Virus record (IMG/VR): IMGVR_UViG_3300048581_000043
DNA: 64,000 nt
Source of the DNA: an uncultured virus (IMG/VR IMGVR_UViG_3300048581_000043)
Taxonomy: Duplodnaviria > Heunggongvirae > Uroviricota > Caudoviricetes
Strand: one strand, 5' to 3'
Both the position numbers and the translations under genes were made by a program. This document shows positions 1 to 64,000 of this stretch, piece after piece; the first letter of the stretch is position 1, and every line of letters starts with the position of its first letter. Under the pieces are notes generated by a model, which was not told the origin of the DNA, did no database searches, and saw nothing but the letters and a program-made list of their open reading frames with translations.

Positions 1-267
1 CTTGAAGTTTTGCTGTTTCTTGAGCATGACTTCTTTTAGCTAACAAAGTTGGAGTACCTGATAAAGGCAAACCCGTATTATCCCAATTAATGACTTAGAT
101 TTGTGTATAAATATGCGAAGCTAATTTAACTTGGTGTTCCAGCATTACTGGAGTTCGGTTTTTCTGTGCACTCCTTAACGTCACTCGTGCCAATTTGATT
201 CTCCTTTTCAATTTTTTCAGGCTCATAATGAGGACAATCGTCTAACAAAGCACAACTACCACTCTTG

Positions 268-453
268 TCAACCAAAGGGCATCCACTTTGCAGATAACAC
301 TGCATTTTGTCTAGCCTCCTGTAAAACAATTTCTGCTTTATTAATCACTGGATCATATAAACGATCTGGTCCGAGACAACCATCGTGAGAATCGCGCATT
401 TCTTCTGCCATATCAATCAAAGATGCAAAAACCAAAAGTTCAGTAGCAGTCAT
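268..453 (-). CDS. hypothetical phage protein
   Basis: 61-aa ORF co-oriented with neighbours. Confidence 0.55.
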   Translation of the reverse strand: MTATELLVFASLIDMAEEMRDSHDGCLGPDRLYDPVINKAEIVLQEARQNAVLSAKWMPFG

Positions 454-708
454 AATTAGTTAACCTTTTTAGGATTTGTTGTTCAAGATTTGGGACTCAT
501 TAAAGAGATACTCTAAAACAAGTCCCAAACTTTCAACAACCTATCTTTAAGTCAGAAAGTAATAAAGTAATACATATTAAATTAATGGTTGTACTTTTAG
601 GCGAGTCGCCGCATAGTTCTTTCCTTTCAGTTCCAATTGTGGATACATAAATTTTCATACAGAACCTGTATGATTCAAACCCTTTAGGGGTATGAAAGCT
701 AATCAAGT

Positions 709-1023
709 TTATTTATAATCAACGTATTCGCTTACATCAATATACCCATACCCACGTTTTTCAACTCCTTTTCCTCCTATTCGTTGATAATCTAAGCCCC
801 CATCAAGAAAAATGTCTCCGCATTTACAGGTTACAAGATCATGTCGATGTTTGGATTCAATAATAGTTTTACATGTCTTACACTGAATTCTACTACGAAT
901 TAATTTTCGATGGAAAATAGGATCACGATTAATAAAACGCTTTTCAATATAGTCTATTGCATAATACAACATAAGACCAATAAAGAGAAGAATAACCATA
1001 TCGAGTACAATTAAACCATTCAT
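709..1023 (-). CDS. Zn-ribbon phage protein with N-terminal hydrophobic segment
   Basis: CKTC-x-IES-x-HRHD-x-CKCG-x-DGG-x-Y-x-R pattern common in phage small proteins; GGAG RBS. Confidence 0.7.
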   Translation of the reverse strand: MNGLIVLDMVILLFIGLMLYYAIDYIEKRFINRDPIFHRKLIRSRIQCKTCKTIIESKHRHDLVTCKCGDIFLDGGLDYQRIGGKGVEKRGYGYIDVSEYVDYK

Positions 1024-1530
1024 AATATCTCCTTAATTACGTTGTTCATGCATCAACCCTAAAAGCTGATTGCTATTATCGTATGAACTACTCAATACAT
1101 ATATGTTGTTATCTCCATAACGATCTACCCATTTTTCAGTTTCAAAAGCATCAATATCTAAAGCTAAACCTATGAATAAAATCTGAAGTGTATTCATGAT
1201 TACCTAGATCTGGTTAAGTTTTAATATAAGATCTTCTTCAACAAAGACCTCATAAGGATTCCTCATGTCTTTTTTAATGGCATGAACAGATTTGTTAGAA
1301 AGATAATTGAATGCCATACACCAAATTGCTCGTTTAACACATTTAATAACAAACCTATCTTCCCATTGTTCAATGGAAACCCCTATAATATCTTCGGGCT
1401 TACTATTGATCCATGAACAACTTCTGCCTTACCCATTTGAGGAACATAATGGTCGCCCTCTAAATCTACATATTCAGGTAGAGGCTAAACCAAATGTTGA
1501 CGTACAGCAGTAGCTTTAATACGATCTATA

Positions 1531-1716
1531 CTAATTTGGAACTCGACTACTAATCCGTTGCTCATGATTTTCTTCTTTCATTTCGGGATGTACAACAAGA
1601 CAGGTATCGCAGTCTTGTTCAGGCTTATCTATTTGTGGACACACAGAAGAATCGCAAGGACAAACATGATCTTGGTCAGCGGGAACATAACCGCAACTAC
1701 AATAATAGCGTGTCAT
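1531..1716 (-). CDS. small Cys-rich hypothetical protein
   Basis: CSCG, CPC and CDTC; AAGGA RBS. Confidence 0.55.
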   Translation of the reverse strand: MTRYYCSCGYVPADQDHVCPCDSSVCPQIDKPEQDCDTCLVVHPEMKEENHEQRISSRVPN

Positions 1717-1728
1717 AATTTTTCCTTA

Positions 1729-2001
1729 CTAATTTATCTTTATGTAATTCGTAGGCACTTCGTTTGACCATCCCAAATAATCTTTAGATTGATAAACTAA
1801 ACTCGCAGTAACACGACCTAAAAGACCGGCCCAATTATGCAAATCAATATGAACTGTACCATTAGGGTAATAAGCGGCATCAACAAAGCCAGCATTCTTA
1901 AACTCCAAACAACGTCCACCACTAAGAAAGATAAATAGAAAAGCCAATGTTAAACAACGAAATGATTTAAGCATATGCGTAGAACCTTTTCTAGTCTTCA
2001 T
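1729..2001 (-). CDS. hypothetical membrane/secreted protein, paralog of 3235-3504
   Basis: FRC-x-LAF-x-FIF-x-S-x-GRCLEFKNA-x-FV shared with 3235-3504; AGGAG RBS. Confidence 0.7.
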   Translation of the reverse strand: MKTRKGSTHMLKSFRCLTLAFLFIFLSGGRCLEFKNAGFVDAAYYPNGTVHIDLHNWAGLLGRVTASLVYQSKDYLGWSNEVPTNYIKIN

Positions 2002-2013
2002 ATTAACTCCTAC

Positions 2014-2364
2014 TTATTTGCCATTATGCTTCTCTAAAAACAACCTCGCCTTTTCGATAGCAATTTTTTGATCAATAACTTCTTTATCTGTTTGATTTAT
2101 TGCTAGTTGTAGTGATGCGTTTCTATCTTCTATAAGCATATCAATCAAGAAATACATCCCGTTACATTTTCCTAAACTACCTACAAAACTCATTGATCGC
2201 CAAGGACGATTTTCTTCGTCATGATCATCATCGGGATTATTTCGAGGTACACCACGCCGAACTGCGATAGACATACAACTTGCAGGATCTACTTCTTCCT
2301 TTAAGTTCTGTAAAAAAACAATATCATCAAGAATATTTTGAATACGTTGAGTAGAATTTTCCAT
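2014..2364 (-). CDS. hypothetical protein
   Basis: 116-aa ORF with AGGAG RBS. Confidence 0.7.
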   Translation of the reverse strand: MENSTQRIQNILDDIVFLQNLKEEVDPASCMSIAVRRGVPRNNPDDDHDEENRPWRSMSFVGSLGKCNGMYFLIDMLIEDRNASLQLAINQTDKEVIDQKIAIEKARLFLEKHNGK

Positions 2365-2400
2365 TGCTTCAACTCCTACAAATTAATTACTAGGAAAGAT

Positions 2401-2528
2401 TGAGCCAGTTTAGGGTCTTGCACCCAATCTCTTACATCTAAAATGGCCCCTTAGCATGTCATGTCCTCCGGGACCTCCCAGAGGCAGGCTACAGGACTTA
2501 CCCAAAAATTAGATATCAGTTGGCTGGC
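2401..2528 (-). ncRNA. candidate structured RNA with tRNA-like ends
   Basis: GC-richer intergenic island; GCCAG/CUGGC closing stem, AUAUCUAA/UUAGAUGU, GUCCU/AGGAC, and a 3' GGGUGCAAGACCC T-arm-like hairpin. Confidence 0.4.
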
Positions 2529-2530
2529 GT

Positions 2531-2653
2531 TTAAAGCTTTGTATTACAATGGCGACATCTTACCGCCCCTTTTGACCATGCTTGATCGTGCCCCAAAAAT
2601 TGACAGATTAGCCAATCAACAAGTCGCCATTTCTTTCGCATCTTCGCCCTCAT
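2531..2653 (-). CDS. small Cys/His protein (not in ORF track)
   Basis: manual translation MRAKMRKKWRLVDWLICQFLGHDQAWSKGAVRCRHCNTKL. Confidence 0.6.
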   Translation of the reverse strand: MRAKMRKKWRLVDWLICQFLGHDQAWSKGAVRCRHCNTKL

Positions 2654-2657
2654 TTAT

Positions 2658-2858
2658 CTAGATTTCTAATCGCCAATACTTCGTAATAAAATGGCCTACA
2701 ACAAACACTATAAAATAAATCCAGACAAACACAATTAGATACTTACAGATAATATATAGCCAAAAACGTCCACGCTCTCCAAGTAAAAACCAAATCAACA
2801 CAATGCTGGCAATTACACAGAAAACATCTTTAAAATAAAGACAGCTTTCTGGAGTCAT
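2658..2858 (-). CDS. small two-TM membrane protein
   Basis: two hydrophobic stretches; AAGGA RBS before the ATG at 2858. Confidence 0.6.
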   Translation of the reverse strand: MTPESCLYFKDVFCVIASIVLIWFLLGERGRFWLYIICKYLIVFVWIYFIVFVVGHFITKYWRLEI

Positions 2859-2909
2859 TTTAAATCCTTTAAGTGTTTTAATAGACAATAAGAATAGCCC
2901 AGAAAGACT

Positions 2910-3208
2910 ATTGCGTTGCAATGTCCTGTCCCAGGAGAATGACTACCTGGTAATACTGGACTTGGCTTCTAATCTGAAAGAAAGGAAGCCTTCTATTAGC
3001 AGTGATGGATAAATAGCGCCTTTGCATGTTAAGCAAAAACTTTCCTATCACAGAGTTATGGTTCCTTCTACCTACAAGAGAGATACATAGCCCTCTTCGT
3101 CTGGAACCGACTCGCATAGCTAGCGCCTACCTGGCGCATGGGGCAATTTGACATCTGGTGTTAGTAGCTTTTTCAACTAACGCAGTAACTAACCAGACTG
3201 ATTGCCAT
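2910..3208 (-). ncRNA. candidate multi-hairpin structured RNA
   Basis: consecutive stems GGCAAU/AUUGCC, UCUGG/CCAGA, GUUAGU/ACUAAC, GCGCC/GGCGC, GGCUUC/GAAGCC, GUCC/GGAC, CCAGG/CCUGG; no convincing ORF. Confidence 0.35.
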
Positions 3209-3234
3209 TTTCTCCTTATGGCCTACTGAAATAC

Positions 3235-3504
3235 TTAAGAACCTGTTTTCTTATAATCAACAGGTAATTGATTAGACCATCCTAAATAAATTTTAGTTGG
3301 ATAAATTAAATATGCAGAAATGGGACTCAAAATACCAAAGTAATTATGAAGATAAAGATGTACTTCATTTTCATGATATGACGTTTCAACGAAACTAGCA
3401 TTTTTAAATTCTAAACAACGACCATTACTAAAAAAAATAAAAACAAAAGCCAACATCATGCAACGAAACGCTTTTTTGAGGATTTTCAGATCGGTTGGCT
3501 TCAT
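3235..3504 (-). CDS. hypothetical membrane/secreted protein, paralog of 1729-2001
   Basis: shared motif; likely start MKPTDLK, with an open in-frame upstream extension to 3642. Confidence 0.7.
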   Translation of the reverse strand: MKPTDLKILKKAFRCMMLAFVFIFFSNGRCLEFKNASFVETSYHENEVHLYLHNYFGILSPISAYLIYPTKIYLGWSNQLPVDYKKTGS

Positions 3505-3649
3505 TTCGCCCCCTTGGGTTTGGACATCACAAAACTCTTGAGCCTCATGGAGGGTATCAAAAGTCTTCTTTTTGGGTGTTTCTTCACTCCATCGAACAAT
3601 GAAAGATATACGAACGAAGCTTGTTTCTACGAAAGCCTCCAACCAGTTG

Positions 3650-3901
3650 TTAGGTTACATGTTTTACATTAACCTGTATTTCAAACAACATCTCATCATA
3701 GAACATTGGTGAAGCTTTAATCTTCTTAATAATCATCGTAACTTTCGTTACTTCAAACTCTTCACCAAAACGAGGGTGATTAGTAAGAAATGTAATACGC
3801 TCTCCAATACGAGGCACTATATCTGCGACATATTGAGAAATAATGCCACATCCAGCTTCAACTTTTGGAAATTCTTCAATTATACTGATTGTAATAGGCA
3901 T
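3650..3901 (-). CDS. hypothetical protein
   Basis: GAGGTG RBS before MPITIS; VPRIGERI motif typical of small phage beta-proteins. Confidence 0.65.
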   Translation of the reverse strand: MPITISIIEEFPKVEAGCGIISQYVADIVPRIGERITFLTNHPRFGEEFEVTKVTMIIKKIKASPMFYDEMLFEIQVNVKHVT

Positions 3902-4525
3902 TACTTTCACCTCTTGAAATGGTTGGTTTCTCGGAAGTCCAGTCTTCAGACATCGCCGCAGGACCCCAAATTGAACATCTAATTGAAGGTATCCATCTGG
4001 CCCATGAAGAGCAAACAATCCTCTTATCTATACAGAGTGAAGTTTTCAATCCTCCATTATTTGCAAAAGTATTTAGCTCTATATGCGATAGAGTAGTTTC
4101 AGTACATTATGTCAGGGCACTCAACCCCTCCTCTATTTGGGCGCATATAGAGCTAAATACTTTTGACTACAGTTTAATATGTCGAGTAATTTCAAAGATT
4201 TGCATAATTATACAAATAGCAGTATAACTTACAAAAAAACAAATAAACATAAACCAATCATTAGGTGAACGCATAATGATCCTTTCTAATTCCTATTTTG
4301 CAGCGGAAATCTATTTAACTCGTCTTACATTTATAACAGCCATCTCCTCAGTAACAAGGGTAGCAATCTTAAGCTTGGGCAAAGCCTCAAAGAGGTCCCA
4401 TAAAGCCTTATTAAAAGGTGAAGCTGTATTAGTTTCATTGATAACAGCAGTGTTATTATCCCAATTAAGCTCTAACAGGAACATGGTACCTCCTTATTGA
4501 ATCAAAAACGCGGCATAAAGTAAAT

Positions 4526-4834
4526 TTACCTTTCTAAAGAAGCTATAAACTCCTTATCCTCCTTAGAACAATTAGAATCATTATCTTCACTACAAGGCGA
4601 ATGAATCCCTTCATCATTTACACAAACTATCTCATCATCAAGCCTAGCCCCCAATTTAAATAAGTTAAGGGCTCTTTGCTTGGTATTTTCGTAGTATTCT
4701 TTGTTCTCAGCTGAAAAGAATCCCCCTTGGGAACGGCTATACGGCAATTCAAACTGAAGCCATTCACGCATTGAAGGAAATACAGAGTTTTCTACAGAAT
4801 CCTCACCATGTCGCAAATCATTAAGAATTATCAT
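4526..4834 (-). CDS. hypothetical protein
   Basis: AAGGAG RBS before the ATG at 4834. Confidence 0.6.
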   Translation of the reverse strand: MIILNDLRHGEDSVENSVFPSMREWLQFELPYSRSQGGFFSAENKEYYENTKQRALNLFKLGARLDDEIVCVNDEGIHSPCSEDNDSNCSKEDKEFIASLER

Positions 4835-4889
4835 TTTACTCCTTTCTACAATAACTACGAATGAAAAACCGGATAAAGAGTAAATTAAC

Positions 4890-5120
4890 TTATTGATGAA
4901 ACTTACTCTCTGCAAATAATTCAATCATATGACAAGAGTAATGTTTAAAATCGCCGCATTTAGTACATACAGTATCGGTTCCTCCAGTAATAGGAGTTTT
5001 AGCTATAATATGAACCTTATCTTCTAAACAACAATCACAGTAAAGCCTAACTGGAATACGATTAGGTCCAAGCTTAATAGAAAGGATCTCTTCAACAGCA
5101 GGAGAAAAAACTTGTTTCAA
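4890..5120 (-). CDS. Zn-finger hypothetical protein
   Basis: CDCC...CTKC; AAGGAG RBS and TTG start. Confidence 0.6.
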   Translation of the reverse strand: MKQVFSPAVEEILSIKLGPNRIPVRLYCDCCLEDKVHIIAKTPITGGTDTVCTKCGDFKHYSCHMIELFAESKFHQ

Positions 5121-5462
5121 TTATAAGACTCCTTTCTAAGACCTAAATATCTACATAGCCAAATGGCCAAAGACCTACATAGCTTAATATCTAAATAGCT
5201 AAAGACAAAGCCAAAGCTAAAGACAAAGCCATGTGAATCTTGGATTGTACCGATGAAATTGCCCAATGTGACAGGAGAAGTATGCCCTGTCCCCAAAAGC
5301 ATGAAGAAATTCAAAACCTTTGGAGATGTAGGATCTACAAGAACCCACATGGTAACTTTGTCATTTTGGATTGCGCAAGAAAGAATCCTGTGGGAAGCAG
5401 GGATAGCAAACATCTCCCGTCCAAACCACCCCCCAAAATGTGTATTTCCAAACGGTGTTCAT
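5117..5462 (-). pseudogene. frameshifted small phage protein (MxTxWKY...W-x-LVDP...GTG...GTIQ family)
   Basis: ATG at 5462 overlaps the upstream TGA; MNTVWKYTF is one base out of frame with GGWFGREMFAIP at the T4G6 tract; the 3' end runs into an 8-mer repeat tract. Confidence 0.55.
5141..5230. repeat. degenerate 8-nt tandem repeat tract plus AGCTAAAGACAAAGCC duplication
   Basis: ACCTAAAT ATCTACAT AGCCAAAT GGCCAAAG ACCTACAT AGCTTAAT ATCTAAAT AGCTAAAG; 5197-5212 equals 5215-5230. Confidence 0.75.
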
Positions 5463-5698
5463 GAATCACCATCCTTTTGTTTCAAAATGCCCTCAAGAAC
5501 ATGTTCTCGATGCATATTCTTGATTCTGTAGATGACATCATCCAAAGCTTGTTTTTGCCAATCCTGCAAAGTCAATCCTCTGGGCAATGTTACTTTTACA
5601 GGATGAAGTTCTGAATGACGGATGGCTTCAAGAGATTTCTTGGTTGTATCCATTGACTCAATCAGATCGTTGAGTCGAGTGATTAATTCTTTGTTCAT
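5459..5698 (-). CDS. hypothetical protein
   Basis: AAAGGA RBS before MNKELITR. Confidence 0.65.
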   Translation of the reverse strand: MNKELITRLNDLIESMDTTKKSLEAIRHSELHPVKVTLPRGLTLQDWQKQALDDVIYRIKNMHREHVLEGILKQKDGDS

Positions 5699-6164
5699 GA
5701 CATGTCCTTTACAAAAAACAACGAATTGGCGGCGCAGGAGGGAGTAGACTGTACGTTTCCGACTACAAGTACTATATAAGATGATTAAACTCAGGAGTAA
5801 TACCCAGTTCAATCTTAACTATCTGTAATAGAGACCCATCACGAGTAACCCAGTGATCAATCTGTTGAGAAGCAACTCCGCCATAACAAGACAAAATAAC
5901 CCTATCTCGTAGAGCAGAAGCCTCAGAATAGGTAGCAAATCTTGGAGCTTTACACTCCTAAGGCTTCTGGTTTCCCTCGCCAATGGTCCATAGACCTACT
6001 AACCTACAAGTCTTTCGTAATTCGCTCCTTTCAAAAACAACATCTTTAATAGATGAAGTAACTCAAGAACAATCTAACAGCAGCTTCATAAGAATTAACA
6101 TCAGCTGGTTATCATAAGGCCTCCAGTTCAACAGCCTATGAACCTTTAACCTACATGGACTTTT

Positions 6165-6188
6165 AATCTACAAATCTACAAATCTACA
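6165..6188. repeat. (AATCTACA)x3 tandem repeat
   Basis: three perfect copies. Confidence 0.85.
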
Positions 6189-6624
6189 AATAACCTACTA
6201 CCCCTTTTAATATACTTCGTCCTATTATCTCACGTGAACAAATTCTGTTGTTACAAAATTCTCACGTTATTAATAGACTTAGTTATAAAAGAATAATATT
6301 ATAAGAAATTATATATAAAGAATAATATATTAAGTATTAAAGGATATAGTATTATAATAAACTATACCTTATCCAATCATACTCCAATATACGATATTCT
6401 ATTAAGGGAAGAATAAAGTAACAACATATTTACCATATGCCGTTTTCTTCCCCTCACCCTTTCTTTACTACCTCAAGCTTCTTACTACTCAACTTTTTGA
6501 TTTTAAATAACAAATTTAAATAAGACTAATCTTTTTACAATTGTATGCCCTTTTTAATTGAACACCAGTGGTTGTATACTTTTAAGTATTAAAAAAATAA
6601 ATTACTCAAAACTGCATTTTTCAC

Positions 6625-6652
6625 TTGACAAGCTGTTTTTTTATGCTAATAT
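6625..6652 (+). promoter_or_regulatory. sigma70-type promoter with extended -10
   Basis: TTGACA-16nt-TAATAT with TG upstream of the -10. Confidence 0.55.
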
Positions 6653-6843
6653 AAGAAAAGCAGATGAGTTATAAAAGCTAAACATCTTTAGCATATATCA
6701 CCTGCTCCGCAGTAGTTACTTATGTAGGTTTTGTACTAACAAAGATTATTATATTAATTGAAATTAAATTAATAACCTACATTACACAATGAACTTCAAA
6801 AGACTATTAAATAACCTCTCCAGAAATCCAATTAAATAATAGA

Positions 6844-6895
6844 ATCCTTGAGATGATATATCCTTTATGCTACAAGGACATACCACCCCAAGGAT
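6844..6895 (-). terminator. 22-bp hairpin closing the leftward operon
   Basis: AUCCUUGGGGUGGUAUGUCCUU pairs fully with AAGGAUAUAUCAUCUCAAGGAU (4 G.U pairs, valid only on the minus strand); about 50 nt after the stop at 6943. Confidence 0.7.
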
Positions 6896-6942
6896 CTTTC
6901 AACTCTTAGGCTAGTTTAACGTATAACTAACCTATGCTACAG

Positions 6943-8499
6943 TTACTTACAATCAACAATTTGACGCAATGCCTCCTGTTTAAGTGGATCCTTTTCAATG
7001 GACAATTGATACAGATAAATCTTACGCATGTCCACCTTACCAGGTTTGCCACCCAATAGATCATATTGGACCAACAAGAACTCAAAGCTCTTGTCAGGAA
7101 ACGTCTGCATTGCAAGAATCATGAGTTGCGTCTTATTGCGCTTGCATTTCTCATCACGAGAATACTCACACAACCCACGCATCAGATTCTCTTGAGGCCA
7201 ACCAGTACGCTTAGCCTTCTCCTCAGGCAAGTTCTCTGGTTGAAACCAGTTAGGATAGAAACTGGAACGCTTCATGAAGAACTCGAAACCAGGTCGTTCA
7301 AACAAACTCCTGGCAACCAGGTCCTTAAACATAGCAACCATAAGTTTGCCTTCATTGGCAAGCTCAATTTGCTTGTTAGCGTCAGTCTCAGCCATGAACT
7401 GATCACGCTTCTTAAAGATCTTCTGCTCTAACTCGATGATCTCATCGAATTCTTTCTGCAGATTGATCTTAATGTAACGTGCCTTCGCTCGCAATTCAGT
7501 CATGTGTTGAACATGATCTGTATAATCCAAGCGAGTTGCCTTCATCATCGCAACGTCAGCCAAGATAAGCTTGGTCTTCCAAGCTTGGAAATCCTCAGCT
7601 CGCACGATGCAATTATCAGAGGCAAAATCAGCTTCGCCCAGATCGATATCTTCTGTGCTAGTGCCAGTCCATGACACGTAGAATTCCTTTTTACCATCTT
7701 TGCCATCTTTCGGAATCCAACGATACACGTTGGCATAAACAGCAGCAGGACCACTGGGGTATGAATCCCTTTCTTGTTCTTGTTCATACTCGGTATGATC
7801 CAACCTTACCCACTCACGGCTCCATCCATAAACGGACTTGCCATGATACCGCTCTAAGATTGGGGTAATATACTTATCCCAAAACTTAGTCCAAATCACT
7901 TGCTCTGAGTCACCTTCAGCAATCAACTCAGTAAAGTCATGCAAACCATGTCGTACTTCATTCAACGATTTGGCCGCATCAACTCGTGAGTTGACCTTAG
8001 TTAAACTTCTGAAGTTAGAACTTAATACACGAAATGCCATGAGGGCTTTCTCATAAGGCGCCTCAATCAACTTCGTGTAATGCATGATCTCTTTAAAGAG
8101 CTTCATGCCCATATCCTCTTTCATCTCAGCAGGCTGAAGACTCACCTTCCTCTGAATCTTCCCGGTAATCTTCCAATTACCCAGCCCATCCTGAGACACA
8201 TTGCCTAATCCATTGCGGCGCAAATCCAAAAGCTTATAGGCTTTGCTTACCAGCCACTTTTGAGTAGTGTAAGAAGATGCTAACATTTCAGCAGGAGTCA
8301 ATCCCTCTAGAAATGAGAGATTCATTCCGTTAAACTCAGTCCATGCACGTTGCACATCTTCGAACCTGATCCCTTGCGTCTGAATCCGGTTCATAATGGC
8401 ATTATAGGTTGGCCCATGTAAACTGGGAAAACTATAACCCATCTCTTGCACTTCAATGCACGTCCGACCTTCGACTGGAAACTTCGAGGTACTAGCCAT
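6943..8499 (-). CDS. large hypothetical early protein (518 aa)
   Basis: long ORF with GGAGG RBS; no motif recognised. Confidence 0.85.
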   Translation of the reverse strand: MASTSKFPVEGRTCIEVQEMGYSFPSLHGPTYNAIMNRIQTQGIRFEDVQRAWTEFNGMNLSFLEGLTPAEMLASSYTTQKWLVSKAYKLLDLRRNGLGNVSQDGLGNWKITGKIQRKVSLQPAEMKEDMGMKLFKEIMHYTKLIEAPYEKALMAFRVLSSNFRSLTKVNSRVDAAKSLNEVRHGLHDFTELIAEGDSEQVIWTKFWDKYITPILERYHGKSVYGWSREWVRLDHTEYEQEQERDSYPSGPAAVYANVYRWIPKDGKDGKKEFYVSWTGTSTEDIDLGEADFASDNCIVRAEDFQAWKTKLILADVAMMKATRLDYTDHVQHMTELRAKARYIKINLQKEFDEIIELEQKIFKKRDQFMAETDANKQIELANEGKLMVAMFKDLVARSLFERPGFEFFMKRSSFYPNWFQPENLPEEKAKRTGWPQENLMRGLCEYSRDEKCKRNKTQLMILAMQTFPDKSFEFLLVQYDLLGGKPGKVDMRKIYLYQLSIEKDPLKQEALRQIVDCK

Positions 8500-8647
8500 T
8501 GTGGGTCCTCCAGGACCTTAATTTACCAATACTCAAGGCAGGTGGTGATCCCGCTTACAGTGTATCATGGCACTGTACAACCAGTAGTACTGTACTACTC
8601 CATGCCTACTATCAGTAGTAATAGTAGGACAAGGGTAGGACACTAAG

Positions 8648-8863
8648 CTACTTCATTTCTTCATCAATCGGACTGATGTCCGATAGATCATCCTCTTCTT
8701 CGCAGTCCTCCTCATCTGGAAAATCCGGGATCTGTGCTTCAACTACTATTGCCCCGCATTCAATGCATTGAACAATATCCCAACCATCCTTTTCTTGAAT
8801 GGTATGCATCGTATCTTTTCCACAACTACAAGCTCTTTCAACTAGCTCTTGTAAGTTACTCAT
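8648..8863 (-). CDS. Zn-ribbon protein with acidic tail
   Basis: CSCG...CIECG; D/E-rich C-terminus; AAGGAGG RBS. Confidence 0.75.
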   Translation of the reverse strand: MSNLQELVERACSCGKDTMHTIQEKDGWDIVQCIECGAIVVEAQIPDFPDEEDCEEEDDLSDISPIDEEMK

Positions 8864-8888
8864 GATGCCTCCTTAGTTAAGGATGTCA

Positions 8889-9110
8889 CTACCGAGTTTC
8901 TTTGATGTAGTTTAAAGCGAGCGGTTCAGGAATACCTGCATCCAAATATTCCCGAAGAGTAATGATTTCCAATCTACTAAACCTACTGTTCTCGTAGTAA
9001 TAGTTCCCTTCGACAATCTGAAAGGAACAAGTATCGCAGACCTTCTTGTCTCCAGACACAGTATCTAAACGACCTCCACAAACAGGGCAAATTTGCATAA
9101 CTACCTCCAT
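8889..9110 (-). CDS. Zn-ribbon protein
   Basis: CPVCGG...CDTC; true start may be the second Met, after GGAGG. Confidence 0.7.
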   Translation of the reverse strand: MEVVMQICPVCGGRLDTVSGDKKVCDTCSFQIVEGNYYYENSRFSRLEIITLREYLDAGIPEPLALNYIKETR

Positions 9111-9119
9111 AAAAAGATT

Positions 9120-9147
9120 AAGCCTTTTAATGTCTTGCTCAGGACAT
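9120..9147 (-). ncRNA. H-type pseudoknot motif, copy 2
   Basis: AUGUC-CUGAGCAA-GACAU-UAAAAG-GCUU, just after the stop of 9152-9400. Confidence 0.6.
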
Positions 9148-9151
9148 GAAA

Positions 9152-9400
9152 CTAGATCTTCCCCAACTTACCAAGTACCTCCATTACTCTGTACTTGGGG
9201 ATAGAACGAGAAGTCCTATCCAAAACCTTAACGCCTTTGACGATAAAACGAACAACCTCTTGCTTTGACGTATCATCAAAACACTCGCGAATAATCACCT
9301 TAGGGTTACAACTGCGGGCTAAACCTAAACCCACATTAAAGTAATCCCTTTCGGCAGCATCTAGTAATGATTGGTAATCAAACTCATCATGTAAAGCCAT
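9152..9400 (-). CDS. hypothetical early protein
   Basis: AAGGAG RBS. Confidence 0.75.
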   Translation of the reverse strand: MALHDEFDYQSLLDAAERDYFNVGLGLARSCNPKVIIRECFDDTSKQEVVRFIVKGVKVLDRTSRSIPKYRVMEVLGKLGKI

Positions 9401-9411
9401 GGTTCTCCTTT

Positions 9412-9696
9412 CTAAAACAGCGTTAACTGATTCAGAACCTTCTTTGGTTGTGCGGCTAACCTTTCCTTAGCCAACTCTTGCCCTGCTTTCACATAAGCAG
9501 CGGCATATGCCTGTCTCCAATTACCAGGCAAATCCCACTTCTTGCCTAAAGCAGAAGTGTAAACATCTATGGGAGCTGTTGCAACTAACGTCTTTTCAGT
9601 TTGTTTCACTGTAAAGACATAATTCGCCTTCCGGAAAACAAAGAAATGTTTCCCTTCTTTAAATCCTCTGCTAACCAGTCTTACTTGTTCTTCCAT
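9412..9696 (-). CDS. hypothetical early protein with C-terminal QLTLF
   Basis: GGAGG RBS; ends with a beta-clamp-binding-like pentapeptide. Confidence 0.75.
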   Translation of the reverse strand: MEEQVRLVSRGFKEGKHFFVFRKANYVFTVKQTEKTLVATAPIDVYTSALGKKWDLPGNWRQAYAAAYVKAGQELAKERLAAQPKKVLNQLTLF

Positions 9697-9821
9697 GGTA
9701 TTTGCCCTCCCATGTCATAAGAAGGCTTAATAATCTTTGCCTTCTTTGGTTTCAGCAGATTCCACAATTCCACCAAGCTCCAACCTACTAGCATCACTCC
9801 TAAGAAAATCATGCCTGCCAT
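9681..9821 (-). CDS. small single-TM protein (not in ORF track)
   Basis: CTGGAGGT RBS; MAGMIFLGVMLVGWSLVELWNLLKPKKAK... Confidence 0.55.
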   Translation of the reverse strand: MAGMIFLGVMLVGWSLVELWNLLKPKKAKIIKPSYDMGGQIPWKNK

Positions 9822-9895
9822 AACTACCTCCAGTTGTAGTGTTTGAAAACGGCGCAAAGTGAAGATCTAAAAGCTTGTCAATCTCCTTTTCTAAA

Positions 9896-10111
9896 CTAGA
9901 CATGTACCCCTCCCGGTAATGCCTCCAATACATCACCAGTAGTAGGACTAACCAAAGGTTCGGTCAAACAGTTGATCGATAACTCCATAATCTTGGCAGT
10001 AGGCACTCTATGCCACCCCAAGTATCCCTTCAGGAAACTGACCACTTCAGGTTGTGTTACTTCCTTAGTCCCCTTCTTCGGCCCCATCTGTTTAGTAATG
10101 AAAAATCGCAT
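9896..10111 (-). CDS. hypothetical early protein
   Basis: CTGGAGGT RBS. Confidence 0.7.
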   Translation of the reverse strand: MRFFITKQMGPKKGTKEVTQPEVVSFLKGYLGWHRVPTAKIMELSINCLTEPLVSPTTGDVLEALPGGVHV

Positions 10112-10201
10112 AGTACTACCTCCAGTAGTGTATTAGTAGGGATATAGGCCCTACCCCTGTGGCCCTCTGTCTCATAACCAGAAGGCCCTTAGGGTAATGC
10201 C

Positions 10202-10444
10202 TTACACCAACTTAATCACAACGCCTGACTTACCCTTACACTCCTTGGATGCCTCCTTTACCAGATAGGCAACTCCCATGCCTACTGCAGCTGCACCCAT
10301 GGCCTTGAATAGGCCTGTCCCACATACGAGTGCTGCCGTCCCAAGGACTCCCCCAGTAAGGAGCTCTGCCTTGTGCTCTGTAGCAAGTGCCTTAGCCTTC
10401 TCTGCATAAGCGCTGCTCTTCGCCTTCAGTTCTTCGTTAGTCAT
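10202..10444 (-). CDS. glycine-zipper membrane protein
   Basis: start MTNEELK after CTGGAGGT RBS; GGVLGTAALVCGTGLFKAMGAAAVG. Confidence 0.75.
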   Translation of the reverse strand: MTNEELKAKSSAYAEKAKALATEHKAELLTGGVLGTAALVCGTGLFKAMGAAAVGMGVAYLVKEASKECKGKSGVVIKLV

Positions 10445-10461
10445 ATAAACACCTCCAGTTA

Positions 10462-10520
10462 GTCTCTGTTTCGACCTACAACTAGGTCTCATCAGCTAGT
10501 GTTACCACTAGGACAGAGGC
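10462..10520 (-). ncRNA. type III hammerhead ribozyme
   Basis: CUCUGUC/CUAGUG-GUAA-CACUAG-CUGAUGA-GACCUA-GUUG-UAGGUC-GAAA-CAGAG; complete catalytic core and three perfect stems. Confidence 0.93.
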
Positions 10521-10543
10521 AGTTTAATGTCGTGCCCAGGACA
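10517..10543 (-). ncRNA. H-type pseudoknot motif, copy 1
   Basis: UGUC-CUGGGCAC-GACA-UUAAAC-UGCCU, just after the stop of 10550-10813. Confidence 0.6.
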
Positions 10544-10549
10544 GGTAAA

Positions 10550-10813
10550 TTAGCAGAAAGGAATGTAGATGTGATCTACCTTCTCACATCCTCCGTTCTC
10601 CAAGGTCTTCTTCGTAACAACGTCAGCCACAGCAGCAGCCACGATGCCTGTTAACACGGCTGCACCCAGACACTTCAACAACCCTGCCCCACACACAGCA
10701 GCAACGGCCCCACCAACCACAGCCACGCTACCACCAACAGCAGCCTGGTTCACCAAACGACACGCGAAGACTTGCTCTTCAGTCAACGTTGAATAAACTT
10801 GAGTCTTAGCCAT
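10550..10813 (-). CDS. glycine-zipper membrane protein, paralog of 10202-10444
   Basis: start MAKTQV after AAAGGA; GGAVAAVCGAGLLKCLGAAVLTG. Confidence 0.75.
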   Translation of the reverse strand: MAKTQVYSTLTEEQVFACRLVNQAAVGGSVAVVGGAVAAVCGAGLLKCLGAAVLTGIVAAAVADVVTKKTLENGGCEKVDHIYIPFC

Positions 10814-11006
10814 GATAAACACTTCCTTTGAGAGATTTTGTAGAGGGTAGGGGCTCGGAACTACAAGCCAGTAACCATCCATTACCTCCCTCCCATCGCT
10901 AGAATTTTTATTTACTTTTTTTAGAGCTTACTTTTTTCAATATCAACTTTTTTACATCAAGTCTAAAATTTTTTATGTCTAAATTTCCCTATATAGAATT
11001 TTTTGC

Positions 11007-11035
11007 TTGACAATTAATTTATAGTAAGTTAATAT
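11007..11035 (+). promoter_or_regulatory. sigma70-type promoter
   Basis: TTGACA-17nt-TAATAT at the head of the rightward gene block. Confidence 0.7.
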
Positions 11036-11089
11036 ATATTTACTGAAGAGATTCAAAAGTTGCAAATAATATTTTCAAAAGGATCAATC

Positions 11090-11341
11090 ATGGGAGTACA
11101 TGCTGCACTTTTGGACACTAATGGTAAGCCTTTCTACGTACCAGATCATGTCAAAATTGAGTATTTGGAAGGATATAGTTATATCTTATTGCATTCACCA
11201 GATTTACCTAGCGTACCTGAAGGAACTTCTCTTCCGATTATTTCGATAGAAGAAGCTGGTAAACTTAAAAATGTTAAGTGTGATTGTAAATATTGTTTAC
11301 CAAATACTCCATCGTGCATCAAGCCGGAGGAAGATAAGTGA
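11090..11341 (+). CDS. hypothetical protein
   Basis: AAAGGA RBS before MGVHAA. Confidence 0.65.
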   Translation: MGVHAALLDTNGKPFYVPDHVKIEYLEGYSYILLHSPDLPSVPEGTSLPIISIEEAGKLKNVKCDCKYCLPNTPSCIKPEEDK

Positions 11342-11640
11342 AAACTAAATTTACTACTGAAGAAATTATAGATTGTTCAGCTATTTTTGCCGCTGATCTT
11401 CTAATAGCTTCTAGAGAACTTTTAAAACTAAGTTCAGCTCTAGTTAATCATCGGGAACGTCTAGTCGGTAATAAGAAAATTAATATATTTCTTTCTGATA
11501 GCAAAAAGCATTTAGTTAATGTAGAGAAAGTTGCTATAGATTTCTGGAAGAAACAAGAATACAGTTTTAAAGAAGCTTTAGCTCGTAATGAACAATGGTT
11601 AAAAGATAATCCTCCTAAAAAATCGAGGTCTAAAAAATGA
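11338..11640 (+). CDS. hypothetical protein
   Basis: GGAGG RBS; GTGA overlap with the upstream stop. Confidence 0.65.
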   Translation: MKTKFTTEEIIDCSAIFAADLLIASRELLKLSSALVNHRERLVGNKKINIFLSDSKKHLVNVEKVAIDFWKKQEYSFKEALARNEQWLKDNPPKKSRSKK

Positions 11641-11833
11641 TTTATACTCAAATAGAAACAGCTACTGGAAAACGAAATAAATTCGAGATAGACCAGATTC
11701 ATAATTATTGCGATTTGTATGAATTTATTAATGACCTTAACTGGCGGCAATGTAAATTTATTAGAGAAAAAGAAGGATTTAAATATCCTAAGTATATTTA
11801 TATTGCTTAATATTTTGTGCTAGGAGGAAAAAG

Positions 11834-12334
11834 ATGGCTAAAGTTATAACGTGGGTTTATATTCTTGCTTATAATAATTCTCTGAATGAATATGATAACG
11901 CTCCTGTCTATGCATTTTTAAATAAAGAAGATGCTGATTCTAAAAAAGCCGAGGAAGAAAAGAAAGATAAAGTTAGATATTGGTATATTTATAGACTCCC
12001 TTTAATTAAACCAACAGAAACAAAAGAAAAACCTACTGTTCTAGAAAACTCATTATTAAGAGCAACAGATCTAGAACTTAAAGATGATTTTGAATTTTAC
12101 CGGAAAGATATTATAAGTCTCTCGGAATTGATAGATCCACTTACAATGAACCTATGGGGAAGATTCTGGAATCCTTGTGGGGACCAACCATACTATAGAT
12201 TAAGATTAAAAAGTTATAGATTTATAAATACTGAAGTTATATGGTATCCGAATATGCCTAAGAATGGTTGGTGCCAACAGCCTGAGGGTCTTCCAATTTC
12301 TGCGGAACAAGCTAAAGCATTAGGACTAGTATAA
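11834..12334 (+). CDS. hypothetical protein
   Basis: AGGAGG RBS; 166 aa. Confidence 0.75.
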   Translation: MAKVITWVYILAYNNSLNEYDNAPVYAFLNKEDADSKKAEEEKKDKVRYWYIYRLPLIKPTETKEKPTVLENSLLRATDLELKDDFEFYRKDIISLSELIDPLTMNLWGRFWNPCGDQPYYRLRLKSYRFINTEVIWYPNMPKNGWCQQPEGLPISAEQAKALGLV

Positions 12335-12345
12335 GGAAAGAAAAG

Positions 12346-12558
12346 ATGGAAACTTGCGGAAATGATAGTCTTAAGAGATATAATCCTCTTCTCTGTTCAA
12401 AATGTGGAACTATTTCCGAAGATATAATTATAAACTATGTTCAACAGATTTCGACTGCTTACACTAGTGAACTCTTCGCTTGTAAATGTTCTCATTGTGG
12501 ATTTAGTTGGATAGAGAATATTTCCGCAGAAGGAAGGATGAAGAGTAATGAAGAATAA
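12346..12558 (+). CDS. Zn-ribbon protein
   Basis: CSKCG...CSHCGFSW. Confidence 0.65.
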   Translation: METCGNDSLKRYNPLLCSKCGTISEDIIINYVQQISTAYTSELFACKCSHCGFSWIENISAEGRMKSNEE

Positions 12559-12700
12559 AAAATTCAAAGTGATACGCAGAGTATCTATTACGTTTCACAT
12601 CATAGCACCGGAAGGTAATGTCTTTGAATATTTCTTTGATAAAAAGGAAGCAGATGCTGCGTGCAAATGGTTAAATATAAAGCAGAGGGAAAAAACTTAA
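12548..12700 (+). CDS. small hypothetical protein, paralog of 12701-12880 (not in track)
   Basis: manual translation ...IIAPEGNVFEYFFDKKEADAACKWLN... Confidence 0.65.
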   Translation: MKNKKFKVIRRVSITFHIIAPEGNVFEYFFDKKEADAACKWLNIKQREKT

Positions 12701-12880
12701 ATGAAAAACCCATTTAAGAAAACTGAGAAAGTCGAACCAAAGCATCTGTATCGAGTCCAGACAACCTATTGCATTATCGAACCCAATGGGGATGCATTCG
12801 ATTACTATTTTGAACAAAGAGATGCAGATAGAATGTGTGAAAAATTAAATGAACTACTTAGAAAGAAGAATGTAAAATGA
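12701..12880 (+). CDS. small hypothetical protein, paralog of 12548-12700 (not in track)
   Basis: manual translation ...IIEPNGDAFDYYFEQRDADRMCEKLN... Confidence 0.65.
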   Translation: MKNPFKKTEKVEPKHLYRVQTTYCIIEPNGDAFDYYFEQRDADRMCEKLNELLRKKNVK

Positions 12881-13278
12881 CTTTTCAAGAAGGATCTATT
12901 CTAAGAAAGGCCTATTCCAAAGACCAAGGAAGTAAAATCTCAGTTAGAGATAGTTCTACTAATGAACTTTTACTTGCGGAAACTACGATTAAGGTTATTA
13001 AGTTTCAATTCGATTTCAATAAACATAAAGAAACTTCTAAAACAGGTGTTTTAGTTTTTGAATGTCCAATTAACACGTTCGTTTTTGCACATCCCTTTCG
13101 AATTATTATAGTTGCTCCAAATGAAATAGGCGAAAACTTACAAATGACAATAGAAGATTGTCAGTTTAAGATAAACACACTAGACTGTTCACCCGAAAAA
13201 ATTCATTTTATTTTTAGAGAAACTACAGGATGGCAATATCCCAAAAGAAATATTGACATTCTTTCATTAGACGTGTAA
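12877..13278 (+). CDS. hypothetical protein
   Basis: ATGA overlap; 133 aa. Confidence 0.65.
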   Translation: MTFQEGSILRKAYSKDQGSKISVRDSSTNELLLAETTIKVIKFQFDFNKHKETSKTGVLVFECPINTFVFAHPFRIIIVAPNEIGENLQMTIEDCQFKINTLDCSPEKIHFIFRETTGWQYPKRNIDILSLDV

Positions 13279-13281
13279 TAT
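13253..13281 (+). promoter_or_regulatory. sigma70-type promoter
   Basis: TTGACA-17nt-TAATAT. Confidence 0.7.
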
Positions 13282-13311
13282 GTAGTTAGTAAATTATCTG
13301 GAGGATAATTC

Positions 13312-13644
13312 ATGTCAGCAAAACTTTCAAATAAGAAAATCAAAAATCTTAAGGTCTTATCGCGAGAGATTACACTTAATATTCCTGAAAATCTCTTAAA
13401 AGATTTCCTACATAATAGTTGCGGAAATATTAAAGATGACTTTTTCACTGTGTGGAATCTACATTCAATGACTGCCTTAAGAGTTATCTTTAAGGATAAG
13501 AATTGCAAATTTCCATTGTTAAAATCCAAAGAAAGTAAAGATATAAGGAAATTCGTAGATAAAATAAATTCTAAAGAGTTTTTACAGAAGCTTTATCCTA
13601 TTCCTAAAAATTATAAAATTAAACTTCGCGTGGAGTTCGAATAA
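13312..13644 (+). CDS. basic hypothetical protein
   Basis: GGAGG RBS. Confidence 0.7.
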   Translation: MSAKLSNKKIKNLKVLSREITLNIPENLLKDFLHNSCGNIKDDFFTVWNLHSMTALRVIFKDKNCKFPLLKSKESKDIRKFVDKINSKEFLQKLYPIPKNYKIKLRVEFE

Positions 13645-14093
13645 TGATTACACTTTACGAAAAAGAAGATGTTCTAGCTTTTGGAAGAGTTGTTCATTTT
13701 CTCGAACAAAAATGTCAGTTCGATATTGTTATTAAAGAACTTACTTATACTATTTGCTCAAGTGTTTGGTTGGATAAAGGTTGGTTAGTACTTGACGTAA
13801 TTCTGTTTCCCAAAGAAGACCTGGATGTTAAAAATCTCCCACATCTTGGTACCCGCGCAGCTTGCCATTTTACAGTTGAGGAAACTTTAGAATCTCTCAA
13901 ACCATTAATTGTAAACAATTTGGATTATATAGGTTACAGCCCTAGACATAATATGCAAGAAATCGTTAACTGTTTACTTAGTTTAAAGAAATGGAAAGTA
14001 AATTCTGATTGCGGTGAAGATGCTCCATATGATATTATTAATATCTGTTTAATGCCTCCTTCTCCTGAAGAACTGGATGGATGGAACGGATAA
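13644..14093 (+). CDS. hypothetical protein
   Basis: TAATG coupling; GGAG RBS. Confidence 0.7.
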   Translation: MITLYEKEDVLAFGRVVHFLEQKCQFDIVIKELTYTICSSVWLDKGWLVLDVILFPKEDLDVKNLPHLGTRAACHFTVEETLESLKPLIVNNLDYIGYSPRHNMQEIVNCLLSLKKWKVNSDCGEDAPYDIINICLMPPSPEELDGWNG

Positions 14094-14159
14094 ATATAAG
14101 ATCTGGTATTGCCAAAATAATTCAAAGGCAAATTGCATTTAAAAAACTGGAGACCAGGA

Positions 14160-14801
14160 ATGACCAAGCATGCAGTATATTTTGTTCCTAAGGATTGTGA
14201 AAAATGTGGTTGTCTTTATGATAATGTACGTTTAACTTATAAACAGAAATTCTTTTTTGATATAGAGAATTCTAGAGGTATAGGTTCAGTTATTGAAGAA
14301 GATGGAACCTTGTATAGTATTGGGTGGAAGTTTACTATAACAAAGATAGAAGATGAACTTTTAAAAGCTCCGGTATGTGATCCCAACTTGATTATTAAAG
14401 AATATCAAGATTATCTAGATTATGAAAACCAGTTACCTGACTATGGAAAAGTTTCGATTGTTAAAGAGTATGAGGAGGAAAAATCACCTAACAATTTTTA
14501 TAAAAAACGTTACAAACAAATAAGTTTAACTTCTCCAGAATCTGTATATAGAGCCATTTTCTTAGGTTCTCAAGATTATTTTGAATGCGAGTGTGGAAGA
14601 TGTAGTTTTAAGTGGATAGAATATCTGTATGAACCAGATATGTACAATCTAGAAGTAGCTCAAAAATGGATAGAATGGAATAAAGCAGTTGAAATCAGTT
14701 TTAATACTAAAAAAGCCGAGATTCTTTCCAGACCAAGAACCTTGAGGGTTGTGGGTCCAACTGAACCACCTAAAGGATTTTGGAATCATTTGTTCTCTTA
14801 A
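14160..14801 (+). CDS. hypothetical protein with split Zn ribbon
   Basis: CEKCG near the N-terminus and CGRC-x-FKW later. Confidence 0.7.
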   Translation: MTKHAVYFVPKDCEKCGCLYDNVRLTYKQKFFFDIENSRGIGSVIEEDGTLYSIGWKFTITKIEDELLKAPVCDPNLIIKEYQDYLDYENQLPDYGKVSIVKEYEEEKSPNNFYKKRYKQISLTSPESVYRAIFLGSQDYFECECGRCSFKWIEYLYEPDMYNLEVAQKWIEWNKAVEISFNTKKAEILSRPRTLRVVGPTEPPKGFWNHLFS

Positions 14802-14821
14802 ATATAAAAGGATAAAAGACT

Positions 14822-15019
14822 ATGAAATTAAATCTTTTAAAATTAACACATGAACCTGATCGAGTTTTTTTGAAACTAGATGCAGGAGATAATACTTTAA
14901 ATATAGATATGACTCCTCAAGAACTACTAGAATTAACCAATGCTTTCGTGTCGGCTAATGAAGAAGTTCAAATCTTTCATGAGAGTCAACCACATGATAA
15001 ACATAAAACTTCCCACTGA
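14822..15019 (+). CDS. hypothetical protein
   Basis: AAGGA RBS. Confidence 0.6.
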   Translation: MKLNLLKLTHEPDRVFLKLDAGDNTLNIDMTPQELLELTNAFVSANEEVQIFHESQPHDKHKTSH

Positions 15020-15452
15020 TTTTGAAATTAGATGTGCCTGGTTTGATTATGTGCCTTTCAGCGAATTTACTGCAATGTTATTAGGTTATCTATTGGTTAA
15101 AAAATGGGTCAAAGTCCATGTTATTAAACCAGAAGAAATGATGAAGAAAATGTATGATAAGGATCCTTGGAGCGAACGATATGATCGCAAGCACAAGATT
15201 TATCCTTATGGTTTATATGAACGCGAAACTAATGAAATTTATATAAGTAGTATTTGTAAATACAGACATAATTATTGGATGACTTATCTCCATGAGCTAG
15301 CTCATACTAGAAAATTAGCTCGTGCAGAATGGGATAAGATTGAAAAACACGGATCAGATTGGGCACAGATTTATACTATGTTAAGTGCCAAATCAGCAGG
15401 TATATTTTGGTTTTTAGGTAAGGGTGGAATTTCAGCATCCTTTAAAGGATAG
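14994..15452 (+). CDS. SprT-like zinc metallopeptidase domain protein
   Basis: HELAH followed by HG-x-DW. Confidence 0.65.
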   Translation: MINIKLPTDFEIRCAWFDYVPFSEFTAMLLGYLLVKKWVKVHVIKPEEMMKKMYDKDPWSERYDRKHKIYPYGLYERETNEIYISSICKYRHNYWMTYLHELAHTRKLARAEWDKIEKHGSDWAQIYTMLSAKSAGIFWFLGKGGISASFKG

Positions 15453-15499
15453 CACTCTTTAATGTTATAATATTACTGAAATACTATACTCTTCCCAGG

Positions 15500-16030
15500 T
15501 TGCCACCAATGTCTATAATCCAATCAAATGAAGGTATGTCTTTTGGCGATTTTCTTGGTCGTGGATGGAAGGAAGCCTCTATCCGAACCAATGACTTTAT
15601 CTCATCAAAAAATATTAACCGTAAATATTTAAAATATGGCGGATATGCTGCCGCTGGCGTAGGCGGAATTATGGCAGCCGGATCAATGTATAGTTCTTAT
15701 GGAAAACATGGAACTGCGGCCAATGTTTATACTAGCCTTAATACTTTGGCTGGTGGTATTGGAGCAGGTCTAATCGCTCGTAAAGCTGGAATGAGCAAAA
15801 TGGGCATAGGTGGAATGGCAGCCCTCGGCGCATTTAATAGTGATAGATTTTCCCGTTTTCAAGAAAATCATCCTGTTGTTGGAACTGTTGGTGTAGCTGC
15901 TCTAGGTTTGGGTGGATCCTTTGCCTATAGAAAATATAAACCTCAAATCGAAAGTGCATTTCGCCGTTGGTCAAATAAGTGGGGCGCTTCTACTGCCAAA
16001 CGCGCTGCTAGTGCCATGAGAATGGTCTAA
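15500..16030 (+). CDS. Gly/Ala-rich membrane-like protein, possibly virion-internal
   Basis: three glycine-zipper hydrophobic segments. Confidence 0.6.
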   Translation: MPPMSIIQSNEGMSFGDFLGRGWKEASIRTNDFISSKNINRKYLKYGGYAAAGVGGIMAAGSMYSSYGKHGTAANVYTSLNTLAGGIGAGLIARKAGMSKMGIGGMAALGAFNSDRFSRFQENHPVVGTVGVAALGLGGSFAYRKYKPQIESAFRRWSNKWGASTAKRAASAMRMV

Positions 16031-16038
16031 TTTTTCTA

Positions 16039-16067
16039 TTGACAACTCTCTTATAGCATAGTATAAT
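16039..16067 (+). promoter_or_regulatory. consensus sigma70 promoter
   Basis: TTGACA-17nt-TATAAT, perfect match. Confidence 0.85.
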
Positions 16068-16095
16068 TCTTCTATTCTAGATGGAGGAATTGACT

Positions 16096-16482
16096 ATGCC
16101 TTTTCAGATTGAAGAATCCAAGCTTAATGAACTTCTTGAAAAGCGTAAGAATGGAACAACTCAAGCGCAAATTGCTAAAGAGTTGAATATTACTTATGCT
16201 ACCCTAAAGAAGTATTATCCTCAACTTACTCAAAAGTCTCTTGTATGCAAAGTTTGTAAGATTGCAATTGGGACAGCACAAGAACGCGGTTATCGTAGTA
16301 GTCTATGTCTTGTACATAAAAAAGAAGATCAGAAAAACCGTGGGACTAAATGGCGTACTGCTCACCCAGAGTATAAGACCAAATGGGCAGAACGTTATAA
16401 GACTGATCCTGAATTCAAAAAAAAATGTCAAGAACGTGCAAAAGAATGGTACCAAAAGAAAAAGGCCATTCCTCATGCATAA
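16096..16482 (+). CDS. HTH DNA-binding protein with Zn-binding and basic tail
   Basis: GTTQAQIAKELNITYATLKKY helix-turn-helix; CKVC...CLVH; GGAGG RBS. Confidence 0.7.
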   Translation: MPFQIEESKLNELLEKRKNGTTQAQIAKELNITYATLKKYYPQLTQKSLVCKVCKIAIGTAQERGYRSSLCLVHKKEDQKNRGTKWRTAHPEYKTKWAERYKTDPEFKKKCQERAKEWYQKKKAIPHA

Positions 16483-16792
16483 GAAAACTTTTGACAAATC
16501 TGATTATGATCAATTCATTGCTAAATTTATTCATTTATTACAACTTAACAACATTAAATTAGGTTTTACTAGTATTGAGCGTTGGATAGCTGATGGTAAT
16601 GATCCGGCAGAGTTGATAGACTTCTCAGTTATGTCAAAAGAATATGTAGCAAGTTACTTGGCACAAAAAGCGAGTGAAGAAGTTATTAATATTTGGGAAG
16701 CTAAAAAATACTCATGGTATCTGATTGAAGTTAAAGTTCCATCCTTCGAGGATGGATATTACATTCAACAATTCAAAATGGGAGCGAAGTAA
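16475..16792 (+). CDS. hypothetical protein
   Basis: likely start MHKKTF overlapping the upstream gene end. Confidence 0.6.
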   Translation: MHKKTFDKSDYDQFIAKFIHLLQLNNIKLGFTSIERWIADGNDPAELIDFSVMSKEYVASYLAQKASEEVINIWEAKKYSWYLIEVKVPSFEDGYYIQQFKMGAK

Positions 16793-17068
16793 ATGGACGC
16801 ATATCAAGGAAACCGTCATCTTTATCAAGAGGATGTACCAATCAAGTTTGAGAATGCCAACTATCCATTAATGGAACGCAATCTCAAGTTAGTAGATTCA
16901 AATCGTATGACGGTAGTCATTAATGGCGAACCTATTACTAAAGAAATGGCTCAAAAGTTAGGACTCTCTTTGGAATTCATGGCTATGTTCTTAAATGCTA
17001 AAGTTTACAAGTTAGGCGAACCTTTGGTTCCAGAAAAAACAGAATCTCCTGAACCACCAAAAGAATAG
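16793..17068 (+). CDS. hypothetical protein
   Basis: GGAG RBS; abuts the upstream stop. Confidence 0.65.
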   Translation: MDAYQGNRHLYQEDVPIKFENANYPLMERNLKLVDSNRMTVVINGEPITKEMAQKLGLSLEFMAMFLNAKVYKLGEPLVPEKTESPEPPKE

Positions 17069-17075
17069 GGGTACT

Positions 17076-17258
17076 ATGCCTTATTTAATTCAACTCTTGA
17101 GTCGTCGTCTAACACAAGAAGTTCTAATCGGTTTTGCTGAGATGCTCATGATGATGCTTTTTAGATATGAGTTTATGAAACTCTATAAAAAGTATCGTAA
17201 TCCAAAACAAGAATATGAGTATCCATACAACTACAGAGATAACGGAGTTCGTTTATGA
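17076..17258 (+). CDS. small hypothetical protein
   Basis: AGGGGG RBS. Confidence 0.55.
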   Translation: MPYLIQLLSRRLTQEVLIGFAEMLMMMLFRYEFMKLYKKYRNPKQEYEYPYNYRDNGVRL

Positions 17259-17566
17259 TGAAGAATAGTATTGCACCTGCCGATGTTATTGCAGTATTGA
17301 ATCGGGCATTAGTAGAAGATCGAGCCGCAATTTCACAAATGTTTACTACATACACTCAATGCAATCCTACATTAGTAAACGATCCTACTATTCAGTGTTC
17401 TATGTTAGAACAGCAAGCTAGAGTAAGACCTTTGGGTATTATTAATGGACTCTTTGGAATCTTTGATGATGGTCCCAAAAAAGGTTTTGGAGCCATCTAT
17501 ATGACAGTTAATGAAGACGGTTCGATTAAGGAATTTTCATTAGTCGATAACCTGAAATATAGTTAA
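17255..17566 (+). CDS. conserved-looking phage hypothetical protein
   Basis: LN-x-AL-x-D-x-AI...CN-x-L-x-PTIQ...LGIINGLFG pattern. Confidence 0.7.
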   Translation: MMKNSIAPADVIAVLNRALVEDRAAISQMFTTYTQCNPTLVNDPTIQCSMLEQQARVRPLGIINGLFGIFDDGPKKGFGAIYMTVNEDGSIKEFSLVDNLKYS

Positions 17567-17574
17567 GGCAATAC

Positions 17575-17898
17575 ATGCAACCAATAAGACGTGGATACCT
17601 TAAGTTTACTGAAGAAATGTTAAGAACTAGACTTGGTATAGTTGGTTACAATACTAGAATAGCAGATATCAGATATGATGTATCTACTAATGTTTTCAAC
17701 ATTCATCTAGTACAAGACGCCGATCAGTTTGCTTGCCATGAAGGAGACCTTCCAATGGTAGCCGAAGGAGAACAATCACCTTGTTTAAGCACCGAGTTAG
17801 CTTTCGATAGTGATTTGCATGCTATAGAAGAGGCCCTAAGGAGTCTTAAATTTAGAAATGCCAGATTACAAGTTGCAAAAGATGCGAAGAAATTTTAG
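17575..17898 (+). CDS. hypothetical protein
   Basis: 107-aa ORF within the operon. Confidence 0.65.
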   Translation: MQPIRRGYLKFTEEMLRTRLGIVGYNTRIADIRYDVSTNVFNIHLVQDADQFACHEGDLPMVAEGEQSPCLSTELAFDSDLHAIEEALRSLKFRNARLQVAKDAKKF

Positions 17899-18403
17899 AG
17901 TTGTAAGAAACACTCGTTCAACTTCAAGATAGAGCAAAACTGCAAGTCCAAAAGGAATGGTAAGAAATATGAGTACGACTTTCTTACAAGAAGAATTTGC
18001 AGGGCAAATTAATCTTCGTCTTGTTAAAGACAACCACCCCCCACTGCAATTAAATCTATTCGATGGTGAAAAAGAATCAAAGATACTATCGTGAAGTTTT
18101 ATTGAATTTAGAAAAACCGCTAAGTGGGCTTTGATGGTTAGAGAATATCAAGAAGAAGCATCGCGTAATCTCGAAGGACTATCTAAGCAGTTTGATAAAG
18201 AACAAAATATATTGTGGCCACAAAAAGAAGATTGCCTTATGATAGCCGATGAAATTCCAGAAGGTTGTGAATGGCCTTCTCGTTATCCTGGTGGTTTAAT
18301 AGACTGGGCTAGAAGAGAAGATGCTTGGCCTAAAAAGCGACTCAACAAAGATTTAAAAAAATATTCAGAATACATGGAAGGTGCATTATGAAAGTCAAAG
18401 AAA

Positions 18404-18739
18404 ATGTTTAATATTCCTCCTAATATTAAACTGCAACAAGATCCGGCTACGCCAGAATGGCATCCCGAACTCACTACTGAATTCCAAATCAAAGGAGACT
18501 TTGCTTTAGTTCCTAAATCTTTCCTGGTTGATATCAAAAAAGATCTTCAAAGGATTAAGACCTCTATTAGTCTAACGGAATGTCAAGCTATTGCCGAGGC
18601 CGTTAATAGTAGATTATCACTTAAAGCTAATAGAAAACAAAATCCAGTTCAACAACAACAAATGGAAGCTGTAGCAAAAGATTTATCTATGCAGAAACTC
18701 GTTAGCGATTTAAGAACTGATCCAAGATATAATCGATGA
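18404..18739 (+). CDS. hypothetical protein upstream of the tubulin
   Basis: stop overlaps the ATG at 18736. Confidence 0.6.
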   Translation: MFNIPPNIKLQQDPATPEWHPELTTEFQIKGDFALVPKSFLVDIKKDLQRIKTSISLTECQAIAEAVNSRLSLKANRKQNPVQQQQMEAVAKDLSMQKLVSDLRTDPRYNR

Positions 18740-20283
18740 TATATTGTCAGAAGTTAGGCACAGGTCAGTTAACAGGTCCTTGGGGTACGATCTTAACATT
18801 ACCACAGTGCCCTGCTCCTGGTTGCAAGTTTCCAAAATGTCCTAATATTGTAGATGGTCCTTATGAATCCGATATAGATATAAGTACGTTAAAAGAAATA
18901 TTTATACACTTTATTGAAACAGGACAACTAAATGTATTGACATTTGAGAAAGACAAGAGTAGTATACCAATGACTTTAGAGAGAAAGTCAGAAGTTAAAA
19001 CAGCGCAGTCGGACGCTACGCTAAATAAATTGGAGGAAGTACCAATGCTTATTGATAATTCCGTTGCAACCACCCCAGAAACAACTATTCAAGATCAAAA
19101 TCCAACAGTACCAACTAAATCCTTAGACATGGGTTTTATTGGAGTAGGTGGAGCGGGATGTAAGATTGCTGATTCGTTTGCCAGTTATGGTTATGATTCA
19201 ATGGTAATTAATACCACGGATCGAGACTATGCTCATTTAACTAATGTTCCTCAAGATGAGAATTCACGTATTCAACTGTATGCCTCTGCTGGTGGCGCTG
19301 GCAAAGATCCAGATGTTGGAATTTCTGCTGTCAACCAATATGCAAATGATATTCTAAAAAAGATTCAGATTAAGATGGGTAACAAAGAGTTCGTCTTTGT
19401 TTGTTTTGGTTTGGGGGGTGGTACTGGTTCGATTGGAGGAACTCTTGTAGCGCAAATTGCTGCTATGACTAAAGTTCCTGTGGGAGTTATTGTTACTTTA
19501 CCACGCTCTAATGAAGGAACTGATGAAAAAGTTAACTGTCTCAAAGGACTTCAAGAAATTGCTAATTGCAAAGGTATCAATGCTATCGTAGTAGTAGACA
19601 ACCAAAAGATTTCAAATAATTTAGGTGGCGTAACAGATAAGAACTTTTGGAGTACGGCTAATAGAGAAATTGTTAATCTTTTCCATCGCTTTAATACTTT
19701 GTCATCAATGCCTTCCAATACAACCTTTGATCCAGAAGATTATAAAAAATGTTTGCGTACTCCAGGTTTCTTAGTACTAGGTATTACACGTATTCCTCAA
19801 AAGACATTTATCGAATTAGTTAATAATGACTTGATTAATAATTTGCATCACTCTATTCAGGATGGATTTTTAGCAGATGGTTTTGATACTAAGAGTTCAA
19901 TTAGAGTAGCTGGCCTAATTACTAAACCGGCAGGATTTGATTATGGTCATGCTTTTGAAGAACAATTATTTGACTTCTTAAAAGGTCAAATGGGGGCAGG
20001 ATCTTTAAATAGAGGCATCTACTCTCTTGAAAGTCCTTGTGCTCCAGAGGTAGAAATTCTTACCATGTTCTCTGGTATGAAATTGCCGGAAGCACGAGTT
20101 AAGCAGTTATTCGACGAAACAAAGAATGAGGCTTCTCAAATGGCTGCTAAAGTCAATGAACGCCTTACTCAGAACGTAGATCTAGGTTTGGGAGATATCT
20201 CTGATCTTGGAAAGATTAGTGGTACTCCAACCACACAAGTAAAGTCTAATCTAAATACTAACATGCTAAAAAGACGGAGCTAA
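18736..20283 (+). CDS. tubulin/FtsZ-family GTPase (TubZ/PhuZ-like)
   Basis: IGVGGAGCKIAD, INT, GAGKDP, GLGGGTGS signature, VVDN, FDPEDY; strong internal GGAGG start at 19045. Confidence 0.92.
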   Translation: MIYCQKLGTGQLTGPWGTILTLPQCPAPGCKFPKCPNIVDGPYESDIDISTLKEIFIHFIETGQLNVLTFEKDKSSIPMTLERKSEVKTAQSDATLNKLEEVPMLIDNSVATTPETTIQDQNPTVPTKSLDMGFIGVGGAGCKIADSFASYGYDSMVINTTDRDYAHLTNVPQDENSRIQLYASAGGAGKDPDVGISAVNQYANDILKKIQIKMGNKEFVFVCFGLGGGTGSIGGTLVAQIAAMTKVPVGVIVTLPRSNEGTDEKVNCLKGLQEIANCKGINAIVVVDNQKISNNLGGVTDKNFWSTANREIVNLFHRFNTLSSMPSNTTFDPEDYKKCLRTPGFLVLGITRIPQKTFIELVNNDLINNLHHSIQDGFLADGFDTKSSIRVAGLITKPAGFDYGHAFEEQLFDFLKGQMGAGSLNRGIYSLESPCAPEVEILTMFSGMKLPEARVKQLFDETKNEASQMAAKVNERLTQNVDLGLGDISDLGKISGTPTTQVKSNLNTNMLKRRS

Positions 20284-20311
20284 GCCCTTCTCTCCCTCTC
20301 TAGCCGTCCAG

Positions 20312-20376
20312 TGCAGTTGGTGTTAGTCTTCGACCTCCAGCGAAGATTAGCTGGCTTAAATGCCAAACCAACTGCA
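20312..20376 (+). ncRNA. candidate three-way-junction sRNA with anti-SD loop
   Basis: UGCAGUUGGU/ACCAACUGCA; GUUAGUCUUCG/CGAAGAUUAGC with loop ACCUCCAG; UGGC/GCCA; G.U pairs favour the + strand. Confidence 0.6.
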
Positions 20377-20419
20377 TCCTCATTTAACGAAGTTTGTATA
20401 GAAAAGTGTTAAAATAAAT

Positions 20420-20653
20420 ATGGCACTTCAAGATGTCTACATAGCTTTAGCTAAACTTCATTTCAAACTAGATAAATGTAATAAGGGAGATCACTTCTAC
20501 CAGCAATTTCGTTATTTATTACAAACTAATGGCGAAAAGTGCTTATATCTTCCGATGATAACTAAAAATCTTCCCATCGATTTTATTAAAGAAGAACTAG
20601 AAGAGTTGCTAAAGCAGTATGAGGCTCTTAAAAATGACCACCCCCCAGTCTGA
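20420..20653 (+). CDS. hypothetical protein
   Basis: 77-aa ORF. Confidence 0.55.
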   Translation: MALQDVYIALAKLHFKLDKCNKGDHFYQQFRYLLQTNGEKCLYLPMITKNLPIDFIKEELEELLKQYEALKNDHPPV

Positions 20654-21374
20654 AAATGATATTATTATAACTGAAGAAGTTCCTAGTTTATTAAAGAAAT
20701 ATGTCGAACACTCTAATAAAGAAATTGATAACCTTCGTAAAGCTTCCTTTCAATTAAGATCATTAGAATCAGGTAGTCATGCAGGTATACCTTTGCATTG
20801 CAAGGGAAAAGTCTGCTATATGGCTGTCCATTGCCCACTTATTACCATGGGTGTTTTGGTAGAGGATATAGTTGGTCAACCATGTCCTGTAGAGATGCAT
20901 TTGATGGAAGTTTGGTCTAATAAGATAATGAATGAATTGAAGATTGATCCCAATAATTTAATTGAATCGTCTATGGCTCGTGAATTAGCTAAAGCAGAGA
21001 TTTACCAATTAAGAGTATCTAATCGTTTAGCTATGGAAGACTTTGTAGCAGATCAATGTGTAGGAGTGGACGAAAAAGGCGCTCCTGTTTATCGAAAAGA
21101 ATTACATATAGCAGCTCAGTGGGAAGATATGATTATTCGTCGTACCCTTAAAATGCGTGAAGCTTTATTAGCTACTCGTAAATCTATTGCAGATGCTGGT
21201 GCTGGCAATTCCAATAATCCAGCACTCAATTATTCTAATGCTACAAAATTAGTAGAAAAATTACGCAAAGAATCTTCTGCTAAAGCTGAAGCAGTAAGAG
21301 CCGAACTAGCAACTCCGATTGATAATGTTCAAGTAATTGAACCTATACCGGAGTCTCCAAATGTCCCAACTTGA
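20634..21374 (+). CDS. putative terminase small subunit
   Basis: C-x4-C-x5-C...CPVE followed by helical hairpins; first gene of the packaging block; function inferred. Confidence 0.45.
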   Translation: MTTPQSENDIIITEEVPSLLKKYVEHSNKEIDNLRKASFQLRSLESGSHAGIPLHCKGKVCYMAVHCPLITMGVLVEDIVGQPCPVEMHLMEVWSNKIMNELKIDPNNLIESSMARELAKAEIYQLRVSNRLAMEDFVADQCVGVDEKGAPVYRKELHIAAQWEDMIIRRTLKMREALLATRKSIADAGAGNSNNPALNYSNATKLVEKLRKESSAKAEAVRAELATPIDNVQVIEPIPESPNVPT

Positions 21375-23400
21375 TCCTTATCTTTTAGATTTATTGCATA
21401 GGGCTAATGTAGGCCAAAACCTATCTCATAAACAGTTAATAGATATTGCCCAACATAAAGATGTAAATCTTGTCGGTTTCGATATTGAAACTACTGGATT
21501 GCAATCTCCTTTAGAGGCACCTTCTCGTACTAGTGGATCTATGACCGAGTTCGCTATTCAAAGTGGCACTCAAGAAGTTCATGGATTTACTAAATATGCG
21601 AATATACCAGACTATACAAAAGCTTGGGAAGGTGCAGATAGAAATGTAGGAGTACAATTTAAATCGGCCCTTCAAAGATATATAGGTTATGAAGGCAAGT
21701 CTTATTCAGCGACAGATATACTTCATACTATTGGTTCGACATTTGCTAAAGATAAAGTCAACGTGGTTACTGGTCACAATCTAACAGCATTTGACTGGAA
21801 ATTCTTAACTACTCATCATGCTTTAGAAAGTGGTTTAATAACAGAAACTACTCTAGATAGATTTAAGAAATACGCAGCCACTAATCCGGATTCTCATGCA
21901 TTGTCTTCTTATTTTTCCAATAATATCAAGCCAGGTTGGGAAAAAGCTCAGTCGAGCGCCTTAGGTATTTTAAAACAATATGACCCGAATGTTCAATTTT
22001 TAGAGACATTAGGAGAACTTGATCCTACGGGCAAGTTTAAGTCCAGCAAATTCCCAAGACCTAATAACTTAGCAGGTCCTAGAGGCATGGTGGGGACTTA
22101 TTTACAAGAGAAGTTTCCTGGTTTACACTCTTTTTATAAAGAACATTTCATGGCCGGAGGACTTAAAGAAAAACCAGCCAATGAAGAAGCTTTTTATGCG
22201 GCTCGTAAAGGTACTACTGTAGAAGACTGGATGAAGTTTGCCGGAATGGAATTCAAAGGTAAAGCTCATGATCCTACATATGATGTAAGAAACCATCTTG
22301 CATATCTTAAAAGTCAAGAAATTAGAGGCTTAGAGGATTTAACACAAAAAGAAGCTTCTCAAAGATTTCTTTCTCATCAATCTAGTATTGCCGGACGGAC
22401 TATTAACGAGGGTAAAAGTGCAGGTTCGGTAAAACTAGGTTTAGAAATGAAAGAAATTCTTAGTACTTCTCCAAAGGTTCCTATTGAACCAGTCGCTGAG
22501 TGGTGGAAAGGTATTACAAAAGCTCCTCTTCATACTAAAATTATGATAGGTGGGGCAGGAGCATTATTAGCCTATGCCGGATTTAGGTTATTAACTTCCG
22601 GATTTGATGAACCTCAAAAACAAGAAGGTCTTCATCCTGGAAATGGTGGTTATGCAACCGGAATCATAAGGAACAATACAGACTTTGGTTCTGGTTATAA
22701 AGGTCTAAAAAATACTATTAAAACGGCGTTTGACCTAGTATCTTCTGGCGAAAAATCAGTAGTCAAAGTTAGCAATCCTGGTATTATCATGTTAGAAAAA
22801 CATCTTGATAATCCAGAAACAATAAATGAGTTACGTCTTCAAGGTTTCTCAAAGGGGCATGCTTCTATTAAAATGTCTCCCGCAGGAGTGCATGAAGGTG
22901 ATGCTTGGTTAGGTTTAGAACATGATGCAATCAAGAGCGACTATCAATTAGGCGCCGAACCAATTAAAAAAGGTTCCAAACAACTGTTAAGAGATAGTCC
23001 CGGAACTCTCAGTGATAAGACAGGATTCATCTCTAAAGAGAAAGTCAATATAGGAGGTCAAAGGGGCCATATCTTTATTCCTAAAGGACAGAAAGCAAAA
23101 GATCTCTTTGGTTTCGATGATAGTCCTTCATGGGCAGAAGACTTACGAAATGCTGAAAGTGTTACATTTAGAAATAGTGAGACCGAGTACGTCAAGACTC
23201 AACGTTTATTAAATGAGTTAAATGCTACATCAAATACTGAACATGGTACTTTTCATATAAAAATGCCTCAAGTCCGTGTTCCTCAAGCTCCAATGTCTGT
23301 TTCTCAGACTTTACGAGAACAACAAACTGCCGGTCTAGTTAACATTGTATTAGAACAGAACGGTAGAGGGCATCATATTCATCAGAATAAAGCATTCTAA
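21361..23400 (+). CDS. DEDDh 3'-5' exonuclease-domain protein with central hydrophobic segment
   Basis: ExoI FDIETTG, ExoII GHNLTAFD, ExoIII AHDPTYDV; IMIGGAGALLAYAGFRLL; TDFGSGY. Confidence 0.75.
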   Translation: MSQLDPYLLDLLHRANVGQNLSHKQLIDIAQHKDVNLVGFDIETTGLQSPLEAPSRTSGSMTEFAIQSGTQEVHGFTKYANIPDYTKAWEGADRNVGVQFKSALQRYIGYEGKSYSATDILHTIGSTFAKDKVNVVTGHNLTAFDWKFLTTHHALESGLITETTLDRFKKYAATNPDSHALSSYFSNNIKPGWEKAQSSALGILKQYDPNVQFLETLGELDPTGKFKSSKFPRPNNLAGPRGMVGTYLQEKFPGLHSFYKEHFMAGGLKEKPANEEAFYAARKGTTVEDWMKFAGMEFKGKAHDPTYDVRNHLAYLKSQEIRGLEDLTQKEASQRFLSHQSSIAGRTINEGKSAGSVKLGLEMKEILSTSPKVPIEPVAEWWKGITKAPLHTKIMIGGAGALLAYAGFRLLTSGFDEPQKQEGLHPGNGGYATGIIRNNTDFGSGYKGLKNTIKTAFDLVSSGEKSVVKVSNPGIIMLEKHLDNPETINELRLQGFSKGHASIKMSPAGVHEGDAWLGLEHDAIKSDYQLGAEPIKKGSKQLLRDSPGTLSDKTGFISKEKVNIGGQRGHIFIPKGQKAKDLFGFDDSPSWAEDLRNAESVTFRNSETEYVKTQRLLNELNATSNTEHGTFHIKMPQVRVPQAPMSVSQTLREQQTAGLVNIVLEQNGRGHHIHQNKAF

Positions 23401-23417
23401 AAACTGTTAGAATTTCA

Positions 23418-24002
23418 TTGAAAAGTTATGCAAAAACACTTTATTCAAGGCCCCAGATGAAACGTCGTCAAAATTATCATAATGGCGCTAAAGAGGCACC
23501 TTGCATGGATTGTAAAAAAGTCTATCCAAGAACTGAAGAATTCTTTTATACTACTCCCATAAAGAATGGGTTTGCATTAGACCTAACTTGTAAAAAATGT
23601 AGAATTGCTTCTCACATTCTTTATAAAGACAGAAGTAGAGAATATAAAGACAAGTACAATATATACCAAGCTTCTAGATCAAAGTCTAATAAAGCAAGAA
23701 AACTTAGAATTAAGATAGATCTTAAAAGGAAAAACTTGAAGCCAGAACAATATGACGAACTTTTAACTAAACAAAATAATCGCTGTGCTGGCTGTGGAAG
23801 ATTTGCTGCCTCCTTCAAAAGACGACTTGCAGTAGATCATGACCATAGTTGTTGCCCAACAACCAGAAAGAGTTGCGGCAAATGTATTCGTGGATTGCTT
23901 TGTAATGATTGCAACGTAGCGCTGGATCATTTAAGAGATAGTGTTTCAACTTTAAAATCCCTAATTGCTTACTTGGAATTTTATCATGAAAACAAACTTT
24001 AA
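23418..24002 (+). CDS. endonuclease VII-like HNH nuclease
   Basis: CAGC...LAVDHDH...IRGLLCNDCN. Confidence 0.85.
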   Translation: MKSYAKTLYSRPQMKRRQNYHNGAKEAPCMDCKKVYPRTEEFFYTTPIKNGFALDLTCKKCRIASHILYKDRSREYKDKYNIYQASRSKSNKARKLRIKIDLKRKNLKPEQYDELLTKQNNRCAGCGRFAASFKRRLAVDHDHSCCPTTRKSCGKCIRGLLCNDCNVALDHLRDSVSTLKSLIAYLEFYHENKL

Positions 24003-24384
24003 ACAAGGGCCTGCATTAGAGCTCCCAGAACCTTTAAATAAAGATTTCTTTAGGAGTTCATGGGAAAGAAATATTGCAAGACTATTATACTTTCTTAATA
24101 TTTCTTATAGATATGAAGTGCATAGATTCTGGTTTGATGGTACGCATTCCTATTTGCCAGACTTTAGATTAGACTCTGCTAATCCTTGGAATGTCAAATG
24201 GTTAGAAGTTAAGGGAAAATGGAACAAGGGTGATAAAACGCGTCTGCGTTTATTTGCTCACTTTGAACCCAAAGAGACTTTTCATGTTCTCTTAAAAGAT
24301 GAATACTTAGTTTTAGAGAAACAATACAAAGATAAAATTCCTCACTGGGAATGTAGAATTAGAAAAGCCAGAGGGAAAAAATAA
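23986..24384 (+). CDS. PD-(D/E)XK nuclease
   Basis: FRSSWE...YE...YLPDF...LEVKG. Confidence 0.85.
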   Translation: MKTNFKQGPALELPEPLNKDFFRSSWERNIARLLYFLNISYRYEVHRFWFDGTHSYLPDFRLDSANPWNVKWLEVKGKWNKGDKTRLRLFAHFEPKETFHVLLKDEYLVLEKQYKDKIPHWECRIRKARGKK

Positions 24385-24399
24385 AAGGGAGAAATAGAA

Positions 24400-24585
24400 A
24401 TGGCCGAGAAACATTGGATGGAAAAGATGCACATGAAGAAGGGTGCCTTTTCTGCTAAGGCAAAGAAAGCAGGTATGTCAACTGCCGCTTATGCTGCCAA
24501 AGAAACTAAGAGTGGTAGTCATGCTTCTTCTAAGACTAAGAAGCAAGCTACTCTTGCTAAAACATTTGCAAAGGCTCGTCACTAA
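24400..24585 (+). CDS. small Lys/Ala-rich basic protein
   Basis: KKGAFSAKAKKAGMS...ATLAKTFAK; GGGAG RBS. Confidence 0.7.
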   Translation: MAEKHWMEKMHMKKGAFSAKAKKAGMSTAAYAAKETKSGSHASSKTKKQATLAKTFAKARH

Positions 24586-24707
24586 TGCTTACATTACAAC
24601 CTAGTAATGCTTTATTAAGGTTGGCAGCTACTACTGAAACTGCCAAGAAACCTTCTTTTAAATCTAAGTCTAAACCCAAGTCTAAACCTAAAGGAAAAAA
24701 GAAATGA
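24585..24707 (+). CDS. small basic peptide (not in track)
   Basis: TAATG and ATGA coupling on both sides; ends KSKSKPKSKPKGKKK. Confidence 0.55.
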   Translation: MLTLQPSNALLRLAATTETAKKPSFKSKSKPKSKPKGKKK

Positions 24708-24901
24708 AGAGTATTCCTATCAAGGTTCCTACCGTTGATCTGAGTTCTTTGGCAAAACAAAGTTCTCAGAATTCTAATAAAGGATTTCCGGGTTTTGGTA
24801 GAGAAGGACTTGTGGATCTTCCTCCTAACAAGCAGCACGGAAATAGACCTAATAACACTGCTTTTAACCAAGTAGTAACTAATGCAATGAAAGGTAAATA
24901 A
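24704..24901 (+). CDS. hypothetical protein
   Basis: coupled ORF; AAGGA RBS. Confidence 0.6.
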   Translation: MKSIPIKVPTVDLSSLAKQSSQNSNKGFPGFGREGLVDLPPNKQHGNRPNNTAFNQVVTNAMKGK

Positions 24902-25434
24902 TGCCTTACTTTGATTCTGATAATACTGATTCAGCCTCTAAAGAATTAATGGCTGCAGGATTTTCAGCCTTTGGCGCATTTATGGCTACGCCATGGGGAA
25001 CAGAGTTAGGCTTAAGTGCTTTGTCATATGGAGCAAAGAGTGCATGGTGGGGGGTTAAAACTGCAGGCAAAGTTGCCAAGACAGTAACTCCTCCACTAGC
25101 ACGAGGACTCTTAAGAACTGTTGATCGAGGTGTAGTCCCGGTTGGGAAAACAGTTGGTCAGCAAGTTTTTCGAAGAGGTAGGGAAGCAATTGGCGGTACA
25201 GTCAAAGCAGGACTAAGTGGTATATCCTGGGTCTACAATCACCCTATGTATGCACCACTTCTTGCAGGAGCAGCTGGAGCAGGTCTAGCTTCTTTTGAAA
25301 ACCGTCCCGCAGGTGTAAGTATGAATGCTTATAACGCTACAGATGTTATGGGTGGAACTTCTAATACTTCTCAATTAATGAGTGAGATGAATGCAACCGG
25401 AAATATCGTCTTTGGTTTGAATAATCGTCGTTAG
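24901..25434 (+). CDS. Gly/Ala-rich protein, possibly virion-internal
   Basis: amphipathic/hydrophobic segments; lies in the packaging block. Confidence 0.65.
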   Translation: MPYFDSDNTDSASKELMAAGFSAFGAFMATPWGTELGLSALSYGAKSAWWGVKTAGKVAKTVTPPLARGLLRTVDRGVVPVGKTVGQQVFRRGREAIGGTVKAGLSGISWVYNHPMYAPLLAGAAGAGLASFENRPAGVSMNAYNATDVMGGTSNTSQLMSEMNATGNIVFGLNNRR

Positions 25435-25445
25435 AAAAGAGAGTT

Positions 25446-26129
25446 ATGGCTTCATCATATAATCAATATGACGATCAGGGTTCAAGTGGTATGAAACAAG
25501 CCTCTGGAGGCATGGGCATACTTCTTTGGGCTGGTGCTGACTTTGCTCTCGATTATGCTTATTCGAAAATAAGAAAGAATCTCCAAAATCCTACAGGTTT
25601 TGCTGGGATGAATAAGGGCCTCGTTAAAGGAATGGAAAAATCCAAACAAGCAGGATGGCTTAATTGGAAAAATGATTATCGTAAAATGAGGGGCCAAGCT
25701 CCCATTAACACAAAAGGACGTACCGATAAGTTTTTAAACAACTACTATGATAGCAAAGTTGAACATGAAGTATTTAATGACAGTTTTAAACTCAAAGAAG
25801 GCGAAGAAGTAGCCAAGACCTTAACTCGTTCTGAGTTTATGGGTGCGGCTCGTAGTGCTTATACTAAAACACAGGTCATGAAGAAGTTTTATAAGTTAGC
25901 TCAATTTAGTCAAACCATGTGGCTAGCTCCGATGCTCTTTGGTGCAACCTATCATGGGTTTAAGGGAATGCAAAAGTTAGGAATGAATCTAGGACGACCT
26001 GAATTAGGTGGGCATCTTACATTCACAGCTTTGGCAGCAACAGATAGAATGAGATCCATGCAAGCTCTTGCTAACAGCGAATTCTCTGCGAGACGTTCAC
26101 TGGGCAATGAAGCTGCTATGTACTCATAA
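25446..26129 (+). CDS. hypothetical protein, possibly virion-internal
   Basis: C-terminal AATDR-x-RSMQA...ARRSLGNEA. Confidence 0.65.
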   Translation: MASSYNQYDDQGSSGMKQASGGMGILLWAGADFALDYAYSKIRKNLQNPTGFAGMNKGLVKGMEKSKQAGWLNWKNDYRKMRGQAPINTKGRTDKFLNNYYDSKVEHEVFNDSFKLKEGEEVAKTLTRSEFMGAARSAYTKTQVMKKFYKLAQFSQTMWLAPMLFGATYHGFKGMQKLGMNLGRPELGGHLTFTALAATDRMRSMQALANSEFSARRSLGNEAAMYS

Positions 26130-26149
26130 AATAACAAGGAGATGCTTTA

Positions 26150-26485
26150 ATGGAAATCACGATACAGACCGACATGACTGCTGAAGGCACTAAGGTTACC
26201 GCAGATGGCAAAGCTATTAAAAAAATCGAAGGTGTAAGTTTTCAATTATATGAAACCAGTGATTACGATTCCTTGACTCAAGCTTTTGGTGAACCTTACT
26301 CAGTAATCTGCTGCCATATCCGTACTCAAGAAACAGATGAAGAAGGTGTTGAGCGCGAAATCAACTATGAGTTCGAAAAACACGGAGATACTGTAGTGAA
26401 AGACGCCAAGACAGATGGTGGAAAACTTTCAGTGCAAGATGCAGTAAATGCCCTTATGGGTCAGATGGGTTCAAGAAAGTACTAA
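26150..26485 (+). CDS. acidic hypothetical protein
   Basis: AAGGAG RBS. Confidence 0.7.
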   Translation: MEITIQTDMTAEGTKVTADGKAIKKIEGVSFQLYETSDYDSLTQAFGEPYSVICCHIRTQETDEEGVEREINYEFEKHGDTVVKDAKTDGGKLSVQDAVNALMGQMGSRKY

Positions 26486-26488
26486 ACA

Positions 26489-28297
26489 ATGTATTCGGAA
26501 TGTGAAAAATGCATACATGCCCGTAAAGAACGTTATGGACCAAAAGCTGGTGACCTAACTTGCTCTTTAATTAGACAGGATCCACTAGAAGGTCTAGATC
26601 TTACTGGCTATACGGAAGAAGATAAGAAAGCGCTTGCTAGTATTCTTGATCCCGTAGTTTGGGCTAAAGAAGAACTAGGAATAACTTTATTCGACTATCA
26701 GAGCTTAATTATCCGGTGTTCTGCTACACGTAAACTACTACGTTGTGGTAGAAGAATGGGTAAATCAGTCAGTTTATCCATTCACTCATTCCATTATGCA
26801 TTAACACATGAGCATAAAAAAATAATTATCATGGCTCCTTTGGAAGCTCAGGTAAAACTGATTTTCCAAAACTATGATGACTGGATAGATAAGTTTCCTC
26901 ATCTATCAGAATTTATAGCCAAACGTGGTCATAACCCGGATAGATTAATTTTTAAAGATGGATCTTATATTCTGGGTGTAACCGCAGGAACTAAATCTGG
27001 GCATGGTGCTGCAGGTGCTCGTGGACAAGAAGCAGATATCATCTATTTAGATGAAGCCGACTATCTTAGTCCTGAAGATATTGCTACTGTATATATTATG
27101 CTTCGTCAAACAGACCCTAACAGTACTGATGAAAAGCTTTTATGGGCTTGTTCTACGCCAACAGGTAAACGTGAAAAGTTCTATGAATGGGCTAATTCTC
27201 CCGCTTTTAAAGAATTCCATTATCCCTCACAAGTCAGTCCTCTTTGGAATGATAAAGTTGAAGAAGAAATGCAGACAGAGTATGGTGGTGCTGTCTCTAC
27301 CGCATATTCACATGAAATTTTAGCTGATTGGGGAGACTCCAATCAAGGTGTTTACCAAAACATCTTTATAGAACGAGCTATGAAGAATGCTTATGACTAT
27401 TTTGGTTCTCTTGGTTCTTGGTCTTATGGAAGTGCCCAGCCAATGGGGGGTTGCCAATATGTTTTTGGCGTAGATTGGAATTCTTCTAGTAATGGAACGC
27501 AGATAATCGTTCTAGAATACAATACTAATCTTATCAAACCCGGTGATCAAGAAAAGGGTATCAAAGGTAGATTTAGACTTGCCACGCGAGTCAATGTAGA
27601 TGCAAAAGAATTTACCCAATCCAAAGCTGTTTTAGAAATAATTCGACTCAATGAGGTATGGCACCCCAAATGGATTTATGTAGATGCGGGGTATGGTCAC
27701 ACAAACATTGAAGAACTTAAAAAATATGGTCTACTACACACTGCCTCTGGATTACAAGATAAAGTAGAAGCAATTAACTTCAGTTCTATACAGGAAGTCA
27801 GAGATCCTAGAACTAAAGCATTAATCAAAAAACCCATGAAGCCTTTTATGGTTAACAATGCTGTTAATTATTTCGAGCGTAATCTAATCGTTCTAAATAA
27901 TAATGATAAAGAACTAATAAGAGAACTTCGTAACTATTCGATTGATCATGAAACACAGAATGGCATACCTGTTTATGAAAAAGGACGAGATCATGTCCTT
28001 GATGCTTTTAATCTAGCGTTATTGGGTTATACTGTAAAATTTACAGATCTTAATAAAATTACCTTTTCTAATACCATAAGAACAGGTCCTGCAATTGGCA
28101 GCATCGATACTAATAATCCATTCCTACAAGATCCTCAAGGAATAAAGGTCATTGATCCTTTGGCTCCTAAAAAAAAGGCTATTGTTCCTAGAGAAATTCA
28201 TACCAATAATAGAATGCAAGCAAAAATGCATCGATATATTGGGAATAACACATATAAAACTGGGATGTTTGGTCCTACACGGAAGGTACAACTTTGA
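26489..28297 (+). CDS. terL: terminase large subunit
   Basis: Walker A GRRMGKS, Walker B IIYLDEAD, coupling motif STPTG, RNase H-like GVDWN / VDAGYG / DHVLDA. Confidence 0.95.
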   Translation: MYSECEKCIHARKERYGPKAGDLTCSLIRQDPLEGLDLTGYTEEDKKALASILDPVVWAKEELGITLFDYQSLIIRCSATRKLLRCGRRMGKSVSLSIHSFHYALTHEHKKIIIMAPLEAQVKLIFQNYDDWIDKFPHLSEFIAKRGHNPDRLIFKDGSYILGVTAGTKSGHGAAGARGQEADIIYLDEADYLSPEDIATVYIMLRQTDPNSTDEKLLWACSTPTGKREKFYEWANSPAFKEFHYPSQVSPLWNDKVEEEMQTEYGGAVSTAYSHEILADWGDSNQGVYQNIFIERAMKNAYDYFGSLGSWSYGSAQPMGGCQYVFGVDWNSSSNGTQIIVLEYNTNLIKPGDQEKGIKGRFRLATRVNVDAKEFTQSKAVLEIIRLNEVWHPKWIYVDAGYGHTNIEELKKYGLLHTASGLQDKVEAINFSSIQEVRDPRTKALIKKPMKPFMVNNAVNYFERNLIVLNNNDKELIRELRNYSIDHETQNGIPVYEKGRDHVLDAFNLALLGYTVKFTDLNKITFSNTIRTGPAIGSIDTNNPFLQDPQGIKVIDPLAPKKKAIVPREIHTNNRMQAKMHRYIGNNTYKTGMFGPTRKVQL

Positions 28298-30159
28298 CCA
28301 CCCCCCAAGAATTTTATAATGGTACTCCTCGGTTTAAACCTCGTAAGATCTCCAGTACGATATCTCAAGCATTAACTGCGGATACCAAAGACTTTACTAG
28401 TACGACTCCTGTTTCTACGGATTATGTTCCAGTTAGTCAACTCCAAAGTGACCTTGATAATTTAAAAACAGAGTTTGCTACCACACAAGCATTATTAGAT
28501 AACGCGGGGCAAAATCTTTCATTATGTTTGGATGTACCTGCTGCAGTTAGAGAAAGAGTTGCACGTCAAAAAGACCCCAATGAGACATGCTGGGATTTTT
28601 ATAAAAGAATGTTAGCTATTACTTACGAGTATCCAACTATTACTTTAGATGGAGATGGATTCTCTAATTCTTTGGCAGATGCCGGTAATGATATTGTATC
28701 TGACCCATTTACTAATGACGAGTTTGGTGTCTTAAATAATTACGATAATAATTACGACCTGGTTGATCAAAATCCTACCTCCACTACAAGTACGAGTGGT
28801 TATGATGAGAATCCAGGCAAATCCACTTTGTTAATGATGCTATTTCTGGCTGTTCTTAAACTTATTGTAAGTGCTGTTTTCGGAGTATTGAAGTATCCAC
28901 TAAAAATGTTAAATCGAAATACAGGTTACACCGCAGATGGAGTCGCAGCAGCAAATACTGCTGGTAGTGACGCTCTTCCACCTTCAGGTCCGGCAGCAGT
29001 GACAGCGAACTTTTTATGGAATATTACTAAAAAATTTATTCAAGCTTTTGCTTTTCAGGTCGGCATTAACCTAGCTATCAGTTGGGTAGAAAAGAAAATA
29101 AGTGCCGGACCAAAACTTAATAGAGATGTAGAAAGATTCGATGCAGTTATAGTAACTGGACATATCCAAAATCAAGCACGTTATTCTACTGAATCAGGCT
29201 GGCCAGATGCCGTTTTATTAACAAATCAAGTCGTTGCTATGCAACAACAATCAACTGCTACGCAATCCGTAGCAAACTATTACAATAGTAGTTCTTTACA
29301 GAATAATACATCATCGACGGGTCAAAATGAAGCTCAAATACCTCAAGATATGTATACGGTATTAAGTCAACAAACTGACCAGATGAGCAACTCTCTAGGT
29401 AGAATTAACGGAGCAATGCAATCTCCATTTGGCACAGATATAATGTGTTGTTTATTCAGATATCTTGGATCTTTTGATGATAAGTTTTTAAAAACAGCCA
29501 AGGCCATATTGTTATTTTCTATTAATAAACAAGCTTTACGATTCGAAAAACTAGATTCTGCATTATCTAATCTATGGCAAGTTATTAAAAATGCCATTCT
29601 GGGCACTATGATGTCTATACTTTCAAATTTAATGCAAAGTGTTAATAATAACCTTAAAAGCAGTTTGGTTATTCCTAATACTTCTATAGCTAACCAATGC
29701 GTCTCTTGGAATTTATTTGTTCAAACCATGTTAGAATACATACAGAATTTAGAAAAATCCTTATTGGAACTTATGGTAGAGTTTAACGGGCAAATGCGTT
29801 CCCAGGATAAATTTCAAAGTCTTTATATTGATGGTTTACAAAATAGTCAAAAGGCAAGGAAATTTTTACAGATTATTGATCTAATATTAGCGGCCAAGGC
29901 TAGTGGTGAATTGTGTAATGGTACAACAATTCCTACCGATGCTGAACTTACTGCCCTTTATGATCAGATCAAAAGTACTGTAGGTGCTCCTACTACCACT
30001 ACTGTTAATGGAACTAATACTTCTACTACGACCACTGCTACTGCAGTTGCAAATAGCGCAATCAATACAGTAAACTTTGAAACCTGTCTTAAGAATATTC
30101 CAGCCAATGATGTGGCTAAAGTCCAAGCCTGGATTGCTGCGTTGAAAGGTCAATCCTAA
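28294..30159 (+). CDS. hypothetical virion-associated protein
   Basis: 621-aa helical ORF between terminase and portal. Confidence 0.75.
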   Translation: MTTPQEFYNGTPRFKPRKISSTISQALTADTKDFTSTTPVSTDYVPVSQLQSDLDNLKTEFATTQALLDNAGQNLSLCLDVPAAVRERVARQKDPNETCWDFYKRMLAITYEYPTITLDGDGFSNSLADAGNDIVSDPFTNDEFGVLNNYDNNYDLVDQNPTSTTSTSGYDENPGKSTLLMMLFLAVLKLIVSAVFGVLKYPLKMLNRNTGYTADGVAAANTAGSDALPPSGPAAVTANFLWNITKKFIQAFAFQVGINLAISWVEKKISAGPKLNRDVERFDAVIVTGHIQNQARYSTESGWPDAVLLTNQVVAMQQQSTATQSVANYYNSSSLQNNTSSTGQNEAQIPQDMYTVLSQQTDQMSNSLGRINGAMQSPFGTDIMCCLFRYLGSFDDKFLKTAKAILLFSINKQALRFEKLDSALSNLWQVIKNAILGTMMSILSNLMQSVNNNLKSSLVIPNTSIANQCVSWNLFVQTMLEYIQNLEKSLLELMVEFNGQMRSQDKFQSLYIDGLQNSQKARKFLQIIDLILAAKASGELCNGTTIPTDAELTALYDQIKSTVGAPTTTTVNGTNTSTTTTATAVANSAINTVNFETCLKNIPANDVAKVQAWIAALKGQS

Positions 30160-32291
30160 TGTTACTGCCTAACGAAACTCCTTTTAAGGCTCAAGAACTT
30201 CGCACATATGTTAATCAAGTCATTAACGATACCCTTGATCCAAACAATTTTCAAATTGTTAAAAAAGCCCTTCAATCTAATGCTCCAACAACAAGGACCG
30301 CTCAACAAAGTGCAAGTACCGCAGTCCAAGATTATGATCTTAAAGTTATAGATAGGTTCTCAGATTCTGAACCTTTAGCTTTTCAATCATTTGCAAAGAT
30401 TGCAGAAAAAGTCTTAAATGGCGGATATGTCTATGCTTCAAAAGATCAAGATGCCTTACTGTATGTAAAACAGCGTCTGCGTGATTTCTCTCTAATTAGT
30501 GGTCTACCAACTCGTATTTGGATCGAACAAATAGTATTCGATCTAATTAAATATTCAAATTGTTTCATTTACAAGTATCGTGATCCAGAAGCTTCTAATG
30601 GTTCCCCTATCAATATAGATGGTAAACCCGTAGATCCTATTGCTAGCCTAATGAAATTAGATGCTACTTCTGTTACTCCAATTACAGATGACAAAGGTAA
30701 TGTGAAGAGTTATGAAATCGGTCCCACTGATACAAACGGTGGGGGCGGGGGCGGAACTAAAAAGAAGAAAGTTCCTCCCGAGGACATGTTCCATATCTAT
30801 GCTTATCGTAATAGTAGAAACAATTTAGGCACACCTTTCCTTTGGCCAGTAATGGATGATATACGTGTTCTTCGTAAAATGGAAGAAAACGTGGAAATGC
30901 TTGTCCATAAACATTTATTCCCTCTCTATCATTATATAGTTGGTACTACAGACTATCCAGCAGAACCTGAAGAAATTGAAAAAGTCCACTATGACTTGGA
31001 GCGTCTTCCTACAGAAGGTTCCTTAGTAACTCCAGAACGCCATACAATCAAGGTGGTTGGTGCCGAAGGAGAAGCTATAGATGCTTCAAAATATCTCAAT
31101 TACTTCCAAAGTCGTGTCTTACTGGGTCTAGGTATTGGCTCAGTCTCCTTCGGAGTTGGTGGAGAAGGAGCTTCAAAATCAACAGCAGAAACTATTAGTC
31201 GCTCATTGATTGAAAAAGCCAAATATTTCCAATCAGTAATTAAAGCCTTCGTAGAAGAGCAAATAATTAGTGAGATACTCAAAGAGGGCGGATACGAACA
31301 GTATGATGTTCAAAATGAAGTTGATGTATTCCTTAACTTCAACGAAATTGACATTGATACACAGATCAAGAAAGAAAACCATTATGGGTTAGTATTCGAT
31401 AATCAAGGTATTACTTATGAAGAATATAGAATGGCTCTTGGTAGAGATGCTATTCCTGAAGGTGACGAACAAGAACAACGTTTGCAGTTTAACTTATTCG
31501 GTCCAGTAGTAACAACTGATCTTGAAATTCAAGCTGATGCAGCTGCTGCTGGAGCCAAAGCAGAGATCAAATCCAAAGATAGACCATCCAACCAACATGG
31601 ACAAAATCTCTCTCCTAAACGCGCCCGAGATATGAAGATCACTGATCACAAGGCTCACGAATTAGATTCTACCAAAGAAATGTCTATGCGTGTGCGATCA
31701 TTATATGATCAGGCTCGTTCAGATGTAATTAGCGGAATCAAATCCGCCTCTTCATTAATAGATGCCAAGGACAAGGTTAACTTCACTTTAGGAATTACTA
31801 AATCAGCTATGGTATCTGCCTTAAATTCTTTTGTTAATGATGGTATTAACAAAGGTTACTCTTCCGCTTATCCTGGGAAGATTCAAGACTCATTGGCAGT
31901 CAAAGAATCAAACGCAGAATTCGAGCATTTTATTGACAAAACAATTACAAATGTTAAAAATAATGTTATAAATATATTAGACAATTCTAGTATAGATGCG
32001 ACAGATAAGCCTCTTCGTGCTTCAGCTATTTTTGACTTGCATAATCAATACATAAAAGATGCAAGTGAGACGATCATGACGAGGGCTTACAACTACGGTA
32101 AGGCACTTGCCTTTCGTAATAATGGCGAAACAATTGCCGCAATACAACCTAATGCAAGCGCATGTGATGCTTGCAAATCTAAAGCGGGAATATTAAATCT
32201 GAATCAATTAACTTTCGATTCAGTACCGCCTCATCACAAAGATTGTAATTGTGAAGTTGATATCTACAAGGTAGGACACAGCAATGGATAA
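30159..32291 (+). CDS. portal protein with C-terminal MuF/gp7-like domain
   Basis: synteny; DLIKYSNCF, GTPFLWPV-x-DD-x-R-x-LR, ITYEEYR-x-LG; C-terminal CDAC...PPHH-x-CNC. Confidence 0.85.
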   Translation: MLLPNETPFKAQELRTYVNQVINDTLDPNNFQIVKKALQSNAPTTRTAQQSASTAVQDYDLKVIDRFSDSEPLAFQSFAKIAEKVLNGGYVYASKDQDALLYVKQRLRDFSLISGLPTRIWIEQIVFDLIKYSNCFIYKYRDPEASNGSPINIDGKPVDPIASLMKLDATSVTPITDDKGNVKSYEIGPTDTNGGGGGGTKKKKVPPEDMFHIYAYRNSRNNLGTPFLWPVMDDIRVLRKMEENVEMLVHKHLFPLYHYIVGTTDYPAEPEEIEKVHYDLERLPTEGSLVTPERHTIKVVGAEGEAIDASKYLNYFQSRVLLGLGIGSVSFGVGGEGASKSTAETISRSLIEKAKYFQSVIKAFVEEQIISEILKEGGYEQYDVQNEVDVFLNFNEIDIDTQIKKENHYGLVFDNQGITYEEYRMALGRDAIPEGDEQEQRLQFNLFGPVVTTDLEIQADAAAAGAKAEIKSKDRPSNQHGQNLSPKRARDMKITDHKAHELDSTKEMSMRVRSLYDQARSDVISGIKSASSLIDAKDKVNFTLGITKSAMVSALNSFVNDGINKGYSSAYPGKIQDSLAVKESNAEFEHFIDKTITNVKNNVINILDNSSIDATDKPLRASAIFDLHNQYIKDASETIMTRAYNYGKALAFRNNGETIAAIQPNASACDACKSKAGILNLNQLTFDSVPPHHKDCNCEVDIYKVGHSNG

Positions 32292-33915
32292 AAAGAACAT
32301 TGTCCGAATCAGAGATTCATTCTCTATCCTGGATAGTATTGCTGATATCGCTCCTCGGATCAAAGATCATCTTCCTAATATGGTCCAAGATTCAGCTACC
32401 TCATCTAATAAGGTTTCTCTATTAAGTGAGATAGCCTCTACTTTCTCTGATGTAGTAAATGGTAATAATGCCTACTATCCTGAAAAATATATTAAGGATT
32501 CCGTTCTTTCTTGGACCACCCCCCACCAAAAACCAATCCTTGTTAACCACGATCCCGCAAGCAAACCTTTGGGGCGCAATGTTGGAGCTATTTATAAGCC
32601 TACCAACTTGATGCTTGCCAAGATTCAGAATGCTAAAGCATCCAGTTTAGATTCTTATGGATCCGGTCATGTTCGTAATCTAGTTAATATTCTAGATGCT
32701 GAAGCTGTTGAAATGGTATTAGATGGTCGTTTTCAAACAGTATCCGTTGGTGGTGACTCTGATAATATGATTTGCTCAATATGTGGACATGATTGGGCAA
32801 GCGGATGTAAATGTTCTCATAAATTTGGCGACGAATATGAAATGAAAGACGGCTCAATCCAATCTGCATATTGGGAAGCTGGTCCTTTGCATTGGGCTGA
32901 ACTTTCTTTCGTAAATATTCCTGCCACTGACTATGCCATGATTGTCACTAAAGACATCCATGGTGGAGATTCCGAAAAGGAACTCCTCAAGATTTATAAC
33001 TATAGCGAGGTCAATAAGAATAGATCTCCTGTAGTTGACAGCTTACGGAAACGTTATTTCACTGCATATGCTATCAATGATTCGCAAGATGGCATTATGT
33101 TAAATGAAAGAACAACCGTTGATGATCTTTATCGTGTTTATGGGAAAAGATCTGTAGTTGTAGTAGATACACAATTAAATTCAAAGGAGTCCAACTTGGC
33201 TGATTCAAACGTACCGGCCAATCCCGAGCCAGCCGCAGCTGCTCCTGCAGTTTCTCCAGTAGTTAATCCGGAGGCTGTAGTAGTAACCACTGCGACCCCA
33301 ACTCCAGCTTTTGTTGCTACGGCAACACCAGTTGTGCCGGAAACTACCGTAACACCTGCTCCTATTACAGTACCTCCGGTGGTTGTAGTAACGCCCGAGG
33401 CTGTCGTAAAGGTCGAAGCCCCTGTAGTTGCACCCAAAGATTCCAGTGATGAACTGAAAATCAAGGATGCAGAGGTTGTAAGCCTTAAGACTAAAGTTAC
33501 AACTCTTGAAGGTCAATTGAAGTCTGTACAAGATGAAAAAAATCAACTTGTTACGCAATTGACAGATTTTCAGGTTAAAATTAAACAAGAGAAGGTTAAT
33601 CAACTTTTAGACCTTAAGAAAAACCTGAATCTTGAAGTTCTTGATGAAAAAGAACGCGAGTTAAAAGTTAAAGACTTGATGGAAAGATCCAGTGATTCAA
33701 TCGAAGATCAACTCAAGGATCTTGGTCAAGTTGTAATAACGAAAATTAAAGATGTAAAAGCTTCCGGGACGAAGCCTTACATTAAAGATTCAGTGGACCC
33801 GGCCACAATTGAAGATGCTGAAGCAACTATCGAAGAGCGCGTTGATGGCATGTCAGTTGAAGATATGGCATTTGCTCTCTTTCATGGCGGAATCAATCCA
33901 CGTATTAGACAGTAA
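32284..33915 (+). CDS. prohead protease-scaffold fusion
   Basis: PILVNHD...PLGR, TVSVG, ELSFVNIPA; Pro/Val/Thr linker then coiled coil. Confidence 0.85.
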   Translation: MDKKNIVRIRDSFSILDSIADIAPRIKDHLPNMVQDSATSSNKVSLLSEIASTFSDVVNGNNAYYPEKYIKDSVLSWTTPHQKPILVNHDPASKPLGRNVGAIYKPTNLMLAKIQNAKASSLDSYGSGHVRNLVNILDAEAVEMVLDGRFQTVSVGGDSDNMICSICGHDWASGCKCSHKFGDEYEMKDGSIQSAYWEAGPLHWAELSFVNIPATDYAMIVTKDIHGGDSEKELLKIYNYSEVNKNRSPVVDSLRKRYFTAYAINDSQDGIMLNERTTVDDLYRVYGKRSVVVVDTQLNSKESNLADSNVPANPEPAAAAPAVSPVVNPEAVVVTTATPTPAFVATATPVVPETTVTPAPITVPPVVVVTPEAVVKVEAPVVAPKDSSDELKIKDAEVVSLKTKVTTLEGQLKSVQDEKNQLVTQLTDFQVKIKQEKVNQLLDLKKNLNLEVLDEKERELKVKDLMERSSDSIEDQLKDLGQVVITKIKDVKASGTKPYIKDSVDPATIEDAEATIEERVDGMSVEDMAFALFHGGINPRIRQ

Positions 33916-33945
33916 GCAGTAAAACTTTAGGGAGGAAAATAAGAC

Positions 33946-34791
33946 ATGGCATCAGAGACTATCGGTCAATCAAGTACACTACAGACCCGTAAATGGCCTT
34001 ATGTGGCACGTACTCGTCCTCGGTTTGAACTTTCCGATTCCGACAGACCAGCCGTACCGTACAAGCCCGCCCAATATCTACCCGTGACTTTAATGGATAT
34101 GGAATTGCGCGACTGGATTGTAGTTCAAAAAGGTACAATTGTATCTAGCACTTCAACAGTATTAGGTGTTACTGGCGCTACCGCTATCGGTTTGGTAGTT
34201 CCGGCCAATGGTGGAGCAGATACAGTTGATACTTATACTGTTAACGATCAGAACGCCGCAGTTCGTGATCCCAATGGTAACCTAGTTACTGCTGGTCAGA
34301 ACTATACGCGCGTTGCTAACGTTCCAATCGGCTTGGCTCAATCAGATATGTTCCAGGATATTCACGGTCGTTTCTTGAACTATGAGAATCAACCAGAAGC
34401 CTTGACCTTACTTTGCGAGCGCACGATTGAAATTCCTTACTTCACTTATGCTCAGACCGGTGCGGTTAGTCCCGCAGATGCTATTGCCCGCATGAAGTCC
34501 AAAATTGGCACACTAGCTTATGGAAACGTTGCTAACGGTTCCGCTGATCTAGTAAACTCCAGTTGGGTAATGTCTGATCCTAATGGAAGATTCGTAAAGT
34601 GGGATGGCGTTGATGTGAAGCAGGTAGTTGGGCAAGTACTTTTGCTTGACTCTTACTTCCCCAAGGACCTCTTACAATACGTTCAAACCTATCCGTTGAG
34701 TGAAATGCCTGGTTCTGAAACAGGTGGTTTCCCTGCGGCTTTGTCAATGGTCGGCGCTGTCCAGGCTGTCCGTGTACGTCTAAAGTTCTAA
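33946..34791 (+). CDS. head decoration/cement protein
   Basis: between scaffold and capsid genes; strong GGAGG RBS. Confidence 0.65.
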   Translation: MASETIGQSSTLQTRKWPYVARTRPRFELSDSDRPAVPYKPAQYLPVTLMDMELRDWIVVQKGTIVSSTSTVLGVTGATAIGLVVPANGGADTVDTYTVNDQNAAVRDPNGNLVTAGQNYTRVANVPIGLAQSDMFQDIHGRFLNYENQPEALTLLCERTIEIPYFTYAQTGAVSPADAIARMKSKIGTLAYGNVANGSADLVNSSWVMSDPNGRFVKWDGVDVKQVVGQVLLLDSYFPKDLLQYVQTYPLSEMPGSETGGFPAALSMVGAVQAVRVRLKF

Positions 34792-34818
34792 GGTAAACTA
34801 CAAGGAGGAGTTATCTAA

Positions 34819-36066
34819 ATGAGTTCATCCATACAAATCACTGATGCAGCCTTGAAGCAACGCTTCAAAGACATGCACAGGGCATTCCGTAGCATGGGCA
34901 TTGTAGATGCCAAGAACTCGGTTTCTGTTAAGGACGTACTTACTTCCTCAGACGCCACCATCTTTTTGCCTAAAGTAGTCTCTACTATGGTAAAGGAAGC
35001 AATTGAACCAAATCTAGTTATCACGGATTTGTTCCAAACAATTCGTCTTAACTCAGGTCGCTCAATTGAATTTCCTGCCATCGGCGCATTAGAGGCTGAT
35101 GAAATTGGTGAGACTGCTTCTTACCCAGAACGCGAACTCTCAGTAGGTTCAGGAAATATCGTCAACATTGCAATTTCAAAGGTTGGCGTATTGGTCCGTA
35201 TCTCTGAGGAAATGATTGAAGATTCCCAATGGGACGTAATTAATCTTCATCTTCGTGCAGCTGGTAAGGCTCTTGCCCGTAAGAAAGAACTAAAATGCTT
35301 GACCCTCTTCAATAAAATGGGCCAAAAAATCTTCGATAACGTTGAACCTACCACTGCAGTAATTGGCCCCACTACGGGTCGTGCAATCGATGGTACGTTC
35401 AATGGTGGTCTCTTCTTGGACGACCTATTCGATATGATCGCCTATCTATTGAATGTCGGTTACAATGGCAATACTCTAATCATGCATCCACTTGCCTGGA
35501 CAATGCTTGCTAAGGATCCCTATCTTCGTGAGATCGCTTGGATGGGCTTGCACCAGTGGTGGGGTGGTAAGACTGAAGGTAAAGTGGGTCAAACCGATTG
35601 GGACGATCCTACTAACCTCCGTATGCACACCACGGCTCCTAACAACTCTGATACTCGTACTGCCGTTCCTGTATCCACGTTCCCGATGCCTCTCAAGGTA
35701 TTGGTTACGCCCTTCGTTCGTTTTATTCCTCGGGGCGCACTCGTGTACAAACAGGATGGCTCACTCGCTGGCCAGACTCTAGTAACTGGAAGTGACAGCA
35801 AGGCTCTTTTCCCCTTGACTGACTTCTATGTACTAGATGACAGTGAGACGGGTGTAATCGTAGAAAAGGATCCTGTAGAAACGGAAGAATTCCGTGATCC
35901 TCTTAAGGATATCAAAAACCTTAAGATTCGGGAACGTTATGGCTTGGGCACATTGTCACAGGGCCGTTCTATCGTAGCTGCCCGTAATGTGGCTGTTGCT
36001 CTTACCTTCGCCTTCCATAATAACAACATGGCTCAGAATTTGCCAACTCCTGTTCGTAACTCGTAA
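34819..36066 (+). CDS. major capsid protein (HK97 fold)
   Basis: KVGVLVRISEEMIEDSQWD, AGKALARKKE, LIMHP, KIRERYG; AAGGAGG RBS. Confidence 0.92.
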   Translation: MSSSIQITDAALKQRFKDMHRAFRSMGIVDAKNSVSVKDVLTSSDATIFLPKVVSTMVKEAIEPNLVITDLFQTIRLNSGRSIEFPAIGALEADEIGETASYPERELSVGSGNIVNIAISKVGVLVRISEEMIEDSQWDVINLHLRAAGKALARKKELKCLTLFNKMGQKIFDNVEPTTAVIGPTTGRAIDGTFNGGLFLDDLFDMIAYLLNVGYNGNTLIMHPLAWTMLAKDPYLREIAWMGLHQWWGGKTEGKVGQTDWDDPTNLRMHTTAPNNSDTRTAVPVSTFPMPLKVLVTPFVRFIPRGALVYKQDGSLAGQTLVTGSDSKALFPLTDFYVLDDSETGVIVEKDPVETEEFRDPLKDIKNLKIRERYGLGTLSQGRSIVAARNVAVALTFAFHNNNMAQNLPTPVRNS

Positions 36067-36085
36067 TAGAGAGGTAATAATAGGA

Positions 36086-36385
36086 ATGGTACTAGAGCTA
36101 AACCAAGGGCCGGTAGGCGGGCGAACCCCGTCTGCCGGTTCTGTTTCTACTCCAAAAGTAGAAAGAACCAAACAACTTCCGCAGATTGTTCAACAAGTCG
36201 CTCCACAAGTTCTTCATACTGATCACTTACCTAATGTGAGTGAAATAGAAGAACCACAGGCTCAAATAGAAGCTTCTAGACAGATAGTTACAGTAACCGA
36301 TGAGCCAGATATAGATGAAGATGGCCAAGAAGTGGTATTCCATATACCAGAAGAAAACTTGCAGGGTTATTTACAACGCTACTAA
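36086..36385 (+). CDS. hypothetical protein
   Basis: GAGG RBS before MVLELN. Confidence 0.55.
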   Translation: MVLELNQGPVGGRTPSAGSVSTPKVERTKQLPQIVQQVAPQVLHTDHLPNVSEIEEPQAQIEASRQIVTVTDEPDIDEDGQEVVFHIPEENLQGYLQRY

Positions 36386-36397
36386 AGGAGATACGAA

Positions 36398-37852
36398 ATG
36401 GCAATAGTTTCGACCTCTCCAGTAAATGGCGCAATTGAAGTTTATATTAGAGAAAAGGTTTCCATTACGTTTGATGTGGATATGGATCAATCCACACTAA
36501 CTAGTGGGAACCTTATTATTTATAACCAAGATTGGGTAATCATGGATGAAGCTATATCCTATGATTCTCCATCTAAAACGGTTACGATTACTCCGACTCA
36601 ACCTTTTCTAATTCGCCATACTTATAAAGTCATAATCATTGGCGGACCTAATGGTGTAGCTTCAAATCCTGATATGTGGGGAGATAAAACTTATCTTCCT
36701 TCTAACTATGATCTTTCTTTTACTACTAATGATGGACGTTTCTATGCTACTCCAGGCACTGTAGTACCATCAGGAGTAGACCCAAATACTATATACCCTC
36801 CAGGAGTTGATTACTCTACTCCTTTTGCACTCAGATATTCAAGACCCGCAGATAGAGCCACTAACATAAATCCCTCAGGTATACATCTGGATCAAGATGG
36901 TTTACCTACTTTTACATTGTGTTTTAACAAACCAATTAGTTTGGCTTCTATAATTGGCTCAGGTATACTTTGTGCAAACGAACCTATCAGAATCACTTCC
37001 CGTGATGTTGTTGGCGATCCTTATGTCGGAGTCCAGGATCTTACAGCTTTAGGAACATGGACGGCCACACTTTGGCAAGCACGGTTTACATTAAATTCCA
37101 ACACTTATCTTAATGAAAATGAAGAAATTACGATCTCTATTCCTTCTAATCTAATGGCTACAGATGGAACAGTTATTGGTACAAAAGATGATATCTACTT
37201 CACAACAAGATATGATCCGCTTTATATCGGAGTATATGCTATACGCTTGCGTTTGGGAGATTTAGTAGCAGACATCCCAGATGATACTATTAATAGGATC
37301 ATATACAGAAACTGTATTCTAGCTAATTGGTATTCTTTCCAACGTAATACTTTTATCAGACCTTTCGTGTCTCAGTACTTTACTGGATCTGAAATCACTA
37401 TGATTCGTCCTACATTCGTAGTGGATCCTGTAACTGGTGCTCCCGAATATGTTAAAAGATATGTTGATGCCAAAACATGCCTAGATCTATTAAAAGCTAG
37501 ATACATGGGAGAACTGGATCGTATCTTTTTGGATGGTGGTCCAGGTGCTTCTAAAGCCTTAGCTGATCTGAAGGTTTCTGATAATCCTACTATGCTTTGG
37601 GCCGCTACTGTTGGTCCACTTATTCAAGAACTAGAAGGTGGAGATCCTAAATCAAAAGATCCTATGACCAGACAAGGCGAAGTAGGTTATTGGTTAGATT
37701 ATATAACTGGTCTTGCTAAGATCAAAATCGGTCTAAATACTTCTTGGGGAATGAGAGACCCTCGTAATCCTCCAAAGCGTACAGATTGGATAACTGGTGG
37801 CGCTGCAACTTCCGCAAGTTCCTCTGGCGGAGGATGGTCGGGGGGTGGTTAA
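36398..37852 (+). CDS. Ig-like domain head-tail adaptor/neck protein
   Basis: two Big_5-like repeats (IVSTSP-x-NGA...SITF-x-MD...SFTT); synteny. Confidence 0.7.
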   Translation: MAIVSTSPVNGAIEVYIREKVSITFDVDMDQSTLTSGNLIIYNQDWVIMDEAISYDSPSKTVTITPTQPFLIRHTYKVIIIGGPNGVASNPDMWGDKTYLPSNYDLSFTTNDGRFYATPGTVVPSGVDPNTIYPPGVDYSTPFALRYSRPADRATNINPSGIHLDQDGLPTFTLCFNKPISLASIIGSGILCANEPIRITSRDVVGDPYVGVQDLTALGTWTATLWQARFTLNSNTYLNENEEITISIPSNLMATDGTVIGTKDDIYFTTRYDPLYIGVYAIRLRLGDLVADIPDDTINRIIYRNCILANWYSFQRNTFIRPFVSQYFTGSEITMIRPTFVVDPVTGAPEYVKRYVDAKTCLDLLKARYMGELDRIFLDGGPGASKALADLKVSDNPTMLWAATVGPLIQELEGGDPKSKDPMTRQGEVGYWLDYITGLAKIKIGLNTSWGMRDPRNPPKRTDWITGGAATSASSSGGGWSGGG

Positions 37853-38421
37853 TGGATAATAGACTTGAAGTTAACTATGGCCAAAATTCATCTCGCTTCT
37901 TTAGTATAACAGGTCAGCCCGCTACTATTATGGATTTAAGAGCCAAACTCCACTCCTTATTATTTGGTGATAGAGGACATCCTGGTGAAGGAAGAAAAGT
38001 ACTAATCCGTTCAATGATAGACTATTGTGTTTGCGTCAAAGAAGAAGAAGGACAAAAACATCGCGAAGCAGACCCTCTTTGTTCTATTTGTAAAGGTGAT
38101 GGTTTTATCTATAAAGACTTTATTGTAACGGCCTGGAAGGCTCTAATCGATATCCCTAGGGGGATACTAGATGCCCAAGGTGTTCGTTTGCCTGGAACGA
38201 TTGATTCTAGTGGATTTAGTTATTATTTTGAATGGAATGTAGCTATTAAAAAGGCAGATAAGATCTTTGAGATCAATCTTGGTCCAGACGGTTCTGTACC
38301 AGAAAATACCGGTGATATTAATCATCTTGAGAAATTTCAGATAAAACAACTTATAATTTATAGAGCAGATAACGGAAGAGTCGAATATCAGCAAGCAATC
38401 TGTGTAAGAGAGGGTTACTAA
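37852..38421 (+). CDS. head closure/neck protein
   Basis: CVC...CSICKGDG; R-x-DNGRVEY; synteny. Confidence 0.6.
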   Translation: MDNRLEVNYGQNSSRFFSITGQPATIMDLRAKLHSLLFGDRGHPGEGRKVLIRSMIDYCVCVKEEEGQKHREADPLCSICKGDGFIYKDFIVTAWKALIDIPRGILDAQGVRLPGTIDSSGFSYYFEWNVAIKKADKIFEINLGPDGSVPENTGDINHLEKFQIKQLIIYRADNGRVEYQQAICVREGY

Positions 38422-39308
38422 TGTCAGGCCTCTTTTTTGGAGATAGAAACTTAGGTGATAGCGATTCTAGAGAATCTACTCTTAGACCGTTAGAGTCGGA
38501 TGGAGGAGTTCCTCGGTTAACAATGGATCGTTGTGGAACACTAGATGATTTCACAACAGTAGTGATGCGGGCTTTAAGAGTGTTTCAAGGCAATATATTG
38601 AAGCGCGAAAAGAAAACCTGGGTTCCTTTATTAGCAGGTTATCCCCATGCTTCAGTACATCAAAACTCTAACGAAACCATGAAGTCCGCTAATACTCTGC
38701 AAGATTACTACTTTTTAGATCCATTTTGTGACCTAGTAACTTATACACTCAAGTATCAAGCGCCTGCAGGATCTCAAAAGGCATTTGGACAAGAGAAAAT
38801 GCGTCCTCCTACATTGAGAAAAACAGTTCCTGTTGAAGGCCAACCGGGTGTTTACATGGAAACCTGGGCAGCAGTAACAGACAATCTTGTACAGTTTGAC
38901 TGTTGGTCCTCGGATGGCAGAGGCGCAGATAAATTAACGGATTGGTTTAAGTACTTCATGCAATTCATGAAGGGACCAATCATGAGACAAGGTTTCCAGA
39001 AAATAGAATTCTGGGAACGTGAAATTGACAATGATGTTACTCAATGGAGAGAGGATATAGCAGTCCGATCTCTCCGTTATTTAGTAAGAACTGAGGAACA
39101 GTTCATTAGACCAACTGGACTGATAACTCAGATAGAGGCTGCTGTAGCAGTAAGAAGCAGTTTAAATGACGAGGAAGAGAATTTGATCCGCATCCTCAAG
39201 GGAATACCTGCTAGCGGATTTACTCAAACTCCAGATGTGCTTCTTTCAGGCATGCCGGATTTGACAACAAACATTGAACTTGTCGAAGGTGGGAAGTTAA
39301 CTACTTAG
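38421..39308 (+). CDS. tail completion/terminator protein
   Basis: DNLVQFDCW...AD-x-L-x-WF...LRYLVRTE; immediately before the sheath gene. Confidence 0.6.
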   Translation: MSGLFFGDRNLGDSDSRESTLRPLESDGGVPRLTMDRCGTLDDFTTVVMRALRVFQGNILKREKKTWVPLLAGYPHASVHQNSNETMKSANTLQDYYFLDPFCDLVTYTLKYQAPAGSQKAFGQEKMRPPTLRKTVPVEGQPGVYMETWAAVTDNLVQFDCWSSDGRGADKLTDWFKYFMQFMKGPIMRQGFQKIEFWEREIDNDVTQWREDIAVRSLRYLVRTEEQFIRPTGLITQIEAAVAVRSSLNDEEENLIRILKGIPASGFTQTPDVLLSGMPDLTTNIELVEGGKLTT

Positions 39309-39319
39309 GAGGAAATTCG

Positions 39320-40765
39320 ATGGCTCAAAGTACAAATCTGCCCGTTGTGCAAGAAGAACTTGTAGACGGCGGACTTCAAGTCAACTCAACTGAAATACTA
39401 GGCGATGCAATCTATGCTATTGGTTTTGCTGAAGCTGGCAATGTAGCAGCTGACCAATATGCTTTTACGCCCATACTCATGAAACGTGGAGATTTTGCCA
39501 CATATGTTTATGGACATTCTTATCCTAGTATTCCTGCTAGCGGTATTGTAGCCAGTGGGTCAACAGTAACCAAAGCCGTATATGAACTAGCTGATGGTGG
39601 AGGCAACAATGTTTATGCCTTCTCTCTTGGCCAATGGGGTTCTGCTACTTTCACGGATTATCGTGATGGCAATGTTTATCCTCTTTTCTCTGGCAATGAT
39701 GTCATCAAGGAAAACTACTACAAATGCCTTGATAACGTTTATGAATTAGTCAAAATGGCACCTACTCCTCCGGATATTCTTTATCCTGTGGATGCTAAAG
39801 CTTTTGACACTGTGACTGTTGTAGCAAATCGTCCAACTAACTTTGCTTGGCAGTTAGCTCGTGCTTGCTACGATATTTCTTCACAGAATAGCGATTGTAC
39901 GGGATTAATAAGTGTAGGCGAAAATCCTGATGCAAGTCTTAGAGGCATTCAGTCTTGGGTAGGCACTTTACCTACTTATGATCTGATCTCTGGTGCAGTA
40001 CTCGTGAATGGTACTGGACTCTTAGGTCAACAATTCATGAGTGGTGCAGTTGGTTCACCAGGAGCTGCTATTTCTCCCGGTTTCTATATGAGCAACTTCA
40101 CGTCTGATGATATTGCCTATGGATATCCTCCATTGAATGATTCAGAAGTTCTGAAAGATCGCATGGGAAACTATGTAGATATCGGAACCTACATTAGTAT
40201 TACTGCTTTTGAAGTCATTGACAACAATGCTTCCAATGATAGTAACTACTCTCTTAATGGAGCTCCGATCTATGCAGGTTTGACTTCAGTACTAGATCCT
40301 CAGAATGCTCCTACTGGTAAAACGATGCCCGCTATTGTCGGTTTGCGTTATGGTTACTCTTTGGCTCAGTTAGATAAATTAACTGGCGCTCGTTATGTAA
40401 CTGCACGCAAAACAAATCGCGGTATTGTAGTAACGGATGCACCTACTGCAGGCCGTCCGGGTTCTGACTACAATCGTTTGCAAGTTCGTAGAATCGTAAA
40501 CGCAGTCATGAAATTGACTCGTCAGATTTGCGATCCTTATATTGGTCAGGCTAATAGTGCGGAAATGCAAGCTGCACTAAAGACTGCTCTTCAAACACAA
40601 TATCAGAGTTTCGTAAGTAAGGGTGCTCTTCAAAAGTTCGACTTCACAATTTCTGCTTCAGATACAGAAAGAGTTCTAGGCAAGTTGTCAATCTATTTGA
40701 CCCTAGTTCCTGAATTCGAACTTCGTACCATCAATGTAATTGTAAATTTGAAATCCAACCTGTAA
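39320..40765 (+). CDS. contractile tail sheath protein
   Basis: C-terminal YAGL...QLDKL...VTDAPT...RLQVRRIV...YIGQAN...LVPEFELRTI. Confidence 0.9.
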   Translation: MAQSTNLPVVQEELVDGGLQVNSTEILGDAIYAIGFAEAGNVAADQYAFTPILMKRGDFATYVYGHSYPSIPASGIVASGSTVTKAVYELADGGGNNVYAFSLGQWGSATFTDYRDGNVYPLFSGNDVIKENYYKCLDNVYELVKMAPTPPDILYPVDAKAFDTVTVVANRPTNFAWQLARACYDISSQNSDCTGLISVGENPDASLRGIQSWVGTLPTYDLISGAVLVNGTGLLGQQFMSGAVGSPGAAISPGFYMSNFTSDDIAYGYPPLNDSEVLKDRMGNYVDIGTYISITAFEVIDNNASNDSNYSLNGAPIYAGLTSVLDPQNAPTGKTMPAIVGLRYGYSLAQLDKLTGARYVTARKTNRGIVVTDAPTAGRPGSDYNRLQVRRIVNAVMKLTRQICDPYIGQANSAEMQAALKTALQTQYQSFVSKGALQKFDFTISASDTERVLGKLSIYLTLVPEFELRTINVIVNLKSNL

Positions 40766-40774
40766 TAGGCAGAG

Positions 40775-40800
40775 CCAAGGGAGCCTTAAAACTCCCTTGG
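40775..40800 (+). terminator. intergenic hairpin
   Basis: CCAAGGGAG/CTCCCTTGG 9-bp stem; weak U tract. Confidence 0.5.
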
Positions 40801-40829
40801 TCCTAGTCTTTTGAAAGGAAAACACATAA

Positions 40830-41474
40830 ATGAGTACGCTTACGACCTCTGCCTACACAAGAACTTATACAAGTTTTTCTGGTGTAGACGTTGCAGCTGT
40901 TATTGATGGAGAACGCATCTTTGAGATTCAGGGTTTATCCTATTCTATCACTAGAGAGAAAGCTCCTATCTACGTGATGGGATCTGCTAACCCTCAGTCT
41001 TTTAGTCGTGGCAAACGTGGTATCGCTGGAAGCATGGTATTCGTCATGTTTGATCGCGATGCTTTATTTAACTTAAAACAACGGTCCCTATATGTTGCTC
41101 ACTCTGATGAAAATCAGGTACGAAGAACAGTATTTGGACTTGCTCCTCGTCCGGCTGATCAAGTAGATGATAATGTGTCTGCTTTCTTGACTACACCTAC
41201 TTATGCAGATCAGATTCCTCCTTTTGACGTAGCTTTAACAGCTGCTAACGAAGTAGGACAAATTGCGGCCATGAGTGTTCTTGGTGTTGAGATTCTGAAC
41301 GAAGGTTCCGGAATTTCCATTGACGATATTGTTAACGAACAAGCTTTTACTTGGGTTGCTCGTGAAGTCACTGGTTGGAGACCTTATGATTCGGGTGGGA
41401 CTGGCATCGATATCATCGAACTTGGTGGTTCTGTCAATCTTGCCGATATCCCAGCATTAACAGGGGCATCCTAA
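40830..41474 (+). CDS. tail tube protein
   Basis: follows sheath; SFSGVD, YSITREKAP, RGKRGIAGS, PPFD, NEG. Confidence 0.8.
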   Translation: MSTLTTSAYTRTYTSFSGVDVAAVIDGERIFEIQGLSYSITREKAPIYVMGSANPQSFSRGKRGIAGSMVFVMFDRDALFNLKQRSLYVAHSDENQVRRTVFGLAPRPADQVDDNVSAFLTTPTYADQIPPFDVALTAANEVGQIAAMSVLGVEILNEGSGISIDDIVNEQAFTWVAREVTGWRPYDSGGTGIDIIELGGSVNLADIPALTGAS

Positions 41475-41568
41475 TCGCAATAAGTTGTCTTGATGGCTAG
41501 TAGGGAGGGGTTGCATATGCTAGATGCTTCCCCTCCCGGCTGGCATAATCCCTCCTTAAAGAAGAAAA

Positions 41569-42219
41569 ATGTCAAGTATTATCCAGCAAGCTATAGATGA
41601 AGCCTATCTGGGTTCTCTTGGTCCTGGTTCTTCCTCTCCTACCATTTCTTCTCAATATGCACGACAAAACACATCTTATTCTGGTTGTGATATTCGTGCT
41701 ATTGTAAATGTAAAAGGAGCCGAACCCAAGATCATAGCGAATATCCATACCTTCTCATATTCTATTCATAGAGAAAAATATGCCGTTCAACCTCATGGCT
41801 ATACCTATCCTAAAGGATTCGTAAGAGGACGTAGATCATTAGCTGGGACTATGGTATTTAGTGTATTCGATAGATATGCTTTATGGGACATAGCTAAAGC
41901 AAAAGCCAAATTAGATAGAAGTTCTGGTGAAAGAGCCTTTTCTCTTTTAGGCGACCAGATGATTCCTTTTGATATAGTCTGCATGTTTATTAATGAGCAG
42001 GGAAGACAATCTAAACTTAATGTCTATGGTATAGAATTAGTAGATGAAGGTATGGTAATGTCCGTTAATGATATCTATACCGAATCAACTCATACTTATC
42101 GTGCGCGAGATATAGACATTCTCATGCCGGGTGGCGATCCATTAATGGAAGATATGCCTTGGATACCTGGAATGACTTATAGTTTTGATAACTCAACTAA
42201 CTCTATGAATGTAACCTAA
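41569..42219 (+). CDS. tail tube-like paralog
   Basis: SYSGCD, YSIHREK, RGRRSLAGT, IPFD, DEG. Confidence 0.75.
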   Translation: MSSIIQQAIDEAYLGSLGPGSSSPTISSQYARQNTSYSGCDIRAIVNVKGAEPKIIANIHTFSYSIHREKYAVQPHGYTYPKGFVRGRRSLAGTMVFSVFDRYALWDIAKAKAKLDRSSGERAFSLLGDQMIPFDIVCMFINEQGRQSKLNVYGIELVDEGMVMSVNDIYTESTHTYRARDIDILMPGGDPLMEDMPWIPGMTYSFDNSTNSMNVT

Positions 42220-43121
42220 TGAGTACAAGTTCATTACTTAATTCGATATTCGGTTCTACGATAGGGATTCAAGGCAATGATGCCTGGAAATCTTCTAGTC
42301 GTAGTTCTTTATCAGATAGATCTAATGATACCCTACAAAACTTTCAATATGGTTATGAAACAGATTATTATGGTGGTTGCCAATTATCTGTTTTCTTAGG
42401 AGAAACATGGTTGAATGATATAAATGTCATTCTATACAATGCTACTCAAGCAAAACGTCCATTCTACGGTTATAAATCTCAAAAGTTCGACCTAGTAGCT
42501 AAGGGAACTCAAATCGTAGAAGGTATTTTTGCCATGTACTACACTCATACTAATTATTTAAATATCGCTATGGGACAATATCTTAAAAAGAATTCCAACA
42601 CCAGCAGTAGTCAAATTACTACTGACGATATGGCAAATTTTGCCCAACAAGTACAGAATGATACTTCAGTACTCTATATGTTAGACTCTACAGATCCTTC
42701 TAAACTTGTTCTTCCGAGTATAGAAGAATTAAATGCTCAATCAGCCACATCCTCAGTATCTAACTTATCCTTTGATAATAAAGCTGCTCTTCTTTCAGAA
42801 TACTTTTGGGGTACTTCTGATAATGCTAATGCCAAACCTGATTCAACAGTTATTGAACCGGACAACTTACCTCCATTCAATATCACTATGAATTTTGGCA
42901 GTTATCCCGATGATAGAGTTAAAAATATACCCGATGAAGCTTCCTCTTCGCATACTCTAAAGATAATTAAAAATGTTGAAATTACCGGACATTCTATTCA
43001 AGTGCCAGACGATTCTCCAGTAATAGAAGTCTATTCCTTTATAGCAAGGTCCATTGAAACACCCCTTACTCGTAAGTCCTTAGGTTTGGTTAAAACAACT
43101 AATGGATATCAGGTATCTTGA
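42219..43121 (+). CDS. tail tube-like/initiator paralog
   Basis: YYGGCQ, KRPFYGY, G-x-IVEG, LPPFNI, EVYSFIAR. Confidence 0.65.
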   Translation: MSTSSLLNSIFGSTIGIQGNDAWKSSSRSSLSDRSNDTLQNFQYGYETDYYGGCQLSVFLGETWLNDINVILYNATQAKRPFYGYKSQKFDLVAKGTQIVEGIFAMYYTHTNYLNIAMGQYLKKNSNTSSSQITTDDMANFAQQVQNDTSVLYMLDSTDPSKLVLPSIEELNAQSATSSVSNLSFDNKAALLSEYFWGTSDNANAKPDSTVIEPDNLPPFNITMNFGSYPDDRVKNIPDEASSSHTLKIIKNVEITGHSIQVPDDSPVIEVYSFIARSIETPLTRKSLGLVKTTNGYQVS

Positions 43122-43146
43122 CAATCTAATGATTATGTAATATCAT
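43118..43146 (+). promoter_or_regulatory. sigma70-type promoter inside the tail module
   Basis: TTGACA-17nt-TATCAT. Confidence 0.6.
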
Positions 43147-43204
43147 AGTATTAGGATCATAAGTCCTAACGCGCATTCGGATTTAATTCTAAGGAGAAAT
43201 AGAA

Positions 43205-43591
43205 ATGGCAGATGATACAGTAACACCAGATGCTTCGCAGGTTGCTACACCGGCTGTACCAACAATTGCAGGTCCTTCTGCAACTGAATTGGCTACAATG
43301 AAAGCGGGATGCAAGAAACTCTATCGTATTGTTTGGGATCCTCAAACAGTATATTATGTTCGTGAATTGAGTCGTATTGAGTATCGTCAAATTCGTGGAG
43401 CAGTTGAAAAGCTTCCTGAAGATGAAGCTGGTCAACGTGGTGATGAACTGATTGTTCAGTCTGCAGTTCTGTGGCCCGCAATCTCTCCAACAGACTATAG
43501 TACTTCTGGTTGTGGTTACATTACCAGTCTAGCCAAGTTGGTACTACTTTACTCTGGTTTCCGCGATCCAGTAGAAATCAGTGTAGTCTAA
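43205..43591 (+). CDS. tail assembly chaperone 1
   Basis: YYVRELSRIEY...VLWP...G-x-ITSL...SGF; synteny. Confidence 0.7.
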   Translation: MADDTVTPDASQVATPAVPTIAGPSATELATMKAGCKKLYRIVWDPQTVYYVRELSRIEYRQIRGAVEKLPEDEAGQRGDELIVQSAVLWPAISPTDYSTSGCGYITSLAKLVLLYSGFRDPVEISVV

Positions 43592-43607
43592 CTCAACAAG
43601 TAAGGAG

Positions 43608-43645
43608 AAGGGCTAGGCTGCTAATAACGGCCTAGCCTTTTTATT
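43608..43645 (+). terminator. intrinsic terminator-like hairpin
   Basis: AAGGGCTAGGCTG/CGGCCTAGCCTTT followed by TTATTT. Confidence 0.7.
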
Positions 43646-43646
43646 T

Positions 43647-44261
43647 ATGACACTTGAAGAAGTATTAGCAAAATACCCAGAAGCAGTTGCGTTTAAAACT
43701 CCTGAAACTAATCATATTGTTTATTATAGGCAGATGAGTAAAGCAGAATTCGATACTATCGTAAGATTAAGTCCAGGTGAAAACGTATCATTTGATGGCG
43801 AAGAATACATATGTAATCATTTAATATTATTTCCAGATATTAAAGATCTGGAAGATCTTACTAATATTGATATCAGAACTCTAGCAGAACAAGTCATTGA
43901 AACCAGTGGATTTTTCAAAATAGAAGATTTTATAGATGCAGTTCGCACATATAGAGAAACCAATAAAATATTAAGTGAACAAGCACTTGTTTTTATAGCC
44001 AAGGCTTTTCCTATATATAAAATAGAAGAACTTGAAGACATGTCCAGTAAACAGATTGCCAGATTGTTAGCATTATCAGAGGACATGATAGGTATGGCCT
44101 TTCCTCTACCAGGTGATATGCCTGAAGAACAAGAGCCAGCAAGACAAAGCCTTGGTCAGATGCTTAAACAAGGTCCCTTAACTGATGAACAAAGAATAAT
44201 GCAAAAACGTAATGTAGAATCGTCTCAAGAAGTACTTAAGCAATTAAAGGAACGTGGTTAA
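43647..44261 (+). CDS. tail assembly chaperone 2 (paralog)
   Basis: YYRQMSKAEF...ILFP...TLAEQV-x-SGF. Confidence 0.7.
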   Translation: MTLEEVLAKYPEAVAFKTPETNHIVYYRQMSKAEFDTIVRLSPGENVSFDGEEYICNHLILFPDIKDLEDLTNIDIRTLAEQVIETSGFFKIEDFIDAVRTYRETNKILSEQALVFIAKAFPIYKIEELEDMSSKQIARLLALSEDMIGMAFPLPGDMPEEQEPARQSLGQMLKQGPLTDEQRIMQKRNVESSQEVLKQLKERG

Positions 44262-47200
44262 TGAAGGGTTATACAACTCGATTAGGCATAGCGGTAGCTG
44301 GTACTTCTGCTTATCTAGGTAAGCGGCTTGCAGACTCACGTCAGGAAGACCTGCAAAAACAAGATCCTTCTACCCTTAATGTCGGCATAGGTGTAGCTAC
44401 TACCGCTGCAGTAATAAGTGGAATGCACTTTGCAGAAGCCAGATATAAGAACCCCTGGTTAACTGGCTTAGGCATGGCAATAACTGCCGGTACAGCTTAT
44501 GCTTCGGGACATATACTGGGAGCAATTAAACAAAAAGAAATTTATGAACAAGGCCAAGCATCTGGTAGTACTCGCATACTAGAGGGTGCTTTAAGTTTAG
44601 GAACACTATATTATTCAGGTAAAGCTCTTGCTCCTTATGCTGCAAGAACAGTTAGTAGACTAGATGCGGTTATTCGTCCCGGCCTTAGAGCATTAGGTTC
44701 TGCTATAGAGTCTTCTGAATTTAAGAATATCGGTGAATTCGGTTCAGTATTTGCACGCAAATTCGAATTAGAAAGAGCAAGTTATTCGGCTGGCGATGGA
44801 CGTTTTCCGATTCAGAATTACTTAGGTCTAATCTCTAATATTAAAAGTGAAGTACTTAATACTGAACTACAAGCTCATGGATTAAATGATGTTTTCCATG
44901 ACATGAAAACTCGTTTTGGTTTAAATGACAGGGATACAGTTCATGGAATAAGATCAGCCTCACTAGCTGATTTAATGAAGGCTCATCGAGAAGCGGTTTC
45001 TCCAGATATTCTCAGAATGTTTGAAACTCGCAATATTCCTCTTAATAATATTGCTTTGGGTTCTGGAGTCTTATTTGATATTAAAGCCAATAAGATACTT
45101 AATCTACAAAGATATACAGCAAAAAATATAGTGAAGGATGCAGTATTAGGTTTCGAAAAAAACTTCCGCATTCCTTTTGCTAACTTTAATCCTATTACAT
45201 TATTAAGACCTCGTGAAGTCTTTGGTGCTGCTGAACAAGCACATTCTTTCCAACATTTTCCAGCGGGAACTCCTCTTGGGCCTCAATTAAAAGCAGGGCC
45301 AAAAGGTGCCGCTTTTATAGGCGGGCATCTTTATGATGAAGAGACTGGTAAGAAACTTACTACTGGTATTATAGTTAAAACTGGATATCGTAAAAAAGAA
45401 ACTGGCGAATGGATTGAAAGTGTTTTCGGTTCAGTTATTCGTCAACGTTATGGTCATGGTGCAGAGGCTATAAAAGATGCACCTCGTAATGGCTTCTTCC
45501 AAAACATGATGGCTAGTCTTGAAATGGATGTTCCTGGTCTTTATAAAACAGGTCATGCCAAAATGGAATCGCAGTGGACATCTTTTTGGAAAGATGTTAA
45601 TAAACGTTCCGCTAAAGATAAAGGATTCTTCGGCTCCCTTAAGAATGTAACTGCTCATATCTTTCATGAAGAAAACATCACTAATGAATTTAAAACAATA
45701 GGTAATAAGTTCGGGGATGTTAATTACGCCTTTGTACCTCATTCTGATCTTCCCGGAATAGGCGCGTTCTGGTTAACTGAAAGACCTGTTCGTTTACTAG
45801 AAACTCTTGGAATAGGAGGATTTGATCCAAGAACAACACGTTCCGCACCTGATGTTATATGGAAGATGTTAACTAAACGTTTCTTACCTATATATGCTGG
45901 TTACAAAACATTACAATTTGCTGATGATATGTCTCACCAGTTTTTTGGATATGGTCCTTCTGATGTACCTATGGATGCGCTGGCTGCCATTACTGTAGGC
46001 AGTTCGTATATGCGTCAAGGACTTGGTATAACAAAAGGTGCCCAATATCTAGAAGATCTAATGCCCGGTTCTATGACCTCAGGAATCTCCGTAGGCAGCC
46101 GTGCCTTAGGTCTACCAATGTTGGCAGGTCTAAAGTTTGGGCCTAAAGCTTTTTGGGCTGGAACTGCAGCTTCCGTATTACTAGGAGGATTTGGAGACGT
46201 AACAAAAACTGCAGAAGAGTATAAAGAAGAATACTACGGAGATAAACGAGTAGGCATTAGAAATGGCGCGTATTGGGAATTGGGTACCCAAGAATTTCAT
46301 GGTGGAAAAATAAAAGAATTTCTACCAAATTATTATCGTAGATTTAAATCCAGATATCAATTTACAGATGTTCAATATGGATCGGAAGCAGAGTATTGGG
46401 GAAACTATTTAGATCCATACCATTATGCTGAAAAACATTATTCTGATAGACCTTATCCTTATGTTAGTAATGGACTAGAGGAAGTTCCTTTTATTGGCCC
46501 CGCAATTGCGCCATTGGGTGGACCTGGTTATTTAATGCACCAAGGATATGAAAAAGAACCTTGGAAATATTCAGGAGCAAGTCCAGAAGCAGCAATACCT
46601 GGTCCCGGCGGTCTTTATTCAAGTCCCGAAACACCTGGTGCATTTGGGGGTGGAGATAATATAGGTGTTGGCGGAGGTCTAGGGGCAGGTGGTACTGGCG
46701 GAGGAACCGGAGAGGGTGCTGAAAACTTCGTATTTATGCAACCTACCCAATTTGGCTATATGGCAGGTGCACCAGAGCCAATGGGAGATAGAGCTGTTGA
46801 TCCCTTATTAAAGGGCTTGCCTAAACGTAAAGCTATTGATCCTAATAGTCCCAAAGGATTAGCTACAGAATCCTTTTATAGAGGATATGAATATTTAGGT
46901 ATATATGGTTGGTTAGGTCAACAAGGAATGACTGACCTTACTGGAAGACAAAGCCTTTTCGATGATCCACAACTAGAATCAGCTCATAGAATAGACTCTG
47001 CTGAACGTTCCTTCTATCAACAAGGCTGGGGAGGAATGCTCCAGACAAACGAACTCTTTAGAAGATTTTTACCTCACCGTCAACGGAATATAGATCTCTA
47101 TAATCCTATTGAAAATAATATGCCCGGTTGGATTCCTGGATCAGAATATATGCAGAATTTTCATCAAGGTGACCCATACAATAAAGCGGGTGATTTCGGT

Positions 47201-49195
47201 GAAATTAGATTACCAGGTGCAGGTTATGAAAAATTCTACACCCCCGGCAAAGGTATTGTTTCTGGAGCACAACAATTAGGAGCTATTAATAGTTCGTATG
47301 CCGGTTCAGAAAAACAATACTCTATGCTTGATGCTTATAGGATTTTAGCTGACGTAGCTCCTTATTCAACTCAATATAAATATTCTCAGCAATACATGAT
47401 GGCTATGTCTAAAGTTGAGATGCTTACACCCGAAGCTGAAGAAGAAAGAAAGTTGATTCGTAAAGAGGTTACTAAAAAGAAAAAGCATTTCGAGTTTACT
47501 CCTAGAAAGTTTACTTCAGGAGATACCTCTACTGAAAACTTAACTGTAGATAAATACTTGGGAAGAGGTTCATTCTTAGCCGAAGGTCATGGAGAACACG
47601 TCTACAAACTTGCTGGACTCAAAGGTATAACTCCAGAAGGTGAAAAAGAAATACTTAAATATTTACATCCAGGAGCTAATGTTTCAGCCCAAGTTTTAGA
47701 TGATGATCGTTATAAAGAAAAAACTTCTACTGTTTTACCAACAACTCCAATTTTAGTGGGTGACTTGAATCGCCGTCTTATAACTGGAGACATGGCAGAA
47801 TATAAAAAAACAGGACCAGGCGATATATTTGATCCTCTTAATAAGATGGTCCAGTATAACGGTATGGAAAGAGCTGTCGGTACGGCATGGGAAAGCATTT
47901 CCCACTCAAATCTCGGATGGGTTTCTGCTAAGTTCTTACATAAAAGAACTCCATTAGAAGAATGGGAAAGAAGTCAAGTCTATGGACGTGAAACAGCGGA
48001 TTGGGGTCATCCAGTCAGAGACTTCTTTATGCCTGTTATAGAACGAGTCAAGTCATTAGGACCTCTTAGTGGTATAGTGGGGGGTGGTGCTGCAGGTTAC
48101 ATGTTTACAAAAGGACGCACTTCTAATATTTTAGGTTCTATAGTAGGCGCCGCACTTGGGGGAGCATTTAGCTTAACTCATAGCAAGTCTTATATTCCAG
48201 ATTATCGCAATAAAGAATGGGACATTAATCAGTATTTTGATATGCTAAAGTTCGTTAAAAATAAAAGATTATATGAATGGGCAAAAGAAAGAGCAATTGC
48301 AGATGAAGGAATTGACCCTGAAAAATTAATTAACTCTGTAGATGCCTCTAAAGATGCCAGACATGCTTTGCAGAAAGCTATCGAACATCAACATGGAGAA
48401 CTTGCTTTATTAGCCAAAGAAGCAAAAACTCCGGAAGATAAAACTTATTATAGAGAAAAGGCTGCTAATCTTGCTAAGAATACATCCTTCTTGCATGCTC
48501 AAAAGTGGACTGAAGATGAAACTCTAACAGCAATGAATCAAGGCTATACTGGTGCTGCATTAGAATATCGCAAAAACTTTATGTCCACTATGTTTGGCGC
48601 CGATCCACATGGTGATTTTGCTTCAATCATGCGAGCAATTCCGACCAAACAAAGAGAATTCTTTCAAGCCTTCGTACAAGCGCCCAAAGAAGATAGAGAA
48701 AAGATCAAAAAAATAACTCCTTTAGGAATGCGTAGATTCCTAGAAGCTAAATGGGGCGAAGATGTAGAAAAGAATCCGGATATCGTTGATTACTTCAAAC
48801 AACACCAATTACCTGGTTTAGATTGGGTAGGCTGGAATCCCGGAGTAGCTTTGGATGATGTGAAGTATCGAACTGTACAACAAGAGGGACTTGAACTTCA
48901 TGATTTTAACCTATGGCAAAGTCAAGGCGCTCAACTCCAGAGAAAACCTTATGTTCCTTTAGTGGATCCTTTAGATACCACCAATAATGTAGGAGATATC
49001 AAACGCGAATTGAATGACATTATGGGCGCTCAAGGTTATAATAACTATGATATATATGTCAATCAACGTCCCGGAGTCAATCAGATTAACTTGCAATTAG
49101 ATGTTAAGTATGCAACAAATGGAGACGCAAAAGATTATATATCTAATAATATTGGCAAAATAGTTAGTCCTGCAATGACTTCATCTTATAGATAA
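44261..49195 (+). CDS. tape-measure-like/ejected protein
   Basis: 1644 aa; follows the chaperones; multiple Gly-rich hydrophobic segments. Confidence 0.6.
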   Translation: MKGYTTRLGIAVAGTSAYLGKRLADSRQEDLQKQDPSTLNVGIGVATTAAVISGMHFAEARYKNPWLTGLGMAITAGTAYASGHILGAIKQKEIYEQGQASGSTRILEGALSLGTLYYSGKALAPYAARTVSRLDAVIRPGLRALGSAIESSEFKNIGEFGSVFARKFELERASYSAGDGRFPIQNYLGLISNIKSEVLNTELQAHGLNDVFHDMKTRFGLNDRDTVHGIRSASLADLMKAHREAVSPDILRMFETRNIPLNNIALGSGVLFDIKANKILNLQRYTAKNIVKDAVLGFEKNFRIPFANFNPITLLRPREVFGAAEQAHSFQHFPAGTPLGPQLKAGPKGAAFIGGHLYDEETGKKLTTGIIVKTGYRKKETGEWIESVFGSVIRQRYGHGAEAIKDAPRNGFFQNMMASLEMDVPGLYKTGHAKMESQWTSFWKDVNKRSAKDKGFFGSLKNVTAHIFHEENITNEFKTIGNKFGDVNYAFVPHSDLPGIGAFWLTERPVRLLETLGIGGFDPRTTRSAPDVIWKMLTKRFLPIYAGYKTLQFADDMSHQFFGYGPSDVPMDALAAITVGSSYMRQGLGITKGAQYLEDLMPGSMTSGISVGSRALGLPMLAGLKFGPKAFWAGTAASVLLGGFGDVTKTAEEYKEEYYGDKRVGIRNGAYWELGTQEFHGGKIKEFLPNYYRRFKSRYQFTDVQYGSEAEYWGNYLDPYHYAEKHYSDRPYPYVSNGLEEVPFIGPAIAPLGGPGYLMHQGYEKEPWKYSGASPEAAIPGPGGLYSSPETPGAFGGGDNIGVGGGLGAGGTGGGTGEGAENFVFMQPTQFGYMAGAPEPMGDRAVDPLLKGLPKRKAIDPNSPKGLATESFYRGYEYLGIYGWLGQQGMTDLTGRQSLFDDPQLESAHRIDSAERSFYQQGWGGMLQTNELFRRFLPHRQRNIDLYNPIENNMPGWIPGSEYMQNFHQGDPYNKAGDFGEIRLPGAGYEKFYTPGKGIVSGAQQLGAINSSYAGSEKQYSMLDAYRILADVAPYSTQYKYSQQYMMAMSKVEMLTPEAEEERKLIRKEVTKKKKHFEFTPRKFTSGDTSTENLTVDKYLGRGSFLAEGHGEHVYKLAGLKGITPEGEKEILKYLHPGANVSAQVLDDDRYKEKTSTVLPTTPILVGDLNRRLITGDMAEYKKTGPGDIFDPLNKMVQYNGMERAVGTAWESISHSNLGWVSAKFLHKRTPLEEWERSQVYGRETADWGHPVRDFFMPVIERVKSLGPLSGIVGGGAAGYMFTKGRTSNILGSIVGAALGGAFSLTHSKSYIPDYRNKEWDINQYFDMLKFVKNKRLYEWAKERAIADEGIDPEKLINSVDASKDARHALQKAIEHQHGELALLAKEAKTPEDKTYYREKAANLAKNTSFLHAQKWTEDETLTAMNQGYTGAALEYRKNFMSTMFGADPHGDFASIMRAIPTKQREFFQAFVQAPKEDREKIKKITPLGMRRFLEAKWGEDVEKNPDIVDYFKQHQLPGLDWVGWNPGVALDDVKYRTVQQEGLELHDFNLWQSQGAQLQRKPYVPLVDPLDTTNNVGDIKRELNDIMGAQGYNNYDIYVNQRPGVNQINLQLDVKYATNGDAKDYISNNIGKIVSPAMTSSYR

Positions 49196-49203
49196 GGTAA
49201 CCC

Positions 49204-52200
49204 ATGGCTTCTCAGTTTGACTGGAAGACAATTAATCGTTTAAATAAACTCTTTCCCGAATCTACTATTTCTAAAAGTGATTTGCCCACTTTTGGAGCAG
49301 GATCAGATATATTCTATAATGGCGTTCGTCGAGTCGGATATAAGTATAAATATAAAGGCGCTATACAAGACTTAGGTTCTTATACCAACTCCCTTTTAAA
49401 AGAAATATTAGACTTACCTAAAGCCGAAGGGCAAGAAGCTCTTCGTGGCTTTATGGGAACATTTAGAGAGCAACATGTTCTAAAGATGCCAGTCGGCTTC
49501 ATGCAAGGAATAGCTGATGAGATGGCAGTCTCTGAAGCTGTTAGAGATATTGATGCTGAACAAGCTTTCTCAAAACTACCAAGATCAGAACAATTCAATT
49601 TTAAGAAAAACTGGATAGTCGAAAATGCCGCACAAGGTCATGGTTGGTCTGGTAGCGGAGAGTCTATTGGAGACTTCTTCTTTTCAGATAAAAGCACGAT
49701 GCCTTTGGGATTCGGTAAAGGTACACAAGAAGAAGTTCGTAAATATTTAACTCTTTATAATGCTATGGATCTAGGAGAATTTGGAACTTCTCCTACCACT
49801 TTAACAAATTTGGCAATCGAAAATGCCCATAGACATGCCAGTTCTATAGCTTTTAATTCAAAGAATACTGCTATTGACCAAGTAGCCGAACAAACGATGA
49901 GTCGGTACTTGATTAAAGATGTACAGTTTATTGCAGATGATCCCAATCTGATTGGTAATCCAATCTTTTTTAAACATGGATCTTTCTCTGGAGAAAAATA
50001 CTATACTCCAAAAGAATTAACATTTAGTCCACTCAGTTTACAATCTCATCTCGGTAAAGAATCTGCAATGTTACCGGGAATCATGTCTAAGATACACGCA
50101 GGCAAAGGTACTTTCACAGCACAAGAAATGACTGCAATTAGATCAGCCTCTTTATTAGATAATAATGCGGAATTCACTGCCTTACTTGAACAAGGTAACT
50201 CGCCTACTGAAGCTTTGGAAGCTATTAATCGTAGTCCAGAAATGCATTCTAAAATTAATTCTGTAGCTTTTGAAGACGGTAAAGTTAGATTACAATATGG
50301 ACAAGAACAACGTATTGGACCAGGAACAAAGTTTTCTACTGCAGAACAAAAGGCCTTGGGTGGATTTTTACCTAAAAAGGTTTGGGAAGGAAGGGGTTAT
50401 AATCAAGCAGCTGATGCTGTAATAGCTCCTATTTCTGGTGCGGAATCTCAACGGCAATTGTTGCCTTTCTGGAACGCTATTGATATATGGGCCACCAAAC
50501 GTGGAGACGTTACAACTAAACTTAGAAATGCTCATAGTTTAGTAGAAATAATCAACCAACACGCTGATATTCAGGCTGCAACTTCTGGTATCAAGTACGC
50601 TCAACTTAATGAACAAGCTATTAGAATTAATGTCGCCAATGAATTTAAACTAACTCCTAAGTTTATCGAAGATGCAGCTCGTATATTAAATCCACAAGAA
50701 AGAAATGAACTATTAAGATCTGCGCGACCCGTATTACCTCAATACATCAGTGTATTAAACCAAAGTGATTTTTCTACTCATGGTAAAATTGAAAAAGCTG
50801 GAATTCAAGATGTTGTAGGCTTAATGAACCGAGATATGCCTTTATCATCAAGGGCAGTAATGTCAGATATTGGGGCAAGACCTTTAGCTAAAGAATACCA
50901 ACAATTCTTTGGTGATGTACTAGGAAAAAATGAGTTTGGTGGAATTCCCTTACCTCCAGAAGAATTCGAAAGATTAGCAAGACAACAAATTTCTTATGCT
51001 AATGGAGAGATAGTAGGAGGAGAAGGTTCAAAATTATTTGACCCTAATCTTTCTGCTATTGAAAAATCCCAACGGTATTCTCTTGATCTCGGCAGAGACT
51101 ATAGTGCTAAAGTAGGCAAGACTAATACTGTTACTTTAAATAAAGTTCCAGTTTTATCCATGAATGCAAGACAGATGACAGCTATGCCAGGATCGGGAAC
51201 CGTATGGGCAGGAGATGTTAATAAACCATTAATAGATTTAGTTAAAGCTAGACAATATGGTACTCCCGATCAAATCCAAGCAACTTTACAAAATTATCTG
51301 GATGCTACCGCTAATCTTTCAGGCAAAGGTAGATCAATAGTAGAGGAAGGGCTAAAAACAAGACTACAAGGAACACGAGGAACTGGTAACTTTCTAAGTT
51401 CTGAACAAGTAAACTTAATAACTCAACAGTTTACTGAAGGTTCTGGCAACCAGAGAGGTATAGTCGCCCTTACACTAGAACAAGCAAAACATATTTTTGG
51501 TGATATGACAACCGATGAGTTTAGATCTAAAGTAAAAACGGGTTTATATGGCACGTTACAGAGATATCCTTCGCTTACTGGTTATGCCCCCTTCAGAGTA
51601 GGTATGCTAACTAAAAAAGTCATGAAGGCGGGGCCTTCTTATGGCAAAAAAGGCATAATGGGAACAGCTGATATAGGTTCGGCTATTGAAGAGGATCTTG
51701 ATGCCGATATGGTAACAGCTCTTAACCTAGAAAACCTACAACAAGGATTAATGTCAGAAGCTGAAAATGTACATAACAAATTCTCTGCTCCTGGTGGACT
51801 TTATGAAGTAGCTCAAGCCAAAGCAGAGACTAAGGCTATGCCAGAGACGCGGTTAGGTGAAAGTGCATGGCAAAGAGCTAAGCGTTTATCTATGACTGAA
51901 GAACCTACAACTACCGAAGTAGGAATGGCATTATTGCAAAAAGCAGAAGGAACAGGCAAATTCAACGTTGCTTCTCTTCGTGTATTAGAGGGCGCTCAAC
52001 AATTAGGTTATCAGAATGCTGCAGACCTACATACTTATGTTGCCAAACTAAGTCAAAAAGGGTATAATGCCAAACTAAGAGGAATGAGCAAAGATGTTTT
52101 AGAAGCTAACATTTCTGATATATTTTGGGGTTCTACAACCAAAGCTGAAAGAGCTATGCAACTAGGACCATTACTTGAGGGAATCGTTCCTGAAGGTCAG

Positions 52201-52914
52201 GATACAACTAAAATAGCTCATCAAATAATTGAAGCTCATAGGATTGGTTCAAAAGGTGGAGTTATAAGCGACTTACTTTCTCTTAATCGTCCTCAATCTT
52301 TCGAGAACATAGGAGTAGCTCTCAACTCTGCTCTTGAAAGAGCGGAACGTTCTCCCATAGGTTCTGATATTGCTAAATCAGGAATGGTACATGCTATCGA
52401 TATGTTAGGTGCTCAAAATGCCAGTTTAGCTCAAGATGGTATGAAAGGTATAGAGAAATCGGCCAAAGAAGGATTAGGATCTTTTTCTAGATACATTAAA
52501 GAAAGTACTGGAGATTTCGTCGCCGGATTAAGACAAGGTAAAGGATGGACTTCTGTTGCAATAGGAGCAGCAGTCTTGGCAGGTGTTGGATTAGGAATGC
52601 GTAAGCCTGGAACCATGATAGTTCAAGGTGAGAATGCAGAAAATCACCAATCTCCACCCGCAGAAGCTCCCATGATAACTCCAAGAAAAGAGTCAAAATT
52701 ACGTCTAATGACCGAAAATCAATATGATGTTCGTGTTAAAATAAGAGAAGCAAGACGTCAACATTCCTCGAAATTTGTTGATTTCGTCAATGCTATTTCT
52801 CACAAATACGATTCTCAAACAAACGCACAAGTAAATATACGTGATGATTCTTCTGAGCAAGATTATCAAAAAATCTTTGCTGATCAATATCGTCGTTCAA
52901 TGAGGCAAGGTTAA
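49204..52914 (+). CDS. putative single-chain two-barrel (beta/beta-prime-like) virion RNA polymerase
   Basis: RIGPGTKFSTAEQKA...ADAVIAP, LSGKGRS...LKTRLQG, LQRYPSL and DLDAD in RNAP order. Confidence 0.75.
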   Translation: MASQFDWKTINRLNKLFPESTISKSDLPTFGAGSDIFYNGVRRVGYKYKYKGAIQDLGSYTNSLLKEILDLPKAEGQEALRGFMGTFREQHVLKMPVGFMQGIADEMAVSEAVRDIDAEQAFSKLPRSEQFNFKKNWIVENAAQGHGWSGSGESIGDFFFSDKSTMPLGFGKGTQEEVRKYLTLYNAMDLGEFGTSPTTLTNLAIENAHRHASSIAFNSKNTAIDQVAEQTMSRYLIKDVQFIADDPNLIGNPIFFKHGSFSGEKYYTPKELTFSPLSLQSHLGKESAMLPGIMSKIHAGKGTFTAQEMTAIRSASLLDNNAEFTALLEQGNSPTEALEAINRSPEMHSKINSVAFEDGKVRLQYGQEQRIGPGTKFSTAEQKALGGFLPKKVWEGRGYNQAADAVIAPISGAESQRQLLPFWNAIDIWATKRGDVTTKLRNAHSLVEIINQHADIQAATSGIKYAQLNEQAIRINVANEFKLTPKFIEDAARILNPQERNELLRSARPVLPQYISVLNQSDFSTHGKIEKAGIQDVVGLMNRDMPLSSRAVMSDIGARPLAKEYQQFFGDVLGKNEFGGIPLPPEEFERLARQQISYANGEIVGGEGSKLFDPNLSAIEKSQRYSLDLGRDYSAKVGKTNTVTLNKVPVLSMNARQMTAMPGSGTVWAGDVNKPLIDLVKARQYGTPDQIQATLQNYLDATANLSGKGRSIVEEGLKTRLQGTRGTGNFLSSEQVNLITQQFTEGSGNQRGIVALTLEQAKHIFGDMTTDEFRSKVKTGLYGTLQRYPSLTGYAPFRVGMLTKKVMKAGPSYGKKGIMGTADIGSAIEEDLDADMVTALNLENLQQGLMSEAENVHNKFSAPGGLYEVAQAKAETKAMPETRLGESAWQRAKRLSMTEEPTTTEVGMALLQKAEGTGKFNVASLRVLEGAQQLGYQNAADLHTYVAKLSQKGYNAKLRGMSKDVLEANISDIFWGSTTKAERAMQLGPLLEGIVPEGQDTTKIAHQIIEAHRIGSKGGVISDLLSLNRPQSFENIGVALNSALERAERSPIGSDIAKSGMVHAIDMLGAQNASLAQDGMKGIEKSAKEGLGSFSRYIKESTGDFVAGLRQGKGWTSVAIGAAVLAGVGLGMRKPGTMIVQGENAENHQSPPAEAPMITPRKESKLRLMTENQYDVRVKIREARRQHSSKFVDFVNAISHKYDSQTNAQVNIRDDSSEQDYQKIFADQYRRSMRQG

Positions 52915-55900
52915 TGTCTAACAACTCCGTAATCAATTCAAGCGCTAATAATGAACGTACATCATTTCAATATGATCCTCGTGACTTGCCTGGAGCTACT
53001 AGAATTGGTAATGTCTGGTTACATGTTCCTCCAATTAACCTACGATTTGGTCATGCTAAAGCTACAGATTTGCGTAAAGTATTAAGACAATCTGGACCCG
53101 AATATGTTAAGTCAGGACGTGGAGTTAAGACAGTAGATATAGATCTAGTGTTCTCTGGCGCCAATCAAATCAATAATAAACTAGCAAGAATCTTAGCTAC
53201 TCTAAGACGCACTCCTTTTATTATAGTTAATAATGAAACTATTTGCAAAGAGATGAATTATCAATCAAATAATGCAATTAATAATGACGTTCCTATGGCT
53301 GTTACTGCCTATACTTTTCGCACTGAATTAGAATTGCCCGACACTATTATCATGCATCTTTCAATGATGTTCTTTAATTTTCTTCCTTATGTTAAGACAT
53401 TCCAGTATTTAAAACATACAGGAGACTTTAACAAAGATGGCACTCCCACACTTGTACCTTGCCAAGGAATCGAAGATTCTAACCTTTATCGGCAATATGT
53501 AGATGCCTTACTTAAAAAGAGTGTGGAAATTGGCGACTTCATGTTTGGTGGAGAAATTGATTCGGCAGGTTCTCTTAGTCCTGAAGAACTTGCTAAACAA
53601 AAGAATGCTAAAAATGAATTCAATTCGCGTATTGATTTTCAAAGATCTGATGTGGTACGCAATGGATCAGTTATTCGTTTAACGGATAATTATGATTCAG
53701 CTAAACAAGATCTTGTAATTGGTTACCACGTATTTAGTCTTGCTCAAGCATTAGATTTAAAACTTGGAGCATATAAAAGTCGTCGTCTTCATAAATGGGT
53801 CTGGACCGAAGATGATTTGCGTAAAGATATGAAACTCTGTGTAACTAACTTACCTGATAGTATGTCGGTTACGCAAGCAGTTACTCAATACTATGAAGAA
53901 CTCATGACCTTACCTGTTATTAATAATGGTGCCAAATATCCCAAAAAGTTTAGGATCTCCACTAATAATACCTGCGTAATTCATGGACTTGCAGTTCGTC
54001 GTTCTATTAATCTAACCCCATTACCTATACTTAGTTGCGAAACTCCTACAATACAATATACTGGCGGAGCAGTAACAGATATAAGTTTGACATTAGTCGT
54101 AAATGACGAAAACTTTATTGAGCAATTAAGAGCAGTAGATAGCAGTATCGAAGAGTCCTCTCGAAATAAACGGCATTTAGCCGGAACAGAAATGTCATAT
54201 ATTGAGAATGATCTAGTCAATCTTAATGGAACTTTTACTATTCATACTGGAGATATGGATATTCAAAATATTCCCGGTAACCCCGGTAGTTATATGGTTA
54301 ACTGGAACTTTAATGAACAAACAGAAGGTCTGTATGCCTTAACTTCTCCTCCTAATGAAATTCCCAAACTCAAACAAACCATGCTTGAGCAAATATTGAC
54401 TGTATATCGTAATTGGCAATATACGGATGCTTATAATAAAAAACGCCATGATTTAAACTTTGATGATATCGATCCTAGTTACATTAAGATTTTCGTTATT
54501 CCATCACTAATACGTTCTGTGCGTAATGGATTCGTAGAGTTTATGAAACAGAATGGATATGTCAATAGTTCTGATTTCACAAACGAATCTATTTCAGGTG
54601 TACTCGATGCTGCCACAGCCATGATAACTCAAGGACAAGTTCAAACTATCAATTTTGATTATCTATGGGAAGACCCTCCCTTTGTAGATGATGGAAGTGT
54701 TTCTGAAACCGCAGATGATCAAGAGACAAGATATGAAACCGCATATAATAAAATATGGCATCTAATGACTGGTCAACTTGGTACAAGTGATATTAATAAG
54801 GATACTAATACAACTACTCTTTATCAACAGTTTAAATATTACCTATATGCTCAATTGGCTACTTTAAGTGGCGTTAATGCTACTAATACTAATACCGAAA
54901 CAGGGATGATTAAAGGAACAGCAGCTTTATTGGCTCGTTCAAATAATAGACGTTTTGAATTGTTTTTAAGACAACCTAATATTCGCGAATATGAAATTAA
55001 AAAAATGATGGGCAATACCTCTTCTGGAACTAGTACTGGATCCGGTTATTACTGGACTAGTATGATGGGAGAGAAAGTGTACTATGATGATCTAAGTATA
55101 AGAGATTACGTTAGTAGTTTAGCCGATGCATGCGCCGAATACACTATTGATGAGAAACCTTTATTTAAACAACCCACTCATCCTGACTTAACAGAAGCAG
55201 AACTGAGACAAGGTTCTATCTATTTATTACGCGGTGATGATGTTTCAAATGCGGCTTTTAAAGAATTAATGCGACCTCATATAGAAAAATGGATCGCTCG
55301 TCACAGTTCTTCTGGAGCCAATATCGGATCTGCCAAAGATGCATTTTCTACTTTCTTAAATGCTACTTCAAAACTTACATGTTATCCTGATCTGGGTTTA
55401 CCTTTTGATTATGATATTGAAAAAGCGGATGGTACAAAAACAGGAAAGTTTATTACTTTCACAGAACCGGATTTTTATATTCAATCCTATAGTATAAAAG
55501 ATATTGGCGGGATTGATGATAGTGATATTAGTTTAGTTGCAATTAAAAAACGTTTAGCATTGGCTAGTCAAGGAATTCCTACTCTGGCAATAACTGGCAA
55601 TACAGTTCCTTCCATCGAACGTACTAATGGAATGGTTAATAATGATATTCGTAATTCTGAACCGTATAAACCATTAGGTTCAACAAGCAAAACAACTTCT
55701 TCGCCTAAAGATATTCAACAACGCGAAATCGACTTACTTAATAACTCTATTAATAAAGAACTAGCAACTACTAAAGCTTATTACAAAAATGCTCATGGTG
55801 GAAATATTTCACCTGGAGAAATGGCTAAGCTTCGTAATAATGAAACCGATTTTAGCATGTTAAGTGATGCTGAATTATTCATGACAACCGCTCTTGCTAA

Positions 55901-58900
55901 AACCGTAGGGAACATAGCAGGAGAAACATCTCCTAAAACTATAGATGAAGCCATGAGAGAACACAAAATCTTTCATTCCACCTACATGGACTACAATCCA
56001 GACTTCGAGCATACTCTTCCTAATATAATCGAAAAAGCTCAAAATCAGATACTAGAAAACCCCAAATACTATAGTATGGCTGGAGCTTATCCTACCTTTA
56101 AACTTTATTTCCGTGCCGAGAACCAAAATGAATGGTTATTATTCGATAACTTTTTCGATTATCGTATGATAAGTAGTATTCGTATCTTTAAGGATAAAGG
56201 TAGTCCTTCTACATCAGCAGTAATAGAAATGGTTAATCAAAAAAATGTACTTAATGACTTGACTGCCTTATTAGCCAAATCCTCTCATCTAACTGCTGAT
56301 GGAAATAATGCATCTGCCAATAAGTTAGATTACACCTCTGATCAGGGTGGAAGTAAACCTTTGGCTAAACTTATGCTTCAAGCAGGTACGGCTGTTTCTA
56401 TAAGAGTAGGTTATAATTCCGATCCTGATCTATTATCAACATTATTCAATGGATATATCACCGGAGTAGATCCTGGCGAAGCATTTACTATTGAATGTCA
56501 ATCATATGGAGCAGAATTAGATACAGAATCCAATATGACCTCTATTACTGGAAGATTCTGCCATCCAGGGCAGTATTTGTGGATGATGATGACAGATCCT
56601 AAAGTTAAACACTTAGGACATCTTTTTGAAGCAAAGACTTTGCCTAATTCTGCTAAAGATTATTTAGACTGGGCAGCATTTGGCCATAACATCTATATTA
56701 ATGACACTATGGAACCTGGCAAGCTTCGATACCTTCAGGCTTATAATGCCGAGAACATGTCTAAATGGGATGTATTTCAAGATATGGCCGCAGCACATCC
56801 TGGTTATATTTGTCAAGTAGTCCCATATGGAAATCGTGAAACAGTTTTCTTTGGTAAGCCAGATCACTTCTACACTTATACAGATGATCCAGGCGTAACT
56901 CGTAACTACTCATTACCTTACAAGAACGATTCTGGCACTCCCTCTTCTCTTAAAACCTTTATAAATAGTTGTATTAATGGTGCAGCTGATAGTTATGGTC
57001 CTCAACCAGCAGGATTAGACGTAATGTCTACTGCCGATTATAAAACTGCTTGGAACTCGCTTCAACTAGGTAATTTTAGTGTTAATCTAAATTACATGCA
57101 ATGGAAAGCTTATGGAGATTCGATTAAAGATATTATCGACATCAATAAGCAAGCTATTTCACAAACAAAAAAGTATGATATATTTGTAGCTTTACAATAC
57201 TGTCGTTTAGTAGAATACTTAACTGCTCTAGATGCAGATCCTGCAGTAGGCAATATTCAATATAGGCAAATCAGTTTAACAGGGCAGGCAGATTCAGTAG
57301 ATTCTTTGTCTAGCAATGCTTTAAAATCAGCACAAGCAAGTCAAACAACGGCTCTTAAAACTTACTTGCAAAGTTTGTCTGCTTCAGAACTGACTAACAC
57401 AATCCAAACTGTTATCAATAATTACTCTGAAGACCCCTCTATCAATCCTTCTAGTGCTGCACAATACGATAATAAGTTAACTAAATTACGTGCAGACGTA
57501 TTAAAAATACAAACCAATCCATCGTATATGACGTCATTTGATATAAGCAAATATGACAATAAAATTCAAGCAGCATTTACCAATAGTCTAAAAAACAGAA
57601 CTGTCCATCTTCAATATTTTCTAACTGGAGGCACTGAAGCAAATAGGGAGTTGGGAGCTACTTGGTCTAATATGAGTAAGAAAAGTTTTCAAGATTCCAG
57701 TTACGATTTTAATATTCTAGAAGTTAATCCAGACTTACAATCTGCCGAAGAACTAATGTTGAATTATAAAAACACAAAAGACCCCGATATTATAAGTCAA
57801 GGTATGTTCTCTGATTCTACTCATGTAACCCGAGCTTTTTTCAAAGCAGCTCAAGCAACTTATAATGAAACCGGAATAGCCAGTCCTATAGCTTGCGCTT
57901 GCTGGTATAGAATTGCATTTCTTTTATTTGGCCAACTCAGAAAGAAAACTGGTCAAAAAGGTAATCAGACAGTAACCTACATGAATGATATAAATAACTT
58001 GCAAGACTATAGTTCCACAGGTCTTTTCTTTGATTCATTAGGGATACAAGTTTTCAATACAGATGACGCGGGAGTTACTACAGACCAATTAGGAACAGTA
58101 AAATTTAATGGACCAATATTTCGCACGGATCTTAAAGCTCATATAGCTTTGCGTAATATAATCCTGGGAAAACTTACTAGCTTCTCTGCCGATCTACAAG
58201 AATTGCTTTTCACTCTAGGACAAGCTCCTAATAAAAAAACCTTTCGTAACTATAAAATTCTTACAAGTCACGAACACATTATTAATAACTCTATTAAATT
58301 AGACTATATAGGTATGTGGAATGCTGTTAAATTAAAATATAAAAGACATGATTTTATGGACGTATATATCCCCAGTCCTGTAATAGGCGTTGCAAATGCA
58401 GTTGTTACTGCGGGTTCTTATGGAATGCTCAACCTGGGTTGGGGAGACAAACCTAATAGTTATGTCATACAAGCTGGTCAAACATTAGACGACCGAATTA
58501 CTCGCGAAATAACAATACCTATAGAAAATGCAAGGACTGTAGCACAAGCTCGAAACTATTCTACCTCTTTATTAGCAGAGGGTATTCGTAACATGTACTC
58601 TGGGAATCTTGTTATACGAGGAGATCCAGAACTGAAGCCTACAGACATTTGTTTCATCTATGATGACTACAATGCCATGTATGGAGCTATTGAAGTCAAA
58701 TCTGTTTTAAACTTGTTTACACCCGATACAGGATACATTACAGTAATAGAACCACAAGCCTATGTTGAACCTTTAGGTATAAACTTTAGTGCTGCTGCCT
58801 TAATCTGCGAAGTCTTCAATGATATTTTAACTGCTGTAGCTGTTATAGGAGCCGCTGAAACATTCGGAGCTTCCCTCGGTCTGTTAGGAGAAAAAGCGGC

Positions 58901-59705
58901 ACTTACTACAGCAGTAAAAGAATTAACTACAACAGACAAAGCCTTGAATACAGTTAAATCTCTTTTTAGTCAAGGCGCAAGTGTAACTGATGAAGTCTCT
59001 GGGTGGTTAGGTTCAAAAGGAACTTTGGCAGGCAAGTTCTATGCTCAGGCATATAATGATGGATTAAAATCAACCATAACTTCTTTTGCCAATAGTTATA
59101 AACTTAATGTTTCTTATGCCGATGTTGTAAACGGTGTTAATGCAATCAGGGCTACAGAAGGAACTGCTGCAGTAACCGATCTATATGGAGTTTCTACATC
59201 AGAAATATCTTCTGCACTAAAAACATTATGTCATGGACAAATCAATGCTGATGGAACTGCTGTTGCTACTGATACGATGAATAAAGCAGTTGATGCATTC
59301 GCTTCTAAGTTAACTTTAACTTCTGGAGTTGCTGCGGCTAAAACCGCTTCTGCAGTTGGTGTTTCTACACTTAAGGATTACACAGGTTTAATCAAAGGAA
59401 CTTTTGCCAAAGCAAGTGGCGTAACCACTTTAAATATGATAAAAACAATGGCGGGCGCAGGCACTGTAGCTTACATTCAAATGTTTGCAGGTATGGATGA
59501 TAGTAACTATGCGTGTCCATTAAGAATCTCTCCTCTTAGTTGGAGAAATGACCCCTTTGTTTGTGGATTAGATGGACTTACCAGAGAGTCCGGTATTCTT
59601 AACTATGTTAAAGGGCAATGGAAATTATACATGGGTTCTGTTACTACAATCTCAGATTATATTACTCAATACATGGATGGCATAAGTCAGACCTTAGATT
59701 TGTGA
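52914..59705 (+). CDS. large baseplate hub/tail-associated protein
   Basis: 2263 aa; SIRVGY...LFNGYIT...IECQSYG and YSGNLVIRGDPELKP hub-like segments; synteny. Confidence 0.65.
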   Translation: MSNNSVINSSANNERTSFQYDPRDLPGATRIGNVWLHVPPINLRFGHAKATDLRKVLRQSGPEYVKSGRGVKTVDIDLVFSGANQINNKLARILATLRRTPFIIVNNETICKEMNYQSNNAINNDVPMAVTAYTFRTELELPDTIIMHLSMMFFNFLPYVKTFQYLKHTGDFNKDGTPTLVPCQGIEDSNLYRQYVDALLKKSVEIGDFMFGGEIDSAGSLSPEELAKQKNAKNEFNSRIDFQRSDVVRNGSVIRLTDNYDSAKQDLVIGYHVFSLAQALDLKLGAYKSRRLHKWVWTEDDLRKDMKLCVTNLPDSMSVTQAVTQYYEELMTLPVINNGAKYPKKFRISTNNTCVIHGLAVRRSINLTPLPILSCETPTIQYTGGAVTDISLTLVVNDENFIEQLRAVDSSIEESSRNKRHLAGTEMSYIENDLVNLNGTFTIHTGDMDIQNIPGNPGSYMVNWNFNEQTEGLYALTSPPNEIPKLKQTMLEQILTVYRNWQYTDAYNKKRHDLNFDDIDPSYIKIFVIPSLIRSVRNGFVEFMKQNGYVNSSDFTNESISGVLDAATAMITQGQVQTINFDYLWEDPPFVDDGSVSETADDQETRYETAYNKIWHLMTGQLGTSDINKDTNTTTLYQQFKYYLYAQLATLSGVNATNTNTETGMIKGTAALLARSNNRRFELFLRQPNIREYEIKKMMGNTSSGTSTGSGYYWTSMMGEKVYYDDLSIRDYVSSLADACAEYTIDEKPLFKQPTHPDLTEAELRQGSIYLLRGDDVSNAAFKELMRPHIEKWIARHSSSGANIGSAKDAFSTFLNATSKLTCYPDLGLPFDYDIEKADGTKTGKFITFTEPDFYIQSYSIKDIGGIDDSDISLVAIKKRLALASQGIPTLAITGNTVPSIERTNGMVNNDIRNSEPYKPLGSTSKTTSSPKDIQQREIDLLNNSINKELATTKAYYKNAHGGNISPGEMAKLRNNETDFSMLSDAELFMTTALAKTVGNIAGETSPKTIDEAMREHKIFHSTYMDYNPDFEHTLPNIIEKAQNQILENPKYYSMAGAYPTFKLYFRAENQNEWLLFDNFFDYRMISSIRIFKDKGSPSTSAVIEMVNQKNVLNDLTALLAKSSHLTADGNNASANKLDYTSDQGGSKPLAKLMLQAGTAVSIRVGYNSDPDLLSTLFNGYITGVDPGEAFTIECQSYGAELDTESNMTSITGRFCHPGQYLWMMMTDPKVKHLGHLFEAKTLPNSAKDYLDWAAFGHNIYINDTMEPGKLRYLQAYNAENMSKWDVFQDMAAAHPGYICQVVPYGNRETVFFGKPDHFYTYTDDPGVTRNYSLPYKNDSGTPSSLKTFINSCINGAADSYGPQPAGLDVMSTADYKTAWNSLQLGNFSVNLNYMQWKAYGDSIKDIIDINKQAISQTKKYDIFVALQYCRLVEYLTALDADPAVGNIQYRQISLTGQADSVDSLSSNALKSAQASQTTALKTYLQSLSASELTNTIQTVINNYSEDPSINPSSAAQYDNKLTKLRADVLKIQTNPSYMTSFDISKYDNKIQAAFTNSLKNRTVHLQYFLTGGTEANRELGATWSNMSKKSFQDSSYDFNILEVNPDLQSAEELMLNYKNTKDPDIISQGMFSDSTHVTRAFFKAAQATYNETGIASPIACACWYRIAFLLFGQLRKKTGQKGNQTVTYMNDINNLQDYSSTGLFFDSLGIQVFNTDDAGVTTDQLGTVKFNGPIFRTDLKAHIALRNIILGKLTSFSADLQELLFTLGQAPNKKTFRNYKILTSHEHIINNSIKLDYIGMWNAVKLKYKRHDFMDVYIPSPVIGVANAVVTAGSYGMLNLGWGDKPNSYVIQAGQTLDDRITREITIPIENARTVAQARNYSTSLLAEGIRNMYSGNLVIRGDPELKPTDICFIYDDYNAMYGAIEVKSVLNLFTPDTGYITVIEPQAYVEPLGINFSAAALICEVFNDILTAVAVIGAAETFGASLGLLGEKAALTTAVKELTTTDKALNTVKSLFSQGASVTDEVSGWLGSKGTLAGKFYAQAYNDGLKSTITSFANSYKLNVSYADVVNGVNAIRATEGTAAVTDLYGVSTSEISSALKTLCHGQINADGTAVATDTMNKAVDAFASKLTLTSGVAAAKTASAVGVSTLKDYTGLIKGTFAKASGVTTLNMIKTMAGAGTVAYIQMFAGMDDSNYACPLRISPLSWRNDPFVCGLDGLTRESGILNYVKGQWKLYMGSVTTISDYITQYMDGISQTLDL

Positions 59706-59712
59706 GGAAGAA

Positions 59713-60516
59713 ATGCAAACAATACAACAAACTACAAAAAACTTATCCAGATTAGAATCAGATAGTACACCACGTTCTTCGATGTGCAAAATTCTTGCTA
59801 TCTCTCCAGATTCTATTCGAGCCATTGTAGTTCCAATGGCTGATGGTGAAATAGATGCTAAACCAATCACTGTAAATATTTTAAGAACTCCTGGTATTTC
59901 TATTCCTTACGATACAGTCAGTTGTATTGGGTTATTACATGGGGATCCAAAAGCGCCCTATGGTGTAGAAATCTTTATTAGAACCACCCCCCACCCTGAC
60001 TTAAGTCATAATATAACGAATTCTTTGTACGGTTCACCAGGAGAAAGTAAAGAAACAGATGTTATCGGCAGATTTGATGTCGAAACAGATAATACTGAAG
60101 CGCAAATTAATATGAAACGTTATCCTCAAGCGCACGCAATGGTTTTAAAACCACCAAAAATTATCCCCGCAGATTATATTGGAAATAATGACTTTATTAA
60201 TGATGATCAACGCGCATTGATTGATGATCAGGGAGCATATGTTTCTATTAGTGAAGATGAGTCCAGACTAATAGCTGATAATGAAAATGGCATTCTAATT
60301 AATGCTAAAAGTGGCGTCTCTATTGAAGGAAAATTAAACATAGGCGCTTCATTTGAAGATATTCGTATAAATGGAGCATGGAAACTTAACCCAATGATGA
60401 AGTTTATGATCCCTTCTACCGCTGTAAGTCCAATACCTACTGTAATTTGGGATCCACCTGGAACCAGTTTGGTAAATGGATTAAGTTCTATAATGAATGA
60501 TATTAAAAACACTTAA
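59713..60516 (+). CDS. putative baseplate spike/gpV-like protein
   Basis: between hub and gp25-like genes; OB-like N-terminus and beta-rich C-terminus. Confidence 0.5.
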   Translation: MQTIQQTTKNLSRLESDSTPRSSMCKILAISPDSIRAIVVPMADGEIDAKPITVNILRTPGISIPYDTVSCIGLLHGDPKAPYGVEIFIRTTPHPDLSHNITNSLYGSPGESKETDVIGRFDVETDNTEAQINMKRYPQAHAMVLKPPKIIPADYIGNNDFINDDQRALIDDQGAYVSISEDESRLIADNENGILINAKSGVSIEGKLNIGASFEDIRINGAWKLNPMMKFMIPSTAVSPIPTVIWDPPGTSLVNGLSSIMNDIKNT

Positions 60517-60570
60517 TGTTATAATTTAAATGGGTTGTTCTAACCCCTTCCCCTAATAACTGGAGTTCAA

Positions 60571-60990
60571 ATGTCTGGTTTATATACAACACAAGATATA
60601 AAGATGACTGCTAGTGGAGATTTTTTAATAGGAGCTAATGGCGATTTTGTCAAAGCTACTATTGATGAAACCACCCAACAAGATACTATTATATATCTTT
60701 ATACTGCATTAGGAGATATGGAAGCTTTGCCGAATATAGGCTCTACAATTGAAACTTTTAGAGGAGAACCTAACTCTAAAACTAATGCAGGTCTGATAAT
60801 AACCGAAGCAGCCCGTGCTCTTACTGTTGGTGGAAGGTTTTCAGCATCGGACATAACTATAAATGCAGTACCTATAGCTATTGACAAATTGGTATTATTT
60901 GTTACAATAGCTAACCTGGTAAGTATTCTTTCTAGTTCTATGACCTTTACATTTGACTATGTAAAAGGTATGAATCTGCAAACCAACTGA
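60571..60990 (+). CDS. gp25-like baseplate wedge protein
   Basis: GDF...L-x-T-x-GD...P-x-IGS-x-I...GEPN. Confidence 0.75.
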   Translation: MSGLYTTQDIKMTASGDFLIGANGDFVKATIDETTQQDTIIYLYTALGDMEALPNIGSTIETFRGEPNSKTNAGLIITEAARALTVGGRFSASDITINAVPIAIDKLVLFVTIANLVSILSSSMTFTFDYVKGMNLQTN

Positions 60991-60997
60991 GGAAAAG

Positions 60998-62233
60998 ATG
61001 GCTATTATAATCAAAGATAGCGATACATTAAATAAGCAAACCATAGAATACTTGGCTAATTATACTGCATCATCCAATACTAGTAAGGGAACGCTTGTTC
61101 AAGCTGTTGTATATGCGGTTAATGCTGCGCTTGGTGAATCATATGAGATTCTAACTTCTAGTGTTGCTCAGGCCTACTTATCTAGTGCTACCGGAAATAA
61201 TCTAGATCTGATGGGCGTAGTGCTAAATATCAAGAGGGGTGGACAACAACTTTCTTCTGCAAGTCAAACGCAGAGATTCTTTGTGGTATCAGATACATTA
61301 GGTACCGTAGCCGCCACACTCAATAATAGAATTCCTGCCGGAACTCTTGTCTATACTGCTGATTCCAGTATACAGTACCGTCTAATTAGCGATATTGTTT
61401 TTAATGATTCTGACACTTCTGTTTATGGAAACATAGAAGCTGTATCTGGCGGAAGTACATCTAATGTAGGAGCGAATACTCTTACCTATCACAACCTCGG
61501 AATTACAAATCTTCTAACTACAAATATGTCTGATGTCACTACTGGAACAGATACTCAAACCGATGAAGAATACAGATATATTCTTTCTAAAGCAGTAACT
61601 GCCGCTGAAGCTGCAAATGAAACAGCTGTTAGATTAGCAGCTCTTAGTATTAGTGGCGTCTCCGATGTGTTAATTGTACCTTACATAGAAGGGGTAGGCA
61701 CATTCGGAATTATAGTAATAGGTACTACTCCTATCGTTTCTACTGATGTCTTAAATAATGTAACAATTGCAGTTAATACAGTTAAGGCATTAGGAGAATA
61801 TACTACTATCTCTCACCCACGTTATATTGGGTTCGAGATCAATGCTCATCTTATTTTTAGAAGTACAACGGATGCCGTTACTAAACAAAGTGTAACAGAT
61901 TTAGTCCAGTCCAACATCTATAACTACATAGACAATATTCCAATGGGCAATGAATTTGTTCGAAACGAAGTTATTCAAGTAACTATGGACACATCTACTG
62001 AAATTCTAGATATCGATACTGACCCTAATTCTTCTACTTGTCTTTCAATCCATTACTGGTCACCTACAACTATAGAAATAGATAGTAATGACAATGAAGT
62101 GTCTAACCGCATAAGAACATTGTTAACTTCTAATTACATTGGTTTCTTTGATGACAAACCTATCACTGAACAAAACGTGCAAGGTTATGTTCACGATACT
62201 TCATTTACTCCAATCACGGTAACATATGAATAA
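60998..62233 (+). CDS. baseplate J-like wedge protein
   Basis: ATGNNLD-x-G...R, IPAGT, GTDTQTDEEYR, SISGVSDV. Confidence 0.85.
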   Translation: MAIIIKDSDTLNKQTIEYLANYTASSNTSKGTLVQAVVYAVNAALGESYEILTSSVAQAYLSSATGNNLDLMGVVLNIKRGGQQLSSASQTQRFFVVSDTLGTVAATLNNRIPAGTLVYTADSSIQYRLISDIVFNDSDTSVYGNIEAVSGGSTSNVGANTLTYHNLGITNLLTTNMSDVTTGTDTQTDEEYRYILSKAVTAAEAANETAVRLAALSISGVSDVLIVPYIEGVGTFGIIVIGTTPIVSTDVLNNVTIAVNTVKALGEYTTISHPRYIGFEINAHLIFRSTTDAVTKQSVTDLVQSNIYNYIDNIPMGNEFVRNEVIQVTMDTSTEILDIDTDPNSSTCLSIHYWSPTTIEIDSNDNEVSNRIRTLLTSNYIGFFDDKPITEQNVQGYVHDTSFTPITVTYE

Positions 62234-64000
62234 AAACTATCTTTCACCTTTAACTCAAGAGATTGCCAATAAGTTTGCTTCTTGGCAAGACGTAAGAAAT
62301 AACACCGCTGGTGGGGGGTGGAGATTTCTAAATACCTTTGGTGTTCATTTCAAAGATTACACAAGGTCTCAAAACTCGGCTATTCAATCTTTGTTTCTTT
62401 CTACTGTTGATTTATCTCAAATGGATGTAATATATAAAGCCACTTTACCTTACCAAACAATTTTGGATACATCGAATCTTCCAATCGTTACAACGGAATA
62501 TGGAACGTTATCAACAACCGATACCGATGCCGATTTTCTATATTTATCTAACCCGACTCGTATCCAATTTCAATCGATCATTACAATAAATGATTTGACT
62601 ACTGAAACATTTAATGGCTCTCTTGAATATGACTTACCTTATATTAATGCTGATAAGGATAGTCTAGCCATGTATTACGGATTTGATTCCAATAATAATC
62701 TAATCAAATATTATTGGATACCCCCTAGCAATCTAGAAAAACAAGTCTTAGGAACTTATCAATTACGAGATACTAATGGCATAGTATTAAATACCACACC
62801 AGATACCTGGGCTCTTCATGAAGATCTTCTGGTCCTAACTTATGGGTCTAACTTATATTTCTTCGATATTAATATTCCTCTTGATGCTTATATAACTAAC
62901 CAAGCACAAGAGCAAACCTACTGCAAAGCTTTTTTGCAACAAACTCTAGAAACACCTATTATAGGCTTATCATTTGATGAACAAAAGAAATATCTAATTG
63001 CAATCTCTGCTAATAATACTTATTATAAATATCGCATATGTCATGACATTTGTATGTTCGACACAACTCGCAAAGTCTTATTGACTCGCGAAAAATATAA
63101 TGACCTTCAAATAGGTAATATACCTTACAGTCTGGCAGAGATGAATATATGGAATAACCTAGATGATTTTGGCGTTTTCTTGGATCAGTCAAGAGATATA
63201 GGCGAAGAAAATAAAGATTATAAAACTCGTCTACTGGATGTTTTCAAATTTCGGAGTAACTCAACTGCCCAAGGTGTAGTCAACGGAGTAACTAGAGAGT
63301 TTGATAATTTAAGATATTATGGTTATTGGTCACCGGGCTCTTATCCTACTTCCTTATATCCTGATGGAAATTATATTACAGGATATAATATTTATGAAAG
63401 TGGTATTTATCCAGACAATACTTATGATATAGCCAAGATCAATGCATTGCAAGACCCTTTTTATTACTCTACATTAGTAACTAGCGGAATACCTAATTCA
63501 GCAGAAATAGCTGGATACACTAAAGAAATATTACAAACATTCCCTATTATTTGGGGTAGTGGCACAGATGACATTTATGCTTTTATTTGGGATCTAGCTC
63601 ACTTTGATAGTGGAACAAACAAAGCCAAATATGTACCTAATTTCTTTAGCGTAATTGCTTCTGGAATTGAACCTGTATATTTTCAAAGTGGTGTAAATAA
63701 TCCATCTACAAACGAGTTGATGGTTTCTTTTAATCTTGATAATGCAACCAACTGGCAAGCTCGTGTTAATACGGGAGATTTTTATATACATGAAACTCCT
63801 TATCATGTTTACTCTGATCCAGGTTACGATCTAATACCTTCTGGAACAACCACTTACTTATTACCATCTTCTTTTCAACCTGGTCAATTAATTCTTATCA
63901 CCGAATCTGGTTATGGAGAATGGGCTAACGTTATAGAATCAGGAATTATTCCTACAGGTCGCGAATATATAGTTAGTGGTGACACAATCTCTTTAAATTA
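62226..64000 (+). CDS. baseplate wedge/tail protein, truncated by window end (not in track)
   Basis: manual translation MNKNYLSPLTQEIANKFASW...; contains WNNLDDFGVFLDQSRDIGEENKDYKTRL. Confidence 0.7.
   Translation, partial: MNKNYLSPLTQEIANKFASWQDVRNNTAGGGWRFLNTFGVHFKDYTRSQNSAIQSLFLSTVDLSQMDVIYKATLPYQTILDTSNLPIVTTEYGTLSTTDTDADFLYLSNPTRIQFQSIITINDLTTETFNGSLEYDLPYINADKDSLAMYYGFDSNNNLIKYYWIPPSNLEKQVLGTYQLRDTNGIVLNTTPDTWALHEDLLVLTYGSNLYFFDINIPLDAYITNQAQEQTYCKAFLQQTLETPIIGLSFDEQKKYLIAISANNTYYKYRICHDICMFDTTRKVLLTREKYNDLQIGNIPYSLAEMNIWNNLDDFGVFLDQSRDIGEENKDYKTRLLDVFKFRSNSTAQGVVNGVTREFDNLRYYGYWSPGSYPTSLYPDGNYITGYNIYESGIYPDNTYDIAKINALQDPFYYSTLVTSGIPNSAEIAGYTKEILQTFPIIWGSGTDDIYAFIWDLAHFDSGTNKAKYVPNFFSVIASGIEPVYFQSGVNNPSTNELMVSFNLDNATNWQARVNTGDFYIHETPYHVYSDPGYDLIPSGTTTYLLPSSFQPGQLILITESGYGEWANVIESGIIPTGREYIVSGDTISLN

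Follow-up and report, generated by a model that had tools for sequence, protein, structure and literature searches.

The window analysed here (64,000 nt, from the 131-kb genome of an uncultured large phage) contains a 4-kb block of ten minus-strand, leftward ORFs, nine of them non-overlapping and one an overlapping 58-aa ORF (9903–9727). ORF1 (10550–10813, 87 aa) encodes a Gly/Ala-rich, hydrophobic product (hydropathy 2.18) that is likely a membrane protein, and ORF2 (10202–10444, 80 aa) a weak ORF1 paralogue (11/18 residues identical in pairwise comparison, E 8e-5). ORF4 (9727–9903, 58 aa) has its own SD and overlaps ORF5 (9681–9821, 46 aa) in a different frame, the latter carrying a hydrophobic helix at its N-terminus. 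ORF3 (9896–10111, 71 aa), ORF6 (9412–9696, 94 aa, basic) and ORF7 (9152–9400, 82 aa) belong to no known family. ORF8 (8889–9098, 69 aa) is zinc-ribbon-like, with two CxxC motifs, and scores below Pfam cut-offs, and ORF9 (8648–8863, 71 aa) has CxC/CxxC motifs and an acidic tail, with a net charge of −18. ORF10 (6943–8499, 518 aa) has three relatives at 56–64% identity; it was considered as a gp64-like polymerase and ruled out because it has no DxDxD. Three block ORFs are hydrophobic. A family search of all block genes gave nothing above cut-off and no known takeover function for any gene, so that the host-takeover role proposed in the initial annotation is left with position in its favour and no gene of known family.

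SD duplexes of all ten ORFs were calculated at −9.3 to −13.3 kcal/mol, in keeping with the strong RBSs annotated earlier. Using mechanical gene calls, with the best-SD start chosen in every set, duplexes of −9 kcal/mol or stronger were found for 9/9 block ORFs, compared with 22% of 144 other left-arm calls, and 19% of 32 and 29% of 28 right-arm calls. The raised GC of the block was also borne out, with coding GC of 0.445 and GC3 of 0.456 against 0.34–0.39 and 0.24–0.26 elsewhere in the genome, and all top three windows overlapping the block when GC3 was scanned across the genome in 4-kb windows. The abrupt start near 10900 was confirmed, and coincides with the divergence point of two genome arms, where this co-directional, highly translatable block opens the leftward arm.

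RNA structures and environmental contigs

A type III hammerhead lies on the minus strand at 10464–10518, with a core of CUGAUGA, GAAA and GUC (10514–10512), a G10.1–C11.1 pair, and an NUH cut site, giving a predicted cut after C10512. In the minimum-energy fold, which was matched in stability by 4/200 shuffles, the stems are of 6 bp, with stems I and II loop-closed and stem III open. It is the one complete hammerhead in the genome, stems I and III being present in 1/3 core matches. Rfam matches were absent both across the window at gathering score and over 5500–11500 at E 5, but since the hammerhead is a short motif the consensus test outweighs the missing match, and the annotated ribozyme was upheld as canonical, with a complete catalytic consensus. 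On that consensus, it very probably self-cleaves after C10512, separating gene 1 from genes 2–10.

Sharing 2 nt with the hammerhead, an H-type pseudoknot was found on the minus strand at 10517–10543 (S1, 10543–10540 with 10531–10528; S2, 10537–10533 with 10521–10517), with the ORF1 stop codon beginning 10 nt away. A second copy (9120–9147, minus strand) lies 9 nt away from where the ORF7 stop codon begins, with no ribozyme behind it, and these are the two copies of the 27-nt motif in the genome, both inside the block. Covariation gave 88 Watson-Crick plus 22 G-U pairs of 130 at the outer S1 pair (shuffle maximum 64), and 124/130 at one S2 pair (shuffle maximum 96). Hundreds of phages carry the pseudoknot, and some ten sequences besides this one have the cassette of pseudoknot followed by hammerhead; the pseudoknot precedes the hammerhead in 8/17 viral and 9/10 metagenome loci, the reverse order being seen at 1 locus with a non-canonical core. 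A hammerhead was nearby in only ~1/133 sampled pseudoknots. The distance from stop codon to pseudoknot peaks at 8–11 nt, and a sense ORF begins downstream in 87/123 contexts, and most pseudoknots also lie 20–30 nt ahead of a start codon, a position equally compatible with 5′ protection.

The initial annotation placed RNA structures in most of the larger gaps, and besides the hammerhead and pseudoknot this held for a long imperfect hairpin (10147–10202, minus strand, z −3.35), a candidate RNase III-type site or stabiliser, and for two end hairpins (6846–6930, minus strand, z −9.0), the second of ~23 bp with a T-rich tail, which are predicted to form a terminator. A hairpin cluster (8500–8647, minus strand) was borderline, with z −1.76 (10/200 shuffles) over 8500–8648 and z −2.4 in the gap comparison, and the G-rich leader (10820–10900, minus strand) folds, but not significantly better than shuffles (z −1.21, 24/200 as stable). 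Internal gaps with z ≤ −2 made up 3/4 in the block and 13/54 elsewhere.

In two metatranscriptomes, 7/7 and 8/8 near-identical contigs on 5500–13500 fell within 6776–10500. Their ends, at 10486 and 10500, do not reach the C10512 cut, which a DNA contig spans; this is a weak hint of cleavage. Community RNA contigs cover the block, the 15–17.5 kb region and tubZ, and such cover cannot rank expression. In one DNA run, contigs on 6398–11372 had depths of 7.6–8.3 against 2.2–6.7 in the flanks, these being contig depths open to GC bias; a second run was too sparse for this comparison.

Promoters and a predicted RNA polymerase

Plus-strand sigma70-type promoters at 11007, 13253 and 16039 were confirmed as annotated, the first of them (11007–11035) being divergent and directed into the right arm. 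The promoter scan also gave a sigma70-type promoter absent from the initial annotation, at 6625–6652 on the plus strand, which faces into the 3′ end of the block and is a possible antisense silencer. From 11700 to 10820 on the minus strand no site passed, so that the earlier statement that the block has no such promoter stood for full sigma70 sites, but not for a sigma70/sigmaA near-match, TTGATA-17-TAAAAA (10946–10918, 9/12), which fails only the last-T test. This weak candidate host-type promoter lies within phased A-tracts just ahead of the leader, and RNA from it would start near 10911. One repeated A-tract unit was counted at 79 copies genome-wide and is not block-specific, and inspection by eye noticed no repeated promoter motif of the P23-45 kind ahead of block genes.

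The gene for a free-standing protein of 1,236 aa (hereafter 49204) lies at 49204–52914 on the plus strand. It occupies the tape-measure slot in a tail cluster of the 0305phi8-36-like kind, flanked by a homologue of virion protein gp145 and a gene of the gp147 family. The protein carries R787-x-P789 and D831-x-D833-x-D835, motifs that are invariant in 11/11 aligned relatives (20–77% identity), and it is the sole protein with R-x-P plus DxDxD among ORFs of at least 250 aa. The structural model (pLDDT 74.6) has beta-like and beta′-like halves in a single chain, with residues 24–325 matching beta chains and 370–860 beta′ chains (Z 8–10), and both hallmarks of a two-barrel (DPBB) enzyme were found. 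All 48 Foldseek matches shown were RNA polymerases, none of those shown reaching E 0.001, and the 13 best VIA matches were also RNA polymerases, with QDE-1 at the top (Z 9.9, rmsd 7.5, 407 aligned). No sequence match to the family was found in Pfam, PHROGs, PDB or cultured phages. From the two-barrel fold and motifs, 49204 is almost certainly an RNA polymerase, as had been proposed, and it is probably packaged and ejected, virion presence being read from gene position only.

Proposed transcription, processing and silencing of the block

We favour, at a probability of roughly 0.4 for the whole, a reading in which the genome is that of a 0305phi8-36-like myophage and the block, at one of its ends, is an early transcription unit that is read first. 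The block would be transcribed as one message, which the hammerhead would cut after gene 1; the pseudoknot, 5 nt from the cut end, would stop 3′-to-5′ exonucleases and so replace a terminator hairpin; the lone pseudoknot copy and the hairpins would mark further boundaries; and injected 49204 may read the block. First or early expression is likely, the shielding of the new 3′ end and the marking of boundaries stand at about even odds, reading by 49204 is tentative at somewhat under even odds, and a position within a terminal repeat of ~5 kb is doubtful. Against the favoured reading, the steady presence of the block in community RNA with tubZ and the 15–17.5 kb region also fits a carrier state.

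Host RNA polymerase could instead read the same early, ribozyme-split block from TTGATA-17-TAAAAA, or with a phage activator, leaving 49204 to serve other genes or DNA entry. That site is suitably positioned to start RNA just ahead of the leader, relatives retain the block without the 49204 polymerase family, four good host-type promoters nearby indicate that the phage uses host polymerase, and the first genes of SPO1 and T5 are read by the host enzyme. However, the candidate −10 box is without its last T, a nearly invariant base, strong first-gene promoters are usually near-consensus, which counts against such reading, and a packaged polymerase needs a target, the block being the one at the presumed entering end; we consider host reading unlikely. 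More improbable is that the block serves as a module of the carrier (plasmid-prophage) state, with the small membrane proteins acting for instance in superinfection exclusion; it would then be expressed steadily in lysogens and be no takeover unit. The phage encodes TubZ, and an HTH regulator behind a 12/12 promoter, and the RNA contigs, the three hydrophobic ORFs and a host-like GC3 suited to steady expression agree with such a module, but the position matches the terminal repeat of 0305phi8-36, called lytic in an abstract, no relative of the phage's TubZ was found in GTDB genome contigs, and the RNA contigs carry the limit on ranking given above.

For the pseudoknot, the competing possibility, which we hold to be real but not probable, is a coremin-like barrier to 5′-to-3′ decay (RNase J) or to ribosomes, which would protect or insulate the downstream gene and beside a hammerhead merely exclude ribosomes from the ribozyme. 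Like coremin xrRNA-C and xrRNA-WCC (PMC10520033, PMC10321173), the motif has a GUC/GAC stem followed by GUUAAA (GUC..GAC-GUUAAA) and a loop-to-spacer pseudoknot, with the canonical S2 of xrRNA-WCC, and the downstream ORFs and clustered stop distances fit this function. In contrast to coremin, its loop is of 8 nt (CUGRGCAN, not the YGAD or YGNNAD of coremin hp1, whose loops are of 4–7 nt), S2 is of 4–5 bp, and the second hairpin that coremin requires appears not to be needed: of the two copies here, copy 1 is followed by the hammerhead and copy 2 by no stable hairpin. In type III cassettes, moreover, 5–10 nt separate pseudoknot from cut, so that a 5′-to-3′ block would protect almost nothing.

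The initial annotation went further: the injected polymerase, the ribozyme that processes the message and a 20312 sRNA that possibly silences it later were joined into one integrated system, weighed here in its obligate form. The element concerned (20284–20420, plus strand) folds well (z −5.2) and sits immediately behind the tubZ stop, and no promoter there reaches 10/12. Its C/U-rich 5′ arm can pair with G/A-rich leaders, and one ORF6 site ranks 6th of 6,555 windows, but pairing with the block leader (−23.4 kcal/mol) does not rank among the top 40 windows, the strongest site (−36.0) is 14 kb away, and the longest paired run with the block, 15 nt against 12–20 in five controls, is not specific. 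In all likelihood the element plays no part in block control; the evidence does not support an integrated system that includes a silencing RNA, and the full model is very improbable. If RNA shuts the block off, antisense transcription from the 6625 promoter is the better candidate.

Comparison with known systems

The earlier view that the system matches nothing described was overstated, its parts being paralleled by P23-45 pre-early genes, the takeover regions of SPO1 and 0305phi8-36, and phage hammerheads. The closest terminases are those of MTATph1 and 0305phi8-36. The 44261 product matches gp145 of 0305phi8-36 (E 5e-75), with which the phage has tail gene order and a two-arm plan in common, and in that relative the annotated terminal repeat, of 6,479 bp, consists of the leftward genes where the arms diverge. 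That the block sits where this relative has its repeat supports early reading. The authors of the 0305phi8-36 paper argue that the terminal-repeat end enters first (PMC2147016), and the same paper cites the SPO1 host-takeover module and proposes a host-takeover end. Unlike the block, the 0305phi8-36 repeat has GC below its flank and neither pseudoknot nor hammerhead, and a separate early gene encodes its polymerase, gp99; no protein homology was found between block and repeat (518-aa protein against gp102, probability 0.2%).

Moorella phage MTATph1 (OR602862) has a leftward block at 168–171 kb with raised GC (0.504 against 0.441), no minus-strand sigmaA site at 9/12, an internal antisense sigmaA site and a large last gene, and this block holds both of the genome's 2 pseudoknot copies. 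No hammerhead was found in the parts of its sequence examined, its tape-measure-slot protein differs in having an exonuclease domain and no DxDxD, and no 49204-family polymerase was detected in MTATph1 or 0305phi8-36 (genome search without positive control). Co-occurrence in MTATph1 thus extends to a GC-rich, promoter-less block with pseudoknots, but not to the polymerase. Coupling between the parts is therefore not obligate, and such a promoter-less block can do without the 49204 enzyme. No reports on transcription of the MTATph1 block were found.

A proposed role of hammerheads between phage and prophage genes is to divide polycistronic RNA into pieces the length of a gene (Perreault 2011, PMC3088659), and like those the present one is type III, has the full catalytic consensus and flanks single genes; here, a separate 27-nt pseudoknot abuts its 5′ side and is distinct from the stem I–II contact described there. 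Coremin and xrRNA-WCC elements are from plant and other RNA viruses, the pseudoknot from DNA phages and bacteria, and the main texts of PMC10520033 and PMC10321173 mention neither phages nor bacteria. More work was called for on the role of hammerheads between phage genes (PMC6765202), and an 80-nt cassette of fixed geometry in unrelated phages makes one answer testable, that it cuts the message and protects the upstream piece.

The precedent for an injected polymerase is Thermus phage P23-45 (PMC10770324), with pre-early genes and a tape-measure-fused virion RNA polymerase, gp96. Both phages link a single-chain two-barrel polymerase to the tape-measure position, and have small leftward genes without host promoters at an arm divergence, beside a genome end in P23-45. 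P23-45, however, is a siphophage with its polymerase fused within a 5,002-aa protein; the virion-polymerase promoter is repeated ahead of most pre-early genes, each with its own AT-rich promoter and terminator, a second polymerase is among them, and the pseudoknot motif was not found. Here, SD-led genes form one apparent operon with a ribozyme and pseudoknots and no second polymerase. The boldest combination, to which we give a small chance, is that a 0305phi8-36-like myophage placed a new single-chain polymerase family in an interchangeable tail slot for ejected cargo, and with it reads an operon inside a terminal repeat from a single AT-rich promoter, the message being carved by a protein-free 'cut and cap' of hammerhead and uncatalogued pseudoknot; this pseudoknot would be the first natural case of RNA alone shielding a 3′ end made by a ribozyme. 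Enzyme cargo in the tail slot differs between relatives, and the 49204 family would add contractile-tail phages of the 0305phi8-36-like lineage to those with injected polymerases.

Gene content and promoters of the left-arm block

The window corresponds to bases 62,001–126,000 of one 131,143-base contig (G000:C1), in which genes left of window position 10,900 are nearly all leftward and those right of 11,000 all rightward. Since the two gene directions part at 10,900–11,000, the ~4-kb block at 6844–10900 (−) opens the left arm; the right arm carries TubZ, terminase, portal, capsid, sheath, two tube genes, three very large genes, and baseplate. The initial observation of the block largely holds: ten minus-strand ORFs with SD sequences are present, the strong ribosome-binding sites were confirmed as SD duplexes of −9 kcal/mol or better in 9/9 called genes (the same strength is reached in 19–29% of three other gene sets and in 73% of major head/tail genes), and the higher GC was recovered as a coding GC of 0.445 and GC3 of 0.456, versus GC3 of 0.24–0.26 elsewhere. 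No block gene yielded a family above the cut-off, and no related loci of the block were found among viral or metagenome contigs. ORF1 and ORF2 encode hydrophobic proteins that are weakly related to each other, and the 518-aa protein (ORF10) has three relatives at 56–64% identity and no fold match; it was ruled out as a second polymerase, as it lacks DxDxD and matched no fold or family. A host-takeover role of these genes is inferred solely from their position.

All three plus-strand promoters previously called at 11007, 13253, and 16039 are present. On the minus strand, where a promoter had been reported as lacking, none passes the scan, but a TTGATA-17-TAAAAA near-match at 10946 reaches 9/12 and would start RNA ~10 nt before the leader, so that the absence is softer than first claimed. 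A further plus-strand site at 6625 (window 6625–6930) points toward the end of the block; it is host-type, with TTGACA/TAATAT boxes identical to those of 11007 and 13253, and could give rise to an RNA of roughly 200 nt or to antisense read-through. The AT-rich, non-coding stretch at window 6000–6600, in which TTTGTAGA is repeated three times in tandem and two CACGTGAG-like sites occur, is a possible origin, centromere-like site, or genome end.

Several other features were noted along the contig. TubZ is encoded at window 18404–20283, and a 111-aa gene upstream is a possible TubR, a pairing that suggests plasmid-like partition or a carrier state. The left arm contains NAD salvage genes (G000:C1 24,129–29,949; NAMPT-like, NAD synthetase, and adenylyltransferase-like) and, away from these, three tRNAs. 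A perfect 24-bp inverted repeat with a 54-nt spacer lies at window 4064–4165, and an 89-nt repeat of 78% identity (window 1880–1968 and 3386–3474) lies within two small genes, which are probably paralogues.

Pseudoknot, hammerhead, and their cassette

The proposed pseudoknot, a 27-nt H-type element with stems S1 and S2, has two copies in the genome, both within the block, and copy 1 adjoins the hammerhead behind ORF1. A search with a degenerate pattern gave 132 viral loci (~750 estimated) and 123 genome loci from many phyla (~410 estimated). The outer S1 pair is unconstrained by the pattern; of 130 distinct copies, 88 have a Watson-Crick and 22 a G-U pair there (shuffle maximum 64). At one S2 pair, 124 copies are Watson-Crick (shuffle maximum 96), and the base next after the pattern pairs with the fixed G in 128. 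These shuffles ignore kinship, and many of the 130 copies belong to phages that are related. Of 123 contexts, 104 have a sense ORF ending upstream, versus 45 on the opposite strand, and 87 have one starting downstream, versus 26. In several phages (L007, L023, L111, L129), the pseudoknot lies a few bases upstream of tRNA genes.

Rfam returned no match for the pseudoknot at any of the 20 loci searched among the 132 viral ones. The coremin element of plant viruses (PMC10520033, PMC10321173) has a core in common with the pseudoknot, but the phage element does not follow the coremin loop rule; it is also distinct from the 26-nt termination motif of P23-45. No paper on the pseudoknot in phages was found among those listed by the literature searches, and the motif string was absent from 6 supplement files of PMC10690425; the 3 other files of that paper, the Weinberg 2015 RAGATH lists, or the PMC5737381 supplement may list it.

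Of 3 genomic matches to the hammerhead core, only the proposed one at 10518–10464, with its full core and three stems, is complete; Rfam gave no match in the window or in 5500–11500, hammerhead included. The claim that most larger gaps hold RNA structures stood for the 10147–10202 hairpin and the end hairpins (0/200 shuffles each), but not for the leader (24/200), and the hairpin cluster at 8500–8648 was borderline versus shuffles. Assignment of the leader as a twister, HDV-like, or pistol ribozyme was rejected, as the required stems are absent (by eye) and the fold is not significant.

The pseudoknot with CUGANGA behind it was found at 17 viral loci, and a true hammerhead is present at 8 of them (6 of type III with 3 distinct sequences, and 2 of type I, by eye). 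A stricter metagenome pattern, requiring GUC 3–12 nt behind the knot, was matched at 10 loci, of which 9 carry a type III hammerhead, bringing the viral and metagenome total to 10 distinct type III cassettes, some of them related. In the 9 script-called type III cassettes, the cut position falls 6–10 nt beyond the 25-nt pattern. The reverse order was found at 1 locus, with a non-canonical core, and the cassette is rare among knots, with a hammerhead ≤200 nt away in 1/133. At L161 and L165, a single 57-aa ORF lies between two knot-plus-hammerhead cassettes.

Cleavage in the block would leave a gene 1 fragment ending with the knot plus 5 nt, a geometry that would favour 3′-end protection over a 5′-to-3′ barrier. 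Phage-gene-flanking hammerheads that cut polycistronic RNA in vitro are described (PMC3088659), and PMC6765202 calls the purpose of such hammerheads open. The knot-plus-hammerhead cassette itself was not found in print in the literature searched and appears to be new here, although motif catalogues may list it.

Small RNA candidate and contig evidence

The element at 20284–20420 (+), directly behind the tubZ stop, folds, and no promoter at 10/12 was found for it. Its proposed role as a small RNA silencing the block was not borne out: pairing of its C/U-rich arm with the leader (−23.4 kcal/mol) falls outside the top 40 of 6,555 windows, and it pairs with the block over at most 15 consecutive nt, within the 12–20 of five controls. 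An ORF6 site ranks 6th of the 6,555 windows, with the best site elsewhere. The best partner of the arm lies at G000:C1 ~58,635–58,660 (−), 3,340 before the window (−36 kcal/mol), and looks like the arm's own motif in inverted form, as does a weaker second site at window 41,490.

The phage is present in peat and bioreactor sequencing runs, which were analyzed as assembled contigs only. In two RNA runs, near-identical pieces on 5500–13500 all fall within 6776–10500 (7/7 and 8/8), the gap over 10500–13500 being alone no finding, and wider mapping also covers 15–17.5 kb and the tubZ region. RNA contigs of both runs end shortly before the predicted cut, a position that a DNA contig crosses. Contig depth in one DNA run was 7.6–8.3 over 6398–11372 versus 2.2–6.7 on the flanks (a second run was too sparse), and copies of the 518-aa gene lie on one 5,081-base contig and on contigs of 86 and 131 kb. 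These data hint weakly at expression, cleavage, and a ~5-kb repeat. In one RNA run, mean contig depth reached 160 over window 3000–3633 versus <6 elsewhere, which may reflect an abundant small RNA or foreign sequence.

Polymerase 49204 and related phages

A homology search of 1.84 billion representatives with 49204, the protein encoded at 49204–52914 (+) in the tape-measure slot of the tail cluster, gave 10 relatives, and R-x-P and DxDxD are invariant in the alignment of all 11. The alignment-based model (pLDDT 74.6, pTM 0.62) was compared by Foldseek, and each of the 48 rows shown is an RNA polymerase (best E 0.002); the 13 best VIA-align rows were all polymerases, including QDE-1 (Z 9.9) and P74-26 gp62 (Z 8.7), with P23-45 gp96 lower, at Z 7.5. 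The single-sequence fold (pLDDT 37.8) was not usable, and sequence searches of PDB, Pfam, PHROGs, cultured phages, and Atlas gave nothing usable. Probes for tubZ and the polymerase returned the same phage only. A polymerase family of this kind in this tail slot was not found in print in the literature searched and is reported here as new. Because the gene occupies the gp146 slot between virion genes, 49204 is predicted to be packaged.

Of the 14 records that match the terminase, Moorella phage MTATph1 (32%) is the closest, followed by Bacillus phage 0305phi8-36 (28%); the tail-region gene order agrees with both, and 44261 has homologues in gp145 of 0305phi8-36 (E 5e-75) and CDS0026 of MTATph1. 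The matching block of MTATph1 has a GC of 0.504, versus 0.441 over the 46 kb of that genome that were analyzed, lacks a sense sigmaA site at 9/12, and has an antisense sigmaA site inside (11/12), and both of that genome's 2 pseudoknots, features that support conservation of the first block across relatives. The 49204 family was not found in 0305phi8-36 or MTATph1, and CDS0027 of MTATph1 (L174:30512–34441), in the same tail slot, has an RNase T-type exonuclease domain, which together count against tight coupling of the block to 49204. A different polymerase may be encoded in the 50–130 kb part of MTATph1, outside the sequence compared; the exonuclease domain raises the possibility that ejected enzymes are interchangeable in this slot.

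In 0305phi8-36, the annotated terminal repeat is formed by the leftward genes where the arms diverge, and the authors of that genome, with reference to SPO1, suggest that this is the end to enter first (PMC2147016). In P23-45, according to PMC10770324, a tape-measure-fused polymerase transcribes genome-end genes from repeated AT-rich promoters, whereas none were seen in this block. Overall, the block resembles the pre-early or takeover units of P23-45, SPO1, and 0305phi8-36, and it is a putative member of this kind.

Follow-up and report, generated by a model that had tools for sequence, protein, structure and literature searches.

A Candidate Single-Chain Two-Barrel RNA Polymerase Encoded in the Tail Module of a Tubulin-Encoding Jumbo Myovirus

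Tail-Module Context of the Candidate Gene

The window analyzed here, a 64,000-nucleotide stretch of DNA from an uncultured virus (IMG/VR IMGVR_UViG_3300048581_000043; Caudoviricetes), contains a previously unannotated gene, P0001 (Table 1), that starts with ATG and represents the sole long frame in its interval; the ORF was confirmed as real, and a copy with 100% identity is present on L001/G001. The start codon of P0001 follows the stop codon of the upstream 1644-aa gene after 8 nt, and its stop codon and the ATG of the next gene downstream, of 2263 aa, run into each other in TAATG; these tight junctions indicate an operon-like arrangement with both neighbors. The original prediction, made from the sequence alone, placed the gene in a tubulin-encoding myovirus, and both attributes were borne out, as the window carries a tubulin gene at 18736-20283 (Pfam Tubulin, 2.1e-18; TubZ-like_C, 1.3e-06) and a myovirus tail context that includes sheath, tube, and Baseplate_J.

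The upstream neighbor is a homologue of gp145 of phage 0305phi8-36, which is marked as a virion protein by mass spectrometry in the GenBank record of that phage, and the downstream neighbor matches a protein of phage ME3 annotated as "baseplate hub protein" (BLASTP 9e-13 and 2e-10). Gene order is kept in L002, 0305phi8-36, MTATph1, and ME3, and in all five phages or loci examined the slot is found exactly between the hub and the gp145-like protein. In 0305phi8-36, this slot has been described as the putative tape-measure position (PMC2147016); its occupant, gp146, is likewise flagged in the GenBank record as a protein detected in virions by mass spectrometry. Hardies et al. describe only the last 60 residues as conserved among the slot proteins of the 0305phi8-36 lineage (PMC2147016). 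No significant similarity was found between P0001 and the slot proteins of 0305phi8-36, MTATph1, and ME3 by BLASTP, hhalign, or hmmsearch, and the C-terminal resemblance between P0001 and gp146 was no better than that of shuffled controls. Within the window, no candidate promoter motif was found, and no α, ω, or σ partners were evident.

Table 1. Coordinates of P0001, its predicted elements, and neighboring tail genes in the window
Feature	Coordinates	Strand	Evidence
Tail sheath	39320-40765	+	PHROG and Pfam; matches 0305phi8-36, MTATph1, ME3
Tube-like paralogues	40830-41474, 41569-42219, 42219-43121	+	PHROG and Pfam
Two small genes in chaperone position	43205-43591, 43647-44261	+	Chaperone role suggested by position only
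Upstream neighbor P0023, 1644 aa, homologue of 0305phi8-36 gp145	44261..49195	+	BLASTP 1e-75 and 5e-45
Candidate single-chain two-barrel RNA polymerase P0001, whole gene, 1236 aa	49204..52914	+	ORF list and translation
β-like (second-largest-subunit-like) module, residues about 164-419	49693..50460	+	AF2 model, Foldseek, VIA
Two-lysine motif, then D-h-V-h-x-P ... R (Q369-R417): K376, K383, D404, R417	50308..50454	+	Alignment, model
β′-like double-psi β-barrel (DPBB-A), residues about 705-842	51316..51729	+	AF2 model, DPBB and largest-subunit matches
R787-x-P789	51562..51570	+	Invariant in 16/16 rows
Putative metal-binding triad D831-x-D833-x-D835	51694..51708	+	Invariant in 16/16 rows
Bridge-helix candidate, long helix 903-934 with K913, T917, G918	51910..52005	+	Model secondary structure
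Single hydrophobic Gly/Ala-rich segment (1116-1132)	52549..52599	+	Hydropathy, alignment
Highly conserved C-terminal tail (about 1161-1236)	52684..52911	+	Alignment
Downstream neighbor P0024, 2263 aa, baseplate hub with lysin-family region	52914..59705	+	phrog_20474 6e-55

Conserved Residues and Sequence Motifs

P0001 belongs to a tiny family, with 18 representatives among 1.84 billion clusters, in which P0001 has full-length relatives at about 20-31% identity and the alignment rows share about 19-31% pairwise identity. P0001 itself matched nothing in Pfam or PHROGs; across 16 family members, no RNAP family in Pfam was matched at E-values up to 5, including RdRP (PF05183; 0/16), and no Pfam tape-measure family matched the family. 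Sequence searches of the PDB with P0001 (phmmer) and with the family profile, which cover a library of solved structures only, returned noise and no polymerase. The description of the protein as stand-alone holds in part: no longer, fused form was found within the reach of HMMER, which identified a longest relative of 1321 aa, but the position of the gene is that of the tape-measure slot in its relatives among phages.

The 16-row family alignment (15 non-redundant rows, as one protein occurs twice) contains only nine invariant columns among about 1236. Seven of these fall in the R-x-P ... D-x-D-x-D barrel (G780, R787, P789, G793, D831, D833, and D835), and the other two, G918 and K957, are located in helices after the barrel; in addition, K376, K383, and R417 are invariant in all 14 rows that span their region. 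All motifs in the original prediction were recovered in the translation at the positions given for them, including the two-lysine segment Q369-P409 (50308-50430), which contains K376 and K383, L705 at 51316, R787-Y-P-S-L from 51562, and the triad D831-L-D-A-D835 (51694-51708), whose aspartates are kept by the homologues in 16/16 rows. The view of this D-x-D-A-D triad as unusual did not hold, as its fourth position varies freely both in the family, where it can be Q, A, D, K, N, G, S, or I, and among published viral polymerases, the triads given in Supplementary Data 4 of PMC10770324 including DNDKD, DQDPD, and DVDID.

With R787-x-P789 located 41 residues before the triad, P0001 fits the published filter [RK]xPx{20,100}DxDxD (PMC10770324). 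Given the composition of P0001, chance alone would produce about 0.11 matches to D-x-D-x-D, a value that falls to about 0.03 if [RK]-x-P is required 20-100 residues upstream; motif matching by itself would not convince, and it is conservation and fold that lift P0001 above chance.

The hydrophobic segment that had been noted near the C-terminus corresponds to residues 1116-1132, the strongest 17-residue hydropathy window of the protein (Kyte-Doolittle mean 1.81; next best 0.79), and is flanked by conserved G-K-G-W and R-K-P-G. The tail beyond it follows the pattern P-R ... Y-x-V-R-h-K ... F-V-x-L ... I-x-D-D-S ... D-Y ... I-F and may serve for docking in the tail or baseplate.

Predicted Structure of the Two Halves

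AF2 models were obtained for residues 100-480 (pLDDT 67.4, with 86/381 residues below pLDDT 50) and residues 300-1010 (pLDDT 76.5, pTM 0.66), both from shallow alignments of 14-15 rows. Residues 100-1010 are predicted to be globular α/β and do not form a long helical rod as a tape measure does. The original proposal of a single-chain β/β′-type RNAP is supported by these predictions, since the separately folded halves match the respective subunits.

For the model of residues 300-1010, in which residues 573-1010 match the largest subunit (β′ type) and include a double-psi barrel at ~722-842 and a bridge-like helix, all 50 PDB matches listed by Foldseek were largest RNAP subunits (best 4mex_J, 2.4e-4; AR9 7s01_d, 4.8e-4), E-values of about 1e-4 representing moderate fold scores. 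VIA yielded Z 11.1 (rmsd 4.4, 357 aligned) and Z 10.8 for this half against E. coli β′ 22-1258. In a Foldseek-independent search, the best 13 of 48,161 chains were two-barrel polymerases, including QDE-1 (Z 9.5), Pol I (9.2), vaccinia (9.1), AR9 (9.1), and P74-26 gp62 (8.7), followed by bare DPBB domains; the latter align on residues 722-842 (7dww_A, Z 7.7, rmsd 2.3, 86/86 residues), consistent with the double-psi barrel fold anticipated for this region. The barrel opens with G-K ... L-K-T-R-L-x-G-x-R-G, and its Asp triad is located in a model loop between helix 822-827 and strand 836-841. The alignment with β′ continues through the region of helix 903-934 to the end of the model; at least 90% of rows keep K913 and T917 of this bridge-helix candidate, and a second helix (939-957) ends at the invariant K957.

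For residues 100-480, second-largest RNAP subunits made up all 50 PDB matches listed by Foldseek (best 7s01_C, 1.9e-4) and the best 5 of 48,161 chains in the Foldseek-independent search of the N-terminal half; VIA gave this half Z 6.8 against E. coli β 663-1110, the highest Z obtained for it, which falls short of the tool's own safe level of about 8. The module contains a conserved block, PG.G.Q..VRK..TL (171-183); K376 and K383 are placed in model strands 376-379 and 382-389, and R417 at the start of helix 412-432. Judged from the aligned ranges only (model 65-320 against β 663-1110), the β-like barrel seems to be interrupted by ~200 inserted residues between the 171-183 block and K376.

The predicted chain shows a β-like module (~164-419), a connector (~420-700), a β′-like barrel (~705-842), and a bridge-like helix (903-934), and the C-terminal part shows the hydrophobic segment followed by the very conserved last ~75 residues. 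No clade can be assigned to P0001, as QDE-1, Pol I, vaccinia, AR9, and archaeal polymerases all scored within 1 Z unit of each other. In the BFVD viral structure library, matches included an uncultured-siphovirus protein named "Minor tail protein" (4.3e-10) and an uncharacterized ME3 protein (8.5e-7), which, judged by its size and GDHDQD motif, is probably the ME3 slot protein.

Proposed Function and Alternative Explanations

Together, these analyses show how each half folds, which half comes first in the chain, and that the catalytic-type residues are invariant. They support the assignment of P0001 to a new, very divergent family of predicted single-chain two-barrel RNA polymerases with putative catalysis. 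The best explanation of the data as a whole, and one we consider reasonably probable, is that P0001 is a very divergent single-polypeptide two-barrel RNA polymerase that is carried in the virion with the tail and transcribes the first-entering genes. The protein would be assembled with the tail as a virion protein, as suggested by the location of its gene in the gp145-like/hub slot, the putative tape-measure place of 0305phi8-36; gene position and the C-terminal hydrophobic segment likewise point to tail or virion delivery. Upon sheath contraction, P0001 may be expelled ahead of or with the DNA, its hydrophobic segment may engage the membrane, and the enzyme would then polymerize RNA on phage DNA, starting with the first genes to enter, without any need for the host polymerase; the same has been proposed for the P23-45 polymerase that is fused to the tape measure. 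If this is true, a jumbo myovirus delivers its own transcription enzyme into the cell via its tail. Several points speak against this reading: no sequence-level link to a known polymerase emerged from the Pfam, PHROGs, and PDB searches, the fold scores are moderate and the underlying alignments shallow, P0001 is not significantly similar to the slot proteins of 0305phi8-36, MTATph1, and ME3, and the window yielded no candidate promoter motif. In addition, a folded α/β enzyme of ~100 kDa is hard to fit in the lumen of a tail tube.

In an alternative that we regard as unlikely, P0001 is an active two-barrel virion RNAP packaged in the head, or a baseplate-cavity ejection protein, outside the tail tube, similar to the gp66 cargo of crAss-like phi14:2 or the phiKZ virion polymerase; co-expression alone would then account for the place of its gene in the tail module. 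This arrangement draws on identical fold and conservation evidence, and both the predicted globular α/β character of residues 100-1010, which is not that of a tape-measure helical rod, and the absence of Pfam tape-measure matches favor it. However, the hydrophobic segment and conserved tail recall tape-measure C-termini. Also against it are the exact gp145-like/hub slot in 5/5 phages or loci, the putative tape-measure place in 0305phi8-36, and the description of the last 60 residues alone as conserved among slot proteins of that lineage (PMC2147016).

P0001 could also be a non-virion polymerase made during infection, as a middle/late transcriptase, a primase-like enzyme, or an RNA-dependent enzyme like QDE-1 and YonO relatives, its late-operon location being accidental. 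QDE-1 (Z 9.5) and RDR2 (Z 8.5) are among the best structural matches, and 0305phi8-36 is described as having a separate RdRP-family polymerase, orf99, outside the structural module (PMC2147016, PMC7824862). This explanation is nevertheless improbable: translational coupling to the tail and hub genes implies late expression, which would be odd for a transcriptase needed earlier, the hydrophobic segment and conserved C-terminal tail would have no role in a soluble transcriptase, and none of the 16 family members matched PF05183 at E-values up to 5.

We consider it very improbable that P0001 descended from a polymerase, lost catalysis, and now has a purely structural part in the tail (tape measure or ejection channel). 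The slot and C-terminal features suit a structural role, and ESM Atlas neighbors include clusters with a minority of tape-measure-family members (scores of 0.82, within the range of shuffled proteins), but decay would not leave exactly the catalytic-type residues (the D-x-D-x-D triad, R-x-P, both lysines, and R417) as the only invariant columns among relatives at ~20-30% identity. Least probable of all is an artefact of chance motifs and an over-read low-depth AlphaFold model, which would accord with the shallow alignments (14-15 rows), the moderate scores (Foldseek about 1e-4; N-terminal half Z no higher than 6.8), and the lack of a sequence-level link to known polymerases in Pfam, PHROGs, and PDB searches, but not with separately folded halves that each match another of the large subunits and follow the correct order (50/50 listed matches each), polymerases ranking first among 48,161 chains for both halves in Foldseek-independent searches, invariant columns that coincide with catalytic motifs, and a combined-motif chance expectation of about 0.03.

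Comparison with Known Systems

Multisubunit RNAPs and the split enzymes of jumbo phages (AR9, phiKZ non-virion) provide the best structural matches for both halves of P0001 (4mex_J and 7s01_d for the C-terminal half; 7s01_C, 8igr_I, and 7ogp_C for the N-terminal half), and the β-like then β′-like order of P0001 is as in the multisubunit comparison. Multisubunit β and β′ together comprise about 2700 aa; P0001, unlike these enzymes, is one polypeptide of 1236 aa with no Pfam RNAP domain and with a C-terminal hydrophobic segment. Polymerases of the QDE-1/RDR and YonO type (PF05183), including 0305phi8-36 orf99, have both barrels on a single chain, as predicted for P0001. QDE-1 (7y7p_A) was the top Foldseek-independent match (Z 9.5, rmsd 4.8, 253 aligned), with an aligned range that covers both barrel regions of the P0001 model (68-711 against 722-1143), but PF05183 was matched in 0/16 members of the P0001 family, and the orf99 type is described as encoded outside the structural module (PMC2147016), unlike P0001.

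The crAss-like phage phi14:2 carries a virion-delivered single-chain two-barrel polymerase, gp66 (Drobysheva et al., 10.1101/2020.03.07.982082), which shares with P0001 a non-canonical fourth triad position (DFDxD). Its structure matched the P0001 model more weakly than other polymerases did (6vr4_B, Z 6.2, rmsd 5.0, 309 aligned); gp66 is a podovirus protein of about 2180 aa, described as encoded beside other cargo genes, and has no sequence similarity to P0001. The 0305phi8-36 protein gp146, termed "hypothetical tape measure protein" (Hardies et al. 2007, PMC2147016), occupies the same slot as P0001 and, by eye, resembles it in having R-K-P after a hydrophobic segment and, near the C-terminus, an I-S-D-D-like motif, but it is 2537 aa long and lacks DxDxD.

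In concept, P0001 comes closest to the polymerase that Thermus phage P23-45 has fused to its tape measure, the phage here being a jumbo myovirus. In P23-45 gp96, the tape measure carries a virion RNAP fused at its N-terminus (Chaban et al., Nat Commun 2024, PMC10770324); gp96 and P0001 share a single-chain two-barrel polymerase (predicted for P0001) in the tape-measure position, a DxDxD preceded by [RK]xP, hydrophobic or transmembrane elements downstream, and a proposed role in transcription of the first-entering genes. The gp96 structure (8h2n_A) matched the P0001 model with Z 7.2 (rmsd 4.9, 250 aligned) and was outscored by multisubunit β′, QDE-1, and P74-26 gp62; no sequence similarity was detectable in the PDB profile search. 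The two proteins also differ in architecture: gp96 has 5002 aa, and its polymerase makes up the N-terminal section of a siphovirus tape measure of great length, whereas the predicted polymerase of P0001 fills most of 1236 aa in a contractile-tailed jumbo phage, with no relative exceeding 1321 aa.

The Middle Giant Gene of the Late Operon

A long late operon of a contractile-tailed phage runs rightward through the window; the middle one of its three giant genes encodes a protein (P0001) that, as judged from predicted structures, very probably folds as a genuine two-barrel polymerase whose active-site signature is intact. The gene starts 8 nt past the stop codon of the upstream gene, and its own stop codon overlaps the next ATG. 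Translation placed each of the motifs named in the original prediction exactly at its reported coordinates and also located the hydrophobic segment expected near the C-terminus (residues 1116-1132), which represents the sole strongly hydrophobic window of the protein. An identical copy of P0001 is found on a 39.9-kb record (G001) for which CheckV gives a completeness of 18%, suggesting a genome of roughly 220 kb.

Coordinates of the features discussed (positions are those of the window unless another genome is named)
Feature	Position	Strand	Remarks
Stretch without ORFs of at least 50 aa	5984-6942		959 bp; flanked by leftward small genes
TubZ/PhuZ-like tubulin gene	18736-20283	+	Pfam Tubulin 2.1e-18, TubZ-like_C 1.3e-06; phrog_4733 'tubulin PhuZ' 4.5e-09
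Adjacent, overlapping endonuclease VII and Holliday-junction-resolvase-like genes	23418-24384	+	endonuclease VII Pfam 3.3e-18; resolvase-like phrog_9019 1.9e-16; pair directly upstream of packaging genes
Terminase	26489	+	rightward operon
Portal	30159	+	rightward operon
Major capsid protein	34819	+	rightward operon
Tail sheath	starts 39320	+	rightward operon
Three tandem tube-like paralogues	40830-43121	+	after sheath, followed by two small genes; phrog_9206 1e-44, 8.6e-35 and (third, weak) 0.0011
First giant gene (P0023)	44261-49195	+	1644 aa; after the two small genes
Middle giant gene (P0001)	49204-52914	+	1236 aa
P0001 Q369-P409	50308-50430	+
P0001 L705	51316	+
P0001 R787	51562	+
P0001 D831-D835	51694-51708	+
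Third giant gene (P0024)			2263 aa
Baseplate genes including Baseplate_J protein	60998		after the giant genes
0305phi8-36 gp146	L006:32259-39872		tape-measure slot
ME3_36, Acinetobacter phage vB_AbaM_ME3	L008:27807-32618		1603 aa; 'hypothetical protein'
MaMV-DC ORF65L, Microcystis phage	L010:9225-14258	-	1677 aa; hypothetical protein

The tubulin gene that had been attributed to this phage was recovered by both Pfam and PHROGs; the window carries no trace of multisubunit polymerases such as chimalliviruses typically have. A scan of 49 other ORFs, in a window that represents ~64 kb of the ~220-kb genome, identified neither a second polymerase nor a sigma factor, and no tRNA genes were found in the window. 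The family matched by the tube-position paralogues is labelled 'major head protein', whereas the equivalent 0305phi8-36 genes are annotated as tail tube or tube paralogue; the PHROGs label looks misleading.

Predicted Fold

Two overlapping pieces of P0001 were folded separately, each with the family alignment. The model of residues 300-1010 (mean pLDDT 76.5, pTM 0.66) matched largest RNA polymerase subunits in 50 of the 50 Foldseek PDB matches listed, including E. coli beta-prime (4mex_J, E = 2.4e-4) and the phage AR9 subunit (7s01_d, E = 4.8e-4). A second aligner superimposed P0001 residues 573-1010 on residues 22-1258 of E. coli beta-prime with Z scores of 11.1 (rmsd 4.4, 357 aligned) and 10.8. 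In a comparison with 48,161 representative chains, carried out independently of Foldseek, the best 13 were two-barrel polymerases; these include QDE-1 (Z 9.5), human Pol I (9.2), vaccinia and AR9 enzymes (both 9.1), Pol II and an archaeal enzyme (both 9.0), M. tuberculosis beta-prime (8.9), P74-26 gp62 (8.7), and RDR2 (8.5). The Z values of the top 10 polymerases differ by no more than 1 unit and therefore do not assign P0001 to a clade within the superfamily. Isolated domains with the double-psi beta-barrel (DPBB) fold rank next, on P0001 residues 722-842, with the designed DPBB 7dww_A aligned over 86 of 86 residues (Z 7.7, rmsd 2.3). Together, the bare DPBB and largest-subunit matches place a predicted beta-prime-type double-psi barrel at 722-842, with the Asp triad in the loop preceding the strand at 836-841. 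A 32-residue helix (903-934) carrying the conserved residues K913, T917, and G918 follows downstream of the barrel, and the beta-prime alignment runs through this helix to the end of the model; the helix is placed in the model as a bridge helix would be and represents a candidate for one. The single-chain enzymes QDE-1, P74-26 gp62, and RDR2 align over model positions 66-711, covering both barrel regions, an indirect hint that the barrels may face each other and bring the Asp triad and the lysines into one active site. This first model was poor at residues 350-420 (pLDDT 44-61), as expected if the beta-like module starts upstream, near the conserved 171-183 block.

The model of residues 100-480 had a mean pLDDT of 67.4, with values mostly between 75 and 90 for residues 239-409, and here the 50 Foldseek PDB matches listed were uniformly second-largest subunits (e.g., AR9 7s01_C, E = 1.9e-4; vaccinia 7amv_B, E = 7.9e-4; E. 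coli beta 8igr_I, E = 9.4e-4). The second aligner matched P0001 residues 164-419 to E. coli beta residues 663-1110 (Z 6.8), and without Foldseek the best five of the 48,161 chains were again second-largest subunits (Z 6.0-5.6), with other rows matching terminal helices only. As no Z score for this half exceeds 6.8, short of the ~8 rated as safe by the aligner, the beta-like half rests on the uniformity of its matches and on two invariant lysines (K376 and K383) rather than on score. With this reading, a second, beta-type half is predicted; the two separately folded halves match different subunits, in agreement with the order originally proposed for a single chain, beta-like and then beta-prime-like.

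Family Divergence and Conserved Residues

When 1.84 billion cluster representatives were searched exhaustively with an HMMER profile and without a length filter, the P0001 family came to 18 proteins; a word-indexed search had identified five relatives besides P0001 itself. The 18 matches span 101-1321 aa and represent proteins of ~1200-1320 aa or fragments, with none longer. Pairwise identity among relatives starts at ~19% (median 26%), and no sequence library recognises P0001, in keeping with its description as very divergent. Specifically, P0001 had no relevant known-family match in Pfam or PHROGs, and none of 50,697 phage records was matched by tblastn. None of 16 family members matched an RNA polymerase family in Pfam at E values up to 5 (Rpb1 and Rpb2 domains and PF05183 were all absent). 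A phmmer search of the PDB and a family-profile search returned only noise (aminotransferase-type matches, E at least 0.22) and no polymerase. Two other candidates were rejected; a match to MraW methylase at residues 437-500 was attributed to chance (19.9 bits, cut-off 27, in one of 16 members), and the best ESM Atlas lead scored 0.84, inside the range that shuffled proteins attain.

The family alignment comprises 16 rows, of which 15 are non-redundant (P0004 and L004 are an identical protein), and contains just nine invariant columns (G780, R787, P789, G793, D831, D833, D835, G918, and K957). Seven of these nine fall in the R-x-P ... D-x-D-x-D element; R787 and P789, like the three aspartates whose loss in homologues would have spoken against a polymerase, are present in 16 of 16 rows. 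R787-x-P789 is separated from D831 by 41 residues, and P0001 matches the published filter [RK]xPx{20,100}DxDxD, in which [RK]xP lies 20-100 residues upstream of DxDxD (PMC10770324, Supplementary Data 4). K376 and K383, always spaced by 7 residues, and R417 are invariant in the 14 rows covering their region (14/14), while a further motif of the original prediction (G-K ... L-K-T-R-L-x-G-x-R-G) is conserved, not invariant. Based on the composition of P0001, chance alone would yield about 0.11 D-x-D-x-D motifs, or about 0.03 if an [RK]-x-P upstream is also required; by themselves, the motifs provide weak evidence for polymerase identity. The suggestion that D-x-D-A-D is an unusual site did not hold, since the fourth triad position (Ala in P0001) varies freely within the family as well as among known viral polymerases (PMC10770324, Supplementary Data 4). 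Otherwise the original observation was confirmed, and its central interpretation came through both checks run, one for double-psi barrels and one for conserved aspartates.

The best-conserved part of the family is the C-terminal 140 residues, with G-K-G-W, the hydrophobic segment, and R-K-P-G as well as a terminal domain. This conservation fits a structural contact, putatively in the tail or baseplate.

Position in the Tail Module

Tail-sheath matches point to three distant relatives whose genomes measure 177-235 kb, namely Moorella phage MTATph1, Bacillus phage 0305phi8-36, and Acinetobacter phage ME3. A common gene order was found in the window, a metagenomic relative (L002), 0305phi8-36, MTATph1, and ME3; the sheath comes first, then the tube paralogues, genes in the chaperone position, a giant of the gp145 type, a variable middle giant, and lastly a hub that includes a lysin region. 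By BLASTP, P0023 is a homologue of 0305phi8-36 gp145 (1e-75) and P0024 of the ME3 baseplate hub protein (9e-13); by shared gene order, the P0001 gene occupies the tape-measure position of the tail module. In 0305phi8-36, this slot holds gp146, which its GenBank record marks as a virion protein by mass spectrometry and names 'hypothetical tape measure protein'; the tape-measure assignment is itself tentative according to PMC2147016. Unlike P0001, gp146 lacks DxDxD; at its end, R-K-P comes after a hydrophobic segment, and an I-S-D-D motif is present. Kinship of P0001 with gp146, MTATph1 CDS0027, or ME3_36 was rejected as insignificant by BLASTP, hhalign, and hmmsearch, and a C-terminal likeness between P0001 and gp146 seen by eye was no better than 900 shuffled controls.

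P0001 matched no tape-measure family in Pfam or PHROGs, its ESM Atlas neighbours with tape-measure families scored 0.82 (in the noise range), and residues 100-1010 are predicted to be globular and mixed alpha/beta, not a long helical body. If P0001 does not measure the tail, P0023 is the other candidate; this protein has hydrophobic Gly-rich segments (residues 39-55 and 1290-1306), and around residue 800 its sequence is Gly-rich and of low complexity.

Predicted Role and Alternatives

P0001 combines, on one chain, a beta-like module, a beta-prime-like barrel, a bridge-type helix, and strictly conserved catalytic-type residues, and it is encoded in a tape-measure slot. P0001 is likely to be an active RNA polymerase, and its delivery with the virion appears rather probable; delivery specifically through the tail, as the tape-measure-slot protein, is a possibility that we put forward with reserve. 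In that case, P0001 would be assembled into the tail and expelled by tail contraction, residues 1116-1132 would engage the membrane, and the enzyme would transcribe the first DNA entering the cell, as also proposed for P23-45 gp96 (PMC10770324). One difficulty is that the window yielded no promoter motif; a direct-repeat search of positions 1-26500 gave no recurrent intergenic motif, and neither did 8-mer enrichment across 28 intergenic regions.

Tail delivery also requires a globular enzyme to fit in, or traverse, the tube, and leaves tail measuring unexplained if P0001 has no long helical body; the globular prediction speaks for the less likely alternative that P0001 is cargo packaged in the head or stored in the baseplate, against which the tape-measure position of the gene and the conserved C-terminus weigh. 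A non-virion polymerase would be compatible with the high ranks of QDE-1 and RDR2 among the structural matches, and is made unlikely by the location of the gene among tail genes and by its hydrophobic segment and conserved C-terminus. If P0001 were a decayed structural relic, its place in a structural slot and its C-terminal features would be accounted for; however, the invariant columns coincide with the R-x-P/D-x-D-x-D element, the two lysines, and R417, suggesting selection on exactly the residues that a two-barrel polymerase would need. That the resemblance is a modelling artefact, as the silence of all sequence searches might suggest, agrees poorly with uniform matches of two separately folded halves to different subunits and with polymerases ranking first for both halves in the Foldseek-independent comparison.

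Leads in Cultured Phages

Among predicted viral structures (BFVD), the best matches of the beta-prime-like model were not annotated polymerases; they comprised an unnamed protein (3.4e-12 over 901 alignment columns), a 'Minor tail protein' from an uncultured siphovirus (4.3e-10), a fragment of an uncharacterized ME3 protein (8.5e-7), and a fragment of a MaMV-DC protein (4.8e-6). Subunits annotated as polymerases, from giant viruses, poxviruses, and phages, ranked below these four. The two fragments were tentatively assigned to ME3_36 and MaMV-DC ORF65L by organism, fragment size, and motifs. ME3_36 lies in the same slot as P0001, with R-E-P ... G-D-H-D-Q-D at residue 1217 and, at 1482, a hydrophobic segment. 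Probably, this protein is a polymerase that shares the structural type of P0001 and has escaped annotation; its sequence similarity to P0001 is not significant. ORF65L, which is encoded outside the tail module, contains R-T-P ... N-E-G-D-A-D-G-D at residue 1352, has a BFVD fragment of matching size, and may be an unrecognised single-chain polymerase in a cyanophage group. Both matches are leads to cultured systems, not results.

Taken jointly, these observations allow a tentative and still doubtful reading, in which the slot protein of the 0305phi8-36-like jumbo lineage is a working polymerase that is built into the tail, ejected, and membrane-anchored, with ME3 gp36 and MaMV-DC ORF65L as further unannotated polymerases of this kind. 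The conserved C-terminal tail would build the polymerase into the phage tail, contraction would fire it through the tube, and its single hydrophobic helix would anchor it at the inner membrane, where it would transcribe the entering genome and perhaps help pull it in.

Comparison with Known Polymerases

A polymerase that enters with the phage DNA makes infection independent of the host transcription machinery. To our knowledge, few types of such phage-borne, DNA-accompanying polymerases have been described. They include the T7-like enzyme of N4, the multisubunit enzymes of phiKZ and AR9, the crAss-like gp66, and the tape-measure fusion of P23-45. With the P0001 family, a jumbo myovirus would encode a single-chain two-barrel enzyme within its tail module; the divergence of this family is such that sequence searches of Pfam, PHROGs, and the PDB alike fail to recognise it. 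Two questions become testable, namely how a contractile tail could store or let through a folded enzyme of ~100 kDa and what measures the tail in this lineage, and the ME3 and MaMV-DC structural matches point to cultured systems for them.

By structure and motifs, P0001 fits the two-barrel superfamily, and no sequence membership was detectable in any described polymerase family (Pfam including PF05183, PDB searches). PF05183, the profile of the RdRP/YonO type, gave no match at E values up to 5 in the 16 family members; a YonO-like polymerase was recorded in 0305phi8-36 by Iyer et al. (PMC7824862) and is encoded elsewhere, by orf99, which does not lie in the tail module (PMC2147016). The literature searched contained no account of the P0001 family, ME3 gp36, or MaMV-DC ORF65L as polymerases, and the supplements of PMC10770324 other than its family alignments do not name Acinetobacter, Microcystis, ME3, 0305phi8, Moorella, or LMM01; these proteins may be included in its 23 two-barrel family alignments (Supplementary Data 3), which lie outside this literature comparison.

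Among tail-associated or crAss-like enzymes, phi14:2 gp66 aligned with the P0001 model at Z 6.2, and two crystal forms of P23-45 gp96 at Z 7.2 and 6.2, below beta-prime, QDE-1, and gp62; gp96 gave no sequence match to P0001 in the PDB profile search. P0001 shares the concept of gp96 but not its architecture; its gene belongs to a myovirus, and the gp96-type fusion of a polymerase to a long tape-measure body is absent. As originally proposed, P0001 stands alone, with no fused long form within the reach of HMMER (longest relative, 1321 aa). If the joint reading of the slot proteins is true, tail-borne or hidden two-barrel polymerases would be widespread among myoviruses, and not a curiosity of one Thermus siphovirus.
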